Sequence record: SRR31156797_4117
DNA: 37,920 bases
Direction: 5' to 3' (one strand)
Shown here piece after piece: positions 1 to 37,920 of the stretch. Both the position numbers and the translations under genes were made by a program. Positions within the stretch are counted from its first letter, which is position 1. Every line of letters begins with the position of its first letter. The notes under the pieces were generated by a model. It was not told the DNA's origin and made no database searches. It worked only from the letters and a program-made list of their open reading frames with translations.

Positions 1-160
1 AACAAAAGACAAAATTTATGGGTGGTGATGTTTAATTGGATAAAAATCAAATACAATATACACAAGTGACTTTGGTAAGGTGGCGGTTTTAATTCTGATA
101 ATGAATGGGATTCACGTAATTTTAGCAAGACTTTTACCCGGCGTATAATAACAACACGAA

Positions 161-730
161 TTGAATAATATGAATGATATTTTTTTTGAAACAATATTCC
201 CGATTTTTGTAGTAATTGGAATGATTCTTTGGTTTTATTGTATTTGGTTCTATCATAAATATGATAAGAATACTAATAGGCTTATTTTTCTCTTATTTTT
301 TAATGTTTACTATGTTCCTTTTTATTTGTATAGAATAAAGGATTTGAAAAGAGAGAATAAAATAAAAGCACTTAGTGAGGAAATATTTGATTCTGAATTT
401 ATAAATCAATCGAGATTAAGTATTATAGAAGTTGTTGAGTTGTGGGCTTCTCCAAAAGATCAATTAGAGAATCTACAAGCTGACAATCAGGTAAATATTA
501 TAGAAGAACTATTTACTCAATGGAATGATTTTTATCGAATTGACAATAATATAATTGAAGAAGCATTTGCGGAATTCGAAATAGAATTGCTTGAAGCTTT
601 TAATAAATCGCTTCTTTTATCTCAAGAAAAATTTAGTGATATATATCCAGAGTTGGATGATTTTCAGAAGACAAATGATTGGAAGGTGTTAAATAAGCTA
701 GCTTTTGAAATTTTGAAAGAAATAAAATAA
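161..730 (+). CDS. Hypothetical membrane-anchored protein (2 N-terminal TM segments, acidic soluble C-terminal domain); start may be ATG at 170
   Basis: 189-aa ORF; hydrophobic IFPIFVVIGMILWFYCIWF and LIFLLFFNVYYVPFYLY; no recognised family. Confidence 0.6.
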   Translation: MNNMNDIFFETIFPIFVVIGMILWFYCIWFYHKYDKNTNRLIFLLFFNVYYVPFYLYRIKDLKRENKIKALSEEIFDSEFINQSRLSIIEVVELWASPKDQLENLQADNQVNIIEELFTQWNDFYRIDNNIIEEAFAEFEIELLEAFNKSLLLSQEKFSDIYPELDDFQKTNDWKVLNKLAFEILKEIK

Positions 731-740
731 TACAAAACTT

Positions 741-959
741 ATGAAATCATTAAAGTTGGGAAAATTAATTTTCAATAGAAAGGCTATATTTTTAATTGCC
801 TTTTGTCTTTTTCTTAATGGGGTTCTGATTGGAGCCTTGGTTGCTTATAATCAGGATGCTAATGAGTCGATAAATGTGATTCTGTTGCTATTTCTGATAT
901 TTTTACCTTATCTGCTTTTTTATAAGAGTATTGGAAAAAACATTACTGAAATGAATTGA
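741..959 (+). CDS. Small hypothetical 2-TM membrane protein
   Basis: 72 aa, two hydrophobic segments, 10 nt after the previous stop. Confidence 0.55.
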   Translation: MKSLKLGKLIFNRKAIFLIAFCLFLNGVLIGALVAYNQDANESINVILLLFLIFLPYLLFYKSIGKNITEMN

Positions 960-1130
960 AGTTGTTCGAACTTTCTGTTCTCACCCTTAATGGTTAACTC
1001 AAATAAAATTGCGATTGACTTTATTATATGTAAATTTAATCGGTTTGCTTACTTGTTGTATTAATGTGACCATAAGCTTGATTCACAAAAGTACATTAGC
1101 AAGCCCTTTGTAGTACATAACCCGCATTAA

Positions 1131-1577
1131 ATGATTGAAAGAATAATATTATCGATAGTGGCAATAGTAATGCTGATTCTGACAATTCAGAGGAAGGAAA
1201 GATTATCAATTGTATTGACCAGTGGGTTGACCTTGGGAATATTAATAATTTGGTTTGGAAATCTAATGCTAATACGAGTGGGAATGTTGACTTATCTGAT
1301 TTCTGCTTTGTGGATAATGCTTTATGGATTAAAAAAGAAAGAGTTGCTAACATATGAGAAGTTAATCATCTCATTGACGGGACTGTTTGCAGTTATAGCT
1401 AATCTTTTTGAATTGATGCATTATCCATACGCATACGAAATCGGATTAAGTATGATTATTCCATTAGTACTTTTTCTTTTCGCATTAGTTAGGGGATTGA
1501 TAAGGAAGTGTGAGTTAGGTTTTATGGTAATATTGAACCTTGAATTTTTAATCCGATTTATTAATGTTTGGAGTTAG
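1131..1577 (+). CDS. Hypothetical multi-pass membrane protein
   Basis: 148 aa, almost entirely hydrophobic helices. Confidence 0.6.
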   Translation: MIERIILSIVAIVMLILTIQRKERLSIVLTSGLTLGILIIWFGNLMLIRVGMLTYLISALWIMLYGLKKKELLTYEKLIISLTGLFAVIANLFELMHYPYAYEIGLSMIIPLVLFLFALVRGLIRKCELGFMVILNLEFLIRFINVWS

Positions 1578-1741
1578 GAAAATTAGTTAGTGTTTAACGA
1601 ACGGAATAAAGGTAGCTTGTTAGTGATTGAGTTTTCTTACTCCGCTGCACGAAATGAAGTTCGATAAAGTCAACCCTTTTCAGTTTTTCCATCACAGCAA
1701 TCTTTCAATTGAATCTACAAAACAGGTGGTATATCTTCCAT

Positions 1742-1774
1742 AAAAAAAGCATCACTCCTAAAAAGTGATGCTTT
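1742..1774 (-). terminator. Rho-independent terminator of the DnaJ-KTSC gene
   Basis: Stem aaagcatcact/agtgatgcttt (1746-1756/1764-1774) with a T-run on the minus strand, 20 nt after the stop. Confidence 0.8.
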
Positions 1775-1794
1775 ACTAATATATGGTAAGTCAA

Positions 1795-2259
1795 TTAAGC
1801 GACTTCAACTTCCTCAACGAGGGTAGCCTTCTTCGATCTTCTGTACAGATAGGAGTTATAGATATTTCTTTTAGCAAAACGCATTTGCTTATCAGAGTTA
1901 ATCAGTTTTTCAAAAACGCTTCTTTTCACACCAAAGTACTCGTAAGCCGATCCATCTAAAAATGTAATCTCAAGCAATAAGCCTTTGTGTTTAAAGTCCT
2001 CAATACCAACTTTAGTTGTGGTATGTTCATAGTCTTCAAGGTTTGCAGCTTTAGTTTCCGGAGCAATACTCACTAAGAAATGATACGCATCGATAATCTG
2101 ACGGCTTTTTAATTCAGCCTCTTCATACATTTCATGTCCTTCAGGAAATTTATCGGTATGCCACTCTTTTACTAAATTTCGGTAAGTTGATTTAAGACTT
2201 CTAAGTGTAGTGTCATTATCAACATTGAACAATTTCTTGTATTCATTAATACGCTTCAT
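1795..2259 (-). CDS. J-domain (DnaJ-like) plus KTSC domain protein
   Basis: N-terminal LKSTYRNLVKEWHTDKF...IIDAYHFL J-domain pattern; C-terminal LEITFLDGSAYEYFGV KTSC pattern. Confidence 0.8.
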   Translation of the reverse strand: MKRINEYKKLFNVDNDTTLRSLKSTYRNLVKEWHTDKFPEGHEMYEEAELKSRQIIDAYHFLVSIAPETKAANLEDYEHTTTKVGIEDFKHKGLLLEITFLDGSAYEYFGVKRSVFEKLINSDKQMRFAKRNIYNSYLYRRSKKATLVEEVEVA

Positions 2260-2493
2260 AGATGCTTCCTTTGTAAATTTCCTCTCGGTAGATTCTTAGG
2301 TGTTTTTAATGGCACACCCATGCCTTTTTTCAAAACAGCCGCAAAAGTATGCATTTAATAGTTATGAATACGATGTATTGATTTTTTTCTCCTTATGATA
2401 TTCCAAATAATTAATCTATAAAGCTGTAGTACAAGGCGGATTATTTTTTTTATAAAAAGCTAAAGTAGATTTAGTCTAAATAAAAAGATTTAG

Positions 2494-2526
2494 TATATTT
2501 GAATTAATATTTAAGTATGCTTAAAT
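2494..2526 (+). promoter_or_regulatory. Bacteroidota -7 box (TATATTTG, 2494-2501) followed by a palindromic putative DtxR/MntR operator (ATTTAAGTATGCTTAAAT, 2509-2526)
   Basis: Matches the TAnnTTTG consensus; 7-bp inverted arms just upstream of the DtxR-family gene. Confidence 0.6.
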
Positions 2527-2537
2527 CTTTTATTTTT

Positions 2538-3203
2538 ATGTCAGCATCAACAGAGAATTTTTTAAAAACCATTTATTGTTTTCGGAAGTTAGAAGCAAGA
2601 GATACCAAACCGGGTTCTATTGCCAAGGCTTTGGGCATTAGCAATGCGGCAGCTACTGATATGGCAAAAAAATTATCTGTTCGTAAGTTGGTTTTGTATG
2701 AGAAGTATCAACCCTTGAACTTGACCGATGAGGGAGAGAAGATTGCCTTGCAAATTATCAGAAAACACAGGCTTTGGGAAACTTTTCTGCACAGAACTTT
2801 CGGTATGTCTTTGTTGGAAATTCATCGTGAAGCTGAATTGCTGGAGCATCAAACATCGGATTTTATGGCGGATAAACTGTGGGAGTATTTGGGTAAACCC
2901 GATTGTGATCCACATGGAGATCCGATTCCGGATGTAGAAGGAAAGGTTCATTTGCACAAGGACAACCAGGTTCTTTACAAGGCAGATGTAAATGTGCTGT
3001 ATGAAATAAAAAGATTGATTAACAGGGATGAGGAGTTCTTTCAATTTTGTAAGGGAAATGGAATTGAGATAGGGACAAAGCTTCAGATTGTTAAGCAATA
3101 TTCTAAAAATAAATTAACCGAAATACTGATCCGGGAACAGAGAATCTTGATTCCTCAGGAGTTTTCAGGTCTTGTATATGTGAGACGGATCGGTGAACAG
3201 TGA
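2538..3203 (+). CDS. DtxR/MntR family metal-dependent transcriptional regulator with C-terminal FeoA-like domain
   Basis: STENFLKTIY, HTH region, RKHRLWETFL, EAELLEH, DPHGDPIP motifs; start chosen at MSASTEN because the upstream ATG 2517 lies inside the operator. Confidence 0.9.
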   Translation: MSASTENFLKTIYCFRKLEARDTKPGSIAKALGISNAAATDMAKKLSVRKLVLYEKYQPLNLTDEGEKIALQIIRKHRLWETFLHRTFGMSLLEIHREAELLEHQTSDFMADKLWEYLGKPDCDPHGDPIPDVEGKVHLHKDNQVLYKADVNVLYEIKRLINRDEEFFQFCKGNGIEIGTKLQIVKQYSKNKLTEILIREQRILIPQEFSGLVYVRRIGEQ

Positions 3204-3243
3204 ACAGTTATCAATTAATAAAGAATAATAAAACCTTAATATA

Positions 3244-5571
3244 ATGACTATAATGAGATACTTTTTTTTAATCCTTTGTTTCATTGGGATTAATGAAACT
3301 CTGCTGGCTCAGGGGACAGATGCCAATGTTTTTGGAGATGTGAAATCTCAAGAGAGTGGTGAGCACATTCCATTTGTAAATATTTATTTGGAAGGAACTA
3401 CCACAGGAATTACAACTGATCATACGGGACACTATTTATTGGTGAATCTACCGGAAGGTGATCATGTATTGGTAGCCAAATCGATGGGATATGAGACTGC
3501 GAAAAAGAATATAAAAGTCGTGAGTGGAAAAACCATAGAGGTGAATTTTGTATTGAAGGAACAGGTGATGTCGCTTGACGATGTGGTGGTTACCGGAACC
3601 AAAACCTTTAAAAGAAAAACCGAATCGGCTGTTATTGTAAATGTGATGGAAAGCAAGGCTCTGGAGCAGGTTCAGGCTTGTAACATTTCGGAAAGTTTGC
3701 GCTTTCAGCCAGGATTGCGAGTTGAAACGGATTGTCAGACTTGTAATTACACTCAGTTGCGTATGAATGGTTTAGGTGGTGGATATTCACAAATCCTGAT
3801 TAATGGTCGCCCGATATTTAGCCCATTAACCGGTCTGTATGGAATGGAACAAATTCCTAGTAATATGGTAGAGCGAATTGAGGTTGTACGAGGTGGAGGA
3901 TCTGCTTTGTATGGTTCGAGTGCTATTGGAGGAACGGTGAATGTAATTACTAAGATTCCATCGAAGCCAAGTTACGATTTTGGAGTTACCACTCAATTTA
4001 TCGATGGTAAAGAATCGGATGTGATCATGAATGGAAACATTAGCATGTTGAATCAGAAGCGCAATGCTGGTGCATCGATTTATATGAATCGAAGAACACG
4101 CAGCGCTTATGATGCGAATGGAGATAATTACTCTGAATTACCTGAACTGAAGAACAACTCGTTTGGTGCAAACTTGTTTTTTAAACCAACAGAAAACCAG
4201 AAAATAGAATTGAACTTTACCAGTTTGCATGAATACCGTTATGGTGGTGAAATGGTTGATAAGGCTGCTCATTTGGCGAAGCAATCTGAGGAAAGAACTC
4301 ATGATGTTTTAATGGGAGGTTTGGATTATCAGATCAATTTTAATGAGGACAATTCATCCTTTATTGCCTATGTTGCCGGACAATATACCGAACGAGCACA
4401 TTATACGGGAATTTATCCTGATTCAGCTGAAGATATTCAGGATCATTTGGCGAATCCTCCATATGGAGATACAGAGAATACGACTTTACAGTTTGGGACA
4501 CAGCTTAACCACAGACTGGATAATTTCTTTGGAGGAAAGAATATTATAACATTAGGAACAGAGTATGTTTATGATGATGTGTTCGATTCGATTCCGGCTT
4601 ACAATTATGAGACCGATCAGACAACTAAAAACTTTGGTGGATTCTTACAATCGGATTGGGAAGTAAGAAAGAACTTAAATTTGCTTGCCGGAGTTCGTGT
4701 GGATAAGCACAATCTGGTTGATAATGCTATTGTAAGTCCGCGTTTGTCCTTACTATACAAGTACAAAAAATCGACTCAGTTTCGTTTAACCTGGGGAACA
4801 GGTTTTAGAGCTCCTCAAGCTTTTGATTCTGATTTGCACATTGCTTTTGCAGGAGGTGGAATTTCAAGAATTATTTTGGCTGAAGGTTTAAAAGAAGAAC
4901 GTTCCAATTCACTGAGTGGATCGGTGAATTTCGATAAGGCAAGTGAGAAATGGATTGCTGGTTTTACTGTTGAAGGTTTTTATACCAAGCTGGATGATGC
5001 TTTTTATCTGCAACCAATTGGTGAAGATGAGTTTGGAGAGCGATTCGAAAAAAGAAATGGATCAGGTGCTAAAGTGCAGGGAATGACACTGGAATTGAGA
5101 GCGAATTACAATCGTAAGGCGCAATTCGAAGCTGGTTTTACTTTGCAGACAAGTAAGTTTGATGAGGCGGTTGAGAATATTGAAGGATTGCCAGCAAAAC
5201 GTGAATTTTTAAGAACACCTAAAGAGTATGGATATGCAAGTTTAAGCTATACTCCATCGCCTAAGTTTAGTGCAAGCTTGAGTAGTGTATACACAGGTCC
5301 AATGACCTTGGTTCATTATGCAGGGGCTCCTGAGCAAACAGTTGATGAGTATGTTACATCAAAATCGTTTACCGAATTGAATATGAAAGTGGGTTATACT
5401 TTTAAATTGAAAACGGTAGATTCCGGATTGGAACTGTTTGGAGGAATTAAGAATATGACCAATGAATATCAAAATGATTTTGATAGTGGAAAAAATAGAG
5501 ATTCTAATTATGTTTATGGACCTGGAGCGCCAAGAACATTTTATGTTGGGGTAAAACTAAAATCGTGGTAG
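3244..5571 (+). CDS. TonB-dependent receptor (probable divalent-metal uptake) with N-terminal carboxypeptidase-regulatory-like domain
   Basis: Signal peptide; VVVTGT; plug GLRVETDCQTC; ERIEVVRGGGSALYGSSAIGGTVNVITK; C-terminal PRTFYVGVKLKSW. Confidence 0.92.
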   Translation: MTIMRYFFLILCFIGINETLLAQGTDANVFGDVKSQESGEHIPFVNIYLEGTTTGITTDHTGHYLLVNLPEGDHVLVAKSMGYETAKKNIKVVSGKTIEVNFVLKEQVMSLDDVVVTGTKTFKRKTESAVIVNVMESKALEQVQACNISESLRFQPGLRVETDCQTCNYTQLRMNGLGGGYSQILINGRPIFSPLTGLYGMEQIPSNMVERIEVVRGGGSALYGSSAIGGTVNVITKIPSKPSYDFGVTTQFIDGKESDVIMNGNISMLNQKRNAGASIYMNRRTRSAYDANGDNYSELPELKNNSFGANLFFKPTENQKIELNFTSLHEYRYGGEMVDKAAHLAKQSEERTHDVLMGGLDYQINFNEDNSSFIAYVAGQYTERAHYTGIYPDSAEDIQDHLANPPYGDTENTTLQFGTQLNHRLDNFFGGKNIITLGTEYVYDDVFDSIPAYNYETDQTTKNFGGFLQSDWEVRKNLNLLAGVRVDKHNLVDNAIVSPRLSLLYKYKKSTQFRLTWGTGFRAPQAFDSDLHIAFAGGGISRIILAEGLKEERSNSLSGSVNFDKASEKWIAGFTVEGFYTKLDDAFYLQPIGEDEFGERFEKRNGSGAKVQGMTLELRANYNRKAQFEAGFTLQTSKFDEAVENIEGLPAKREFLRTPKEYGYASLSYTPSPKFSASLSSVYTGPMTLVHYAGAPEQTVDEYVTSKSFTELNMKVGYTFKLKTVDSGLELFGGIKNMTNEYQNDFDSGKNRDSNYVYGPGAPRTFYVGVKLKSW

Positions 5572-5593
5572 TATAAACTAAATTGTATTAAGA

Positions 5594-5635
5594 AAGCCTG
5601 AGTTGAACTTGTAATGAGTTGAATTCAGGTTTTTT
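5594..5635 (+). terminator. Rho-independent terminator after the TonB-dependent receptor
   Basis: gcctgagtt...aattcaggt stem with G-U pairs followed by a T-run. Confidence 0.65.
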
Positions 5636-5748
5636 AATTTATAATCTTAACAAATCATGTAAAAATGAGTGAATGGGAATCTGAACACTAAAAAATAATC
5701 CTATATTTAGCTTTGAGGTACAAATATAGCTTTAAAGCGCAGTTTTGA

Positions 5749-7722
5749 ATGATTAAATTCCAACCACTTTTATTTCTTTTCATTCTATTGGGTTTCGCTC
5801 CAGATGCATTTAGTCAGTCGGGAGGGAAAACTGTAAGTGAGTTATTTTCTGACATAGAGGTTTCTAAAAAAGTAAAGTTTTTAGGTGACGAATGTTGGAA
5901 ATTAAGAGAGCTTGATTCTGATTCTGCTTTGGTTTTAGGAGAGGAAGCTCTTCGTTTGGCAATTGCTCATGATATAAATAAAGAGTTGCCAAGACTTTAT
6001 GGTTTTATGGGTGTAATTCAATTGCACTATATGTATCGCCCGAAAGAATCCTTGCATTATCTTCATTCTTCATTAGAACAAAGTGTTAAGCAAAAGGATA
6101 GCATTCAGTTGGCATTTGCTTACAACAACCTGGGTGACCTGTATCTGTTTACGGGAAATATTCCATTATCATTAAAATTCTCGGAGCAATCTCTGGAACT
6201 TTTTACCGAAATAAACTACTCTGTTGGGAAGTCCTATTCGAATGTGAATATGGGATTGGTTCATCGAGAGAAAAAGAATTATAATCTGGCATTGGATTAT
6301 TTTAATAAGGCTATAGTTATTTGGGAGGAAATCGGTGAAGAGATAGGTATTGGCGCTGTTTATTTGGAGATGGCGAAAACCTATGAAGACATGGAAGATC
6401 TGGATATGGCAATGCTCTATTATCAAAAATCGTTACAACGTACAAGTGGTGAGCATTTGGTGCGATATGCAGCCTTTTGTTTGCATGGAATGGCAAACAT
6501 ATATTACAAGAGAAACAATTTGAAAAAAGCTCTGGAATACTATCAAAATGGAATACAAAGAAACCTGGAGCGAAATCATGAATTTGGATTGATTGATGAT
6601 TATATTGGATTGGCTTTTGTTTACGCCAAACAAAACAGGCGAGAAGAGGGAGAAATGTATCTTGAGAAAGCTATGGGTATTTCAAGAACTTTGGGCTTGA
6701 ATTCAAAAATATTGAAAGTAAACAAATCCTTTGCGAATTTTTATCAAATTCTGAATGATTTTAGGAAGTCAACAGAGTGTTACAATCGGTTTTTACATCA
6801 GTATGATTCTATTTATTCTATTCAACAGTTTGAGATCATTACGGAAATGCAAAACGGTTTTTCTGTGCAAAAATCCTTATTGGATACCGAGGAGGAATTG
6901 CATTTGCAAAAGACACAGGAAATTTACTTGTTGGTCATTATTTTATTAGTGCTGATTATTGCAGGCGTTATTTATGGAAGATTTATTTCTCATCGAAATT
7001 TGAATCGAAAATTATCGGAAATCAATCAATCGAAGGACAAACTTTTTTCGGTGATTTCGCATGATCTTAAAAATCCATTCAATTCATTAATAGGTTTTAG
7101 TGAGCTATTGCTTTCTGAAATTGAGAATAGAAACTATGAGAAAAGTAAGCGGTTTGCTACCTACTTGAATCAGGCTTCTGTTGAAGGGTTAAAATTACTT
7201 ACCAATCTATTGCATTGGTCTTTATCGCAAACCGGGCGAATTCAATACAATCCTGAATTGGTTAATTTTAATGATTTATTTTCTGAGCTAAAAGAGTTCT
7301 ACGAATTAGAATCTAAGGATTATAATGTGAATTTAAGTTTCGAAAACCTATTGCAAGATAAGGTTAGTGTGGATTTTAATATTCTTAGGATTATAATAAT
7401 TAACCTGGTTTCTAATGCATTGAAATATACTATGGAGGGAGGTGTTATTCTTGTAACAGCCTCGAGTAATGATAATAAGGTAAAAATAAAAGTAAGAGAT
7501 ACGGGGATTGGAATGTCGAAAGAGCGATTGAATAGTATATTCGATAAGGGTACTTTTGTAGAAAGTAAAAAGGGATTGCGAGATGAACACGGTACAGGTT
7601 TGGGCTTAAATATTGTTGACGAATTAGTACAAATTCATAAAGGTGAAATTAAAGTGAAAAGTGAGGAAGGAAAGGGAACCACTTTTGAGTTAGAGTTCCC
7701 TTTAAATCTTTCCAATATGTAA
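5749..7722 (+). CDS. TPR-containing sensor histidine kinase
   Basis: Signal peptide, TPR repeats (AYNNLGDLY, SNVNMGLVH), TM segment, H-box ISHDLKNPF, N-box NLVSNALKY, G-boxes DTGIG and GTGLGL. Confidence 0.92.
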   Translation: MIKFQPLLFLFILLGFAPDAFSQSGGKTVSELFSDIEVSKKVKFLGDECWKLRELDSDSALVLGEEALRLAIAHDINKELPRLYGFMGVIQLHYMYRPKESLHYLHSSLEQSVKQKDSIQLAFAYNNLGDLYLFTGNIPLSLKFSEQSLELFTEINYSVGKSYSNVNMGLVHREKKNYNLALDYFNKAIVIWEEIGEEIGIGAVYLEMAKTYEDMEDLDMAMLYYQKSLQRTSGEHLVRYAAFCLHGMANIYYKRNNLKKALEYYQNGIQRNLERNHEFGLIDDYIGLAFVYAKQNRREEGEMYLEKAMGISRTLGLNSKILKVNKSFANFYQILNDFRKSTECYNRFLHQYDSIYSIQQFEIITEMQNGFSVQKSLLDTEEELHLQKTQEIYLLVIILLVLIIAGVIYGRFISHRNLNRKLSEINQSKDKLFSVISHDLKNPFNSLIGFSELLLSEIENRNYEKSKRFATYLNQASVEGLKLLTNLLHWSLSQTGRIQYNPELVNFNDLFSELKEFYELESKDYNVNLSFENLLQDKVSVDFNILRIIIINLVSNALKYTMEGGVILVTASSNDNKVKIKVRDTGIGMSKERLNSIFDKGTFVESKKGLRDEHGTGLGLNIVDELVQIHKGEIKVKSEEGKGTTFELEFPLNLSNM

Positions 7723-7725
7723 TTG

Positions 7726-9345
7726 TTATTGCATGATTGTTGAATAAAATTCGGGAGATTTTCTGTGTTTTGTTGCTTGTTCGTATGCGTAGGCAAATTG
7801 AATTAATTTTTGCTCCGAGAAAGCTTCTGCAAAGAATGAAATGCCAACCGGTAAACTGTGTACAAATCCTGCAGGAACTGTAATGTTTGGATAGCCAGAC
7901 ACTGCTGCAGCTTCGCTACTTCCTCCACCATAATGATCTCCATTGATTAAATCGATACTCCAGGCAGGACCATTTGTAGGTGCGATTAATGCATCAAGAT
8001 TGTGCTTTTGGAGTGTAGCATCAATTCCTTTTTTACCAGCCAATTCTTTACACTTTTTTAATGCATCAAGATATTCAGGTTCATTCAAATCTCCCTTTTT
8101 GTTTGCCATTTCCATAATCTCTTGTCCAAACCATGGCATTTCAAGATCAGCATATTGTTTGTTAAAGGCAATCACATCTTCTAAGGTTTTCACAATAGGG
8201 TATTTACAAGAAGCTAAATATTTGTTCAAATCGTTTTTAAACTCATACAATAGTACTTCAAATTCTTCACTGCTGTATTGATGAAGGTTTTCAAGTTCTA
8301 CATCAATGAGTTCGGCTCCCGCAGATTTCAAATCTTCTATTGCTTTTTCCATGATTTTATCCACTTCAGTATGGAATCCGAACAGTTGACGTACAATGCC
8401 AATTCTGGCTCCATGCAAAGCTTTGGAATTTAGATTTTTGGCATAATTAATTGCTGAATTGTTGTTGTTAAGGGTGATTTTATCACTGTTATCCTTAGCT
8501 GTCATTACACTTAGTAATATTGCAGCATCTTCAACCGATTTTGCCATTGGACCGGCTGTATCCTGTGAGTGAGCAATTGGAACAATTCCAGATCTGCTAA
8601 CCAATCCGAGAGTTGGCTTTATTCCTACAATGCCGTTGTGTCCCGAAGGGCAAACAACTGATCCGTCTGTTTCGGTTCCTAAAGCTGCCACACAAAGATT
8701 GGCTGCTACGGCAACTCCTGATCCTGAACTTGATCCACAAGGAGATCTGTCAATCACATAAGGGTTGTGGGTTTGACCACCTCTTCCGCTCCATCCACTC
8801 GATGAGCGCGTACTTCTAAAGTTTGCCCATTCACTTAAATTGGTTTTGGCTAAAATGAGAGCACCAGCCTCTCGTAATTGTTTCACAACAAAAGCATCAA
8901 ATTCAGCAAAATTTCCTTCCAATGCATAGGATCCTGCCGTAGTCATCATTTTATCGCCGGTATTAATATTGTCTTTAAGCATAATAGGAATACCATGTAA
9001 TGGTCCTCTGATTATGCCAGCTTTTCGTTCTTCATCAAGTTGTCGGGCAAGCGGTAAAGCATCCGTGTTGATATCTATTACAGCATTTATTTTTGGTCCA
9101 TTTTTATCGATGTTTTCAATTCTATCCAAATAGGCAATTACCAATTCTTCCGAACTTAGCTGCCCTGAATTCATCAAATCTAACAATTCAGCTATACTTT
9201 TTTCATTGTAAGGGAAATTGTTAAAATCTTCCTGGTTAGGAATTTTTTCTTCCGGATTACTGGAACTTTGACATGCTTGTAAGCCTAAGCCTGAAACAAA
9301 AGCAGCACTAATTGCGGAAAGAGAAATGAATTGACGTCTCTTCAT
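7726..9345 (-). CDS. Amidase-signature family enzyme, predicted Tat-exported lipoprotein
   Basis: LHGIPIMLKDNI, GSSSGSG, GTETDGS catalytic motifs; N-terminus MKRRQF...LQAC. Confidence 0.92.
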   Translation of the reverse strand: MKRRQFISLSAISAAFVSGLGLQACQSSSNPEEKIPNQEDFNNFPYNEKSIAELLDLMNSGQLSSEELVIAYLDRIENIDKNGPKINAVIDINTDALPLARQLDEERKAGIIRGPLHGIPIMLKDNINTGDKMMTTAGSYALEGNFAEFDAFVVKQLREAGALILAKTNLSEWANFRSTRSSSGWSGRGGQTHNPYVIDRSPCGSSSGSGVAVAANLCVAALGTETDGSVVCPSGHNGIVGIKPTLGLVSRSGIVPIAHSQDTAGPMAKSVEDAAILLSVMTAKDNSDKITLNNNNSAINYAKNLNSKALHGARIGIVRQLFGFHTEVDKIMEKAIEDLKSAGAELIDVELENLHQYSSEEFEVLLYEFKNDLNKYLASCKYPIVKTLEDVIAFNKQYADLEMPWFGQEIMEMANKKGDLNEPEYLDALKKCKELAGKKGIDATLQKHNLDALIAPTNGPAWSIDLINGDHYGGGSSEAAAVSGYPNITVPAGFVHSLPVGISFFAEAFSEQKLIQFAYAYEQATKHRKSPEFYSTIMQ

Positions 9346-9643
9346 GGTGTATAGAATTATAGGTTTGTATGTAGTGATTTTCCTTAAATGTAGGAAAAAA
9401 AGAATTATTTCAGGATTTGTCAGTCAAAAAGAGAGTGAGGGATTTGCTACTGATAAATACCTGTGAACTTACTGTCTGTATTGGACTTGCGATCCTCAGC
9501 CTTGGAGGTCAGGGAATTGATGTTTGAGCTAGGTGTTAAGCTATTTGGAGAAAAGGCATGCTCTGATTTTAATTTTTTTTATCTTGCAGACGTGGATTCT
9601 ATCATCTCATGCTATATGATTGTTACCACAACACAACTGAACC

Positions 9644-11290
9644 ATGATGACAAAATATAAGAAATTAACATTTCCAGCACTTTTTTCGGAAACGGTAAAA
9701 AAATATGGAAATTGCAATGCGATGGCTTTAGTAGGTCAGGAACCATTGACCTATAATGAAGTCAATTCCAGTATACAGGCAATAATTGCATTTTACGAGA
9801 AGCTTGGAATAAAACCTGGCGATAAAATTGCCTTATTAAGTACCAACATGCCGAATTGGGGCATGGCGTATTATGCAACTACTTTTATGGGAGCAGTTGT
9901 TGTTCCTATGTTGCCTGATTTTAGTGCAGCTGAAATTGAAAATATCCTAAAACATTCTGAAGCCAAGGCGATATTTGTATCGAAAGGCTTGCTACCTAAA
10001 CTTAAGGAAATTAAATCCGATAGTCTTCAGTATAAGATTGCGGTTGAGAATTTTAGTTTTATTGATTCAAATGATACAGAACATACATTTCAATTGGGAG
10101 AAACACCATCTGACACGTATGAGGTCGATGAAGATGATATGGCTGCGATTATTTATACATCAGGAACTACAGGTAGTTCAAAAGGTGTAATGTTATCGCA
10201 CAAGAACATTTGTTTCAATGCAACGAGAGCTAAAAATATTCATCCAATCGATGAAACAGATCGATTTCTTTCCATTTTACCATTGTCTCATACCTATGAA
10301 AATACCTTAGGATATGTGATTCCAATGATTGCAGGATCTTGTATTTACTATTTGGGAAAAACTCCGGTTCCTTCCTTGTTGATTTCAGCATTTAAGGAAG
10401 TTAAACCAACCATAATGTTCTCGGTTCCTTTAATTATCGAGAAAATATATCAGGGGAAGGTATTACCATCCATTAATTCTAAGGCGATCACTAAGTTTTT
10501 GTATAAGATTCCTTTCTTTCGCAAGAAATTGAATTTGGTTGCTGGTAAAAAACTGATGCAGACATTTGGAGGAGAATTGACCTTTTTTGGAATTGGTGGA
10601 GCGAAATTAAGTTCGAAGGTAGAATTGTTTCTTCGAGAGGCTAAATTTCCATATGCAATTGGATATGGATTAACAGAAACAGCTCCTTTATTAGCAGGAA
10701 TAGGACCATCAAAAACTAAATATCAATCCACAGGTCCTGCACTGGATGGTGTGGAGGTGAAGATTAATGATCCTGATCCTAAGACTCAAATTGGTGAAGT
10801 TTGGGCTAAAGGTGATAATGTAATGATGGGTTATTATAAAGAGCCGGAAAAAACCAAGGAAGTTCTGACTGAAGATGGTTGGTTTAAGACAGGTGATTTG
10901 GCTAAAATGGATAAGGACAACTTCCTTTATATTGAAGGCAGATTAAAAAATATGATTGTTGGAGCCAGTGGTGAAAACATCTACCCGGAGGAGATTGAAT
11001 CAGTCATAAACAACTTTAAACATGTTGTAGAGTCGGTGGTTATTGAAAAGAAAGGTAAATTGGTTGCCATGGTTCATTTCAATTACGAAGAATTAGAGTT
11101 GCAATACAAACATATGAAAAAGGAAGTTGAAAACTATGTGGATCAAACGGTTGACGAATTAATGGCGGAACTTCAAGTATATGTTAACTCAAGAGTAAAC
11201 AAATTTTCTCAAGTACAAATGGTAGTTGCCCATGTTGATCCATTTCAGAAAACGGCAACACATAAAATAAAAAGGTTTTTGTATAATTAG
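9644..11290 (+). CDS. AMP-binding protein, long-chain fatty-acid--CoA ligase
   Basis: IIYTSGTTGSSKG, GYGLTE, GWFKTGDL, GENIYPEEIE. Confidence 0.9.
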   Translation: MMTKYKKLTFPALFSETVKKYGNCNAMALVGQEPLTYNEVNSSIQAIIAFYEKLGIKPGDKIALLSTNMPNWGMAYYATTFMGAVVVPMLPDFSAAEIENILKHSEAKAIFVSKGLLPKLKEIKSDSLQYKIAVENFSFIDSNDTEHTFQLGETPSDTYEVDEDDMAAIIYTSGTTGSSKGVMLSHKNICFNATRAKNIHPIDETDRFLSILPLSHTYENTLGYVIPMIAGSCIYYLGKTPVPSLLISAFKEVKPTIMFSVPLIIEKIYQGKVLPSINSKAITKFLYKIPFFRKKLNLVAGKKLMQTFGGELTFFGIGGAKLSSKVELFLREAKFPYAIGYGLTETAPLLAGIGPSKTKYQSTGPALDGVEVKINDPDPKTQIGEVWAKGDNVMMGYYKEPEKTKEVLTEDGWFKTGDLAKMDKDNFLYIEGRLKNMIVGASGENIYPEEIESVINNFKHVVESVVIEKKGKLVAMVHFNYEELELQYKHMKKEVENYVDQTVDELMAELQVYVNSRVNKFSQVQMVVAHVDPFQKTATHKIKRFLYN

Positions 11291-11315
11291 ATTGTATATA
11301 GAACTTAAGATATAT

Positions 11316-11349
11316 AAAGGGAGACAGCTTATGCTTGTTTCCCTTTTTT
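11316..11349 (+). terminator. Rho-independent terminator after the acyl-CoA ligase
   Basis: aaagggagaca...tgtttcccttt followed by a T-run. Confidence 0.75.
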
Positions 11350-11465
11350 ATGCAGGAAATTTATGTTTTTAGGCAGAATTGAAAAGTCAATTGTCTTTTA
11401 AGTTTCAGATATTCAGGCTTTGACTGTCTGGTCTAATTTTAAATTAGGATTCCCATTAATTCAGA

Positions 11466-11498
11466 CTTGCAAATCTCTAATTAAAAATCCTACATTTG
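11466..11498 (+). promoter_or_regulatory. Bacteroidota sigma70 promoter of the cob operon
   Basis: TACATTTG at 11491-11498 (TAnnTTTG) with TTG about 21 nt upstream, immediately before the riboswitch. Confidence 0.65.
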
Positions 11499-11507
11499 TT
11501 CTGTGAT

Positions 11508-11677
11508 TTGGCAATATCAGTTCGTTTGATCTGATATTAAAGAGGGAATCCGGTTAGAGTCCGGAACTGTACCCGCAGCTGTAATCTCCATACCAAACTC
11601 TACTGCATTATGCCACTGTATTTCATGGGAAATATGGGAAGGCGCAGCCAGAGGGAGAAAGTCAGAAGACCTGCCTG
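11508..11677 (+). ncRNA. Cobalamin (B12) riboswitch
   Basis: Hallmarks AAGAGGGAATCCGGT, GTCCGGAACTGTACCCGCAGCTGTAA, GCCACTG...GGGAAGGC and B12 box AAGTCAGAAGACCTGCC, upstream of cobalamin synthesis genes; ends approximate. Confidence 0.95.
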
Positions 11678-11723
11678 ATAACGAATATGTTTAATCGATA
11701 CTTTCGGGAATAAAGGTGAGATT

Positions 11724-11948
11724 ATGAGAAAAATTATTACTTCCATGCCTGCGGGGCGTGTTGATTTGAGTTCGCTAAAGCAGAACTTTATTCATACTAA
11801 AAAGAGAACCGGTGAAAAACTTTTCACATGGTTAAAGTCGATGCTAAGTCGAATATCCCCAATTCAATTTATTGAGAATGCTGAGGAATCTCTTCATGAG
11901 GAGAAAATGATTCCTGTTGTGGTATTTCACGATCGGTTCAATAGATAA
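11724..11948 (+). CDS. Possible small ORF between the riboswitch and cobA
   Basis: 74-aa ATG ORF starting about 47 nt after the B12 box; no recognised motif. Confidence 0.35.
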   Translation: MRKIITSMPAGRVDLSSLKQNFIHTKKRTGEKLFTWLKSMLSRISPIQFIENAEESLHEEKMIPVVVFHDRFNR

Positions 11949-12033
11949 AAATCTATTGAACCGATTGTCGTGTTCGCTAATAAGAAGAATTGAAAAATCA
12001 AACAATCGTTTGAATCCAGAAAATCCAGAAATC

Positions 12034-12810
12034 ATGATAGGTGTTAGAGGAAAAGTAAGCATTGTAGGTGCTGGTCCGGGTGATCCGGAATTGATAACCA
12101 TCAAAGCAGTTAAAGCAATCGAAAAGGCTGAAGTTGTTTTGTATGATTATTTGGTCAGCAAGGAATTGTTAGATTATTGTCAGAATGATTGTGAGATCAT
12201 ATATGTTGGTAAAAAGAACAGGCAGCACACATTTCCACAGGAAGAGATCAATAAAATGTTGATTGATTATGCATTGACCGGCAAGAAAATCGTACGCTTA
12301 AAAGGTGGTGATCCTTTTGTTTTTGGTCGTGGAGCCGAAGAGATCTTAGGTTTAAAAGAGCACGACATTGAATTTGAAGTAATTCCTGGAATTACCTCTG
12401 GTGTTGCTGTTCCTGGTGCGGCAGGCATTCCTGTAACTTTGCGAAATGTAGCTTCATCAGTTGCTTTCTTTACCGGTCATCAGTGTGCCAACCACAAAAC
12501 AGAAATTCAGTGGAATATGATTTCTACCGGAATTGATACTTTGGTTTTCTATATGGGTGTAACTCAGGCTCCAAAGATTATTAAGCAATTGATTGAGAAT
12601 GGCAAAGATGCCAATACACCTGTTGCTATGATTCGTTGGGGAACTCTTCCTCAGCAGGAAATATTAAAAGGAACTTTGTCAGATATAGTTGAGAAAATGG
12701 AAGAGCGTGGATTTAAACCACCTGCCATTTTCATTGTAGGCGAAGTTGTTGCCTATTCTGAGCAATTATCTCCATTGATCAATCAAATGAATGAAACTCA
12801 AACGGTATAG
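12034..12810 (+). CDS. cobA: Uroporphyrinogen-III C-methyltransferase
   Basis: VGAGPGDPELIT, YVGKK, VRLKGGDPFVFGRG, IPGITS; start at MIGVRGKV rather than 11917. Confidence 0.93.
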   Translation: MIGVRGKVSIVGAGPGDPELITIKAVKAIEKAEVVLYDYLVSKELLDYCQNDCEIIYVGKKNRQHTFPQEEINKMLIDYALTGKKIVRLKGGDPFVFGRGAEEILGLKEHDIEFEVIPGITSGVAVPGAAGIPVTLRNVASSVAFFTGHQCANHKTEIQWNMISTGIDTLVFYMGVTQAPKIIKQLIENGKDANTPVAMIRWGTLPQQEILKGTLSDIVEKMEERGFKPPAIFIVGEVVAYSEQLSPLINQMNETQTV

Positions 12811-12812
12811 CT

Positions 12813-13688
12813 ATGAGCAAAAAAGGTATTTTAATTTGCGGTCATGGAACTCGCAAGGAGAGAGGAGCCAAGGCTTTTCAAGAATTTGCAGAAAAATTTG
12901 CAGCAACAACTTCGGAATACGAAGTAGAATATGGGTTTTTGGAATTATCGGAACCTGATTTCGAAACTGGAGTGAAGCGTTTGGTTGAAAAAGGAGTTAA
13001 AGAGATTGTCGCTGTTCCTGTCTTTCTATTTACCGGAGTTCACATTCAAAGAGATATCCCCTATGCATTGAATAGTTTTCAGGAAAAATACAATGTAAAG
13101 ATTCAATTGGCGAATTACATTGGAACCTGTAATGAAATGGTTGAATATGGAGCTGAGTTGATCAACAACACTTTGAAAGATAAAGAGTGGAGGGCTGAAG
13201 ATACTGCCTTTCTTGCTTTGGGAATTGGAGCTTCGAAAGCTGAAGCAAATGGAGATTTAGCTAAAATGACTCGTTTGATTCAGGAGAAGCAAAATTATCC
13301 TTTTGCTGTAAATGCTTACACTAGCAGTATGACCTATCCGGCATTGCCACCAGTTTTAGATTGGTTGAAAGTATTGCCATTTAAGAATATTGTGATGCTT
13401 CCATTTGTATTTTTTCCTGGTGTCTACATGGACAGAGCTTATGAAACAATGGAAGTTTTTGCAAAAGAAAATCCAGATAAGAATATCGCTATCGCACCAC
13501 TTTTAGGTGATACAGATGGCTTATTTGATGTGTTAAAAACCAGATTGCAGGAAGTTTTAGATGGTAAGGTTGATTTAATTGAATCAACGGATTTAACTGG
13601 CGTAGAACCACATCATCACCATCATGGTCACGATCATGGTCATTGCCACGGGCACAGTCATAATCACGGACATCATCACCATCATTAA
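12813..13688 (+). CDS. cbiX: Sirohydrochlorin cobaltochelatase, two-domain CbiX with His-rich tail
   Basis: ICGHGTR, GFLELSEP, PVFLFTGVHIQRDIP; C-terminal poly-His. Confidence 0.88.
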   Translation: MSKKGILICGHGTRKERGAKAFQEFAEKFAATTSEYEVEYGFLELSEPDFETGVKRLVEKGVKEIVAVPVFLFTGVHIQRDIPYALNSFQEKYNVKIQLANYIGTCNEMVEYGAELINNTLKDKEWRAEDTAFLALGIGASKAEANGDLAKMTRLIQEKQNYPFAVNAYTSSMTYPALPPVLDWLKVLPFKNIVMLPFVFFPGVYMDRAYETMEVFAKENPDKNIAIAPLLGDTDGLFDVLKTRLQEVLDGKVDLIESTDLTGVEPHHHHHGHDHGHCHGHSHNHGHHHHH

Positions 13689-13703
13689 GATATAGAGAAG
13701 AAT

Positions 13704-14408
13704 ATGAGCGGAAAAGTATATGGAGTAGCTCTTGGTCCTGGAGATCCGGAATTGATTACCATTAAGGCACTGAAATGTTTGCAAAATATGGAGAAAATTT
13801 ATTTTCCAGCGACGCAAACACCTAAAGGAAATCAGGATAGTTTTTCTCTGGTGATTTTGAAACAATTGGAATTGGATGAAGCCAAATTTGTTCCTGTAAA
13901 TGTTCCAATGAGTAAGGACAGATCTCATGCTGAAAAGGTTTATGCTGGGCTTTATTTGCAAGTAGAGAAAGATGTGGCTGAGGGAAAACAGGTTGCAGTT
14001 GTAAGCGAGGGCGATATCTCATTTTTTAGCACCTTTTCGTATTTACTGGAAGATTTTCAGAAGAATGAAATTGATTTTGAGATGATTCCGGGCGTACCTG
14101 CATTTATCCTTGGAGGATCGGCTGGTCAATTGCCACTGGTTACTCAGAAAGATAAGCTTTTGGTTGCTCCTGATCTGGAAAACAAGGAGGAATTAGCATC
14201 GCTTTTGGATCAAAATCAAACGGTGGTTTTAATGAAAATTTCTAAGGTTCGTGATTGGATTAAAGAATTCATTGAAGAAAGCAAGTTGAACTTCTTTTAC
14301 GGGGAATATCTGGGAACAGAAAAACAGTTTACCTGTAAGGATATCGAAAGTTTACGGGAGAGAAGAATTCCATACTTTGCCATCATCATTTTTTACGGAA
14401 ATAAATAA
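13704..14408 (+). CDS. cbiL: Precorrin-2 C20-methyltransferase
   Basis: YGVALGPGDPELITIKA, EGDISFFSTF, IPGVPAF, TVVLMK. Confidence 0.9.
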   Translation: MSGKVYGVALGPGDPELITIKALKCLQNMEKIYFPATQTPKGNQDSFSLVILKQLELDEAKFVPVNVPMSKDRSHAEKVYAGLYLQVEKDVAEGKQVAVVSEGDISFFSTFSYLLEDFQKNEIDFEMIPGVPAFILGGSAGQLPLVTQKDKLLVAPDLENKEELASLLDQNQTVVLMKISKVRDWIKEFIEESKLNFFYGEYLGTEKQFTCKDIESLRERRIPYFAIIIFYGNK

Positions 14409-14414
14409 AATATC

Positions 14415-15818
14415 ATGCCAAATATATTAGGAAAAATTACAGTTGCAGGTTTAGGACCAGGAAGTCCTGAGATGTTTTTGAATCCTGCAATTGATGCAAT
14501 TAAAGAAGCCGATGTAGTTATCGGATACAAGTATTATTTTCAGTTTATCGAAAGTTTTTTAAAAGAAGGAACGGAATGCATGGATACTGGCATGAGACAG
14601 GAAGTGCAGCGTGCCGAAAAGGCTTTTGAACTGGCTGAACAAGGAAAAGATATTGTTGTGATTAGCTCTGGCGATGCGGGAATCTACGGTATGGCATCCT
14701 TGGTATTCGAAATGGCTGAGAAAACACAGTCGAAAGTAGAATTGAAAGTTGTACCGGGAATATCAGCTTTCCAGGCTGCGGCGGCTAAATTAGGTGCTCC
14801 TTTAAGTCATGACTTGGTGATTCTTTCACTATCAGATTTGTTGACAGATTATGCTTTGATTGAAAAAAGAATCAGGGCGGCATCTATGGGAGATTTTGTT
14901 ACGGCAATCTACAATCCTAAAAGCAAGAAAAGATATTGGCAACTGTATCGCCTTAGAGAATTGTTCTTGGAAGAGAGAGATGCAAATACTCCGGTAGCTA
15001 TTGTACGCCAGGTAGCTCGTGCTGAGGAGCAGATTACCTTAACCAACCTTCAGGATTTTGATCCGGAAATTGTAGACATGTTCTCCATTGTGATTGTTGG
15101 TAACTCTCAATCGTACATTTCAGGTGATAGATTTATAACGCCACGTGGATATTACAATAAAGAAGAGCAGAATGGCAGACCAGGTCCGCTTATTATGCAG
15201 GAAAGTTTCAGAACAATTGCTGCAGAGCTAAAAGGTATGGATTTACCTTTGGAAACCAAGTGGATGTTATTGCACTGCATTCACACATCAGCTGATTTTG
15301 AATTGGCGAAGATCTTAAAAGTACAGAACAATGCAGCTCCAAAGTTGAACGAATATTTACAAAAAGGTGGTGTAATCATTACTGATGTTACTATGGTTCA
15401 ATCAGGAATTCGTAAGAAAGCATGCGAAAGAATGGGCGTTCAGATCAAATGTTACTTGCACGATCCTAGAACAATGGAATTATCCGAAAAACATGGAATT
15501 ACTCGTACGCAAGCAGGAATTCGTTTAGCTGTAGAAGAACATCCTGATGCTTTGTATGTGTTTGGAAATGCACCAACTGCATTGATTGAATTAACGGATT
15601 TGATTCGTACAAAAGGGATTCAGCCTGCAGGTATCATTGCAGCTCCGGTAGGATTTGTAAACGTGAAAGAATCAAAGCACCGAGTGAAGAGCTTTACCGA
15701 ATTACCAGCGGTTATTATCGATGGACGTAAAGGAGGATCGACTCTGGCAGCAACCATTGTGAATGCCATTTTGAGTTTGGAAGATGCTTACGATCTAAAA
15801 CCAGGAAGAGATGTATAA
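14415..15818 (+). CDS. cbiH: Precorrin-3B C17-methyltransferase fused to precorrin-8X methylmutase (CbiH-CbiC)
   Basis: ISSGDAGIYGMA, LSLSDLLT, IYNPKS, ITPRGY; then FGNAPTAL, PVGFVNV, GRKGGS. Confidence 0.92.
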   Translation: MPNILGKITVAGLGPGSPEMFLNPAIDAIKEADVVIGYKYYFQFIESFLKEGTECMDTGMRQEVQRAEKAFELAEQGKDIVVISSGDAGIYGMASLVFEMAEKTQSKVELKVVPGISAFQAAAAKLGAPLSHDLVILSLSDLLTDYALIEKRIRAASMGDFVTAIYNPKSKKRYWQLYRLRELFLEERDANTPVAIVRQVARAEEQITLTNLQDFDPEIVDMFSIVIVGNSQSYISGDRFITPRGYYNKEEQNGRPGPLIMQESFRTIAAELKGMDLPLETKWMLLHCIHTSADFELAKILKVQNNAAPKLNEYLQKGGVIITDVTMVQSGIRKKACERMGVQIKCYLHDPRTMELSEKHGITRTQAGIRLAVEEHPDALYVFGNAPTALIELTDLIRTKGIQPAGIIAAPVGFVNVKESKHRVKSFTELPAVIIDGRKGGSTLAATIVNAILSLEDAYDLKPGRDV

Positions 15819-16998
15819 TTTCTACATCATTGGCATACCAGACAGAATGGAAGTGAGCCTTTCTCCTGAGGTGAAAGAGGTGCTGCAAACACAGCGCTAT
15901 TTCTCAGGAGGAAAGCGTCATCATGATTTGGTGATGAAATATCTTCCCGATAATGCGGAGTGGATTGATGTTGTGGTGCCATTGGAAGGAACCTTTCAAA
16001 AATACGAAAAGATAGAGGAGCCAATTGTGGTGATTGCATCTGGAGATCCATTGTTCTTTGGAATAGGGAACACCATCAAGCGTAGATTTCCTGAGGCAAA
16101 AATGAAGGTGTATTCTTACTTTAACAGCTTGCAGTTATTGGCTCATGAGTATCAGTTGCCTTATGGTGAAATGACAATCACTACTTTAACGGGTAGAGAT
16201 TGGGTGAACCTGGATCAGGAATTGATTCATGGTAAGAAAACCATTGGAGTGTTAACTGATAAAAAGAAAACTCCATCTACCATTGCAGCCAGAATGTTGG
16301 ATGCAGGATTGGACAATTACAGGATGATTGTAGGTTCAAAATTGGGTGGAGAAGAGCAATCTTGTTTTGAGATTTCCTTGAGAGATGCCGTCGGCAAAGA
16401 GTTCGCTCATCCTAATTGTTTGATTTTGATTCAGGAAAAACCGATTAAAAGAACATTAGGGATTCACGAGAAGGATTTTCACATACTGGATGGTCGCCCA
16501 AAGATGATTACTAAGCGCAGTATTCGTTTGAATTCCATTTCATTTTTGGAATTGGATGAGGCGAAACATTTGTGGGATGTAGGGTATTGTACTGGTTCAG
16601 TATCTATCGAAGCCAAACAATTTGCACCTTGGCTAAAGGTAACAGCCTTTGAGCGAAGAGAGGAGTCAAAAGAACTTTTAAAATTAAATCAACGAAAGTT
16701 TGCTGTACCCGGAATAGCGGGAATACACGATGACTTTTTCAATATAGATTTATCATCAATTAAGAGACCTGATCGCATTTTTATTGGTGGTCATGGAGGT
16801 AGATTGAATGAAATGATGCATCGCTTGCATGCAGTATTGGAAGATGATGGAATTATTGTTTTCAATACGGTAAGCGAAGCAACCAAGCAGGATTTCTTGA
16901 AAGCAGCTAATGAACTGCAAATGGAAATCTCTGATCAAATGAGTATTCAGCAGGACGATCACAACCCGATTGTGATTTTTCAGGCGAAAAAAAATTAA
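15811..16998 (+). CDS. cbiET: Bifunctional precorrin-6Y C5,15-methyltransferase (decarboxylating)
   Basis: ASGDPLFFGIG; MITKRSIR; LWDVGYCTGSVSIE; FIGGHGG; overlaps the cbiH stop. Confidence 0.9.
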   Translation: MYNFYIIGIPDRMEVSLSPEVKEVLQTQRYFSGGKRHHDLVMKYLPDNAEWIDVVVPLEGTFQKYEKIEEPIVVIASGDPLFFGIGNTIKRRFPEAKMKVYSYFNSLQLLAHEYQLPYGEMTITTLTGRDWVNLDQELIHGKKTIGVLTDKKKTPSTIAARMLDAGLDNYRMIVGSKLGGEEQSCFEISLRDAVGKEFAHPNCLILIQEKPIKRTLGIHEKDFHILDGRPKMITKRSIRLNSISFLELDEAKHLWDVGYCTGSVSIEAKQFAPWLKVTAFERREESKELLKLNQRKFAVPGIAGIHDDFFNIDLSSIKRPDRIFIGGHGGRLNEMMHRLHAVLEDDGIIVFNTVSEATKQDFLKAANELQMEISDQMSIQQDDHNPIVIFQAKKN

Positions 16999-17039
16999 CC
17001 ACGAAGGACAATAAAGAAATAGCTAAAAGCTAAAAAAAT

Positions 17040-18872
17040 ATGAGCAACACATTTATCATTATCAATAACCGATTTGCCATGGCAACGGCAGAGCGGATAG
17101 TAGCAAAAATGGAAGGCAGTTCAATTGTTTCTGTTGCAGGGTATGCTGGTAGCCTTAAAATAAACTCCATTCAATTATTTTTACAAAAGGAGTTTCAGAA
17201 TAGTGATTTGCTGATTTTTATTGGCGCAATGGGTATTTGTGTAAGAAGTATTGCTCCCTTTATAAAGGATAAGGCAAGCGATCCGGCAGTAATTAATCTG
17301 GATGTGAAAGGTAAATTCGTACAATCGGTTTTATCAGGTCATAAAGGTGGTGCGAATGAATACACCAAGCAAATTGCAGAGATTGTAAACGGAACTGCAA
17401 TTATTACAACAGCAAGCGATACTTTAAATTTGTGGTCTTTAGATATTATCGGAAGAGAATACGATTGGACCAATGAATATCAAAATGCAAAGGAGAATGA
17501 TTTTATTTCAGCTTTTGTCAATCAGAAAAAAACAGCTCTTTTATTGGATGTGAAAAATGAAGGAACTGAAGAATTGAAAGCTTCTTGCCCTGATTTTGTT
17601 GAGGTATTCTATCAATTTGAGGATATCAAACAAGAAGAGTTTAGATTGTTAATTGCTGTAAGTCCGGGGCTTTATAAAACTAAAATCCCAACATTGTTTT
17701 TCCGACCTAAGTGCATTGTGGTAGGAACAGGAGCACAAAAAGGAATCTTATTGAATGCTTTTGATGCTGAATTACAAAATCAATTTAAAGCCAATCACTT
17801 ATCATTTGCCTCTCTTAAAAGTATCAACAGTATTGATGTTAAGGTAGAGGAAGAAGCTTATAAGATATTTAGCGAAGCTATGAATCTATCATTCAATACT
17901 TACACAGCTGAAGAGTTGAATGAGAAGGAGGAAGAGGTTTCCTACTCAGAGGCAGCGCATCGTGAGCTGGGAGCTGTAAATGTATCTGAGGCATCGGCAT
18001 TGGTAGCCAGTGGATCGAATAAGTTATTACAAACCAAAAGTAAGCATGTTGATTCCAATGGGAAGCATTTTACCTTGGCATTGGCAATGGATGCAACACA
18101 GGAGAGAAAAGGTGAGATTTTTATTGTAGGAGCTGGACCTGGTGCGCCTGATTTGGTATCGGTTCGAGGACAGAAATTGTTGAAAAGAGCAGATCTGATT
18201 CTTTATGCTGGAAGTTTGGTGCCAAAGGAATTGACAGATTATGGAAAGGCTTCTTGTGTGATTCGCAATTCGGCTGACTTGACTTTGGAAGAGCAGTTTG
18301 ATGTGATGAAGAAGCACTACGATGAAGGTGGTTTGGTTGTACGTTTACATACTGGAGATCCTTGTATTTATGGAGCTATTCAGGAGCAAATGAATTTCTT
18401 CGATCAGCACGAAATGGAGTATGAAATTGTTCCGGGAATTTCATCATTTCAGGCTGCAGCGGCAAGATTGAAATCTCAATTTACTATTCCTGAAAAAGTA
18501 CAGTCGATCATCTTAACTCGAGGAGAGGGAAGAACCCCAATGCCTCCAAGAGAGCAATTGGCAGAATTTGCCAAATTCCAATCTACCATTTGTCTGTTCT
18601 TGAGCGTGACTTTGGTAGAGAAATTACAGAAAGATTTATTGGAAGGATATCCGGAAGATACTCCGGTTGCGATTTGTCACAAACTAACCTGGAAAGAGGA
18701 AAAAATTTGGAGAGGCGAATTGAAGGATTTGGTGAAGATTGTGAAAGAAAACAAGCTATCCTTAACTGTGATGATTGTAGTTGGTGAAGCAATCGGTAAC
18801 CGAAAAAACAGATCACTTTTATATCATCCTAAATTTACACACGGATGCAGAGTCGCTTCAGAAAAAGAATAA
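17040..18872 (+). CDS. cbiF: CbiG (cobalt-precorrin-5A hydrolase) fused to precorrin-4 C11-methyltransferase (CbiF/CobM)
   Basis: GAMGICVRSIAP..DPAV..LSGHKGGAN (CbiG); VGAGPGAPDL, YAGSLVP, RLHTGDPCIYGAIQEQ (CbiF). Confidence 0.92.
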   Translation: MSNTFIIINNRFAMATAERIVAKMEGSSIVSVAGYAGSLKINSIQLFLQKEFQNSDLLIFIGAMGICVRSIAPFIKDKASDPAVINLDVKGKFVQSVLSGHKGGANEYTKQIAEIVNGTAIITTASDTLNLWSLDIIGREYDWTNEYQNAKENDFISAFVNQKKTALLLDVKNEGTEELKASCPDFVEVFYQFEDIKQEEFRLLIAVSPGLYKTKIPTLFFRPKCIVVGTGAQKGILLNAFDAELQNQFKANHLSFASLKSINSIDVKVEEEAYKIFSEAMNLSFNTYTAEELNEKEEEVSYSEAAHRELGAVNVSEASALVASGSNKLLQTKSKHVDSNGKHFTLALAMDATQERKGEIFIVGAGPGAPDLVSVRGQKLLKRADLILYAGSLVPKELTDYGKASCVIRNSADLTLEEQFDVMKKHYDEGGLVVRLHTGDPCIYGAIQEQMNFFDQHEMEYEIVPGISSFQAAAARLKSQFTIPEKVQSIILTRGEGRTPMPPREQLAEFAKFQSTICLFLSVTLVEKLQKDLLEGYPEDTPVAICHKLTWKEEKIWRGELKDLVKIVKENKLSLTVMIVVGEAIGNRKNRSLLYHPKFTHGCRVASEKE

Positions 18873-18895
18873 TTACGAATTAGAAATTACGTATT

Positions 18896-18926
18896 GACCT
18901 GACAGGTTTTAAAAACCTGTCAGGTC
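18896..18926. repeat. Perfect 15-bp inverted repeat (REP-like palindrome)
   Basis: gacctgacaggtttt-a-aaaacctgtcaggtc inside the operon, between cbiF and cbiJ-D. Confidence 0.8.
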
Positions 18927-18940
18927 TGATGGATAAATAA

Positions 18941-20761
18941 ATGAAAATATTACTATTCGGAGGAACAACAGAAGGCAAAGCCACGTCGAATTGGTTGAGC
19001 GATTTGGAGATAGAACATTTCTATTCCACTAAGACCAATTCGGGCAATTACGAGAGCAAATTTGGTACTCGTATTTGCGGAGCTATGGAGGTTGCTGGAA
19101 TCTGTTCTTTTTGTAAGGGCAATCAAGTTGATTTGATTATTGATGCGGCACATCCTTTTGCAGATGTCTTGCACCAAAATATTGTAGCTGCTGCTAATCA
19201 ATTAGTATTGCCGGTTATTCGAATAGAAAGGGATGCGGTTCCCCGAATAGTGAGTGAATTCGTTCAGTATCATCAGAATTTGGATGGTATATTGAATGAG
19301 GTTAAGAAACAAAATCAATCAAAGGTCTTGTCTTTAATGGGAGTGAAAGCCTTGCCTGAAATTCATTCAAAAACCCATGGAATTGATATTTGGTACAGAA
19401 TATTGGATTTTCCATCCTCACAAAAAATAGCTGATGAAGCTGGAGTTGAGCGGGATCGATTAATAATTGCTCCTGCTTTTGAAGGAATGGAAACCCAGGA
19501 ACCATTATTAATTTCTGAAGGTATTCAAGCAATGATTACCAAAGAGAGTGGTTACTCCGGTTTGTTGGATCAGAAAATGGAATTGGCGATAAAACATCAA
19601 ATTCCTTTGTATGTGATTGCCAGACCAGACCTTCCAGAATACTATGAAACAGTTACCAATCGAGAAGGATTACAGAAATATCTGAAATCTGCCTTTGCCT
19701 TTGTAAGAAAGGAGATGGCTCATGGATTTACTTCAGGAACCTGTGCCACAATATCTGCGAAAGCAGCTATGAAATTATTATTGGGAGAGGAAAGGCAGGA
19801 AAAGGAACAAATTGTTTTGGCTGATGGTGGAAACTGCGAAATGGTTCTTCATCAGAATCAAAAAGGAGAAAATTTTGCACTTTGTTCGGTGGTGAAAAAT
19901 TCTGGTGACGATCCGGATATTACCGATGGAATGGAAATTGGTGTTCGTTTGTCCTGGAATGAAGAAAGTACGATTCGCTTTGTGAAAGGTGAGGGTGTTG
20001 GAACAGCAACTTTGAATGGTTTGGGAATTCCTTTGGGAGAACCTGCTGTAAATCCGGTTCCTCGGAAAATGATTTGTTTAGAGCTACAGCAATTGCTAGA
20101 AGATTATGAAATCAGTAAAGGAATTGATGTTTCAGTATTTGTGCCATTGGGAAGAAAACTGGGTGCAAAAACCTTTAATCCCAAGCTCGGCATTGTTGAT
20201 GGAATTTCCATTATCGGGACAACAGGCAGAATTAAACCTTATTCGCTGGAAGCCTATGTTCAGACTATTCAGAAGCAATTGGACTTGGCAGTTTTAAATG
20301 AGAGCAAGCATATTGTAATGAATTCGGGCGGACGAAGCGAACGATATTTAAAGCAAAGATTTACCGAGTTAAACAATCTTGCCTTTCTGCAATATGGAAA
20401 CTTTATTGGTGAAATGCTGAAAACCATTAATGGTTCGGGGGTAGTGAAAGTAAGCATGGGTATTATGACTGGGAAAGCCATTAAGTTGGCGGCAGGAAAT
20501 CTGGATACACATAGTAAGAAAGTGGTTTTGGACCATGAGTTTTTACAAAATCTGACTAGAGAATGTAATTATTCTGATGATGTAATTGATAAGGTAGGCA
20601 AGATAAAAATGGGAAGAGAATTGGAAGACATTTTCAATTTTTCGGGAGATGAGGCGTTCTTTAAAGCCATAAAAGAACAATGCATGGCAGTTTGCCAAAA
20701 TATAATTGAAGATTATGAATTTGAGCTTTTACTAATTAGTAATAAGGGAGAAATAGTATAA
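18941..20761 (+). CDS. cbiD: Precorrin-6A reductase (CbiJ) fused to cobalt-precorrin-5B C1-methyltransferase (CbiD)
   Basis: FGGTTEG, IDAAHPFA, TKESG (CbiJ); GFTSGTCA, KNSGDDPDIT, TFNPKLGIVDGISIIGTTG (CbiD). Confidence 0.92.
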   Translation: MKILLFGGTTEGKATSNWLSDLEIEHFYSTKTNSGNYESKFGTRICGAMEVAGICSFCKGNQVDLIIDAAHPFADVLHQNIVAAANQLVLPVIRIERDAVPRIVSEFVQYHQNLDGILNEVKKQNQSKVLSLMGVKALPEIHSKTHGIDIWYRILDFPSSQKIADEAGVERDRLIIAPAFEGMETQEPLLISEGIQAMITKESGYSGLLDQKMELAIKHQIPLYVIARPDLPEYYETVTNREGLQKYLKSAFAFVRKEMAHGFTSGTCATISAKAAMKLLLGEERQEKEQIVLADGGNCEMVLHQNQKGENFALCSVVKNSGDDPDITDGMEIGVRLSWNEESTIRFVKGEGVGTATLNGLGIPLGEPAVNPVPRKMICLELQQLLEDYEISKGIDVSVFVPLGRKLGAKTFNPKLGIVDGISIIGTTGRIKPYSLEAYVQTIQKQLDLAVLNESKHIVMNSGGRSERYLKQRFTELNNLAFLQYGNFIGEMLKTINGSGVVKVSMGIMTGKAIKLAAGNLDTHSKKVVLDHEFLQNLTRECNYSDDVIDKVGKIKMGRELEDIFNFSGDEAFFKAIKEQCMAVCQNIIEDYEFELLLISNKGEIV

Positions 20762-20764
20762 GAT

Positions 20765-21493
20765 ATGGGAAAAAAGTTATTTGTTTTGCTAGCCTTTTTA
20801 ATTCCTTTTCAGGGATTTAGCATGCACATCATGGAAGGCTATCTTCCGGCAGCCTGGTCGATTTTTTGGACTGTGGTTTACTTGCCATTTTTTGTGTGGG
20901 GTGTAAAAATTATTCAGGAAAAAGTGAAGAAACATCCGGAGTTGAAGATGTTGTTTGCCTTGGCAGCAGCCTTTGCATTTGTGATGTCGGCTTTAAAATT
21001 GCCTTCGGTAACCGGAAGTTCATCGCATCCTACAGGAGTGGGATTAGGAACCTTACTTTTTGGTCCTATTGCCATGAGTGTGCTAGGAGTGTTGGTTTTA
21101 ATTTTTCAGGTATTATTATTGGCTCATGGGGGAGTTACCACTTTGGGAGCAAATGCATTTTCCATGGCTTTGACTGGTCCATTGGTAACTTTCGGGATCT
21201 ATAAGTTGTGTGTAAAGTTTAAAATCAATCGCTCAGTATCTATTTTCCTAGCTGCCTGTTTGGGCGATTTGGCAACCTACACAGTAACCTCCTTACAATT
21301 GGCATTGGCTCACCCGGATGTACAAACTGGTGTGGCTGGCGCATTCGTGAAATTTGCCTCCATCTATAGCTTTACGCAGATTCCTGTAGCAATTATTGAA
21401 GGATTAATTACCGTTTTGGTAATGAACATTCTCATTAAAAATATACCAAGTTGGGAAGGGTTAAAATTCAAGTTTAAAACCTCAAAATCATAA
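20765..21493 (+). CDS. cbiM: ECF cobalt transporter S component
   Basis: Signal-like N-terminus then MHIMEGYLP; SSSHPTG; LAHGGVTTLGAN; TQIPVAIIEG. Confidence 0.93.
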   Translation: MGKKLFVLLAFLIPFQGFSMHIMEGYLPAAWSIFWTVVYLPFFVWGVKIIQEKVKKHPELKMLFALAAAFAFVMSALKLPSVTGSSSHPTGVGLGTLLFGPIAMSVLGVLVLIFQVLLLAHGGVTTLGANAFSMALTGPLVTFGIYKLCVKFKINRSVSIFLAACLGDLATYTVTSLQLALAHPDVQTGVAGAFVKFASIYSFTQIPVAIIEGLITVLVMNILIKNIPSWEGLKFKFKTSKS

Positions 21494-21497
21494 GAAT

Positions 21498-21788
21498 ATG
21501 CTACAAAAGATCGTAAAGAATCAGAATTTTTGGATTATCATCGCCATAGTAGCTATTGTTGTTGGTGTATTTTCATACGTTGACAATTCAGAATTTGGTG
21601 GCGCCGACGGACAAGCAGAAGAGTACATTGTGGAAGCTAATCCTGCATATGAACCTTGGTTTTCGAATATCTGGGAACCACCCGGATCGGAAATTGAAAG
21701 TTTACTATTTGCATTGCAAGCTGCCATCGGAGCAGGTATTTTGTTTTATGTGATAGGATATTATAAAGGAAAGAAATCTGCGGCATAA
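21498..21788 (+). CDS. cbiN: ECF cobalt transporter component
   Basis: FGGADGQAE, YEPWF, EPPGSEIESLLFALQAAIGAG. Confidence 0.93.
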   Translation: MLQKIVKNQNFWIIIAIVAIVVGVFSYVDNSEFGGADGQAEEYIVEANPAYEPWFSNIWEPPGSEIESLLFALQAAIGAGILFYVIGYYKGKKSAA

Positions 21789-21837
21789 TCGTAAAGATGT
21801 ACAGCTGTGCGTTTGTATAGAAATAATTAAATCTATT

Positions 21838-22632
21838 TTGTTTTTTCAGGAACGATACATATTAAAAAAATCCCTTTTCGGATTAGAAGGCATGGAAAAG
21901 TTTATTCTTTTCATGATATTGCTTAATGCTGCCTTGTTGTCTGATCAAATGATACTTCACCTTATTTTATTATTGGGGATTGTTTTGTGTTTTTTGATTT
22001 ATGGAATGAGTTTGCAAAAAATGTTGCGTCTTTTGGTTTTACCATTTGGATTTATTCTGTTGGGAAGTATTTCTATTGCTTTATCCTTGCATGCCAATCC
22101 TGAAACTTCAATATTTTGTTGGGAAGGAACTAGCATTTGCATTGGAGTAGAGGAGGAAGGATTGCAAAAAGCAATGGCATTGTTTTGTAAAGCAATGGCA
22201 GCAGTAATGGCGTTAAATTATCTAATTCTTTCCTGTCCTTTATCGGAGATTAATGATATAGGAAGAAGGCTAAGAATTCCATTGATTTTAAGAGAGCTTT
22301 TTGTGCTTACCTATCGATACATAACTCTGCTTTTTGGATTTACAACACAGGTACATATAGCTCAACGCAATCGCTTGGGCTATGCGAGCAAACGAAAAAG
22401 TATTTCATCCATGAGCATGCTGTTTTCTTCGGTGTTTATTAAGAGTTTGCAATATTCACAGCGAAACTTCGAAGCTATGCAATCCAGAGGCTATACCGGC
22501 GAATTCTATTTTAATGAGCACAGTAAAGCAATGCGATTGCTACCCTTAATCTTGTTGGGATTGCTAGCTATCTTTTTGTTGTCAATTCACTATTTGTTAT
22601 CCAATTCATCATTCATCATTTATAATTTTTAA
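21838..22632 (+). CDS. cbiQ: ECF cobalt transporter T component
   Basis: LTYRYI, AQRNRLGY, AMQSRGY; TTG start uncertain. Confidence 0.88.
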   Translation: MFFQERYILKKSLFGLEGMEKFILFMILLNAALLSDQMILHLILLLGIVLCFLIYGMSLQKMLRLLVLPFGFILLGSISIALSLHANPETSIFCWEGTSICIGVEEEGLQKAMALFCKAMAAVMALNYLILSCPLSEINDIGRRLRIPLILRELFVLTYRYITLLFGFTTQVHIAQRNRLGYASKRKSISSMSMLFSSVFIKSLQYSQRNFEAMQSRGYTGEFYFNEHSKAMRLLPLILLGLLAIFLLSIHYLLSNSSFIIYNF

Positions 22633-22639
22633 ATACCAT

Positions 22640-23425
22640 ATGTTGCGTCTTCAAAATATAAACTATACTTATCCTGAGGGAACGAAAGGATTACAAGATG
22701 TTTCTCTCGAGATAAAAAGGGGCAGTAAGATGGCTTTTTTAGGGGAGAATGGTGCAGGTAAATCCTCTCTGTTTTTGGTTTTGAATGGAATTCATAAACC
22801 GCAGAAAGGAAAATATTACATCGAAGAGAATAGCTTCAAATTCACTTCAAACGAAAGAAAGCAGATGGCGGCTAAGGTAGGATATGTTTTTCAGGATCCG
22901 GATGTGCAGTTATTTGCAGGAACTGTTTATGAAGATGTTGCTTTTGGTCCATCGAATTTGGGATTGAAAGGAGAGGAATTAAAGTTGCGTGTAAGCAAAT
23001 ACATCGAATTATTAGGAATTGGAGAGTTAAGAGAAAAAGCCCCACATCAGTTAAGTTACGGGCAGAAGAAGCAGGTTGCTGTAGCAGGCGTGTTGGCGAT
23101 GGAACCGGAAATTGTATTGTTTGATGAGCCATTTGCCTGGTTGGATAATCGTCACAAGCAAATCATGACAGACATTATCGAGGATTTGAACAAGCAGGGG
23201 AAAACAGTTTTAATCTCTACTCACAATCCTGATTTTGCCTACGAATGGGCAGATGATGTGGTATTAATGAAACAGGGAAGAGTGATCGCCTCAGATTCTC
23301 CTGAAAAAGTGATGACAAATAAAGTGATGATGCAGGAAATCGGCATGGAATTGCCTTTGGTCGTTCGTTTGGCGAGGAAATTGGGTATGGAAAATCATCC
23401 CCGTTCAGTACATGAATTTTTGTAA
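22640..23425 (+). CDS. cbiO: ECF transporter ATP-binding component
   Basis: GENGAGKS, VFQDPDVQLF, LSYGQKKQV, LFDEP. Confidence 0.92.
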   Translation: MLRLQNINYTYPEGTKGLQDVSLEIKRGSKMAFLGENGAGKSSLFLVLNGIHKPQKGKYYIEENSFKFTSNERKQMAAKVGYVFQDPDVQLFAGTVYEDVAFGPSNLGLKGEELKLRVSKYIELLGIGELREKAPHQLSYGQKKQVAVAGVLAMEPEIVLFDEPFAWLDNRHKQIMTDIIEDLNKQGKTVLISTHNPDFAYEWADDVVLMKQGRVIASDSPEKVMTNKVMMQEIGMELPLVVRLARKLGMENHPRSVHEFL

Positions 23426-23431
23426 GAAGTG

Positions 23432-23498
23432 TGACTCCACTGGAGTCAGATGTTTATAGAATAAGATATTCTATAAACCTACGATCCCATCTGGATCG
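23432..23498. repeat. Cluster of three hairpins (REP-like element or bidirectional terminator) between convergent genes
   Basis: tgactcca/tggagtca; gtttatagaata/tattctataaac; cgatcc/ggatcg. Confidence 0.65.
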
Positions 23499-23530
23499 AA
23501 TTTTAAAGAGTGTTTATTTACCCTGTGAAA

Positions 23531-24820
23531 TCAATTCTCAAACTTCCGATAAATCTCAATTAAATTATCTGCTTGTGTGTAGATATTGAAATGTTTTTCA
23601 ACTCCAGCTCTGGCTTTTATTGATAGATCCTTAAGTTTTACTTCATCCTTTAAAAGATTTTTTATAGCTCTTGCCAATTCCTCAGGACTGTTATTGTCGT
23701 AAACTATTCCACCTTCCGATTTTTCAACAATCTCAGGGAATGCTCCCAAAGCTGGTTGAACCACAGGAACTCCTGATGCCATGCTTTCCAATAGGTATAA
23801 ACCAAAGGCCTCTCCGTTACGAACCGGAACTGAGATCATCTGTACTTTTTTTAAGAAATCGTGTCTTCCTTCGCCGTCAAAATCTTCATGAAACTCGACT
23901 TGATCAAGCAAATTTGCATGTTGTAATTTTTGCTTCATTTTCTTTAAAAGAGGCTTATCATCCCCGGTTGATCCACCTGTAAGTATCAGATTTACATCTT
24001 TAAAATCTGCATCTTGTTTCAGTTCAATAAAAGCATCTATCATGATATCAAAACCATTTGCTTCGCACATCCTTGAGATGTAGCCTATGTTTCTAGCTTT
24101 CTCTTCAGGTTTTGTAATGTGATATTCATCAGGATCAACACCTAAATGATTGGTGAATACTTTATTGTCATTTATCTTCATCTTTTGGATGGATACTTTC
24201 GAATAGAAATCGCTTACACCAATAAAGCCATTAATCGATTCTGATTTACTACTCATCAAATCCCAAATCTTATCCCTGAAAGAATCCTTCATGGCATCCA
24301 CCCAAACATCTTCATCCTGTAAAGAACAAAAGAGACGAGCATTTGGAAATTCTTCACTCAACTTAGGAGCCAATCCTAATAGAAGTGCATTCGACAAGTG
24401 AATCACATCTGGTTTTAAATACTCAGCCATCCAGCTTACCATACGGTTGAGCTCTTCCTTTTGTGCACCTTCTTCTCCCATGAGCATGGATACTGTCATT
24501 TCTTCTAATCCTTTGGCATTGGTCGATCCCGCCATGCTTGCTGCAAATTTCAGCATCGGACGAGAGTTTAACAAACGATCTACCCAGGCAGGAGCATGCC
24601 TGAAAATGGGATACAATTGTTTTAAATAAATGCTAATAGCTCCATAAAAAACAGGCATCTCATTCAAATCATGTTCATCGGAAAATAGGGGAAGATACAT
24701 GGGGATTTTAGTCACCTCATGACCTTGTGCTTTCATGGCATTGTGAAATTTATCATCGCGCAAGCAATTGCCGCAATAAAAGCTACCACCGGAACCGGGA
24801 ATAATTTGAAGGATATTCAT
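23531..24820 (-). CDS. Glycosyltransferase family 4 protein
   Basis: GYISRM, EAFGLYLLESMASGVPVV, GAFPEIV; N-terminal FYCGNCLRD. Confidence 0.88.
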   Translation of the reverse strand: MNILQIIPGSGGSFYCGNCLRDDKFHNAMKAQGHEVTKIPMYLPLFSDEHDLNEMPVFYGAISIYLKQLYPIFRHAPAWVDRLLNSRPMLKFAASMAGSTNAKGLEEMTVSMLMGEEGAQKEELNRMVSWMAEYLKPDVIHLSNALLLGLAPKLSEEFPNARLFCSLQDEDVWVDAMKDSFRDKIWDLMSSKSESINGFIGVSDFYSKVSIQKMKINDNKVFTNHLGVDPDEYHITKPEEKARNIGYISRMCEANGFDIMIDAFIELKQDADFKDVNLILTGGSTGDDKPLLKKMKQKLQHANLLDQVEFHEDFDGEGRHDFLKKVQMISVPVRNGEAFGLYLLESMASGVPVVQPALGAFPEIVEKSEGGIVYDNNSPEELARAIKNLLKDEVKLKDLSIKARAGVEKHFNIYTQADNLIEIYRKFEN

Positions 24821-24991
24821 ACGAAGAAAAGTTTAAGTGCCTAAAGTTTTAAATACTTAAAGTTATAATTTTCTATCTATTTTAATGATGATATTTGGGT
24901 AACATGTCTAGCATCATGGAGATGCTTGACATGTTCTATTCTATACATGGAACGGTTTTATTTTTTCTTGAAACTTGCGATTTGGAGCTTT

Positions 24992-25768
24992 CTATTTATC
25001 AAACTGCTTTGCTTCCTCCCAAATCTCATCCATCTCCTCCAGATTCATCTCTTTCAGGTTGCGTCCTTGTTTTATGGTTTTGCTCTCCAGGTAGTTGAAT
25101 CGTTTGGTGAATTTCTGATTGGTGCGTTCCAATGCATTTTCAGGATTCACGCCGTACAAACGAGCAGCATTGATTAATGAAAAGAACATGTCACCAAATT
25201 CCTGTTCCATTTTATCCTGATCGCCTTTCTTAATCTCATCTTCCAGCTCGTGCATTTCCTCTTTCACCTTCTCCCACACCTGTTCTTTCTCGTCCCAGTC
25301 GAAGCCAACGCCACGTACTTTATCCTGAATTCGATTTGCTTTTACCAATGCAGGCAGTGATTGTGGAACGCCTTCCAATACTGATTTGTTGCCACCTTTT
25401 TCCTTCAACTTTAACTGCTCCCAGTTTTCCTCAACCTCTTTAGCATCGGCAACTTTGGTATTGCTAAAAATATGAGGATGACGATAGATTAGCTTTTCGC
25501 TAATTCCGTCGCAAACATCAGCGATGTCGAAGTCGTTGGTTTCCGATCCTATCTTTGAATAGAAAACAATATGCAGTAGAATATCTCCCAGTTCTTTTTT
25601 GATTTCCTGTTTGTCGCCCTTTAGAATTGAATCAGCCAGTTCGTAGGTTTCTTCTATCGTAAGCGTTCGTAAAGTTTCAAAAGTCTGTTTTTTATCCCAA
25701 GGACAACCAGCTCGCAATTGGTCCATGATATCTAGTAAGCGTTCAAAGGCTTGTAATTTTCTATCCAT
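24992..25768 (-). CDS. mazG: Nucleoside triphosphate pyrophosphohydrolase
   Basis: CPWDKKQT, IEETYEL, ELGDILLH, RHPHIF, EFGD. Confidence 0.95.
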   Translation of the reverse strand: MDRKLQAFERLLDIMDQLRAGCPWDKKQTFETLRTLTIEETYELADSILKGDKQEIKKELGDILLHIVFYSKIGSETNDFDIADVCDGISEKLIYRHPHIFSNTKVADAKEVEENWEQLKLKEKGGNKSVLEGVPQSLPALVKANRIQDKVRGVGFDWDEKEQVWEKVKEEMHELEDEIKKGDQDKMEQEFGDMFFSLINAARLYGVNPENALERTNQKFTKRFNYLESKTIKQGRNLKEMNLEEMDEIWEEAKQFDK

Positions 25769-25955
25769 TTTTTTGTAATTATGTAATCGAAGATCAAATG
25801 TACTAATTAAGTACTAAAATTGGGTGGTAGATTTAACACAAAGGTAAACTAAGGGGTTCACGAAGTAATGCAAAACATTTTCTAAGTACGAAGATTTATA
25901 AATCAAATTTCATAAATGTAGATAGTTTTGGAATTTGATATTTGAGAATTGGAGA

Positions 25956-26411
25956 TTAATTTTTGGGATATTTCAATTCCAATTTCAGATTGTCAGCTAT
26001 TTCTTTTGCAATTTTCTCCACTTTGGTTTGCTTTCCGCTAAACATCACAATTTGATTACGAGGCATCACCAATATAAGCTTCTGAACTATATTGGTTTCG
26101 TTTCTTCCAATGGATAAGACAGCCATCCCTTTTGTTTCTCTAACACGAATAATTTGCAAGTGTTGAGCTGCAGTTACATCTATCCATTTGCCGAAACGCA
26201 AAAAGAACAAACCTGTGTATTTTCGAAGACGCTTATTTTCAGGATCAATTACGATACCCGATTGAATAAAAAGAAGGGGAATAGCCAATAGAAGGGTAAG
26301 AGAACCTTCATAATCACCATTAATGGTTGTGGCTATACCAATCAGAGCCAAGCTAAAACCCAGCATTAAAAAGTTGAGTGGAAGACGTTCGGTTTTGTAG
26401 GATAGAATCAT
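25956..26411 (-). CDS. Hypothetical membrane protein (2 TM plus soluble domain)
   Basis: 151-aa ORF with two hydrophobic segments. Confidence 0.65.
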   Translation of the reverse strand: MILSYKTERLPLNFLMLGFSLALIGIATTINGDYEGSLTLLLAIPLLFIQSGIVIDPENKRLRKYTGLFFLRFGKWIDVTAAQHLQIIRVRETKGMAVLSIGRNETNIVQKLILVMPRNQIVMFSGKQTKVEKIAKEIADNLKLELKYPKN

Positions 26412-26542
26412 TGGGATGTTATGCTTAGTTTTGAAATTCTAAGATAAGAAAAATATGGATTTTGGGATTCTAACTTAAGATTGGATTTTAAGAAGATAAT
26501 GATTTTATTATATGAAATCGGAAGGCTATTTTAAAAATAATT

Positions 26543-27175
26543 CTAAACAGAAAATACAATCAAACGATTATCAATGACAGTGTCCGAAAACCCGAATTCT
26601 TTTTGTATCCATTTAATGGTGTTTTTCTGATAGATGAATACATGAGTTGGATCGTTTTTGTAGTACCATTCAGCAAAATCGATGCTTTCATCGTAAATGT
26701 GGGTCATACAATACAGCTTTCCATTTGGTTTTAAAAGTTTCTTTAGCAGTTGAAACTCTTTGTGTGGCGTATAAAAATGTTCTATCACCTCGCAACAGGC
26801 AATGTAGTCGTATTGTTTTTCGAGTAATTCAGGATATGGATGAAAGTAAGGATCGTATTGAAGGATAGAAAAATCATTATCAGAAAGAACTTTTGAGATG
26901 ACAGGACCTGTGCCAGCACCAAAATCCAAACCATTGTGAGATGGAGTGTAATCTCTTAAAATGGACGAGGTAATAGGAGAAACGAAATTTTGATAGCCTT
27001 TGTTTTCTACATCGTTCTCATGTTTTGCATAGTGGTCGTACTCAATAGTAGCGTTGGGTAATAAGTTTTTGTCAGCAAATATGCCTGAACAAGATTTACA
27101 TTGATAAAAGAGTTGTTTTTTGTTCTGATAAAAAACTTCTCCAAATCTGTTACATAAAGGACATTGTGCTGACAT
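26543..27175 (-). CDS. Class I SAM-dependent methyltransferase with N-terminal Zn ribbon
   Basis: CPLC...CKSC; LDFGAGTGP; CEVIEHF; WYYKNDPTHV. Confidence 0.88.
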   Translation of the reverse strand: MSAQCPLCNRFGEVFYQNKKQLFYQCKSCSGIFADKNLLPNATIEYDHYAKHENDVENKGYQNFVSPITSSILRDYTPSHNGLDFGAGTGPVISKVLSDNDFSILQYDPYFHPYPELLEKQYDYIACCEVIEHFYTPHKEFQLLKKLLKPNGKLYCMTHIYDESIDFAEWYYKNDPTHVFIYQKNTIKWIQKEFGFSDTVIDNRLIVFSV

Positions 27176-27202
27176 ATAAGCTTTTTTGAATTTAATATAG
27201 AA

Positions 27203-27436
27203 TTAATGTTTATTTACTGTTTTAAGATATAATTCTTCCACCTCTTGTCTTGCCCAAGCAGTTTTTCTTAAAAATTTAAGACTCGACTTAACGGATGGAT
27301 CTTTCTTAAAACAATTGATATTTATTCGTTTTCCTAATTCCACCCATCCGTAGTAGTTTTCTAAGAACTCTACTATCTCGGCTAGCTTTATTCCATGCAA
27401 TGGATTGTTGTTTTGCTCTCTGTTTTCCATTATCAA
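27203..27436 (-). CDS. VF530 (DUF2132) family small putative DNA-binding protein
   Basis: NPLHGIKL...YGWVEL...[29 protein letters not shown]. Confidence 0.88.
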
Positions 27437-28575
27437 TATCCTTTGGTATCTATCTCTTTCGTATCAATAAGGTTGATTCTTTTCTTCATTTTTTTCTGAA
27501 TCACTTTAAAGTGATGCTCATCATCTTGGGTAACAAAAGCAATGGCCTCTCCTGGTGATTCCGCTCGTCCGGTTCTACCAATTCGGTGGATGTAATCTTT
27601 AGGAGAACGAGGTAGATCATAATTTACAACGTAGGGTAAAAATTCAATATCAATACCACGAGTTAGCAAATCGGTAGCAACCAATACGCGAAGTTTTCCG
27701 GTTTTAAATTTTCGAAGATTTTCAGTTCGTGCTCCCTGGCTTTTCTTGCTATGAGTACTGGTAGCCTGAATCCCATTTTTACTCAACTTATAAGCAACAG
27801 CGTCTGCTCTGTGTGCCGATGAAGTAAAAACCAATACTTGCTTTAAATTGTTGTGTTTGATTAAATATCGCAAAAGCGGCCCCTTTTTCTCTTCGGCAAT
27901 AGAATACGCCAATTGATCGATTAAATCAATGGTATCTACTTCTGCTTCTATTTTTATAACTACAGGTTTTTTTAAAAGAACCTGATTCACATCCTCTACA
28001 TTTTTGCTAAGAGTAGCGGAGAATAACATGTTCTGGCGTTTCTTAGGCAAAAGTGCAAATATGCGATTCATTTCATCTTGAAATCCCATATTTAGCATCT
28101 TATCGGCCTCGTCTAAAACCAGTGCCTTTATTTCTGTTAGGTGTACTGCATTTGAATCTACCAATTCTAATAAACGACCAGGTGTGGCAACCAAAATGTC
28201 AACATTCTGCATTGCTTTCATTTGTGGGTTGATGGAAACACCACCATGAACGGCTAGGCATTTTATAGGATCGGCGAGGGCAGAGGAGAATTGTTGAAAT
28301 ACCTCAAGAACCTGTGCAGCTAACTCTCTTGTTGGTACTAATACCAATGTCTTGATATGTCGGTTTTTTGAAATGCTACCTCCCTGAAGGTTCGTTAGGA
28401 TAGGTAAAACGTAACTTGCCGTTTTTCCAGATCCTGTTTTGGCTATACCCAACACATCTTTTTTGTTGAGAATAGCAGGAATTGCTTCTTTTTGAATAGG
28501 ATAAGCTTCGGTATATTTTTGTTTGGCAAGTGCTTTTTGTAATGAAGAAGCCAAGCCTAAAGAGGTAAAAGACAT
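27433..28575 (-). CDS. DEAD-box RNA helicase (RhlE-like)
   Basis: Q motif, [29 protein letters not shown]. Confidence 0.95.
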
Positions 28576-28743
28576 GATATTTTTATTCTGATTGTTATGA
28601 TGAGCTATTTTAAGGGCACTAAGTTACGGCAAATAAAGCTCAACTAATCATGAATCAAGAAAAACACTCTATCAGATAGGTTAAAAATATCCTATTTTTT
28701 AATCAAGGAATTGTTCTCTGTCTTAAAGGTAATGTTTGTAGAT

Positions 28744-28773
28744 AAAAAAAGAGGTTGCATAGTTGGCAACCCC
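28744..28773 (-). terminator. Rho-independent terminator closing the precursor array
   Basis: Minus strand GGGGTTGC-CAACTAT-GCAACCTC-TTTTTTT, 25 nt after the last precursor stop. Confidence 0.85.
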
Positions 28774-28798
28774 GAGAGAATAAGTGTTATTAAAAATC

Positions 28799-28954
28799 TT
28801 AATCATAGATTCTCATGCAAACACCGCCATCGCAATAATACCCGCCTGGGCAATCCTCGTGCCAGTCGCAAAAAGGATGGGCACCACCTTTAATATTTTG
28901 TTGTTCTGTTTTACTCAATTCTTTTGCACCAACTAGTTTTTCTAAATTTTTCAT
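28799..28954 (-). CDS. Double-glycine precursor peptide P9 (51 aa): MKNLEKLVGAKELSKTEQQNIKGG|AHPFCDWHEDCPGGYYCDGGVCMRIYD
   Basis: 24-aa GG leader shared with 8 neighbours; start reassigned from 28984. Confidence 0.9.
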   Translation of the reverse strand: MKNLEKLVGAKELSKTEQQNIKGGAHPFCDWHEDCPGGYYCDGGVCMRIYD

Positions 28955-29009
28955 AGTGTTACAATTTAATTTGAATCTTGGCAAGGTTTTAACTTTTTAG
29001 TTTTAAATG

Positions 29010-29216
29010 TTATGGTTCTAGTTCACCATTACCTCCGCCTCCACCAGAACCGCCAGAGTTCGGATCATCAGGTACACAGAATATACCTTCGCAATGTTGT
29101 CCTTCGGGACATTCAGGATCGGATCCGCAGAATGACCCTGAAAAGCCACCTTTAACATTTAATTGTTCTTTTTTGCTAAGTTGTTTAGCACTAGTAAGGT
29201 TTTCTAAATTTTTCAT
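29010..29216 (-). CDS. Double-glycine precursor peptide P8 (68 aa): core FSGSFCGSDPECPEGQHCEGIFCVPDDPNSGGSGGGGGNGELEP
   Basis: Conserved leader, 4 Cys, Gly-rich tail. Confidence 0.9.
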   Translation of the reverse strand: MKNLENLTSAKQLSKKEQLNVKGGFSGSFCGSDPECPEGQHCEGIFCVPDDPNSGGSGGGGGNGELEP

Positions 29217-29270
29217 TGGTTTAATTTTATATCCTGAGAATCAGGATGGATTTGAAAAAGTACAATCAAT

Positions 29271-29441
29271 TTAAACTGGAATCGGAAGGCAAATACCGAG
29301 GTCTATTACGCAGCCTTGCCCCTCAGGACAGCTTTGATCATCAATGCATTTTGGATCGTTTGGCCATTGACCACCTTTAATAACTTGTTGTTCTTTCTTA
29401 CTTAGTTTTTTTGCTTCAGTTAATTTTTCTAAATTTTTCAT
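29271..29441 (-). CDS. Double-glycine precursor peptide P7 (56 aa): core QWPNDPKCIDDQSCPEGQGCVIDLGICLPIPV
   Basis: Conserved leader; start reassigned from 29477. Confidence 0.9.
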   Translation of the reverse strand: MKNLEKLTEAKKLSKKEQQVIKGGQWPNDPKCIDDQSCPEGQGCVIDLGICLPIPV

Positions 29442-29466
29442 TTGGTAAAAAAATAATATGTTTTTC

Positions 29467-29498
29467 ATCTTGAACATCTACACCGTCAAGATTTCGGT
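29467..29498 (-). repeat. Intergenic RNA motif copy A (putative H-type pseudoknot), upstream of P7
   Basis: Minus strand ACCG-AA-ATCTTGA-CGGT-GTAGATGT-TCAAGAT. Confidence 0.65.
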
Positions 29499-29534
29499 TT
29501 TAATTTAAATGCAATATTATATCAGTATTCTTAA

Positions 29535-29711
29535 TTACATTCTGCTACACCAGTCTCTGCAATTGGGAGGAGCAACTCTTATGCAACGCTCATAAGTCAT
29601 ATATTGTAACCCCATATCGGCACAAGACATTGGTACTTCTCCACCTGCAACATTTACCTGTTCTTTTTTACTGAGGATTTTGATTCCAGTTAAATTTTCT
29701 AAATTTTTCAT
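29535..29711 (-). CDS. Double-glycine precursor peptide P6 (58 aa, not in ORF track): MKNLENLTGIKILSKKEQVNVAGG|EVPMSCADMGLQYMTYERCIRVAPPNCRDWCSRM
   Basis: Translated by hand; conserved leader, 4 Cys. Confidence 0.9.
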   Translation of the reverse strand: MKNLENLTGIKILSKKEQVNVAGGEVPMSCADMGLQYMTYERCIRVAPPNCRDWCSRM

Positions 29712-29733
29712 TTGGTAAAAATTATATGTTTTT

Positions 29734-29766
29734 AATCTTGAATATTTATACCGTCAAGATTTCGGT
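29734..29766 (-). repeat. Intergenic RNA motif copy B, upstream of P6
   Basis: Minus strand ACCG-AA-ATCTTGA-CGGT-ATAAATAT-TCAAGATT. Confidence 0.65.
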
Positions 29767-29785
29767 TATTGAAGTTTATAATATG

Positions 29786-29816
29786 ACAACAGTCTCAATC
29801 CATATGAGACTGTTGT
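29786..29816. repeat. 12-bp stem-loop just downstream of P5
   Basis: acaacagtctca-atccata-tgagactgttgt. Confidence 0.75.
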
Positions 29817-29824
29817 TTTATGTT

Positions 29825-30010
29825 TTAATCCATAGGAGTAAATGGATCGAAGCCGTTTGGGCATTTTTTACCAGCCTCCCATGGTGTAATAATTCCATCT
29901 ATTAGGCAAAATACCCCTACAGGTTTGAGTTCTCCAATACCACCTGTAATTTCTTTTTGTTCTTGTTTATTAAGAGTCTTTGCTTCAGTTAGGTTTTCTA
30001 AATTTTTCAT
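29825..30010 (-). CDS. Double-glycine precursor peptide P5 (61 aa): core IGELKPVGVFCLIDGIITPWEAGKKCPNGFDPFTPMD
   Basis: Conserved leader, 2 Cys. Confidence 0.88.
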   Translation of the reverse strand: MKNLENLTEAKTLNKQEQKEITGGIGELKPVGVFCLIDGIITPWEAGKKCPNGFDPFTPMD

Positions 30011-30037
30011 AGTATTAAAATTGAATTTTGAGTTATA

Positions 30038-30066
30038 CTTGAATATTATACCGTCAAGATTTCGGT
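30038..30066 (-). repeat. Intergenic RNA motif copy C, upstream of P5
   Basis: Minus strand ACCG-AA-ATCTTGA-CGGT-ATAATAT-TCAAG. Confidence 0.62.
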
Positions 30067-30071
30067 TTTAA

Positions 30072-30105
30072 TTCCTACCAATGAAATATATATCATTGGT
30101 AGGAA
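30072..30105. repeat. 13-bp stem-loop just downstream of P4
   Basis: ttcctaccaatga-aatatata-tcattggtaggaa. Confidence 0.75.
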
Positions 30106-30120
30106 AAGTTAGTTTTTTAG

Positions 30121-30267
30121 TTAGCCCTGGAAGTAACAATTAAATCCACTACAAGAAGCATCAGGATGACATTCAACGTAACATGGAGGAGTTGCGCCAC
30201 CTTTTATAGTTTGTTGCTGTTTTTTGTCAAGAGTTTTTACTCCGGTTAATTTTTCTAGGTTTTTCAT
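30121..30267 (-). CDS. Double-glycine precursor peptide P4 (48 aa, not in ORF track): MKNLEKLTGVKTLDKKQQQTIKGG|ATPPCYVECHPDASCSGFNCYFQG
   Basis: Translated by hand; conserved leader, 4 Cys. Confidence 0.9.
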   Translation of the reverse strand: MKNLEKLTGVKTLDKKQQQTIKGGATPPCYVECHPDASCSGFNCYFQG

Positions 30268-30318
30268 GGGAAATGATTTATATTTTATGAATATTTATGA
30301 AAAAATGTATTGTTTATC

Positions 30319-30474
30319 TTACTCAAGAAGGTATCTTTCACATGCACCGTTAATACAGGTCCACCCTGTTGGACATGTACCATCTGCATTACATTGTCTT
30401 TTCCCACCTTTAACATTTTGTTGTTCTTTTTTACCAAGAGTTTTGGCTCCCTTTAAGTTTTCTAAATTTTTCAT
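30319..30474 (-). CDS. Double-glycine precursor peptide P3 (51 aa, not in ORF track): MKNLENLKGAKTLGKKEQQNVKGG|KRQCNADGTCPTGWTCINGACERYLLE
   Basis: Translated by hand; conserved leader, 4 Cys. Confidence 0.9.
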   Translation of the reverse strand: MKNLENLKGAKTLGKKEQQNVKGGKRQCNADGTCPTGWTCINGACERYLLE

Positions 30475-30502
30475 TTGTATGAATTTAAAATGTAGTTTTT
30501 TA

Positions 30503-30535
30503 TCCTGAACTATTTAAAACTGTCAGGAAATCAGT
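30503..30535 (-). repeat. Intergenic RNA motif copy D (compensatory variant), upstream of P3
   Basis: Minus strand ACTG-ATT-TCCTGA-CAGT-TTTAAATAGT-TCAGGA. Confidence 0.62.
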
Positions 30536-30554
30536 ATTATTTAATTGGGTGTAT

Positions 30555-30707
30555 TTACTCTATACTGTATTGACAAACACCATTTATACATTGCATTAAA
30601 CCAGGGCAAGAGTAATCAGGTCTACAATCTATTTGACCACCTTTTATCGCTTGCTGTTCTTGCTTACTAAGAGTTTTAGCTTTAGTGAATTCTTTTAAAT
30701 TGTTCAT
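30555..30707 (-). CDS. Double-glycine precursor peptide P2 (50 aa, not in ORF track): MNNLKEFTKAKTLSKQEQQAIKGG|QIDCRPDYSCPGLMQCINGVCQYSIE
   Basis: Translated by hand; conserved leader, 4 Cys. Confidence 0.9.
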   Translation of the reverse strand: MNNLKEFTKAKTLSKQEQQAIKGGQIDCRPDYSCPGLMQCINGVCQYSIE

Positions 30708-30724
30708 AGGGTTTTATTGTTAAT

Positions 30725-30970
30725 TTATAAATTAGGATCAATGTGTATTGGTCCTTCTGGACTTCCACCGTTATTTCCACCACCTCCACTGCCAGAGTTA
30801 GGGTTGTCAGGAACACAAGTTCCATTTTCACAGTGCTGTCCGGTTGGACAATAGCCAACTCCATCTTCCATTTGACATGCTGATGGGATGTATGGCAAAC
30901 CACCTTTTACATTTTGTTGTTCTTTTTTCGTTAAAGTTTTAGTTCCTGTTAGATTTTTTAAATTTTTCAT
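30725..30970 (-). CDS. Double-glycine precursor peptide P1 (81 aa): core LPYIPSACQMEDGVGYCPTGQHCENGTCVPDNPNSGSGGGGNNGGSPEGPIHIDPNL
   Basis: Conserved leader, 4 Cys, Gly-rich tail. Confidence 0.9.
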   Translation of the reverse strand: MKNLKNLTGTKTLTKKEQQNVKGGLPYIPSACQMEDGVGYCPTGQHCENGTCVPDNPNSGSGGGGNNGGSPEGPIHIDPNL

Positions 30971-31015
30971 TTTCTAAATGTTAAATTTGATTCCCGAAAT
31001 ATTCAGGAATAGAGA

Positions 31016-32614
31016 TTATTGAATTAATGCAGTATTCTGCATCTGAATTTGTTCTTCAGTTAAATTTTCGATAAAATATTGCAAGTCTTCAAAATCATAT
31101 TCTTTTGGATATGATCTTCCATTAATCAATACTTCGGGAGTAAATAGAATTTGATTTTGCGTGCACCATTCTTTTTCTTTCTCGAGTACATCATAGATGT
31201 TTATGTTATTGCACTTACCGTATGTCTCTATCCATTTTAAAGGTGAGAGAATTTCATATGCGTCATTCATTGCTTGCATGCAGGCAGTTTGACCTTTTGT
31301 TTTAAATATTTCGATAAGTTTTGCTGCTATTTGGGTATCCGAATTTTCTTTCTTGTTCGATAAGTTAAATCGAACAGTAATTTTAATATCAGATGATTTT
31401 TCTAGTGCTTGATGTATTATTTTGTGTGAATTTTTACAAAAGCTACATAATGGATTTGTGATGATAACAATCTCAAGGTTGGCATTAGAATTTCCAAAGG
31501 TAATTTCATTAATAGTTGAAATTTGAGTATCTAACTTCGTTGATCTATAATGTAATGCGTTAAAAATTTCAAAATTCCTTTTGAATTTGTTGTGTTGAAT
31601 TTTTAGATCAAATATCTGCTTGTTTTCTTGTAGCTTTGGTGAAATAAAGAACCAAAAACTTGTTGAAACAAATAAAGTAAATAGTAGTATTGGTATTGTA
31701 TTTATTGATATTTGAAGAAATTCTGCTGAACTTATATTGAGGAAAGAAATTGTAGCTTGAAGAATAAGAATACCAACAGTAGACAGGCAAAGTAAGCACC
31801 ATTTTTTAACAATTAATGCTTGGTAAATAATGGAATAGATTGTAAACGGTAAGGCTAGAATACTTATTTGATGAAGCAATTTAAAATCAATTGATTTAAA
31901 AGTTATGGCAAATGAAAGAGCTGTAATGAATAAGAAATAAATCATACCTAAATCACTTAATCTTAGAATGCCAAGGATTTTTCCACCTTTGGAATTCATT
32001 ACATCAGTACAGCTCAGTTTTTTATTATTACCCGAGCATATTTTGTTCAGAAGGGAAGAGTTTTCTCCTAGTTCGTGTTGGAATATTAAAGCACAAACAT
32101 AAATTGCTATAGCACTGAGAAGAAAGTGTATGCTCTCATATAATTTCTGATTTAAGATGATAAATGTTGCTACAATGAGTAAGGGACTTAATGTGACAAA
32201 TAATTTCTTGAAATTATAAGGTTGGGATTGTTTGTCATATTCGTCAATATCAATACCCAAAACAACACCCGTCCAAACGATTATAAATTCAGAATAGGTA
32301 AGGAATTTATATTTCCTGCCGTTTTCACTCATTTTCAAACCATCTTTGTGTTTGCATATTAACACAAAGTTATCTCCTGTCTGATCATTGATATGAGCGA
32401 TAAAGTGGTCGGGTAAAAAATTTATATTTTCTTCCGATTTTGGAATCTCTAAGGCCAAATTTGGAATATTGAAATGGTCTAGAACTCCAGTTAATGAATT
32501 TAAGCTTGGATAGGTAGGGTGACCGAATAGTTGAAGGCGAAGTTCGTCATTATCAACTTTAATTTTATTCTTAACTAATAATCCTTCAAGAATTAGGAAT
32601 AAATTTTCATTCAT
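31016..32614 (-). CDS. Vitamin K epoxide reductase (VKOR) family protein with N-terminal degenerate peptidase-C39-like domain and C-terminal thioredoxin/DsbA-like domain
   Basis: HPTYPSLNSL..LPDHFIAHI..NFVLI..WTGVVL (C39-like); loop Cys pair CSGNNKKLSC plus VMNS and WCLLC (VKOR); NPLCSFC and FTPEVLING (thioredoxin fold). Confidence 0.85.
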   Translation of the reverse strand: MNENLFLILEGLLVKNKIKVDNDELRLQLFGHPTYPSLNSLTGVLDHFNIPNLALEIPKSEENINFLPDHFIAHINDQTGDNFVLICKHKDGLKMSENGRKYKFLTYSEFIIVWTGVVLGIDIDEYDKQSQPYNFKKLFVTLSPLLIVATFIILNQKLYESIHFLLSAIAIYVCALIFQHELGENSSLLNKICSGNNKKLSCTDVMNSKGGKILGILRLSDLGMIYFLFITALSFAITFKSIDFKLLHQISILALPFTIYSIIYQALIVKKWCLLCLSTVGILILQATISFLNISSAEFLQISINTIPILLFTLFVSTSFWFFISPKLQENKQIFDLKIQHNKFKRNFEIFNALHYRSTKLDTQISTINEITFGNSNANLEIVIITNPLCSFCKNSHKIIHQALEKSSDIKITVRFNLSNKKENSDTQIAAKLIEIFKTKGQTACMQAMNDAYEILSPLKWIETYGKCNNINIYDVLEKEKEWCTQNQILFTPEVLINGRSYPKEYDFEDLQYFIENLTEEQIQMQNTALIQ

Positions 32615-33308
32615 AACAGTATTAAATATTAGGTAGGTGTATTTTGGGTAAAAACAGAAACTAATTTATCATCAATTTTCAATTCAAAAACATGAATTAT
32701 ATGCTTCTAAGTTAATTGATTTGATACATTGTTGTAAAACGATTAAAACCTTTCCGGTGTTAGGTATTACAGTAGATATAATGTTTTTTTTGGAATGGTA
32801 TTGTTCTATGCTCTGGAAAGAATGGAAGTATAGTTTGTAGTACATAAAAGTAGTGTTTTGTCTTTGTTTATTTATAGTCGTCAGGAACTAATTTATGAAA
32901 AATTTATTTTACTAGCACAATTTATTTGATATAAAAAAACGCATAAAAAAACATTTGTCAGTAAAAATAAGGGTTTTAGAGTAATAAAAATGACATTTGC
33001 ATATAATGTATTGCAATGTCAAATGTTTGGATTAATATTTGTAATTAAACAATATTACTATTGATCAAAATAGTTGGTTGTTGTAGGCGAGTAGTTCTGG
33101 TTTTGCTGTGTGTATAGTGAACAAAAAATGATTGATTATATGAGTGAATACAATTGTAGAGAGTAAATAATAATGTGGAATGATATTATTGGTGTGGCAA
33201 AATAGTTGTGAAAATTAAGCTTCATTTTATTTAGATAATGATATAATCATTTCCAAATAAAAATCTATTAGAATTAAAATTATCATGTGTATGAAATACC
33301 ATTGTATT

Positions 33309-34886
33309 TTAAACTAAAATACTGGATTTTCTATTTTCAAGCTTTAAATGGTCTTCATCCGAATGTGAGGTGGGAATAGTAAAATAAAATAAACTACCTC
33401 TTTGTAATAGAGATTGCAAATGAATTTCTCCACCAAGTTTTTCAACAAGACCTTTAACGATGGATAAACCTAATCCTGTTCCTCCATAAATTCGATCTGC
33501 ATTCTGTTCAACTTGTGAAAAACGGTTGAATATTGATTTGTGATAGGCTTCAGGAATGCCAATGCCAGTATCTTTTATGTAAAAAGTAAGTAATCCGTTT
33601 GCTTCAACTTTAAGGTCTACTTTGATATAGCCTTTATCCGTAAATTTAAAGGCATTATTAACAAGATTTATAATTACTTGTTTTAATTTTCCTTTATCTG
33701 TAAAGAGGATAATATTATTAAATTTTTCTGTGTTTGGTAATTTCAATTCTAGATGAGCTTTATCATATCTTTTTTGAATTTCGCAAAAAGTAGGAGTTAA
33801 TTCTGTTATGAGATCATTTAAAAGAAATTGCTCTGTGCTTAGTGCGATGTTTTCAGATTCAATTTTAGATATATCTAATAAGTCACTGATAATGTAAAGC
33901 AAATCTTTCCCTCTTTGACTTATTATATTAGTATATTCACTTAGTTTGTTTTTGTTGTTAAATTCTTGTGGTAAGAGTGAAGAAAAACCTAGAATTGCGT
34001 TCATTGGTGTTCGTATTTCATGACTCATATTTTGAAGAAATATAGTTTTTAAACGATCACTTTCAATTGCTTTTTGGTTAGCGACAATTAGTTTATTGTT
34101 TTGTTCTTTTAAGATAGCTTCACTTTGGATAACTTTTCTCTGAGATTGATTTCTTTGCTTCACAACTAGTAACATTCTTCGATAAGACAAGCTTCCAATT
34201 ATGAGAAGTAAAAGGTAAATGATAGAGTGCGTAAGAATTAAATTGTTGATTTTTACTTTTAAAATTTCCTTATATTTTTTCATTGGAATGGCAACACTTA
34301 TTCCTCCCCGGATATCTCCAATTTTGTATCCCTGATTAGCATGACATTTAAGACATGAATTCTCTATTACTAATGGCTTCATGTATCTCAAATGATTTTC
34401 ATTATTAATATTTTCAATACTTGAATATTCTTGTTTTCCGTCCTGAAACATTTTAAGAGCATTGTTTTCCCATTCATCTGCTTTGTTTTTAGGGTTTAAT
34501 GGATGTAAACTGGTAATATGCCCTTTTTCGCCATACTGAACGGCACCTATCTGAAATACAAGTCGGGTCATGTATGCAGGATTAATTAAGGTAAGTTTTT
34601 GTCCAGTATTGGTAGTTATATTTCTTTCCTTAACAAACTCCAGGTATGGGTTGGGAACTATAGAATCGGTTATTGGTACATAAACACCTCCGTGCATGGA
34701 TGCCCACTTGCGAAAGGTGAGATCTTTATTGTAATTACCTATAGCTTCAACTTTAGCTAATTCATAGGTGGTTTTTTTTTCATTTGATATATTCCATAAC
34801 AAAGATGATACAATCAGAATGGTAAATCCAACAATCATTGATATGAAAAATTGCTTGAAATATTTTATTTCCTTACTCATAGTCAA
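33309..34886 (-). CDS. Sensor histidine kinase with periplasmic DUF3365/Tll0287-like c-type heme domain
   Basis: HGGVYVP, LINPAYMTR, CLKCH heme motif, GDIRGGISV; MSHEIRTPMN, NAFKFT, GTGLGL. Confidence 0.9.
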   Translation of the reverse strand: MTMSKEIKYFKQFFISMIVGFTILIVSSLLWNISNEKKTTYELAKVEAIGNYNKDLTFRKWASMHGGVYVPITDSIVPNPYLEFVKERNITTNTGQKLTLINPAYMTRLVFQIGAVQYGEKGHITSLHPLNPKNKADEWENNALKMFQDGKQEYSSIENINNENHLRYMKPLVIENSCLKCHANQGYKIGDIRGGISVAIPMKKYKEILKVKINNLILTHSIIYLLLLIIGSLSYRRMLLVVKQRNQSQRKVIQSEAILKEQNNKLIVANQKAIESDRLKTIFLQNMSHEIRTPMNAILGFSSLLPQEFNNKNKLSEYTNIISQRGKDLLYIISDLLDISKIESENIALSTEQFLLNDLITELTPTFCEIQKRYDKAHLELKLPNTEKFNNIILFTDKGKLKQVIINLVNNAFKFTDKGYIKVDLKVEANGLLTFYIKDTGIGIPEAYHKSIFNRFSQVEQNADRIYGGTGLGLSIVKGLVEKLGGEIHLQSLLQRGSLFYFTIPTSHSDEDHLKLENRKSSILV

Positions 34887-35067
34887 TATTTAGTAGTAGT
34901 CTTTTGTATATCTGTTAATACGGCTAAGTAAATTGATATGCAAATTCAATAAATAAAAGTTATGATATAAGTTAATGAAATTTATTAGTAAGCAAAAATT
35001 ATTTAATGTGTTTTATTTCACTAGTAATGAGAGATTTTGTTTTTCACAAAGGAAAGCGCAATGTTAA

Positions 35068-35355
35068 TTATTCTGGATGAGATAAGCTCCAAGCTTTGGG
35101 TTTGGCTGAGAACCATGCTTTAACTTGTGACCAATTTCCTCTAAAAAAATCCGATTTCCGATAATGATTTAAAGCGTTTTCTGATTCCCAATGACTTCGT
35201 GTGAAAAATATTGAGGGATTCGAAATATCTTGTAATATTTCAAGATGTGAACAGCCATTAAACGCTAATATATCAGATTTTTCATTTTTGGTTAGCTGTT
35301 TAAAATCATCAATGTGATTAGCTAGGATCTCAAGTTTTACGAATCTAATAATCAT
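35068..35355 (-). CDS. Antibiotic biosynthesis monooxygenase (putative quinol monooxygenase) family protein
   Basis: MIIRFVKL, GCSHLEILQD, FFTRSHWESENALNHYRKS, KPKAWSL. Confidence 0.85.
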   Translation of the reverse strand: MIIRFVKLEILANHIDDFKQLTKNEKSDILAFNGCSHLEILQDISNPSIFFTRSHWESENALNHYRKSDFFRGNWSQVKAWFSAKPKAWSLSHPE

Positions 35356-36133
35356 GGAATTTTATTCTGATATCTGAATTGGTTTCTAACTGTAAAAGTT
35401 CTGCTAAGTTACCTTTGTTTATGGCTATTTCCAATAATCCTGAAGAATTGAATAAAGCCAATAATTCACCATCTGAAGTTTCGTTATAATCTTTATTAAT
35501 TTTTGTAATTCTATAATGATTGCTCTGAACCAAAATCTCGAATTTACGATTGTCGCAAGCCGATGTAAATAATTCCTCTGAAACATTGGTTGTAATGTTT
35601 CCATTTGAATCAATATAAATGGCTTGCCCTGTAATGGTTCCTTTCTGAATGGTAGCACGTATTGGAACCAATCGATACAAATCTTCCTGAGTAGAACCTA
35701 ATGATTTTATTCCTCCTGAATTTATAATTTCAGCAGCAGCTTTTACAAATACATTCATTTCGGGAAAAGTGTGATATCTTTCCTCTTTTTTAATATTTTC
35801 GATTCGAACAATTTGCTCAGGTTCTCCTTTCAAGGCAAGACTAAAAATACCGTTATCAGCGCCAATAAAATAATGTCCTTTGTGTTTTATAGCCACATGT
35901 TTATGCTGAGAAGTAGCTTCGGAATTGACACCCAAAATATGAATGCTTCCTTCAGGAAAATGGTGATAGGCATTTTTTAAGATGAATGCTGCTTGAGAGA
36001 TGTTGTAGTTTTGAATGTTGTGACTTAAATCGATTAATTGCGATCCTGGGCAGAGAGATAAAAGTCGCCCTTTTAATGCTCCTAAATAATAATCCTGATG
36101 ATGAAGATCGGTGGTTAAACTGATTACGGTCAT
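35345..36133 (-). CDS. SAM hydrolase / SAM-dependent halogenase family (DUF62) protein
   Basis: ISLTTD, IDLSHNI, FPEGSIH, FIGADNG, YIDSNGNITTN, LEIAINKG. Confidence 0.88.
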   Translation of the reverse strand: MTVISLTTDLHHQDYYLGALKGRLLSLCPGSQLIDLSHNIQNYNISQAAFILKNAYHHFPEGSIHILGVNSEATSQHKHVAIKHKGHYFIGADNGIFSLALKGEPEQIVRIENIKKEERYHTFPEMNVFVKAAAEIINSGGIKSLGSTQEDLYRLVPIRATIQKGTITGQAIYIDSNGNITTNVSEELFTSACDNRKFEILVQSNHYRITKINKDYNETSDGELLALFNSSGLLEIAINKGNLAELLQLETNSDIRIKFHDY

Positions 36134-36258
36134 AAGTAAGTTCCTTTATGGTGATATTAGGTGACAAAAAACTAAATTTTCTTCTTTTTCTTTGCCTGAC
36201 AAATCAGAATTAATAACTAATTTGTGTGCTCAAAAGTAATGATTATTGAAACAAATTT

Positions 36259-37245
36259 ATGATTGAAAAGAGTATATCTTTAGGGGTGATTGATCCTCTT
36301 GAATTTTATGGAATTAACAATAGTAAGCTTGAGGTAATTAAGGAAATGTTTCCAAAATTAAGCATTGTTGGACGAGGAAGTGAGATAATTGCCAATGGAG
36401 AAGCTAAAACTCTTGACTTATTCGAGCAAAAAATTAATTTGTTAATACAGCACTACAATCAATACAATGTTCTTACACTTTCTAATATTAAAAGAATCTT
36501 TCTCGAAAATTCTTCAGGAGTACAAAATCCAGATGATCCTGAAAGTGTAATTATTTTTGGAAATAATGGAAAAATAATTCGTTCCAGGACAGCAAATCAA
36601 CGTAAGTTGGTAGAGAAATCAGCAAAGAACGATATGGTTTTTGCTGTTGGTCCTGCAGGATCAGGAAAAACATATACTGCCATTGCGCTTGCTGTTAGAG
36701 CATTAAGAAATCAGGAGGTAAAGAAAATTATCCTGAGTCGTCCGGCTGTTGAAGCAGGAGAGAATCTTGGTTTTCTCCCAGGAGATTTAAAAGAGAAAAT
36801 TGATCCGTATTTGCAACCTCTATACGATGCCTTATTGGATATGATTCCACCTAGAAAGTTGGCAGATTATTTAGAAGCAGAGGTGATTCAAATTGCACCT
36901 TTGGCATATATGCGTGGTAGAACTCTGAATGATGCTTTTGTGATTTTAGATGAGGCACAGAATACCACAACCAAGCAGTTGAAAATGTTTTTAACTCGAA
37001 TGGGAACAAGTGGTAAATTCATGATTACAGGTGACATCACTCAGATTGATTTACCACGAAAACAGCAATCAGGATTGGTGCAAGCATTTCGTATTCTTCG
37101 TAAGATTAAAGGAATAGCAATGGTGGAATTCGATAGCTCGGATATCATCCGTCACAGATTGGTGAAAGAGATTGTATCTGCCTACGAAAAAGAAGATGAA
37201 AGAGAGGAAGAAAAGCAGACGAAAAAGAGAGAAAATAAAGAATAA
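36259..37245 (+). CDS. phoH: PhoH family protein
   Basis: GPAGSGKT, RPAVEAGENLGFLPGD, PLAYMRGRTL, DEAQN, GDITQIDLP. Confidence 0.95.
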   Translation: MIEKSISLGVIDPLEFYGINNSKLEVIKEMFPKLSIVGRGSEIIANGEAKTLDLFEQKINLLIQHYNQYNVLTLSNIKRIFLENSSGVQNPDDPESVIIFGNNGKIIRSRTANQRKLVEKSAKNDMVFAVGPAGSGKTYTAIALAVRALRNQEVKKIILSRPAVEAGENLGFLPGDLKEKIDPYLQPLYDALLDMIPPRKLADYLEAEVIQIAPLAYMRGRTLNDAFVILDEAQNTTTKQLKMFLTRMGTSGKFMITGDITQIDLPRKQQSGLVQAFRILRKIKGIAMVEFDSSDIIRHRLVKEIVSAYEKEDEREEEKQTKKRENKE

Positions 37246-37304
37246 TTAATTTATCTTCGCGGTAAAATAAACCATTTTATAAATTATTTGAATTTTTTGG
37301 AACA

Positions 37305-37920
37305 ATGAAAGAAGCAATTGTAAAAACAGATTTTAATTTTCCGAATCAAAAGAATGTTTACAAAGGTAAGGTAAGAGACGTTTATAACATTAACGATGAA
37401 TATCTTGCAATGGTCGTTTCTGACCGTATTTCGGCATTCGATGTTGTTTTACCTGAAGGAATTCCTTTTAAAGGACAGGTATTGAACCAAATTGCAGAGC
37501 GCTTTTTGGATGCTACTGCAGATATTGTTCCTAACTGGAAAATCGCCACTCCAGATCCAATGGTAACAGTTGGACATTTGGCTGAGCCATTCATGGTGGA
37601 GATGGTAATTAGAGGTTACCTTACAGGTCATGCCTGGAGAGAATATAAGGCTGGAAAAAGAATGCTATGTGGTGTTCCAATGCCAGAGGGAATGAAAGAG
37701 AATCAAAAATTTGAGAAGCCAATCATTACGCCTACAACCAAAGCTTTGGAAGGTCACGATGAGGATATCTCGAGAGAAGAGATTTTGAAGCAGGGAATCG
37801 TAAGCAAGGAAGATTACGAAGCACTTGAAGAGTATACGCAAGCATTATTTGCTCGTGGTACTGAAATTGCTGCTGAAAAAGATCTAATTTTGGTTGATAC
37901 TAAATATGAGTTTGGTAAAA
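37305..37920 (+). CDS. purC: Phosphoribosylaminoimidazolesuccinocarboxamide synthase, partial (runs off the window; not in ORF track)
   Basis: Hand translation [27 protein letters not shown]...DRISAFDV...[10 protein letters not shown]...[10 protein letters not shown]. Confidence 0.95.

What the first reader, a model, noticed from the sequence alone, without database searches (positions are those of the whole stretch)
28744..32614. Candidate new disulfide-RiPP system: nine double-glycine precursors behind a C39-like/VKOR/thioredoxin fusion
Seen: nine co-oriented 48-81 aa ORFs (P1-P9, four below the ORF-track cutoff). Each has an exactly 24-aa leader, consensus MKNLE(N/K)LTxAKxLSKKEQQNxKGG, and a different core with an even Cys count (eight have 4, one has 2). 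The array starts 45 nt after the VKOR-fusion stop and ends at a U-tailed terminator. Established: GG leaders are recognised by C39 domains, and VKOR/DsbA pairs generate disulfides. Inference: one operon in which a single leader-guided oxidase folds a library of disulfide-stapled mini-peptides. No lanthipeptide, radical SAM, YcaO or ATP-grasp enzyme is present in the locus. Similar VKOR fusions and GG peptides are annotated in other Bacteroidota, but I know of no characterised pathway of this design.
Basis: partly seen in the sequence, partly recalled or inferred. Interest (0 to 1): 0.92.

Follow-up and report, generated by a model that had tools for sequence, protein, structure and literature searches.

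The report
Disulfide-peptide operon with dedicated membrane oxidase
A marine Bacteroidota bacterium carries nine small cysteine-rich secreted-peptide genes behind one membrane enzyme built to form their disulfide bonds, an arrangement common in this phylum, related to known bacteriocin systems, and possibly working on the unusual inner side of the membrane.

Summary
On the minus strand a 532-aa fusion (non-catalytic C39-like domain, VKOR core, DsbA-like domain) is followed after 45 nt by nine peptide genes. Each has a 24-aa GG leader and 4 Cys (P5: 2), and the array ends at a terminator.

The link is not chance. In 80 related Bacteroidota loci, 249 leader-HMM hits lie downstream on the fusion's strand and 2 lie elsewhere. 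68 of 80 loci have at least one hit. 45 loci also carry a catalytic PCAT exporter and 41 a HlyD adaptor. The fusion family has 3267 representatives at E<=1e-30.

The design is not without precedent. Bacteroidetocins (GG leader, 4 Cys, required thiol oxidoreductase) and glycocins (BdbA/BdbB) use the same logic. I class it as a new variant of a known kind, not a new RiPP class.

One result is unexpected. An extra helix (TM0) puts all three domains on one side of the membrane. That side holds 13.8 K+R against 1.3 on the other in 94 of 94 parsed fusions, the reverse of canonical VKORs of the same phylum. This suggests an inward-facing oxidase that acts on leader-bearing precursors in the cytoplasm. 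Leader binding has only weak support (0.58, best control 0.01).

The parts
31016..32614 (-). Fusion oxidase gene, 532 aa: C39-like domain, extra helix TM0, VKOR core, TM5, DsbA-like domain
   Evidence: ORF. Pfam VKOR, Thioredoxin_4 and weak Peptidase_C39. AF2 model with pLDDT 88.9 and pTM 0.65. 79% identical to a Marinifilum protein.
32240..32614 (-). N-terminal C39-like domain (aa 1-125), non-catalytic; no signal peptide by inspection of the N-terminus
   Evidence: Foldseek match to the PCAT1 peptidase domain 7n87: TM 0.64 (normalised to the target), rmsd 3.2 over 124 columns. hhalign to linked PCAT N-termini: probability 78%, E 1.8e-5, 67 columns. No conserved Cys before C193 in 115 homologues. 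The PCAT catalytic Cys and His positions are occupied by other residues.
32153..32212 (-). Extra transmembrane helix TM0 (aa 135-154), ahead of VKOR TM1
   Evidence: AF2 helix H135-154. Hydrophobic in the mean of 115 homologues. Pfam VKOR and Synechococcus VKOR (4nv6) alignments start only at aa 164-168.
31736..32143 (-). VKOR four-helix core (aa 158-293) with loop Cys C193 and C202 and CxxC C273/C276
   Evidence: Pfam VKOR 1.1e-14. C193, C202 and C273 are invariant in 115 homologues and C276 is conserved in 90% or more (all four invariant in the 19-sequence A1). Aligned to 4nv6/3kp9.
31544..31705 (-). TM5 and long K-rich linker helix (aa 304-357)
   Evidence: AF2 helix H304-357. Mean 5.57 K+R in aa 326-345.
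31019..31522 (-). DsbA-like thioredoxin domain (aa 365-532), CxxC C390/C393 (CSFC here, CGHC in the family consensus), T492-P493 as the presumed cis-Pro loop (assigned from recall, not tested)
   Evidence: Pfam Thioredoxin_4. Foldseek to BdbD 3eu4 (TM 0.66 normalised to the target), ScsC and DsbA. PDB profile hits 1z6m and 4xvw. Invariant C390, C393 and T492.
30725..30970 (-). P1 precursor: 24-aa GG leader, 57-aa core with 4 Cys and a Gly/Asn-rich tail
   Evidence: Leader HMM 49.7 bits. An RNA-library contig covers 30719-30968.
30555..30707 (-). P2 precursor, 26-aa core, 4 Cys
30319..30474 (-). P3 precursor, 27-aa core, 4 Cys
   Evidence: Used as the partner.
30121..30267 (-). P4 precursor, 24-aa core, 4 Cys
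29825..30010 (-). P5 precursor, 37-aa core, 2 Cys; flanked by two 13-bp stem-loops
   Evidence: An RNA-library contig covers 29804-29954.
29535..29711 (-). P6 precursor, 34-aa core, 4 Cys, without the common motif
   Evidence: RNA-library contigs cover 29429-29698 and 29425-29672.
29271..29441 (-). P7 precursor, 32-aa core, 4 Cys
   Evidence: A contig of run X3 skips 29199-29425, so P7 is absent in a variant.
29010..29216 (-). P8 precursor, 44-aa core, 4 Cys, Gly-rich tail
   Evidence: RNA-library contigs.
28799..28954 (-). P9 precursor, 27-aa core, 4 Cys
   Evidence: RNA-library contigs from 28921.
28751..28773 (-). Intrinsic-terminator-like hairpin with a T run, closing the array
   Evidence: 8-bp stem, 5 GC pairs, TTTTTTT tail.
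32615..33308 (-). 694-nt AT-rich non-coding stretch upstream of the fusion; presumed promoter region, no promoter identified
   Evidence: Sequence read. The Bacteroidota -33/-7 pattern gave no match here. Sigma-70-like sites were not above shuffles.

Best explanation
This is a maturation operon for a small library of secreted, disulfide-stapled mini-peptides. They are most likely bacteriocin-like and comparable to bacteroidetocins.

Nine precursors share one 24-aa double-glycine leader. One membrane enzyme installs their disulfides:
- Its DsbA-like domain (CxxC at C390/C393) oxidises the core.
- The VKOR loop cysteines (C193, C202) and CxxC (C273/C276) re-oxidise that domain and pass the electrons to a membrane quinone.
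- The N-terminal C39-like domain has lost the protease Cys and His and serves as a leader-docking module.

The extra helix TM0 places all three modules on one side of the membrane, and that side carries nearly all the loop K+R. I therefore take the enzyme to face the cytoplasm. On this reading it oxidises leader-bearing precursors before a catalytic PCAT cuts after GG and exports the folded core. The PCAT is encoded elsewhere in this genome type and in the same operon in many relatives.

Shown here: gene anatomy, domain identities, conserved cysteines, the genomic association, helix count and charge bias.
Inferred: substrate relation, leader docking, inward orientation, order of events, antimicrobial role.
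For: Anatomy.

Association with GG/Cys peptides:
- 249 same-strand downstream leader hits against 2 elsewhere, in equal sequence space (669 kb upstream, 679 kb downstream). 68 of 80 loci have at least one hit, and the median first hit is 182 nt after the fusion.
- Core Cys counts: 208 even, 40 odd, 1 zero, of 249.

Export partners in the same operon:
- PCAT in 45 of 80 loci and HlyD in 41 of 80.
- All 45 PCATs keep the catalytic Q-x-DCGPxC motif, while the fusion's own domain lacks it.

Dedicated rather than housekeeping:
- The only VKOR matches in five Marinifilaceae genomes are the fusions.
- Only 16 of 301 genomes sampled from the order have the fusion.

Topology:
- Six helices.
- K+R on the redox side against the other side: 14.5 against 0.9 (means over 115 homologues).
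- 94 of 94 parsed fusions have more K+R on the redox side (means 13.8 against 1.3 over the 95 TM0-bearing proteins). 10 canonical VKOR or VKOR-DsbA proteins of the same phylum show the opposite, as do 6 more.

Precedent and feasibility: inward-facing archaeal VKORi plus signal-less DsbA makes disulfides in the E. coli cytoplasm (passages of bioRxiv 10.64898/2026.03.26.714578).

Leader docking: ipSAE 0.58 with best control 0.01. The runs agree in at least 81% of contacts and the partner pLDDT is at least 65. The verdict is 'weak support'; that mark was reached by 51 of 78 solved complexes and 2 of 108 mismatched pairs, but scores of 0.60 or under came from only 5 of those 78 and from all 4 mismatches that passed.

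Expression hint: RNA-library contigs of two studies lie on P1, P5, P6, P8 and P9 at 99-100% identity.

Functional precedent: deleting the bacteroidetocin thiol oxidoreductase attenuates the toxin (section 7 of PMC6671954).
Against: - No PCAT or HlyD lies in the window and the window's own genome is not held. The exporter is inferred from relatives: G001 has three PCATs, and one is 67% identical to a fusion-linked PCAT.
- The preprint read states that VKORs other than the crenarchaeal VKORi (bacterial, plant and mammalian) face outward. DsbA-like domains are normally extracytoplasmic (recalled).
- The orientation rests on the positive-inside rule alone. Human, rat and viral VKORs violate that rule.
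- Two of the K residues (K270, K271) are nearly invariant and may be functional rather than topogenic.
- Five short stand-alone VKOR homologues unrelated to GG peptides show the same inverted bias. Either inward VKORs are commoner than thought or the measure is less reliable.
- The complex score is in the weak range, and a PCAT1-substrate complex is solved (6v9z), so the pass may reflect likeness.
- 6 of 74 loci with enough downstream sequence had no leader hit.
- 40 of 249 cores have an odd Cys count.
- No activity or mass data exist. The RNA contigs do not prove transcription.
Confidence: 0.5

Rival explanations
1. The operon and substrates are the same, but the oxidase has the canonical outward orientation. 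A PCAT removes the leader and releases unfolded cores into the periplasm. The DsbA-like domain oxidises them there. The periplasmic C39-like domain does something other than leader binding, for example holding cores or docking to the PCAT/HlyD exit.
For: - The preprint read states that VKORs other than the crenarchaeal VKORi, bacterial ones included, face outward.
- The DsbA-like domain resembles periplasmic or extracytoplasmic BdbD, ScsC and DsbA.
- The bacteroidetocin authors invoke missing general disulfide machinery, which implies envelope oxidation.
- K270 and K271 are conserved next to the CxxC.
Against: - It would need a 135-aa N-terminal domain to cross the membrane without a signal peptide (sequence).
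- The charge bias is 13.8 against 1.3 in 94 of 94 parsed fusions, opposite to canonical VKOR-DsbA proteins of the same phylum, which obey the rule.
- It leaves a conserved leader-binding fold in a compartment where PCAT substrates no longer carry a leader. That PCATs cleave before translocation is recalled, not tested here.
- The docking score, although weak, favours N-domain/precursor contact.
Confidence: 0.33
2. The peptides are precursors of a more heavily modified RiPP (radical SAM, lanthionine or glycosylation) made by enzymes encoded elsewhere. Disulfide formation is only an accessory step.
For: - Leaders score weakly against TIGR04149 (rSAM-modified RiPP; best 19 bits, cut-off 25) and PF14406 (21.4 bits, cut-off 25).
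- In other lineages the same fusion sits beside glycosyltransferases, a LanC-family gene, 6-bladed propellers or a weak rSAM.
- The best PCAT homologues in the Marinifilaceae relatives G003 and G004 lie near rSAM genes.
Against: - No such enzyme is found among 28 of 30 window ORFs of 120 aa or more.
- The nearest genome, G001, has no TIGR04148 maturase over the cut-off: best 62.8 bits against 300.
- All leader-family matches are below their cut-offs.
- Most related loci contain only the fusion, the peptides, a PCAT and HlyD.
- The even Cys counts fit disulfides alone.
Confidence: 0.1
3. The fusion is the cell's general envelope disulfide oxidase, and the neighbouring small ORFs are unrelated or not genes.
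For: It is the only VKOR homologue in five related genomes.
Against: - Strand- and side-specific association of 249 against 2.
- Only 16 of 301 genomes of the order have the fusion.
- Nine leaders at about 50 bits each, with conserved GG and Cys spacing across genera.
- RNA-library contigs lie on the peptide genes.
Confidence: 0.03

Closest known systems
Bacteroidetocins (proposed class IIf bacteriocins; Coyne et al. 2019, PMC6671954; passages and section 7 read)
   Same: Bacteroidota. GG-cleaved leader. Small cores with 4 Cys (at least 2 in the wider family). A locus-encoded thiol oxidoreductase that is required for full activity. A PCAT exporter. No immunity gene.
   Different: - The leader is 15-16 aa there and 24 aa here.
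- There is one peptide per locus there and nine here.
- Their loci have a separate 5-TM protein plus a 'thiol oxidoreductase' whose domain make-up the main text does not give. The supplements were closed, so identity with this fusion is untested.
- The PCAT is adjacent there and absent from this window.
- Core similarity could not be tested because no bacteroidetocin sequence was available.
Glycocin loci such as sublancin and pallidocin: SunA/SunT/SunS/BdbA/BdbB (PMC6405829, passages)
   Same: A GG-leader precursor with two disulfides, a PCAT, and an operon-encoded pair of thioredoxin-like protein and membrane quinone-linked oxidase.
   Different: - Firmicutes.
- The oxidase is DsbB-like, not VKOR, and is not fused.
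- There is no C39-like domain on the oxidase.
- An S-glycosyltransferase is required there. None is linked here, although distant relatives of this fusion do sit beside glycosyltransferases.
Canonical bacterial VKOR-thioredoxin/DsbA fusions (Synechococcus 3kp9/4nv6; Bacteroidota examples L130-L137)
   Same: The VKOR core with loop Cys pair and CxxC, TM5, and a C-terminal thioredoxin-fold domain.
   Different: - They have no TM0 and no C39-like domain.
- K+R lies on the side opposite the redox sites.
- Active site CPHC in those read, against CGHC in this family's consensus and CSFC in the window protein.
- Their neighbourhoods were not surveyed systematically. The canonical loci inspected (L124, L127) lie next to a DsbA-like gene and showed no GG-leader/Cys peptide arrays.
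Inward-facing archaeal VKORi (Aeropyrum pernix, Pyrobaculum aerophilum), as described in bioRxiv 10.64898/2026.03.26.714578 (passages)
   Same: A VKOR whose catalytic cysteines face the cytoplasm. With cytoplasmic DsbA it forms disulfides in the cytoplasm.
   Different: It is archaeal and stand-alone, and serves general cytoplasmic disulfides of hyperthermophiles. Here the orientation is only predicted, would arise from an added helix, and the enzyme is fused to its DsbA partner and a substrate-docking domain.
PCAT C39 peptidase domains (PCAT1, 7n87/6v9z) and non-catalytic C39-like domains of type I exporters (HlyB; recalled)
   Same: The fold. As in the HlyB-type domain, the catalytic residues are lost while a substrate-binding role is presumed.
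   Different: It is attached to an oxidase, not to an ABC transporter. Binding is not shown.
TIGR04149 GG_sam_targ_CFB, PF14406 Bacteroid_pep and NF047798 leader_Chryseo peptide families
   Same: Bacteroidota GG-type leaders of similar composition.
   Different: All matches are below the curated cut-offs, and no partner rSAM is nearby.

Membership tests
VKOR (PF07884) | Profile match over the curated cut-off | tested here: met
   55.1 bits against 27.5, aa 164-290.
VKOR (PF07884) | Loop cysteine pair and CxxC at the start of TM4 | tested here: met
   C193, C202 and C273 are invariant in 115 homologues and C276 is conserved in 90% or more (all four invariant in the 19-sequence A1); they align to the 4nv6 cysteines.
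VKOR (PF07884) | Outward (extracytoplasmic) orientation, as stated for bacterial VKORs | tested here: inconclusive
   Extra helix TM0, with K+R of 13.8 against 1.3 favouring the redox side as 'inside' in 94 of 94 parsed fusions. This is a prediction only; no experiment.
DsbA-like thioredoxin (PF13462) | Profile match, CxxC, cis-Pro loop and DsbA-type fold | tested here: met
   32 bits against 23.2. C390, C393 and T492 are invariant and P493 nearly so; that T492-P493 is the cis-Pro loop is assigned from recall. Foldseek to BdbD, ScsC and DsbA at E of about 4e-5.
Peptidase C39 (PF03412) | Profile match over the cut-off | tested here: not met
   The window protein scores 16.9 bits against 22. Some relatives pass, e.g. 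40.5 bits in G005.
Peptidase C39 (PF03412) | Catalytic Cys (Q-x-DCG motif) and His | tested here: not met
   No conserved Cys in aa 1-135. The Cys and His positions are replaced in alignments with PCATs. The linked PCATs keep the motif in 45 of 45.
Peptidase C39 (PF03412) | C39 fold | tested here: met
   7n87: TM 0.64 (normalised to the target), rmsd 3.2 over 124 columns. hhalign probability 78%.
Double-glycine-leader (PCAT-exported) peptides | N-terminal leader ending in GG, with no Sec signal | tested here: met
   9 of 9. The leader is conserved across genera.
Double-glycine-leader (PCAT-exported) peptides | Cognate PCAT in the locus | tested here: not met
   None in the window. Present in 45 of 80 related loci and elsewhere in the nearest genome.
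Bacteroidetocins (class IIf) | 15-16-aa leader, at least 2 Cys, about 42-aa core | tested here: not met
   The leader is 24 aa. Cores are 24-57 aa with 2-4 Cys.
Bacteroidetocins (class IIf) | Sequence similarity to Bd-A/Bd-B, and the same ancillary proteins | not testable with these tools
   No bacteroidetocin or ancillary sequences could be obtained.
RiPP (leader-dependent enzymatic modification) | The modifying enzyme recognises the leader | tested here: inconclusive
   N-domain with the P3 precursor: 0.58, best control 0.01, verdict 'weak support'.
TIGR04149 rSAM-modified RiPP | Profile score over the cut-off and a partner TIGR04148 maturase | tested here: not met
   Best score 19 bits against 25. 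No rSAM in the window. G001's best TIGR04148 match is 62.8 bits against 300.

The most novel reading that the evidence does not exclude
This fusion family would be the first bacterial inward-facing VKOR. An added N-terminal helix flips a VKOR/DsbA pair into the cytoplasm. There a protease-dead C39 domain docks the double-glycine leader, so that disulfides are installed on the precursor as a true leader-directed modification. A PCAT then cleaves the leader and exports the already folded mini-peptide. If so, thousands of Bacteroidota loci would encode a natural single-chain cytoplasmic disulfide-forming machine.
Probability: 0.42. Interest if true: 0.85.

Novelty: new variant of a known kind. 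Interest (0 to 1): 0.62.

Why it matters
A fusion family with at least 3267 diverged representatives sits next to GG-leader, Cys-rich peptide arrays across Bacteroidota. That marks a large, essentially unstudied reservoir of disulfide-stapled secreted peptides. Their characterised analogues, the bacteroidetocins, are potent narrow-phylum antibacterials.

The enzyme is the more interesting part. If its predicted inward orientation holds, it changes the stated view that bacterial VKORs all face outward. It would give a natural template for making disulfide-rich peptides in a bacterial cytoplasm, and it would make 'disulfide as a leader-directed modification' directly testable. If the orientation is canonical, the system is an ordinary, though widespread, relative of the bacteroidetocin and glycocin logic.

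Tried and rejected
- **Own-genome searches.** Not possible; no genome is held.
- **The search of earlier findings.** Closed.
- **Domain make-up of the bacteroidetocin 'thiol oxidoreductase' and '5-TM protein'.** The main text of PMC6671954 is silent. PMC8546649, PMC10352776 and PMC11901371 add nothing. Supplements were closed.
- **Literature searches for the fusion.** These term sets found nothing relevant: 'vitamin K epoxide reductase'+'peptidase C39'+'bacteriocin', 'VKOR'+'double-glycine' (one unrelated table), 'vitamin K epoxide reductase'+'C39'+'Bacteroidetes', '...'+'bacteriocin'+'Bacteroid', 'VKOR'+'RiPP', '...'+'Flavobacteri'+'bacteriocin'.
- **Split forms of the fusion.** The 'shorter' search gave only 2 contig-end fragments.
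- **Homology of TM0 to PCAT TM1.** hhalign aligned only the C39 part. The 8vp9 profile match reaching aa 158 is marginal at E 0.009. Not used as evidence.
- **Promoter.** The Bacteroidota -33/-7 pattern gave 1 match in the window, not at the locus and below the shuffle mean. Sigma-70-like sites were not enriched.
- **Window GT4 gene 23531-24820.** It shows only generic similarity to GT4 genes that flank distant fusions: 20% identity, E 0.009. Rejected as part of the system.
- **RNA runs.** No RNA-library contig lay on the fusion gene. With contigs this shows nothing about its expression.
- **Runs X4-X17.** They hold only small shares of the words. No habitat claim is made.

Full report
**What is there.**
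On the minus strand, a 532-aa ORF (31016-32614) is followed after 45 nt by nine short ORFs. A hairpin with a T run (28773-28751) closes the array.
- Read from their MKNL/MNNL starts, all nine peptides have a 24-aa leader ending in GG.
- Eight cores have 4 Cys and P5 has 2.
- A profile of the nine leaders scores each at 49.7-53.9 bits and finds nothing else of 12 bits or more in the 37.9-kb window.
Two minor corrections: the longest ORFs of P7 and P9 begin upstream of the leader-type start, and the cores are not all different.
- P1, P2, P3, P7, P8 and P9 (P4 loosely) share C-x5-8-C-P-x-G-x2-C-x3-5-C. This is also the consensus of 40 peptides from seven further lineages.
- That motif gives only sub-threshold Pfam/NCBIfam matches to small Cys-rich modules: Dickkopf_N, EB, DUF7107 and Myxo_Cys_RPT.

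**The enzyme.**
- Pfam finds VKOR (55.1 bits) and Thioredoxin_4 (32 bits) above their cut-offs, and Peptidase_C39 below its cut-off (16.9 against 22).
- An AlphaFold2 model built on 115 homologues is confident (pLDDT 88.9, pTM 0.65).
- Foldseek matches the C-terminal domain to BdbD, ScsC and DsbA. It matches the N-terminal domain to the PCAT1 peptidase domain 7n87 (TM 0.64 normalised to the target, rmsd 3.2 over 124 columns).
- Across the 115 homologues, five of the six redox cysteines (C193, C202, C273, C390, C393) are invariant and C276 is conserved in 90% or more. No cysteine is conserved in the N-domain.
- Alignments to real PCATs put other residues at the catalytic Cys and His positions.
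- So the N-domain is a protease-dead C39-like fold.

**Is the neighbourhood meaningful?**
- A genome-collection scan matched 324 stretches, of which 296 encode relatives of the fusion. The best 80 loci were kept.
- With the window's leader HMM (12 bits or more), 249 hits lie downstream on the fusion's strand and 2 lie anywhere else. The sequence space is almost equal on both sides.
- 68 of 80 loci have at least one hit. Of the 12 without, six have under 1.4 kb of downstream sequence and six have about 10 kb.
- The cores have an even number of Cys in 208 of 249, odd in 40 and none in 1.
- Clustering the larger neighbours shows a PCAT in 45 loci and a HlyD-family adaptor in 41, both downstream on the same strand. 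All 45 PCATs keep the Q-x-DCGPxC catalytic motif.
- In an even sample of the order, 16 of 301 genomes have the fusion. A simple regex screen found GG/Cys peptides beside it in 17 of the 23 loci returned; L114 is doubtful and L105-L108 and L115 had none.
- A profile search of 1.84 billion representatives gives 3267 proteins at E<=1e-30, and the best 150 listed are mostly full-length three-domain proteins of about 500-560 aa, with six shorter partial forms (367-467 aa).

**The window's own context.**
- No exporter is in the window. The flanks are a sensor histidine kinase, SAM hydroxide adenosyltransferase and PhoH upstream. Downstream lie a DEAD-box helicase, a methyltransferase, MazG, a GT4 and cobalamin genes.
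- The same housekeeping synteny holds in Marinifilum and Labilibaculum relatives.
- The window's genome is not held.
- The closest genome, G001 (fusion 79% identical), has three full-length PCATs elsewhere. One is 67% identical to a PCAT that is operon-linked to the fusion in another lineage.
- In five Marinifilaceae genomes the fusions are the only VKOR matches. This argues for a dedicated enzyme rather than a housekeeping one.
- L001 has 11 peptides. Seven are orthologous to the window's and four are not. An RNA-library contig skips 29199-29425, which removes P7. The array therefore turns over by cassettes.

**Expression hint.**
- Contigs from RNA libraries of two marine-sediment studies lie on P1, P5, P6, P8 and P9. 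In run X2 they carry 0-1 mismatches; in run X3 they are less alike, 2 to 6 other letters per piece.
- As the tool warns, contigs in an RNA library do not prove transcription.
- The lack of contigs on the fusion gene shows nothing.

**Topology, the unexpected part.**
- AF2 and the family-averaged hydropathy give six membrane helices: an extra TM0 (aa 135-154), then VKOR TM1-4 and TM5.
- Pfam and the Synechococcus VKOR structures align only from aa 164-168 onward.
- One extra helix means that the C39-like domain, the VKOR cysteines and the DsbA-like domain all lie on the same side of the membrane.
- If that side is the periplasm, as for the bacterial VKORs that a 2026 preprint describes as outward-facing, two problems follow. 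A 135-aa domain without a signal peptide must be translocated. It would also meet PCAT substrates only after their leader is gone (PCAT order of events recalled).
- The charge distribution points the other way. Over 115 homologues the redox-side segments hold 14.5 K+R and the opposite loops 0.9.
- With an automatic helix parse, all 94 fusions that parsed (of 117; 23 failed) have more K+R on the redox side. The means are 13.8 against 1.3, taken over the 95 TM0-bearing proteins.
- Ten canonical VKOR or VKOR-DsbA proteins from the same phylum show the opposite. A first parser adds six more canonical cases.
- The same preprint describes natural inward-facing VKORi in Crenarchaea. It also reports that VKORi plus signal-less DsbA makes disulfides in the E. 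coli cytoplasm.

Caveats on the topology:
- It is a prediction from the positive-inside rule alone.
- ER and viral VKORs break that rule.
- K270 and K271 are conserved and may be functional.
- Five short stand-alone VKOR homologues, unrelated to GG peptides, show the same inverted bias.

**Leader docking.**
- The N-domain (aa 1-132) with the P3 precursor scored 0.58, and the best of 3 controls scored 0.01.
- The three runs agree in at least 81% of contacts and the partner pLDDT is at least 65.
- The tool's verdict is 'weak support'. The mark was reached by 51 of 78 solved complexes and 2 of 108 mismatched pairs. Scores of 0.60 or under came from only 5 of those 78 and from all 4 mismatches that passed.
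- A PCAT1-substrate complex is solved (6v9z), so the pass may reflect likeness.

**Most likely mechanism.**
- A dedicated oxidase matures a library of GG-leader peptides.
- Electrons flow from core thiols to the DsbA-like CxxC, then to the VKOR loop Cys, the VKOR CxxC and finally quinone. This is inferred from the conserved cysteines and the known VKOR-Trx relay.
- The C39-like domain docks the shared leader (weak support).
- I favour action in the cytoplasm before PCAT cleavage and export (about 0.5 for the whole statement).
- The main rival is canonical periplasmic action on exported cores (0.33).
- Further modification by remote enzymes (0.1) and coincidence (0.03) are less likely.
- The peptides' role is inferred by analogy to be antibacterial. 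Nothing here tests it.

**Comparison with the known.**
- Bacteroidetocin loci encode a GG-leader 4-Cys peptide, a thiol oxidoreductase whose deletion attenuates toxin, a 5-TM protein and a PCAT.
- Glycocin loci encode a GG precursor, SunT, a thioredoxin-like BdbA and a DsbB-like BdbB.
- So the idea of an operon-encoded disulfide machine for a GG-leader peptide is established.
- The following differ here: the three-domain fusion, the VKOR chemistry with an extra helix and inverted charge bias, the 24-aa leader, and the nine-gene array.
- Whether the bacteroidetocin oxidoreductase and 5-TM protein are a split form of this fusion could not be tested (supplements closed, no sequences).
- In six term searches of the held library I found no paper that describes this fusion.
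- In other lineages the same fusion sits beside GT4/GT2 glycosyltransferases, a LanC-family gene and 6-bladed propellers. It appears to be a general accessory module of Bacteroidota GG-peptide clusters.

**Verdict.**
The feature is real and non-random. It is a new variant of a known kind. Interest is moderate to high because of the predicted inverted, leader-docking oxidase and the size of the family.

Noticed in passing
window 29785-29817 and 30072-30105: Two 13-bp stem-loops bracket the odd peptide gene P5, which has 2 Cys and lacks the common motif. On the coding (minus) strand neither is followed by a T run. They look like RNA-processing or stabilising elements, or cassette boundaries, rather than terminators.
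   Followed up: partly
window 29199-29425 (run X3): A 744-nt contig from an RNA library joins 29199 to 29425 and so lacks P7. L001 has 11 peptides, four of them without a counterpart here. The array gains and loses whole peptide cassettes between strains.
   Followed up: partly
They lie next to deacetylase-like (by eye, from the HPERP motif; not scanned against a family library) and ABC-2-type transporter genes, not GG peptides. They may be further inward-facing bacterial VKORs, or a limit of the measure.
   Followed up: partly
L100, L102, L103, L105; L116, L117 (Parabacteroides distasonis records): In more distant Bacteroidales the same fusion is flanked by GT4/GT2 glycosyltransferases, DUF5128/DUF4934 six-bladed propellers, a LanC-family gene, a DUF4369 protein and a PCAT. 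This suggests glycocin-like or lanthipeptide-like variants that reuse the same oxidase module. In L117 the fusion is annotated as two CDS (a C39 part and a thioredoxin part).
   Followed up: partly
G003:C49:25484-31362: Labilibaculum manganireducens has a second copy of the fusion (540 aa) about 5 kb from a 743-aa PCAT, in addition to the PCAT-less copy that is syntenic with the window.
   Followed up: no
window 33309-34886 (-): A sensor histidine kinase (Tll0287-like sensor domain, HisKA, HATPase_c) lies directly upstream of the 694-nt non-coding stretch. A homologue is in the same place in L001 and L003 but not in L002 or L004-L006. No response regulator is adjacent, and a regulatory link to the operon is untested.
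   Followed up: partly
window 11917-23425 (+): A long cobalamin biosynthesis and cobalt-transport cluster (CbiX/K, CbiC, CbiG, CbiD, CbiJ, several TP_methylase genes, CbiM, CbiQ, ABC ATPase). It is unrelated to the finding.
   Followed up: no
family consensus, aa 390-393: The DsbA-like active site is CGHC (the PDI motif, recalled) in the family majority and CSFC in the window protein. The canonical Bacteroidota VKOR-DsbA fusions read carry CPHC.
   Followed up: no

Follow-up and report, generated by a model that had tools for sequence, protein, structure and literature searches.

A conserved, predicted pseudoknot-forming element 5' of GG-leader bacteriocin-like precursor genes in Bacteroidota

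Sequence record SRR31156797_4117 (37,920 nucleotides; the whole stretch is called the window here) carries an array of bacteriocin-like precursor genes, and a short sequence is repeated just before several of their start codons. What is this repeat, and at which level does it act? An earlier note on the window had read it as a 5'-UTR element in which the mRNA strand folds into an H-type pseudoknot and both stems covary. The features that bear on this reading are as follows; matches refer to R1, a search model in which stem 1 was not encoded.

28751..28773, minus strand: hairpin and U-tract after the last precursor gene, a terminator-like site
28799..30970, minus strand: precursor array of nine GG-leader (MKNLENL..KGG), Cys-rich, bacteriocin-like genes
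29231..29247, minus strand: hairpin-only relative before precursor 8, AUCCUGA-UUC-UCAGGAU
29467..29498, minus strand: copy A (R1 match 29462-29525, E 1.8e-7)
29734..29766, minus strand: copy B (R1 match 29730-29781, E 1.2e-5)
29781..29821, minus strand: hairpin after precursor 5, 14 nt 5' of copy B, 88% complementary, sense strand without U-tract
30038..30066, minus strand: copy C (R1 match 30031-30093, E 3.3e-5)
30072..30105, minus strand: hairpin with 17-pair arms, 5 nt 5' of copy C, a 94% complementary inverted repeat
30503..30535, minus strand: copy D (R1 match 30497-30561, E 2.9e-6)
30990..31010, minus strand: hairpin-only relative before precursor 1, AUUCCUGA / UCGGGAAU, with one U.G pair and a 5-nt loop
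31016..32614, minus strand: gene upstream of the array, 532 aa, VKOR and thioredoxin domains, sub-threshold C39-like N-terminus

The four copies were found where the earlier note had placed them, on the minus (gene-sense) strand and 22-28 nt 5' of the ATG of four of the nine precursor genes. In copy A, ACCG (29498-29495), AA, AUCUUGA (29492-29486), CGGU (29485-29482), an 8-nt loop 3, and UCAAGAU (29473-29467) follow one another, and the ATG of precursor 7 (29441) lies 25 nt on. Copy B, with the ATG of precursor 6 (29711) 22 nt on, has the same stems, and its stem 2 can be extended to 8 pairs. Copy C keeps ACCG/CGGU as stem 1, its stem 2 is down to 5 pairs (UCAAG), and the ATG of precursor 5 (30010) follows 27 nt on. 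Copy D differs compensatorily from copies A-C in both stems, as had been claimed: stem 1 is ACUG/CAGU and stem 2 UCCUGA/UCAGGA, with a loop 3 of 10 nt and the ATG of precursor 3 (30474) 28 nt on. In its orthologue in the closest relative, locus L001, one more stem-2 pair is switched, from U-A to G-C. The 17-mer core, allowing up to 3 mismatches, occurred three times in the window against 0.10 expected, and none of 100 shuffles reached three. A fifth R1 match in the window (3091-3166, plus strand, E 0.81) was weak and was taken as chance.

The precursors of the array matched Bacteroid_pep (PF14406), TIGR04149, and leader_Chryseo only weakly, each under its cut-off, and the 532-aa VKOR/thioredoxin protein was 79% identical to a Marinifilum protein. 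Terminator-like sites on the minus strand were found at 28773-28751 and at 28888-28876 (inside precursor gene 9), neither of them at an element, and the transcription unit likely ends at the former. An intrinsic terminator, that is, a G+C-rich hairpin with a sense-strand U-tract, was not found at any element.

Relatives of the element were collected from 79 related loci. A first pseudoknot finder at a score of at least 10 was too permissive, as it passed 151 of 217 real upstream regions but also 68 of 217 shuffled ones. Seeds were therefore taken at a score of at least 11 and 18-32 nt from an ATG, and 7 misregistered or unrelated ones were removed by eye. R1 yielded 157 matches at E<=0.01 in 1,003,469 bases (the 79 loci and the window), all on the gene-sense strand, and R2, a sequence-only model, yielded 169. 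The R1 alignment held 150 of the 157 matches (148 distinct rows) and the R2 alignment 150 of the 169. The carriers include the cultivable marine genera Tenacibaculum, Labilibaculum, Lacinutrix, and Aquimarina.

One order of parts was found in the window and in the aligned relatives of both models (150/157 and 150/169): the 5' arm of stem 1, AA(A), the 5' arm of stem 2, the 3' arm of stem 1, about 8 nt, and the 3' arm of stem 2. The core measures about 35 nt (consensus AGACAcAAACCUUGAGUGUCUUUAAAUGUUCAAGG). Stem 1 comprises 4 pairs in the window and 6 in the majority of relatives, and AA(A) forms loop 1; the 6-7 pairs of stem 2 close in UGA/UCA, loop 2 is absent, and loop 3 of about 8 nt (range 7-10 nt) contains conserved A's and a G. 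The arms of the two stems share no nucleotides, and loops of 2-3 nt over 6-7 pairs and of 7-10 nt over 4-6 pairs make no unusual steric demand; both helices may form at once. Many relatives also carry a weak 5' hairpin with UCGCGA at its centre (P0), whose place is occupied in the window by the hairpin 30072..30105.

The comparative data, which speak for each stem and not for their simultaneous formation, strongly supported a pseudoknot on the mRNA strand. In the R1 alignment, stem 1 was 94.6% paired and showed double-sided changes in 6 of 6 pairs; at one of these the combinations were CG 62, GC 38, UG 25, and UA 5, counts that overstate the independent events because the seed alignment was picked by a structure-aware finder and many of its rows are paralogues. 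In the R2 alignment, stem 1 was 94.7% paired and the two parts of stem 2 were 89.9% and 98.8% paired, with double-sided changes in 5 of 6 pairs of stem 1 and 6 of 6 of stem 2. The observed pairing and covariation values were reached by 0 of 500 shuffles for both alignments, and slid registers were merely 36-48% paired. Covariation of stem 1, on which the earlier reading hinged, is thus present in the larger alignment (about 95% paired, double-sided changes at 5-6 of 6 pairs). Since G.U far exceeded A.C (46 versus 7 in stem 1, 47 versus 13 in stem 2), the strand that pairs is the gene-sense strand as RNA. Nested folding of single copies gave z values of -0.4 to -3.2 (-0.4 to -2.2 for the four window copies), which are unremarkable alone, and the support is comparative. 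As judged from these alignments, the element is very probably a selected RNA pseudoknot.

The claim that loop 3 varies freely stood among the four window copies and failed across the family, where the loop follows the consensus UUAAAUGU and two A positions and the G are kept in at least 90% of the 81 seed sequences. Conserved loop nucleotides would suit a ligand site or a protein site equally well. An AUG in loop 3 is frequent, but its U is unconserved and the AUG is absent from window copies B, C, and D; an upstream open reading frame was rejected.

The placement 5' of precursor start codons proved general across the family, in the aligned matches, in whole genomes, and in a phylum sample. 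A precursor was recognised by pattern 17-32 nt downstream in 118 of the 150 aligned matches. In 21 of the remaining 32, an open reading frame of at least 25 codons begins within 24 nt, mostly with a GG-type leader missed by the pattern; one of the 21, at locus L004, is a leaderless remnant. Among the 11 matches lacking such a frame, 4 stop within about 85 nt of the end of the locus, and the other 7, which were read individually together with L004, precede decayed genes or GTG-start genes. In five whole genomes, six of six matches that were checked (four of which fall outside the main arrays) lay 5' of GG-type leader frames, as did six of six new matches in the phylum sample. All matches inspected lead a GG-leader peptide gene, intact or decayed. 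At several loci the element adjoins the stop codon of the upstream gene, and it may therefore sit within polycistronic RNA. At locus L076, one element heads eight tightly packed precursor genes with a terminator at their end, and a second begins at the stop codon that closes a C39-ABC exporter gene.

The stretch between the element and the start codon is also characteristic. Across the family, 23-31 nt (mode 27) separate the end of the knot from the AUG, and 134 distinct spacers were 87% A+U with a median folding energy of 0. No downstream hairpin and no complementarity to the knot were found in the spacer. Of the 134 spacers, 117 have A at -3, 112 at -12, and 100 at -11, and positions -11 to -13 are A-rich. 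According to the accessible sections of PMC6847099, A at those start-region positions is a positive determinant of initiation in Flavobacterium johnsoniae, and the accessible sections of PMC6847099 and PMC7797042 describe Bacteroidota ribosomes as disregarding Shine-Dalgarno (SD) sequences. The element bears on how particular Bacteroidota mRNAs get favoured for translation, a largely open matter.

We tentatively propose, with a little less than even confidence, that the repeats are a leader motif that acts in cis on the mRNA, is specific to the Bacteroidota genes for GG-leader bacteriocin-like precursors, and works as follows. Post-transcriptionally, the knot would give short precursor cistrons high and autonomous expression in long transcripts that also carry maturation and export genes. 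It would form a compact boundary, and the start region would be kept clear of pairing with upstream RNA. Such a boundary might protect the RNA 3' of it against decay that depends on the 5' end, or it might be a landing place for the SD-blind 30S subunit (on its protein S1 side), just beyond the footprint. Among the putative functions listed in the earlier note, a translation enhancer and a nuclease block or processing signal are weakly favoured over ligand or protein binding, because the knot keeps a fixed spacing to an unstructured, A/U-rich start with known Bacteroidota determinants. Three precursors of the window are preceded by just a hairpin or remnant and two by neither; not every cistron therefore needs the knot. 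The single element before eight genes at L076 argues against a strictly per-cistron translation enhancer.

A further-reaching version, which we regard as doubtful, is that the knot is a dedicated SD-independent module for loading ribosomes or gating expression, the bacterial equivalent of a small IRES-like element, or, in a bolder variant, a new small self-cleaving or ligand-sensing pseudoknot class. If such a module existed, short toxin-precursor cistrons inside long operon transcripts of Bacteroidota could be translated autonomously and at a high level. If the bolder variant were true, then together with the DUF805b motif described below, leader pseudoknots 20-27 nt 5' of the AUG would be a general initiation device in SD-blind Bacteroidota.

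The element is real and conserved, and the RNA family catalogue Rfam 15 does not contain it. Gathering-level scans of the window and ten loci placed neither DUF805b/DUF805 nor any other family at the elements, and scans at E<=10 of window positions 28500-31200 and of L035 7600-8300 gave only chance-level rows there (for example HtrA thermometer, 20.4 versus 52 bits; SpF10, 18.3 versus 60 bits) and no DUF805b/DUF805. The element is a candidate addition to RNA family catalogues and a practical means of flagging bacteriocin-like precursor genes left unannotated, a class often missed by gene callers. Since it is compact, strongly covarying, gene-class-specific, fixed in spacing to an otherwise canonical start region, and present in cultivable carriers, it offers a direct handle for reporter and probing work.

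The closest known family is the DUF805b motif (Rfam RF02914, in clan CL00115 with DUF805), an orphan cis-regulatory candidate of Bacteroidota, from which the present element is distinct. Both are Bacteroidota leader elements of about 35 nt able to form an H-type pseudoknot, and DUF805b ends 18-24 nt before a start codon in 7 of 10 stretches examined. DUF805b scored above its cut-off in all five genomes that also carry the present element (gathering score 35.6 bits; true copies in related genomes, 38-50 bits), and one copy, at locus L115, lies 5' of another type of leader-peptide-like gene. However, the DUF805b boxes, GCCGAAAA of the hairpin loop and AGAGUAGG of the 3' tail, are absent from the present element, and the ACCGAAA of the window is stem 1 plus loop 1, in a position unlike that of a DUF805b box. 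DUF805b has a hairpin stem of 4 pairs and, by reading, a second stem of 3-4 pairs, with a 5-nt loop 2 from stem 1, whereas the present element has no loop 2 and a stem 2 of 6-7 pairs. DUF805b also leads many unrelated genes, in contrast to the present element, which leads only GG-leader precursors among those examined. In the accessible parts of the literature, DUF805b is named merely as a benchmark.

The leader pseudoknots of T4 gene 32, rpsO/S15, and the alpha operon/S4 are H-type knots near the start that act on 30S loading; each lies over or directly beside the ribosome-binding site and is a target of the protein that its mRNA encodes. Unlike these translational operators, the present knot ends about 27 nt upstream and leads secreted-peptide genes, and it has no known protein partner. 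The gene context resembles that of bacteroidetocin-type toxin loci, for which the accessible sections of PMC6671954 describe GG-leader peptide genes and a thiol oxidoreductase; both are present here, and flavobacterial loci add a C39-ABC exporter. Those sections contain no mention of an RNA leader element. The element was not described in the literature found on Bacteroidetes or flavobacterial RNA motifs, pseudoknots, bacteriocins, VKOR/C39, and transcription starts, and the main text of the 224-motif paper, whose motif list lies in its supplements, mentions neither bacteriocins, Bacteroidetes, nor DUF805.

Would the knot instead be a regulatory sensor that binds a small ligand (a riboswitch) or a trans-acting protein or RNA and thereby switches precursor expression? 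At least 90% of the 81 seeds agree at its unpaired positions, those of loop 1, loop 3, and the UGA/UCA junction; with its size and topology, this resembles what we take to be the features of small pseudoknot aptamers, and the tight gene association would fit a dedicated regulator. No expression platform was found, however: the 23-31 nt spacer is unstructured and non-complementary to the knot. Neither a terminator nor a start-sequestering helix, as would mark a riboswitch, was found: no sense-strand terminator follows the copies, and the median spacer energy is 0. Several copies per array are unusual for riboswitches, and no conserved regulator gene was found beside the arrays (tblastn with six window neighbours hit Marinifilaceae loci only). 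We consider a sensor rather unlikely.

Still less likely is an RNA processing signal at which a cellular RNase or self-cleavage cuts the polycistron into single precursor mRNAs. The element does lie at gene junctions within apparent operons, its unpaired nucleotides are conserved, and stable hairpins without U-tracts 5' of it in the window could protect the upstream 3' end; of these, the hairpin 30072..30105 has no sense-strand U-tract and is terminator-like on the plus strand only. Against processing, there were zero matches to ribozyme or other Rfam families. One adapter-flanked cDNA insert starts at 29492, within copy A, a single fragment to which we give no weight. Metatranscriptome-library contigs, which count in favour of the leader motif proposed above, link copy A to the flanking precursor genes, an observation of presence and not of strand, ends, or level, and one to which DNA carry-over in those libraries may contribute: X2 record 5 (29429-29698) spans copy A, and X5 record 12 takes it from 29492 on. 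These contigs give no cover over about 29996-30718 (copies C and D) and are uninformative for that stretch.

A DNA-level element, in which each precursor gene would have its own promoter or operator and the inverted repeats would be bound by protein, would accord with the constant distance to the ATG, with the enrichment of TAnnTTT between knot and ATG (50 of 147 sequences at +40 to +49), and, by eye, with a loose likeness of the stem 1-stem 2 stretch to the sigma-54 -24/-12 layout. This explanation is very improbable: binding sites preserve sequence, yet both arms co-vary through many pair types, and the tolerance of G.U but not of A.C is no pattern that the symmetry of a DNA duplex would predict. 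Both a sigma-A and a sigma-54 promoter were rejected. A Bacteroidota sigma-A promoter combines the -7 box TAnnTTTG and, some 19-21 nt 5' of it, a -33 TTTG; TAnnTTTG was missing at -40 to +120 relative to stem 1 in 147 of 147 sequences and turned up just 7 times when all 320 nt from -200 to +120 were counted. The GG and GC dinucleotides of sigma-54 promoters were unconserved by inspection.

Equally hard to credit is a simple hairpin in which stem 2 alone is functional and stem 1 fortuitous, as stem 1 is about 95% paired on alignments from models that do not encode it against 36-48% for slid registers, exchanges GC/CG/UA/UG at several pairs, and has 6 pairs in most relatives, even though it has only 4 in the window, nested folding selects stem 2 in copies A, B, and D, and hairpin-only relatives stand before precursors 1 and 8. 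Neither of these relatives gave an R1 match at E<=10. That of precursor 1 is without stem 1, with the ATG (30970) 19 nt on; that of precursor 8 has its ATG (29216) 14 nt on and is kept in the L001 orthologue.

The four repeats described in the earlier note were found where it had placed them, on the gene-sense strand 22–28 nt ahead of the start codons (ATG) of precursors 7, 6, 5, and 3, and copy D indeed carried compensatory changes in both stems. The features concerned are as follows.

31016–32614, minus strand, gene directly upstream of the array, whose 532-aa product has VKOR and thioredoxin domains and, at the N-terminus, sub-threshold similarity to C39
30970–28799, minus strand, nine short precursor genes, with products MKNLENL...KGG followed by Cys-rich cores
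30503–30535, minus strand, element copy D, before precursor 3
30038–30066, minus strand, element copy C, before precursor 5
29734–29766, minus strand, element copy B, before precursor 6
29467–29498, minus strand, element copy A, before precursor 7
28773–28751, minus strand, hairpin and U-tract after the last precursor gene

The 17-base core occurred three times against 0.10 expected, and none of 100 shuffles reached three. Hairpins like stem 2 alone preceded precursors 1 and 8 and an apparent remnant preceded precursor 9, while nothing element-like was present in front of precursors 2 and 4. A weak match to the element model at 3091–3166 on the plus strand (15.6 bits, E 0.81), with the sequence AACCGAAAUACUGA ... 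UCAGGAG including a 25-nt insertion and lying 78 nt before a 775-aa ORF, was probably due to chance and was rejected. The array products matched the Bacteroidota peptide-precursor models PF14406, TIGR04149, and leader_Chryseo weakly, below threshold.

Through the VKOR-type protein and its relatives, 79 loci were fetched from genomes of Bacteroidales, Flavobacteriaceae, and Saprospiraceae, and 217 GG-leader precursor genes were located in them by pattern. The same architecture was present in front of most of the 217 precursors. The Flavobacteriaceae consensus consisted of a weak 5' hairpin (AUUCU-CUCGCGA-AGAAU) and the knot (AGACAC-AAA-CCUUGA-GUGUCU-UUAAAUGU-UCAAGG), followed by approximately 27 nt to the AUG; on this basis, stem 1 comprises six pairs in most relatives, and just the inner four are kept in the window's Marinifilum lineage. 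The 5' hairpin, about 10–20 nt before stem 1 (e.g. 7687–7700 in related locus L035), was weaker (74–76% paired) and missing in about one-third of copies: of 139 distinct stretches upstream, 47 lacked it. Its centre was conserved and self-complementary, mostly UCGCGA and elsewhere UUGCAA, UGCGCA, or UGGCCA. An always-palindromic loop is unusual for an RNA hairpin; this centre might serve loop–loop pairing between copies or be a DNA-level site.

Covariation was assessed on two alignments. The first model (R1), built from 81 seeds chosen with a structure-aware finder, encoded two helices, the 5' hairpin and stem 2, and left stem 1 out. At E ≤ 0.01, it matched 157 sites in 1.0 Mb, all on the precursor-gene strand, and 150 of them were aligned (148 distinct rows). 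Stem 1 was 94.6% paired, with double-sided changes at all six pairs; one pair was CG in 62, GC in 38, UG in 25, and UA in 5 rows, and another AU in 103, CG in 19, UG in 11, and UA in 7, many rows being paralogues, so that these cells are not independent events. The second model (R2), which held no structure at all, gave 169 matches, again all gene-sense, of which 150 were aligned. Here, stem 1 was 94.7% paired and the two parts of stem 2 were 89.9% and 98.8% paired, with double-sided changes at five of six pairs in stem 1 and six of six in stem 2. None of 500 shuffles reached the observed values on R1 and R2, a control and not a probability, and sliding the partners by 1–3 columns lowered pairing to 36–48% in both alignments. 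Such a range of pair types in distant families would be hard to account for if the stems did not pair. The earlier note had claimed a pseudoknot with covariation in both stems, and had made this depend on stem 1 in a larger alignment; its observation was confirmed and much strengthened. On these comparative grounds, the element was shown to be a selected RNA pseudoknot.

The element was also shown to be specific to the GG-leader precursor gene class. A pattern-defined precursor began 17–32 nt past the match end in 118 of the 150 aligned matches, and 112 of these 118 lay 23–31 nt from stem 2 (mode 27). Among the remaining 32, an ORF of at least 25 codons started within 24 nt in 21, mostly with a leader missed by the pattern (MLKNIL...GG and the like); one, in locus L004, was a leaderless remnant. 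Four of the 11 without such an ORF ended within about 85 nt of the locus end, and the other seven, together with L004, represented decayed precursor genes (premature stops) or GTG-start genes. Elements kept before precursors decayed by premature stops or a lost leader were seen in L056 (11444–11560), L041 (8097–8230), L050 (7643–7760), and L004 (8028–8180). Five whole genomes contained 25 model matches. Six of these were checked, including four away from the main arrays, and each was followed by a GG-leader ORF. When 151 evenly sampled Bacteroidota genomes were scored, with only 34 candidates for each, at least five had a match at E ≤ 0.001; all six new matches preceded GG-type leader ORFs.

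The conserved stretch began about 22 nt upstream of stem 1; beyond that point, no conservation was detected. In 61 of 147 sequences, no more than 30 nt separated stem 1 from the end of the upstream open frame. In related locus L076, a single element after the VKOR gene leads eight tightly packed precursor genes with a canonical terminator at the end, and a second element starts where a C39-ABC exporter gene ends, at its stop codon. The element therefore often lies at a junction inside an apparent longer transcript. The knot and the AUG were separated by an unstructured spacer of 87% A+U (median energy 0), with A at −3 in 117 and at −12 in 112 of 134 spacers; adenines at these positions raise initiation in Flavobacterium johnsoniae, according to the available text of PMC6847099. 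These data showed that the knot keeps a fixed distance from the start region downstream, which is open and canonical for Bacteroidota.

We infer that the knot acts after transcription and would provide strong, autonomous expression of the precursor cistrons. It may form a compact boundary insulating the A/U-rich start region, which would either block 5'-end-dependent decay or aid 30S/S1 loading. A connection to initiation is favoured by the tight spacing, and a transcript-level role (stability or processing) is favoured because one element serves eight genes and hairpins lie upstream of copies B and C. A sensor role, with the knot as a putative ligand or protein site, is possible in view of the conserved loop nucleotides, but no expression platform was visible. 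A DNA promoter or operator is very improbable: 147 sequences, each 320 nt long, contained seven instances of the canonical Bacteroidota −7 box TAnnTTTG, none of them between −40 and +120, and G·U pairs exceeded A·C in both stem 1 (46 versus 7) and stem 2 (47 versus 13), which fits pairing of the gene-sense strand as RNA and is unexpected for a DNA palindrome or the antisense strand. A hairpin-only reading is just as improbable, as stem 1 was about 95% paired on both alignments, with exchanges at several pairs.

No Rfam 15 family, a possibility raised earlier, matched the window (at gathering), the element region (E ≤ 10), ten related loci (at gathering), or a flavobacterial copy pair (E ≤ 10). 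The closest known kind is the orphan motif DUF805b, as it is likewise a small Bacteroidota leader pseudoknot without assigned function. It has 35 positions, a 4-pair hairpin, and conserved boxes GCCGAAAA and AGAGUAGG, occurred at other places in each of the five related genomes, and ended 18–24 nt before a start codon in seven of ten stretches examined, with varied genes behind. Membership was rejected: the precursor element fails the DUF805b model, lacks its boxes, has other stem and loop proportions, and precedes one gene class instead of varied genes. A true DUF805b copy in a Marinifilum relative (166664–166696, contig 3 of genome G001) lies 18 nt before a gene starting MKKVKLTLKKEVISDLE, another leader-peptide-like type of Bacteroidota; therefore, two leader pseudoknots may serve two precursor classes within one genome. 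The published literature searched held no description of the precursor element: the available text of the bacteroidetocin paper (PMC6671954) does not discuss leader RNA, and the main text of the 224-motif paper mentions neither DUF805 nor bacteriocins. As judged from sequence, these pseudoknot leaders form a genuine family before bacteriocin-like precursor genes, absent from Rfam 15 and the literature searched, and belong to a known but unexplained kind.

Metatranscriptome contigs joined element A to neighbouring precursor genes (X2 record 5, 29429–29698; X5 record 12, 29354–29492). They indicate presence in RNA libraries only; strand, ends, and level cannot be read from them, and the libraries may contain carried-over DNA. 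In an RNA-library contig of a related strain (X3 record 8), 29199 was joined to 29425, skipping 225 nt with precursor gene 7, which is either natural copy-number variation of the array or an assembly join across repeated leader sequences.

The window's 532-aa VKOR protein was 79% identical to a Marinifilum protein. Compared with the closest relative, L001, divergence of the VKOR gene and array (28799–32614 versus 6001–10350 in L001) was far above that of the flanks: VKOR identity was 79%, versus 94–99% for the DEAD-box helicase, methyltransferase, SAM hydroxide adenosyltransferase, and histidine kinase, and precursor genes numbered nine versus 11. By this comparison, the VKOR gene and array are a hypervariable island in conserved surroundings. 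Elsewhere in the window, a cobalamin riboswitch (RF00174, 11492–11692, plus strand, 97.9 bits, E 1.9e-23) sits upstream of a plus-strand ORF run from 11917.

Follow-up and report, generated by a model that had tools for sequence, protein, structure and literature searches.

Disulfide bond formation in bacteria is, in the textbook view, periplasmic chemistry. The VKOR-Trx protein of Synechococcus (PDB entries 3KP9, 4NV2, and 4NV6) and its Bacteroidota counterparts of 403 to 455 aa are built from the four helices of a VKOR core, which holds a CxxC motif and a Cys pair in a loop, followed by a fifth transmembrane helix (TM5) and a C-terminal thioredoxin fold with a further CxxC. Proteins of the Synechococcus type have five TM helices, beginning at TM1, and no N-terminal domain. 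An inward-facing VKOR, VKORi of Aeropyrum pernix, was reportedly described by Hibender et al. in 2017. In the cited passages of PMC13486548, the bacterial, plant, and mammalian VKORs examined all face outward, natural inward-facing VKORs are reported only from crenarchaea, and VKORi, whose four catalytic cysteines are cytoplasmic and which supports cytoplasmic disulfide formation in Escherichia coli, is the sole such precedent.

A second point of comparison comes from Bacteroides and Prevotella, whose bacteroidetocin (class IIf) loci encode four-Cys peptides with double-glycine (GG) leaders of 15 aa, an adjacent PCAT, a dedicated thiol oxidoreductase, and, as a separate gene, a five-TM protein of unknown function (PMC6671954). 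The passages of that account cited here describe the hosts as lacking general disulfide machinery (Coyne et al. 2019, PMC6671954) and report that deletion of the oxidoreductase attenuates toxin activity; these passages discuss no VKOR, C39-like domain, or topology.

Here, we describe a gene in a window of 37,920 nt (the whole stretch of DNA that was analyzed) whose product joins a C39-like domain to a VKOR core and a DsbA-like domain, and which is followed directly by nine genes for GG-leader Cys peptides, a pairing like that of class IIf loci. We consider it probable that the protein is a cytoplasm-facing oxidase that docks leaders and installs disulfides before export, a reading computed from architecture, charge bias, and synteny.

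Architecture of the fusion protein

In-frame stop codons lie no more than 24 codons 5' of the ATG of the fusion gene (Table 1). The 532-aa product matched the Pfam families VKOR (PF07884; 55.1 bits, cutoff of 27.5), Thioredoxin_4 (PF13462; 32 bits, cutoff of 23.2), and, below the cutoff of 22 bits, Peptidase_C39 (PF03412; 16.9 bits); no ABC domain was detected in it by Pfam. Its AF2 model has a mean pLDDT of 90.4 and six TM helices. An NCBIfam search returned no family covering a C39-VKOR-DsbA fusion, and in the literature we found no paper on a C39-like/VKOR/DsbA-like fusion and none combining "VKOR" and "peptidase C39." Conservation and K/R counts given below for the family were taken from an alignment of 116 sequences.

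Table 1. Features of the fusion gene and the downstream region
Feature	Position	Strand	Basis
Whole gene, 532 aa: C39-like domain, TM0, VKOR core, TM5, DsbA-like domain	31016..32614	-	ORF, Pfam, AF2
C39-like domain, residues 1-121, without Cys/His/Asp triad, with family-specific HPxYPSL...H47F48 motif	32252..32614	-	hhalign, VIA, column counts
Extra helix TM0, residues 135-155	32150..32212	-	Hydropathy core 140-152 family-wide, AF2 helix 135-154
VKOR four-helix core, residues 158-293	31736..32143	-	Pfam VKOR 164-290, E 1.1e-14; VIA; profile match
Loop Cys pair C193...C202 (CSGNNKKLSC)	32009..32038	-	Both invariant in 116 sequences
VKOR active-site CLLC, C273-C276, after nearly invariant K270 K271 W272	31787..31798	-	Conservation
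TM5, residues 304-325, running on as K/R-rich helix to 345	31640..31705	-	AF2 helix 304-345
DsbA-like thioredoxin-fold domain, residues 357-522, CSFC C390/C393 (nt 31436-31447), cis-Pro motif T492-P493	31049..31546	-	Pfam Thioredoxin_4, VIA
Precursor 1: 24-aa GG leader, 4 Cys in core, Gly/Asn/Ser-rich tail	30725..30970	-	
Precursor 2: GG leader, 4 Cys	30555..30707	-	
Precursor 3: GG leader, 4 Cys; partner in complex prediction	30319..30474	-	
Precursor 4: GG leader, 4 Cys	30121..30267	-	
Precursor 5: GG leader, 2 Cys	29825..30010	-	
Precursor 6: GG leader, 4 Cys	29535..29711	-	
Precursor 7: GG leader, 4 Cys	29271..29441	-	
Precursor 8: GG leader, 4 Cys, Gly-rich tail	29010..29216	-	
Precursor 9: GG leader, 4 Cys	28799..28954	-	
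Terminator-like hairpin with T run, after last precursor	28751..28773	-	Consensus match only

The central part of the protein has the VKOR four-helix core, the loop Cys pair, and a CxxC motif at the start of the fourth helix. Residues 155-297 were aligned with the VKOR-like structure 6wv8 at a VIA Z score of 12.8, and the family profile matched Synechococcus VKOR (4nv6; E 7.1e-6); a phmmer search of the VKOR region against PDB sequences gave 0 matches. Across the family, C273 is invariant, and C276, K270, K271, and W272 are at least 90% conserved. In the C-terminal domain, C390, C393, and T492 are invariant and P493 is at least 90% conserved; its VIA Z scores were 17.1 to ScsC (5idr) and 15.5 to BdbD (3eu3).

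The electron relay to quinone is likely the same as in Synechococcus-type VKOR-Trx. The present protein differs from that type in having six helices and a 121-aa N-terminal domain and in its C-terminal domain, which is DsbA-like and contains a helical insert. Where canonical VKOR-Trx proteins are acidic or neutral ahead of the CxxC, it carries KKW, and where they have a Pro/Ala/Thr-rich linker following TM5, it has a helix rich in K/R.

A C39 fold without the catalytic residues

The papain-like C39 fold is present in the N-terminal domain, which was aligned over 121 residues with the leader-bound structure 6mpz (VIA Z of 14.4, rmsd of 2.7). The Z scores were 14.0 to 3k8u and 12.9 to the HlyB chain 8dck_A, ranging from 12.9 to 15 over double-glycine proteases, PCAT1, and HlyB, and the alignments to peptidase domains begin at residue 1. 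Among five relatives whose genomes were searched, four passed the Peptidase_C39 cutoff (23.2 to 29.4 bits), and the closest relative failed it (21.1 bits).

The preliminary description, made from this sequence alone, had read the domain as an inactive C39 with no nucleophile Cys near the N terminus and with NFVLI in place of the H(F/Y)VV of active domains, and both observations held. No Cys precedes C87, and the stretch aligned to residues 1-35 is Cys-free in 110 of the 116 family members, the other 6 having Cys there at scattered, nonconserved positions. In the hhalign profile-profile comparison with active PCAT C39 domains (probability of 91%, E 1e-6), N82 aligns with the invariant His of "NHYVV" and E97 with the invariant Asp of "SDPA"; a His occupies the catalytic column in only 6/116 members. 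The oxyanion Gln region is absent because the domain begins right at the first helix. Lacking an N-terminal Cys and bearing N82 and E97 where His and Asp belong, the domain is predicted to be catalytically dead.

The C39-like domain (CLD) of HlyB binds its substrate and does not cut it. Like the domain described here, it shares the C39 fold of the PCAT1, ComA, and LahT150 peptidase domains and lacks the catalytic Cys, and we propose binding without cutting here as well. Unlike the C39 domains of HlyB, PCAT1, ComA, and LahT150, the present domain also lacks the His and Asp, and it is fused to an oxidase, whereas the HlyB CLD heads an ABC transporter.

Candidate leader binding by the C39-like domain

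A predicted complex of residues 1-135 with precursor 3, run without alignments, scored 0.58, with 0.01 for the best of 3 controls; since similar complexes are already solved (6v9z and 6mpz), this pass may reflect likeness only. The runs agreed in at least 88% of contacts, with a partner pLDDT of at least 65. Of 78 solved complexes, 51 reach the mark that was passed, as do 2 of 108 mismatched pairs; passes at scores of 0.60 or lower comprise only 5 of the 78 solved complexes and all 4 of the mismatches that passed (of 180). Together with the fold and the universal GG-leader synteny, this single predicted complex weakly suggests that the dead C39 domain may bind leaders, as the preliminary description had supposed.

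It is also conceivable, though we judge it rather improbable, that the protein faces the cytoplasm with a C39-like domain that reads no leader and is a PCAT docking element or a structural remnant, the DsbA-like domain alone selecting substrates. The weak score of the complex model, possibly owed to likeness to solved complexes, would fit this explanation, as would the lack of conservation among the catalytic groove residues and the domain's own conserved motif (H32, P33, Y35, P36, S37, L38, H47, and F48). Against these points, the domain folds like leader-binding double-glycine proteases from its first residue, it is kept at full length in the family, the only purpose of TM0 would be to put this domain on the redox side, and the gene lies directly upstream of GG-leader genes in all 75 informative loci.

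Six helices and the charge bias across the membrane

The protein was initially described as having six hydrophobic segments, namely, two before the C193/C202 loop, two between the loop and WCLLC, and two before CSFC, and this count was confirmed. The family-mean hydropathy cores (140-152, 164-173, 226-237, 248-257, 273-288, and 307-319) correspond to AF2 helices at 135-154, 158-181, 219-239, 245-269, 274-293, and 304-345. TM0 is missing from canonical Bacteroidota VKOR-Trx proteins, which begin at TM1. Because there are six helices, the C39-like domain, Cys loop, CxxC, and DsbA-like domain are predicted to lie on one side of the membrane, as had been proposed.

The absence of a signal peptide, also stated earlier, was borne out: no K/R precedes K15, and the C39 fold has its first helix within residues 1-15 (AF2 H4-15). 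An HPxYPSL-like motif could be placed in 182 of 207 full-length relatives, 175 of which begin right at the fold; the remaining 7 are extended at the N terminus by 7 to 40 residues, in no case by a hydrophobic stretch.

K/R residues within 6 residues of the helices averaged 5.95 in 27.9 residues on the redox side of the family proteins versus 0.71 in 21.1 residues on the other side, and whole loops with flanks gave 13.7 versus 0.7. The redox side had the higher count in 116/116 members; counted near the helices only, the protein of this window (5 versus 3) is one of the weaker cases. Directly after TM5, a stretch of 15 residues holds a family mean of 3.66 K/R. For comparison, 13 canonical Bacteroidota VKOR-Trx proteins plus one 542-aa form have 0 to 2 K/R on the redox side and 6 to 13 on the other, six short Bacteroidota VKORs have 0 to 1 and 3 to 6, and eleven C39 fusions counted in the same way have 3 to 8 and 0 to 3 (the control alignment excludes L123, L126, and L133, whose architecture is atypical). 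An outward-facing VKOR-Trx would carry K/R at the N terminus and in the TM2-3 and TM4-5 loops; these two loops hold 3 and 2 K/R, respectively, in the solved Synechococcus VKOR. Here they are nearly devoid of K/R, and the bias is reversed at every loop relative to outward-facing VKOR-Trx. Short inverse-charge VKORs were considered as the closest kin of the fusion core and set aside; their HMM scores were intermixed with those of canonical forms.

The redox side is probably cytoplasmic, as the preliminary description had suggested, since the K/R bias holds in all 116 members and is opposite to that of canonical forms from the same phylum and of the solved Synechococcus VKOR, and a folded N-terminal domain of 120 aa stands without a signal peptide in the relatives checked. 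The canonical outward orientation, in which TM0 would carry the C39-like domain to the periplasm and the soluble parts would act on peptides past the inner membrane, is in our view unlikely. The cytoplasm is reducing, which counts against an inward oxidase. The close structural neighbors of the C-terminal domain (among them ScsC, BdbD, and DsbA) are all periplasmic or otherwise extracytoplasmic oxidoreductases, the positive-inside rule is known to be broken by eukaryotic and viral VKORs, and an outward oxidase would fill a gap in five host genomes that have no DsbB and no other VKOR. Type I secretion through PCAT-HlyD systems is considered to bypass the periplasm, which speaks against an outward site of action. 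Outward placement would also require export of the folded N-terminal domain with no signal peptide, and its would-be cytoplasmic loops would hold 0.71 K/R in total, compared with 3 to 13 in outward-facing paralogues of the same phylum. Finally, because PCAT removes the leaders at export, a domain that binds leaders would find no ligand on the outside. The bacterial VKORs tested so far, all outward facing according to the cited part of PMC13486548, are the precedent on the other side, with crenarchaeal VKORi as the precedent for the inward placement that we favor.

Precursor genes, family, and hosts

Eight of the nine Cys-rich precursors directly downstream of the fusion gene have 4 Cys and one has 2, and the hairpin after the last of them is the probable end of the operon. 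NCBIfam searches of the precursors gave subthreshold matches only (TIGR04149, leader_Chryseo, CCPGW_fam, and Myxo_Cys_RPT), and a sigma-70 promoter scan was uninformative (20 sites versus 25.6 expected). GG-leader precursors occur downstream in 75 of the 75 related loci with enough downstream DNA; among the 80 related loci, the leader HMM matched 69, a further 6 were recognized by eye, and the sequence of the last 5 stops less than 350 nt past the gene. At least 2 core Cys were present in 209 of 210 leader-like ORFs. An odd Cys number was found in 38/210 precursors, so that simple complete pairing fails for some of them.

Downstream of the fusion, 45 of the 80 related loci encode a full PCAT whose C39 domain is intact; HlyD follows the PCAT in both loci scanned. 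Bacteroidetocin loci have an adjacent PCAT, whereas none occurs in this window, which counts against the leader-docking reading. Five genomes carrying the fusion contain 2 to 5 full-length PCAT-type C39 matches each.

A search with the N-terminal domain returned 675 representatives at an E value of 0.001 or lower, and the family was confirmed on 395 stretches of species-representative genomes. Among the best 150 of the 675 representatives, none exceeds 559 aa, 101 have at least 500 aa, and the N-domain subfamily was seen only in this fusion architecture. Short N-domain matches (135 to 188 aa) look like contig-end or frameshift fragments. P0110 (389 aa), a candidate form without the N-terminal domain, begins inside TM0 and is a fragment, and the one protein returned by a search for split or stand-alone DsbA-like relatives, of 217 aa and on a 2.1-kb contig, gives no evidence of a split form.

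That the fusion is a general housekeeping disulfide oxidase merely adjoining bacteriocin-like genes seems very improbable. Its status as the only VKOR/DsbB homologue in the five genomes searched would suit such a role, but of 301 genomes sampled from the phylum only 51 have any VKOR, and some genomes carry two or three fusion copies, with both copies adjoining a PCAT in one genome. The precursor synteny is universal. Between two Marinifilum genomes, the fusion protein is 79% identical and its neighbors are 94 to 99% identical, a divergence characteristic of bacteriocin loci, not of housekeeping genes.

Proposed mechanism and implications

In the mechanism that we infer, from orientation and leader binding through electron path to oxidation before export, the chain would begin in the cytoplasm as the dead C39-like domain. 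TM0 would lead out and VKOR TM1 back in, leaving C193/C202 and C273/C276 cytoplasmic, and the DsbA-like domain (C390/C393), which follows TM4 and TM5, would also reach the cytoplasmic face. The dead C39 domain would hold the 24-residue GG leader of the nine precursors while the DsbA-like CxxC oxidizes the core cysteines. By analogy with Synechococcus VKOR-Trx, electrons would pass to the loop pair, then to the VKOR CxxC, and on to membrane quinone. The oxidized precursor, still bearing its leader, would be handed to a PCAT that cuts after GG and exports the peptide. In related genomes the gene for this PCAT adjoins the fusion, together with that of an HlyD partner; in this clade it would lie at a separate site in the genome.

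VKORi, as described in the cited part of PMC13486548, shares with the fusion the cytoplasmic side of its catalytic cysteines, a placement only predicted here; unlike the fusion, it is an archaeal, stand-alone enzyme of a hyperthermophile without a leader-binding or DsbA-like domain. With only crenarchaeal natural cases reported there, a cytoplasm-facing VKOR would be new for bacteria. We lean, by a modest degree, toward regarding the fusion as the first such enzyme, part of a leader-guided cytoplasmic disulfide system in a mesophile that acts one step before PCAT export, in a large family of Bacteroidota from marine habitats and sediments making knotted peptides with 2 to 4 disulfides.

If true, this would change the view of where and when disulfide-rich secreted peptides fold, and disulfide formation would join the leader-guided modifications of peptides. 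It would explain the production of Cys-rich peptides in hosts without DsbB or another VKOR. Being compact and genetically encoded, the module could serve to make disulfide-rich peptides inside cells, and it comes from a large family that is linked to hundreds of uncharacterized Cys-rich peptides.

Architecture of the fusion protein

The fusion gene encodes a C39-like N-domain, a first membrane helix (TM0), a VKOR core, TM5, and a DsbA-like domain. In-frame stops lie at most 24 codons upstream of its ATG, so there is no hidden N-terminal extension. No NCBIfam model matched the protein, and the Pfam match to Peptidase_C39 begins at profile position 22, past the catalytic Cys site. An AlphaFold2 model, built with 116 homologues in the alignment, was confident (mean pLDDT, 90.4; pTM, 0.74). 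In structure comparisons, region 155-297 resembled the VKOR-like protein 6wv8 (Z, 12.8), and the C-terminal domain showed a DsbA-like oxidoreductase fold (ScsC 5idr: Z, 17.1; rmsd, 2.7; 159 residues; BdbD 3eu3: Z, 15.5). Of the three redox cysteine pairs, C193, C202, C273, C390, and C393 are invariant across the 116 homologues, and C276 is at least 90% conserved.

Features of the fusion protein and its locus
Feature	Position	Strand	Basis
Fusion gene, 532 residues	31016-32614	-	ORF
Nine small precursor genes, directly downstream of the fusion	28799-30970	-	
Precursor with Gly/Asn/Ser-rich tail, PDNPNSGSGGGGNNGG...	30725-30970	-	
Precursor with Gly/Asn/Ser-rich tail, PDDPNSGGSGGGGGNGELEP	29010-29216	-	
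Histidine kinase (Tll0287-like sensor, HisKA, HATPase), directly upstream of the fusion	33309-34886	-	
Cobalamin biosynthesis and cobalt uptake cluster	11917-23425	+	
N-domain, alpha/beta	residues 1-121		AlphaFold2 model
Peptidase_C39 match	residues 13-121		Pfam, 16.9 bits (below cut-off of 22)
Six long helices	residues 135-154, 158-181, 219-239, 245-269, 274-293, 304-345		AlphaFold2 model
VKOR domain	residues 164-290		Pfam, 55.1 bits (cut-off 27.5)
Thioredoxin_4 domain	residues 367-516		Pfam, 32 bits (cut-off 23.2)
C-terminal domain, alpha/beta	residues 371-531		AlphaFold2 model

The C39-like N-domain

From residue 1, the N-domain aligned structurally with double-glycine leader peptidases, including leader-bound LahT150 (6mpz: Z, 14.4; rmsd, 2.7; 121 residues), ComA 3k8u (Z, 14.0), PCAT1 (Z, 13-15), and HlyB chain 8dck (Z, 12.9). 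The preliminary description had noted that the N-terminal nucleophile was missing and that NFVLI replaced the H(F/Y)VV of active domains, and both observations held. The earliest Cys of the fusion is C87, and the region matching residues 1-35 is free of Cys in 110 of the 116 homologues, the other six having Cys at scattered positions there. In a profile-profile alignment with six active C39 domains of peptidase-containing ABC transporters (PCATs) from related genomes (probability, 91%; E, 1e-6), N82 aligned with the invariant His of 'NHYVV' and E97 with the invariant Asp of 'SDPA'; His occupies the catalytic column in only 6 of 116 homologues. The domain has a family-specific motif (H32, P33, Y35, P36, S37, L38, H47, and F48, each at least 90% conserved). 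Its subfamily comprises 675 representatives at an E value of ≤0.001; among the best 150 of these, 101 are at least 500 aa long and none exceeds 559 aa, and by this length criterion the subfamily is confined to the fusion architecture.

Complex prediction for residues 1-135 with precursor 3 gave a score of 0.58 (best control, 0.01), rated 'weak support' for a single prediction without alignments, with contact agreement of at least 88% and partner pLDDT of at least 65. Of the 78 solved complexes, 51 attained the score mark, against 2 of 108 mismatched pairs; scores of ≤0.60 took in only 5 of the 78 solved complexes and all 4 passing mismatches (of 180). Because similar complexes (PCAT1-CtA and LahT150-leader) have already been solved, the pass may reflect likeness only.

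Membrane orientation

Six hydrophobic segments, conserved across the family and matching the modelled helices, lie where they had been placed by eye: two ahead of C193/C202, two ahead of WCLLC (C273/C276), and two ahead of CSFC (C390/C393). Such parity puts the N-domain, loop cysteines, CxxC, and DsbA-like domain on one face (the redox side), as had been proposed. TM0 is missing from canonical VKOR-Trx proteins, which lack the C39 domain and begin at TM1; apart from placing the N-domain on the redox side, the helix has no visible effect.

The absence of a signal peptide was likewise borne out: the N-terminus, whose earliest basic residue is K15, makes up helix 1 of the fold. Among the 207 full-length relatives, 182 allowed the family motif to be located; 175 of these begin right at the fold, and the remaining seven carry 7 to 40 extra residues, none of these extensions being hydrophobic.

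We then tallied K/R in loops and flanking segments for 116 family members. The redox side exceeded the other side in every sequence (116/116), the window's own fusion being one of the less pronounced cases when only residues close to the helix ends are counted (5 versus 3). Controls were VKOR genes from 301 sampled genomes of the same phylum (Bacteroidota), 51 of which had VKOR; 30 loci were taken, and L123, L126, and L133 were left out for atypical architecture.

K/R counts on the two sides of the membrane
Group	Redox side	Other side (three short loops in the family)
Family mean, whole loops and flanks	13.7	0.7
Family mean, ≤6 residues from a helix end	5.95 in 27.9 residues	0.71 in 21.1 residues
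11 C39 fusions, same alignment as controls	3-8	0-3
13 VKOR-Trx (403-455 aa) without C39 domain or TM0, and one 542-aa form	0-2	6-13
6 short VKORs	0-1	3-6

The contrast between fusions and canonical VKOR-Trx proteins was visible at every loop. Ahead of CxxC, fusions have 'KKWC', whereas the corresponding stretch is acidic or neutral in canonical forms (e.g., 'IGEFC'); the TM2-3 and TM4-5 loops average about 0.3 K/R each in fusions but are Arg-rich in canonical forms; and past TM5 a K/R-rich helix replaces a Pro/Ala/Thr-rich acidic linker. The solved Synechococcus VKOR follows the canonical pattern (TM2-3 loop, 3 K/R; TM4-5 loop, 2 K/R). Under the positive-inside rule, this bias indicates that the family is inverted relative to its outward-facing paralogues in the same phylum, and the missing signal peptide, which implies a cytoplasmic N-terminus, agrees. 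The redox sites of the fusion are thus predicted, with good probability, to face the cytoplasm; computation supports the inversion relative to typical bacterial VKORs that the preliminary description had suggested.

Four short stand-alone VKORs of Bacteroidota (136-161 aa; L125, L128, L129, and L130, from genomes G019, G206, G029, and G286) also show the inverse bias, with 2-3 K/R on the redox side, 0-1 on the other, and an R or K immediately ahead of CxxC; they may be inward-facing too. HMM scores revealed no special closeness between them and the fusion core. The L129 gene adjoins an ABC-2 transporter and a deacetylase-family gene.

Precursors, transporters, and genomic surroundings

Each of the nine precursors has a 24-residue leader with a GG end (consensus, MKNLENLTGAKTLSKKEQQNVKGG); eight have four core cysteines and one has two. 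Past the last precursor gene lies a terminator-like hairpin. The pairing of fusion and GG-leader precursors is a universal feature of the relatives: in 69 of 80 related loci, an HMM built from the nine leaders matched ORFs downstream on the same strand, six missed loci hold Cys-rich ORFs with a variant form of the GG leader, and in the last five the sequence stops <350 nt past the fusion gene. At least two core cysteines occur in 209 of 210 leader-like ORFs (171 even counts; 38 odd, mostly seven). An odd count would leave one thiol unpaired or free for an intermolecular bond. Seven cysteines occur in 31 of the 210 (L020, L033, L066, and other Flavobacteriaceae loci), one example being the recurring type 'CNGNCAGRPNG..CY..GHC.CPG.C'. 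A C-x(5-6)-CP-x-G-x2-C-x2-G-x-C pattern recurs in several cores and gives a sub-threshold match to the Cys-rich repeat family TIGR04201, and two window precursors carry Gly/Asn/Ser-rich C-terminal tails behind the four-Cys core.

A full PCAT with intact C39 ('DCGPTC', 'NHYVV', 'DPA') lies downstream of the fusion in 45 of the 80 loci, and both loci scanned have the order fusion, precursors, PCAT, HlyD-family protein. No PCAT adjoins the fusion in the window or its Marinifilaceae relatives; in the closest genome, three full-length PCAT-type matches lie on other contigs. Neither DsbB nor VKOR besides the fusion was found in five fusion-carrying genomes searched. A complete Tenacibaculum genome (G004) has two fusion copies (C1:1795258-1799783 and C1:2999189-3003309), and a separate PCAT follows each copy, the two having identical top C39 scores; this looks like a duplicated peptide-export locus.

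Flanking proteins (histidine kinase, DEAD helicase, ABM, and SAM-HAT) are 94-99% identical between the window and an uncultured Marinifilum genome, and the fusion only 79% (28799-32614 compared with L001 11,600-14,400 and 10,001-11,593). The Marinifilum array has 11 leader-like ORFs, versus nine genes, in a different order. The locus resembles a rapidly evolving island whose chromosomal position is conserved. Two distant relatives likewise have histidine-kinase genes upstream (L058 7858-9696 and L009 8099-8821), and these kinases may regulate the peptide operon. The cobalamin cluster (CbiX, CbiC, CbiG, CbiD/CbiJ, several TP_methylase, CbiM, CbiQ, and ABC ATPase genes) is unrelated to the fusion.

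Proposed mechanism and relation to known systems

We infer that the dead C39 domain would hold the leader in the cytoplasm, that the DsbA-like CxxC would oxidise the precursor core, and that the oxidised precursor, its leader still on, would be handed to a PCAT for cleavage and export. Electrons would reach quinone by way of the loop pair and then the VKOR CxxC, a path that follows by analogy from the established Synechococcus VKOR-Trx mechanism and the conservation of the three cysteine pairs. We lean toward this full model of a cytoplasm-facing enzyme with leader docking and oxidation before export, and the preliminary interpretation as a whole is supported as far as computation goes.

The fusion draws on known kinds of proteins: VKOR-Trx oxidases, inactive C39-like domains, and dedicated bacteriocin oxidoreductases. 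The closest described systems include Synechococcus-type VKOR-Trx fusions, crenarchaeal VKORi, the inactive C39-like domain of HlyB, and bacteroidetocin loci. Bacteroidetocins are described by Coyne et al. (2019, PMC6671954) as four-Cys GG-leader toxins from hosts without general disulfide machinery; for full activity these toxins need both a thiol oxidoreductase encoded separately in the locus and a five-TM protein. A 2015 VKOR phylogeny notes only additional N-terminal domains on Bacteroidetes VKORs; our literature search found no paper naming VKOR with peptidase C39 and nothing on the C39-VKOR-DsbA-like fusion. In a 2026 viral VKOR paper (PMC13486548), every examined bacterial, plant, and mammalian VKOR faces outward, and inward orientation is given only for crenarchaeal VKORi. 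If its orientation is confirmed, the fusion would be the first inward-facing bacterial VKOR.
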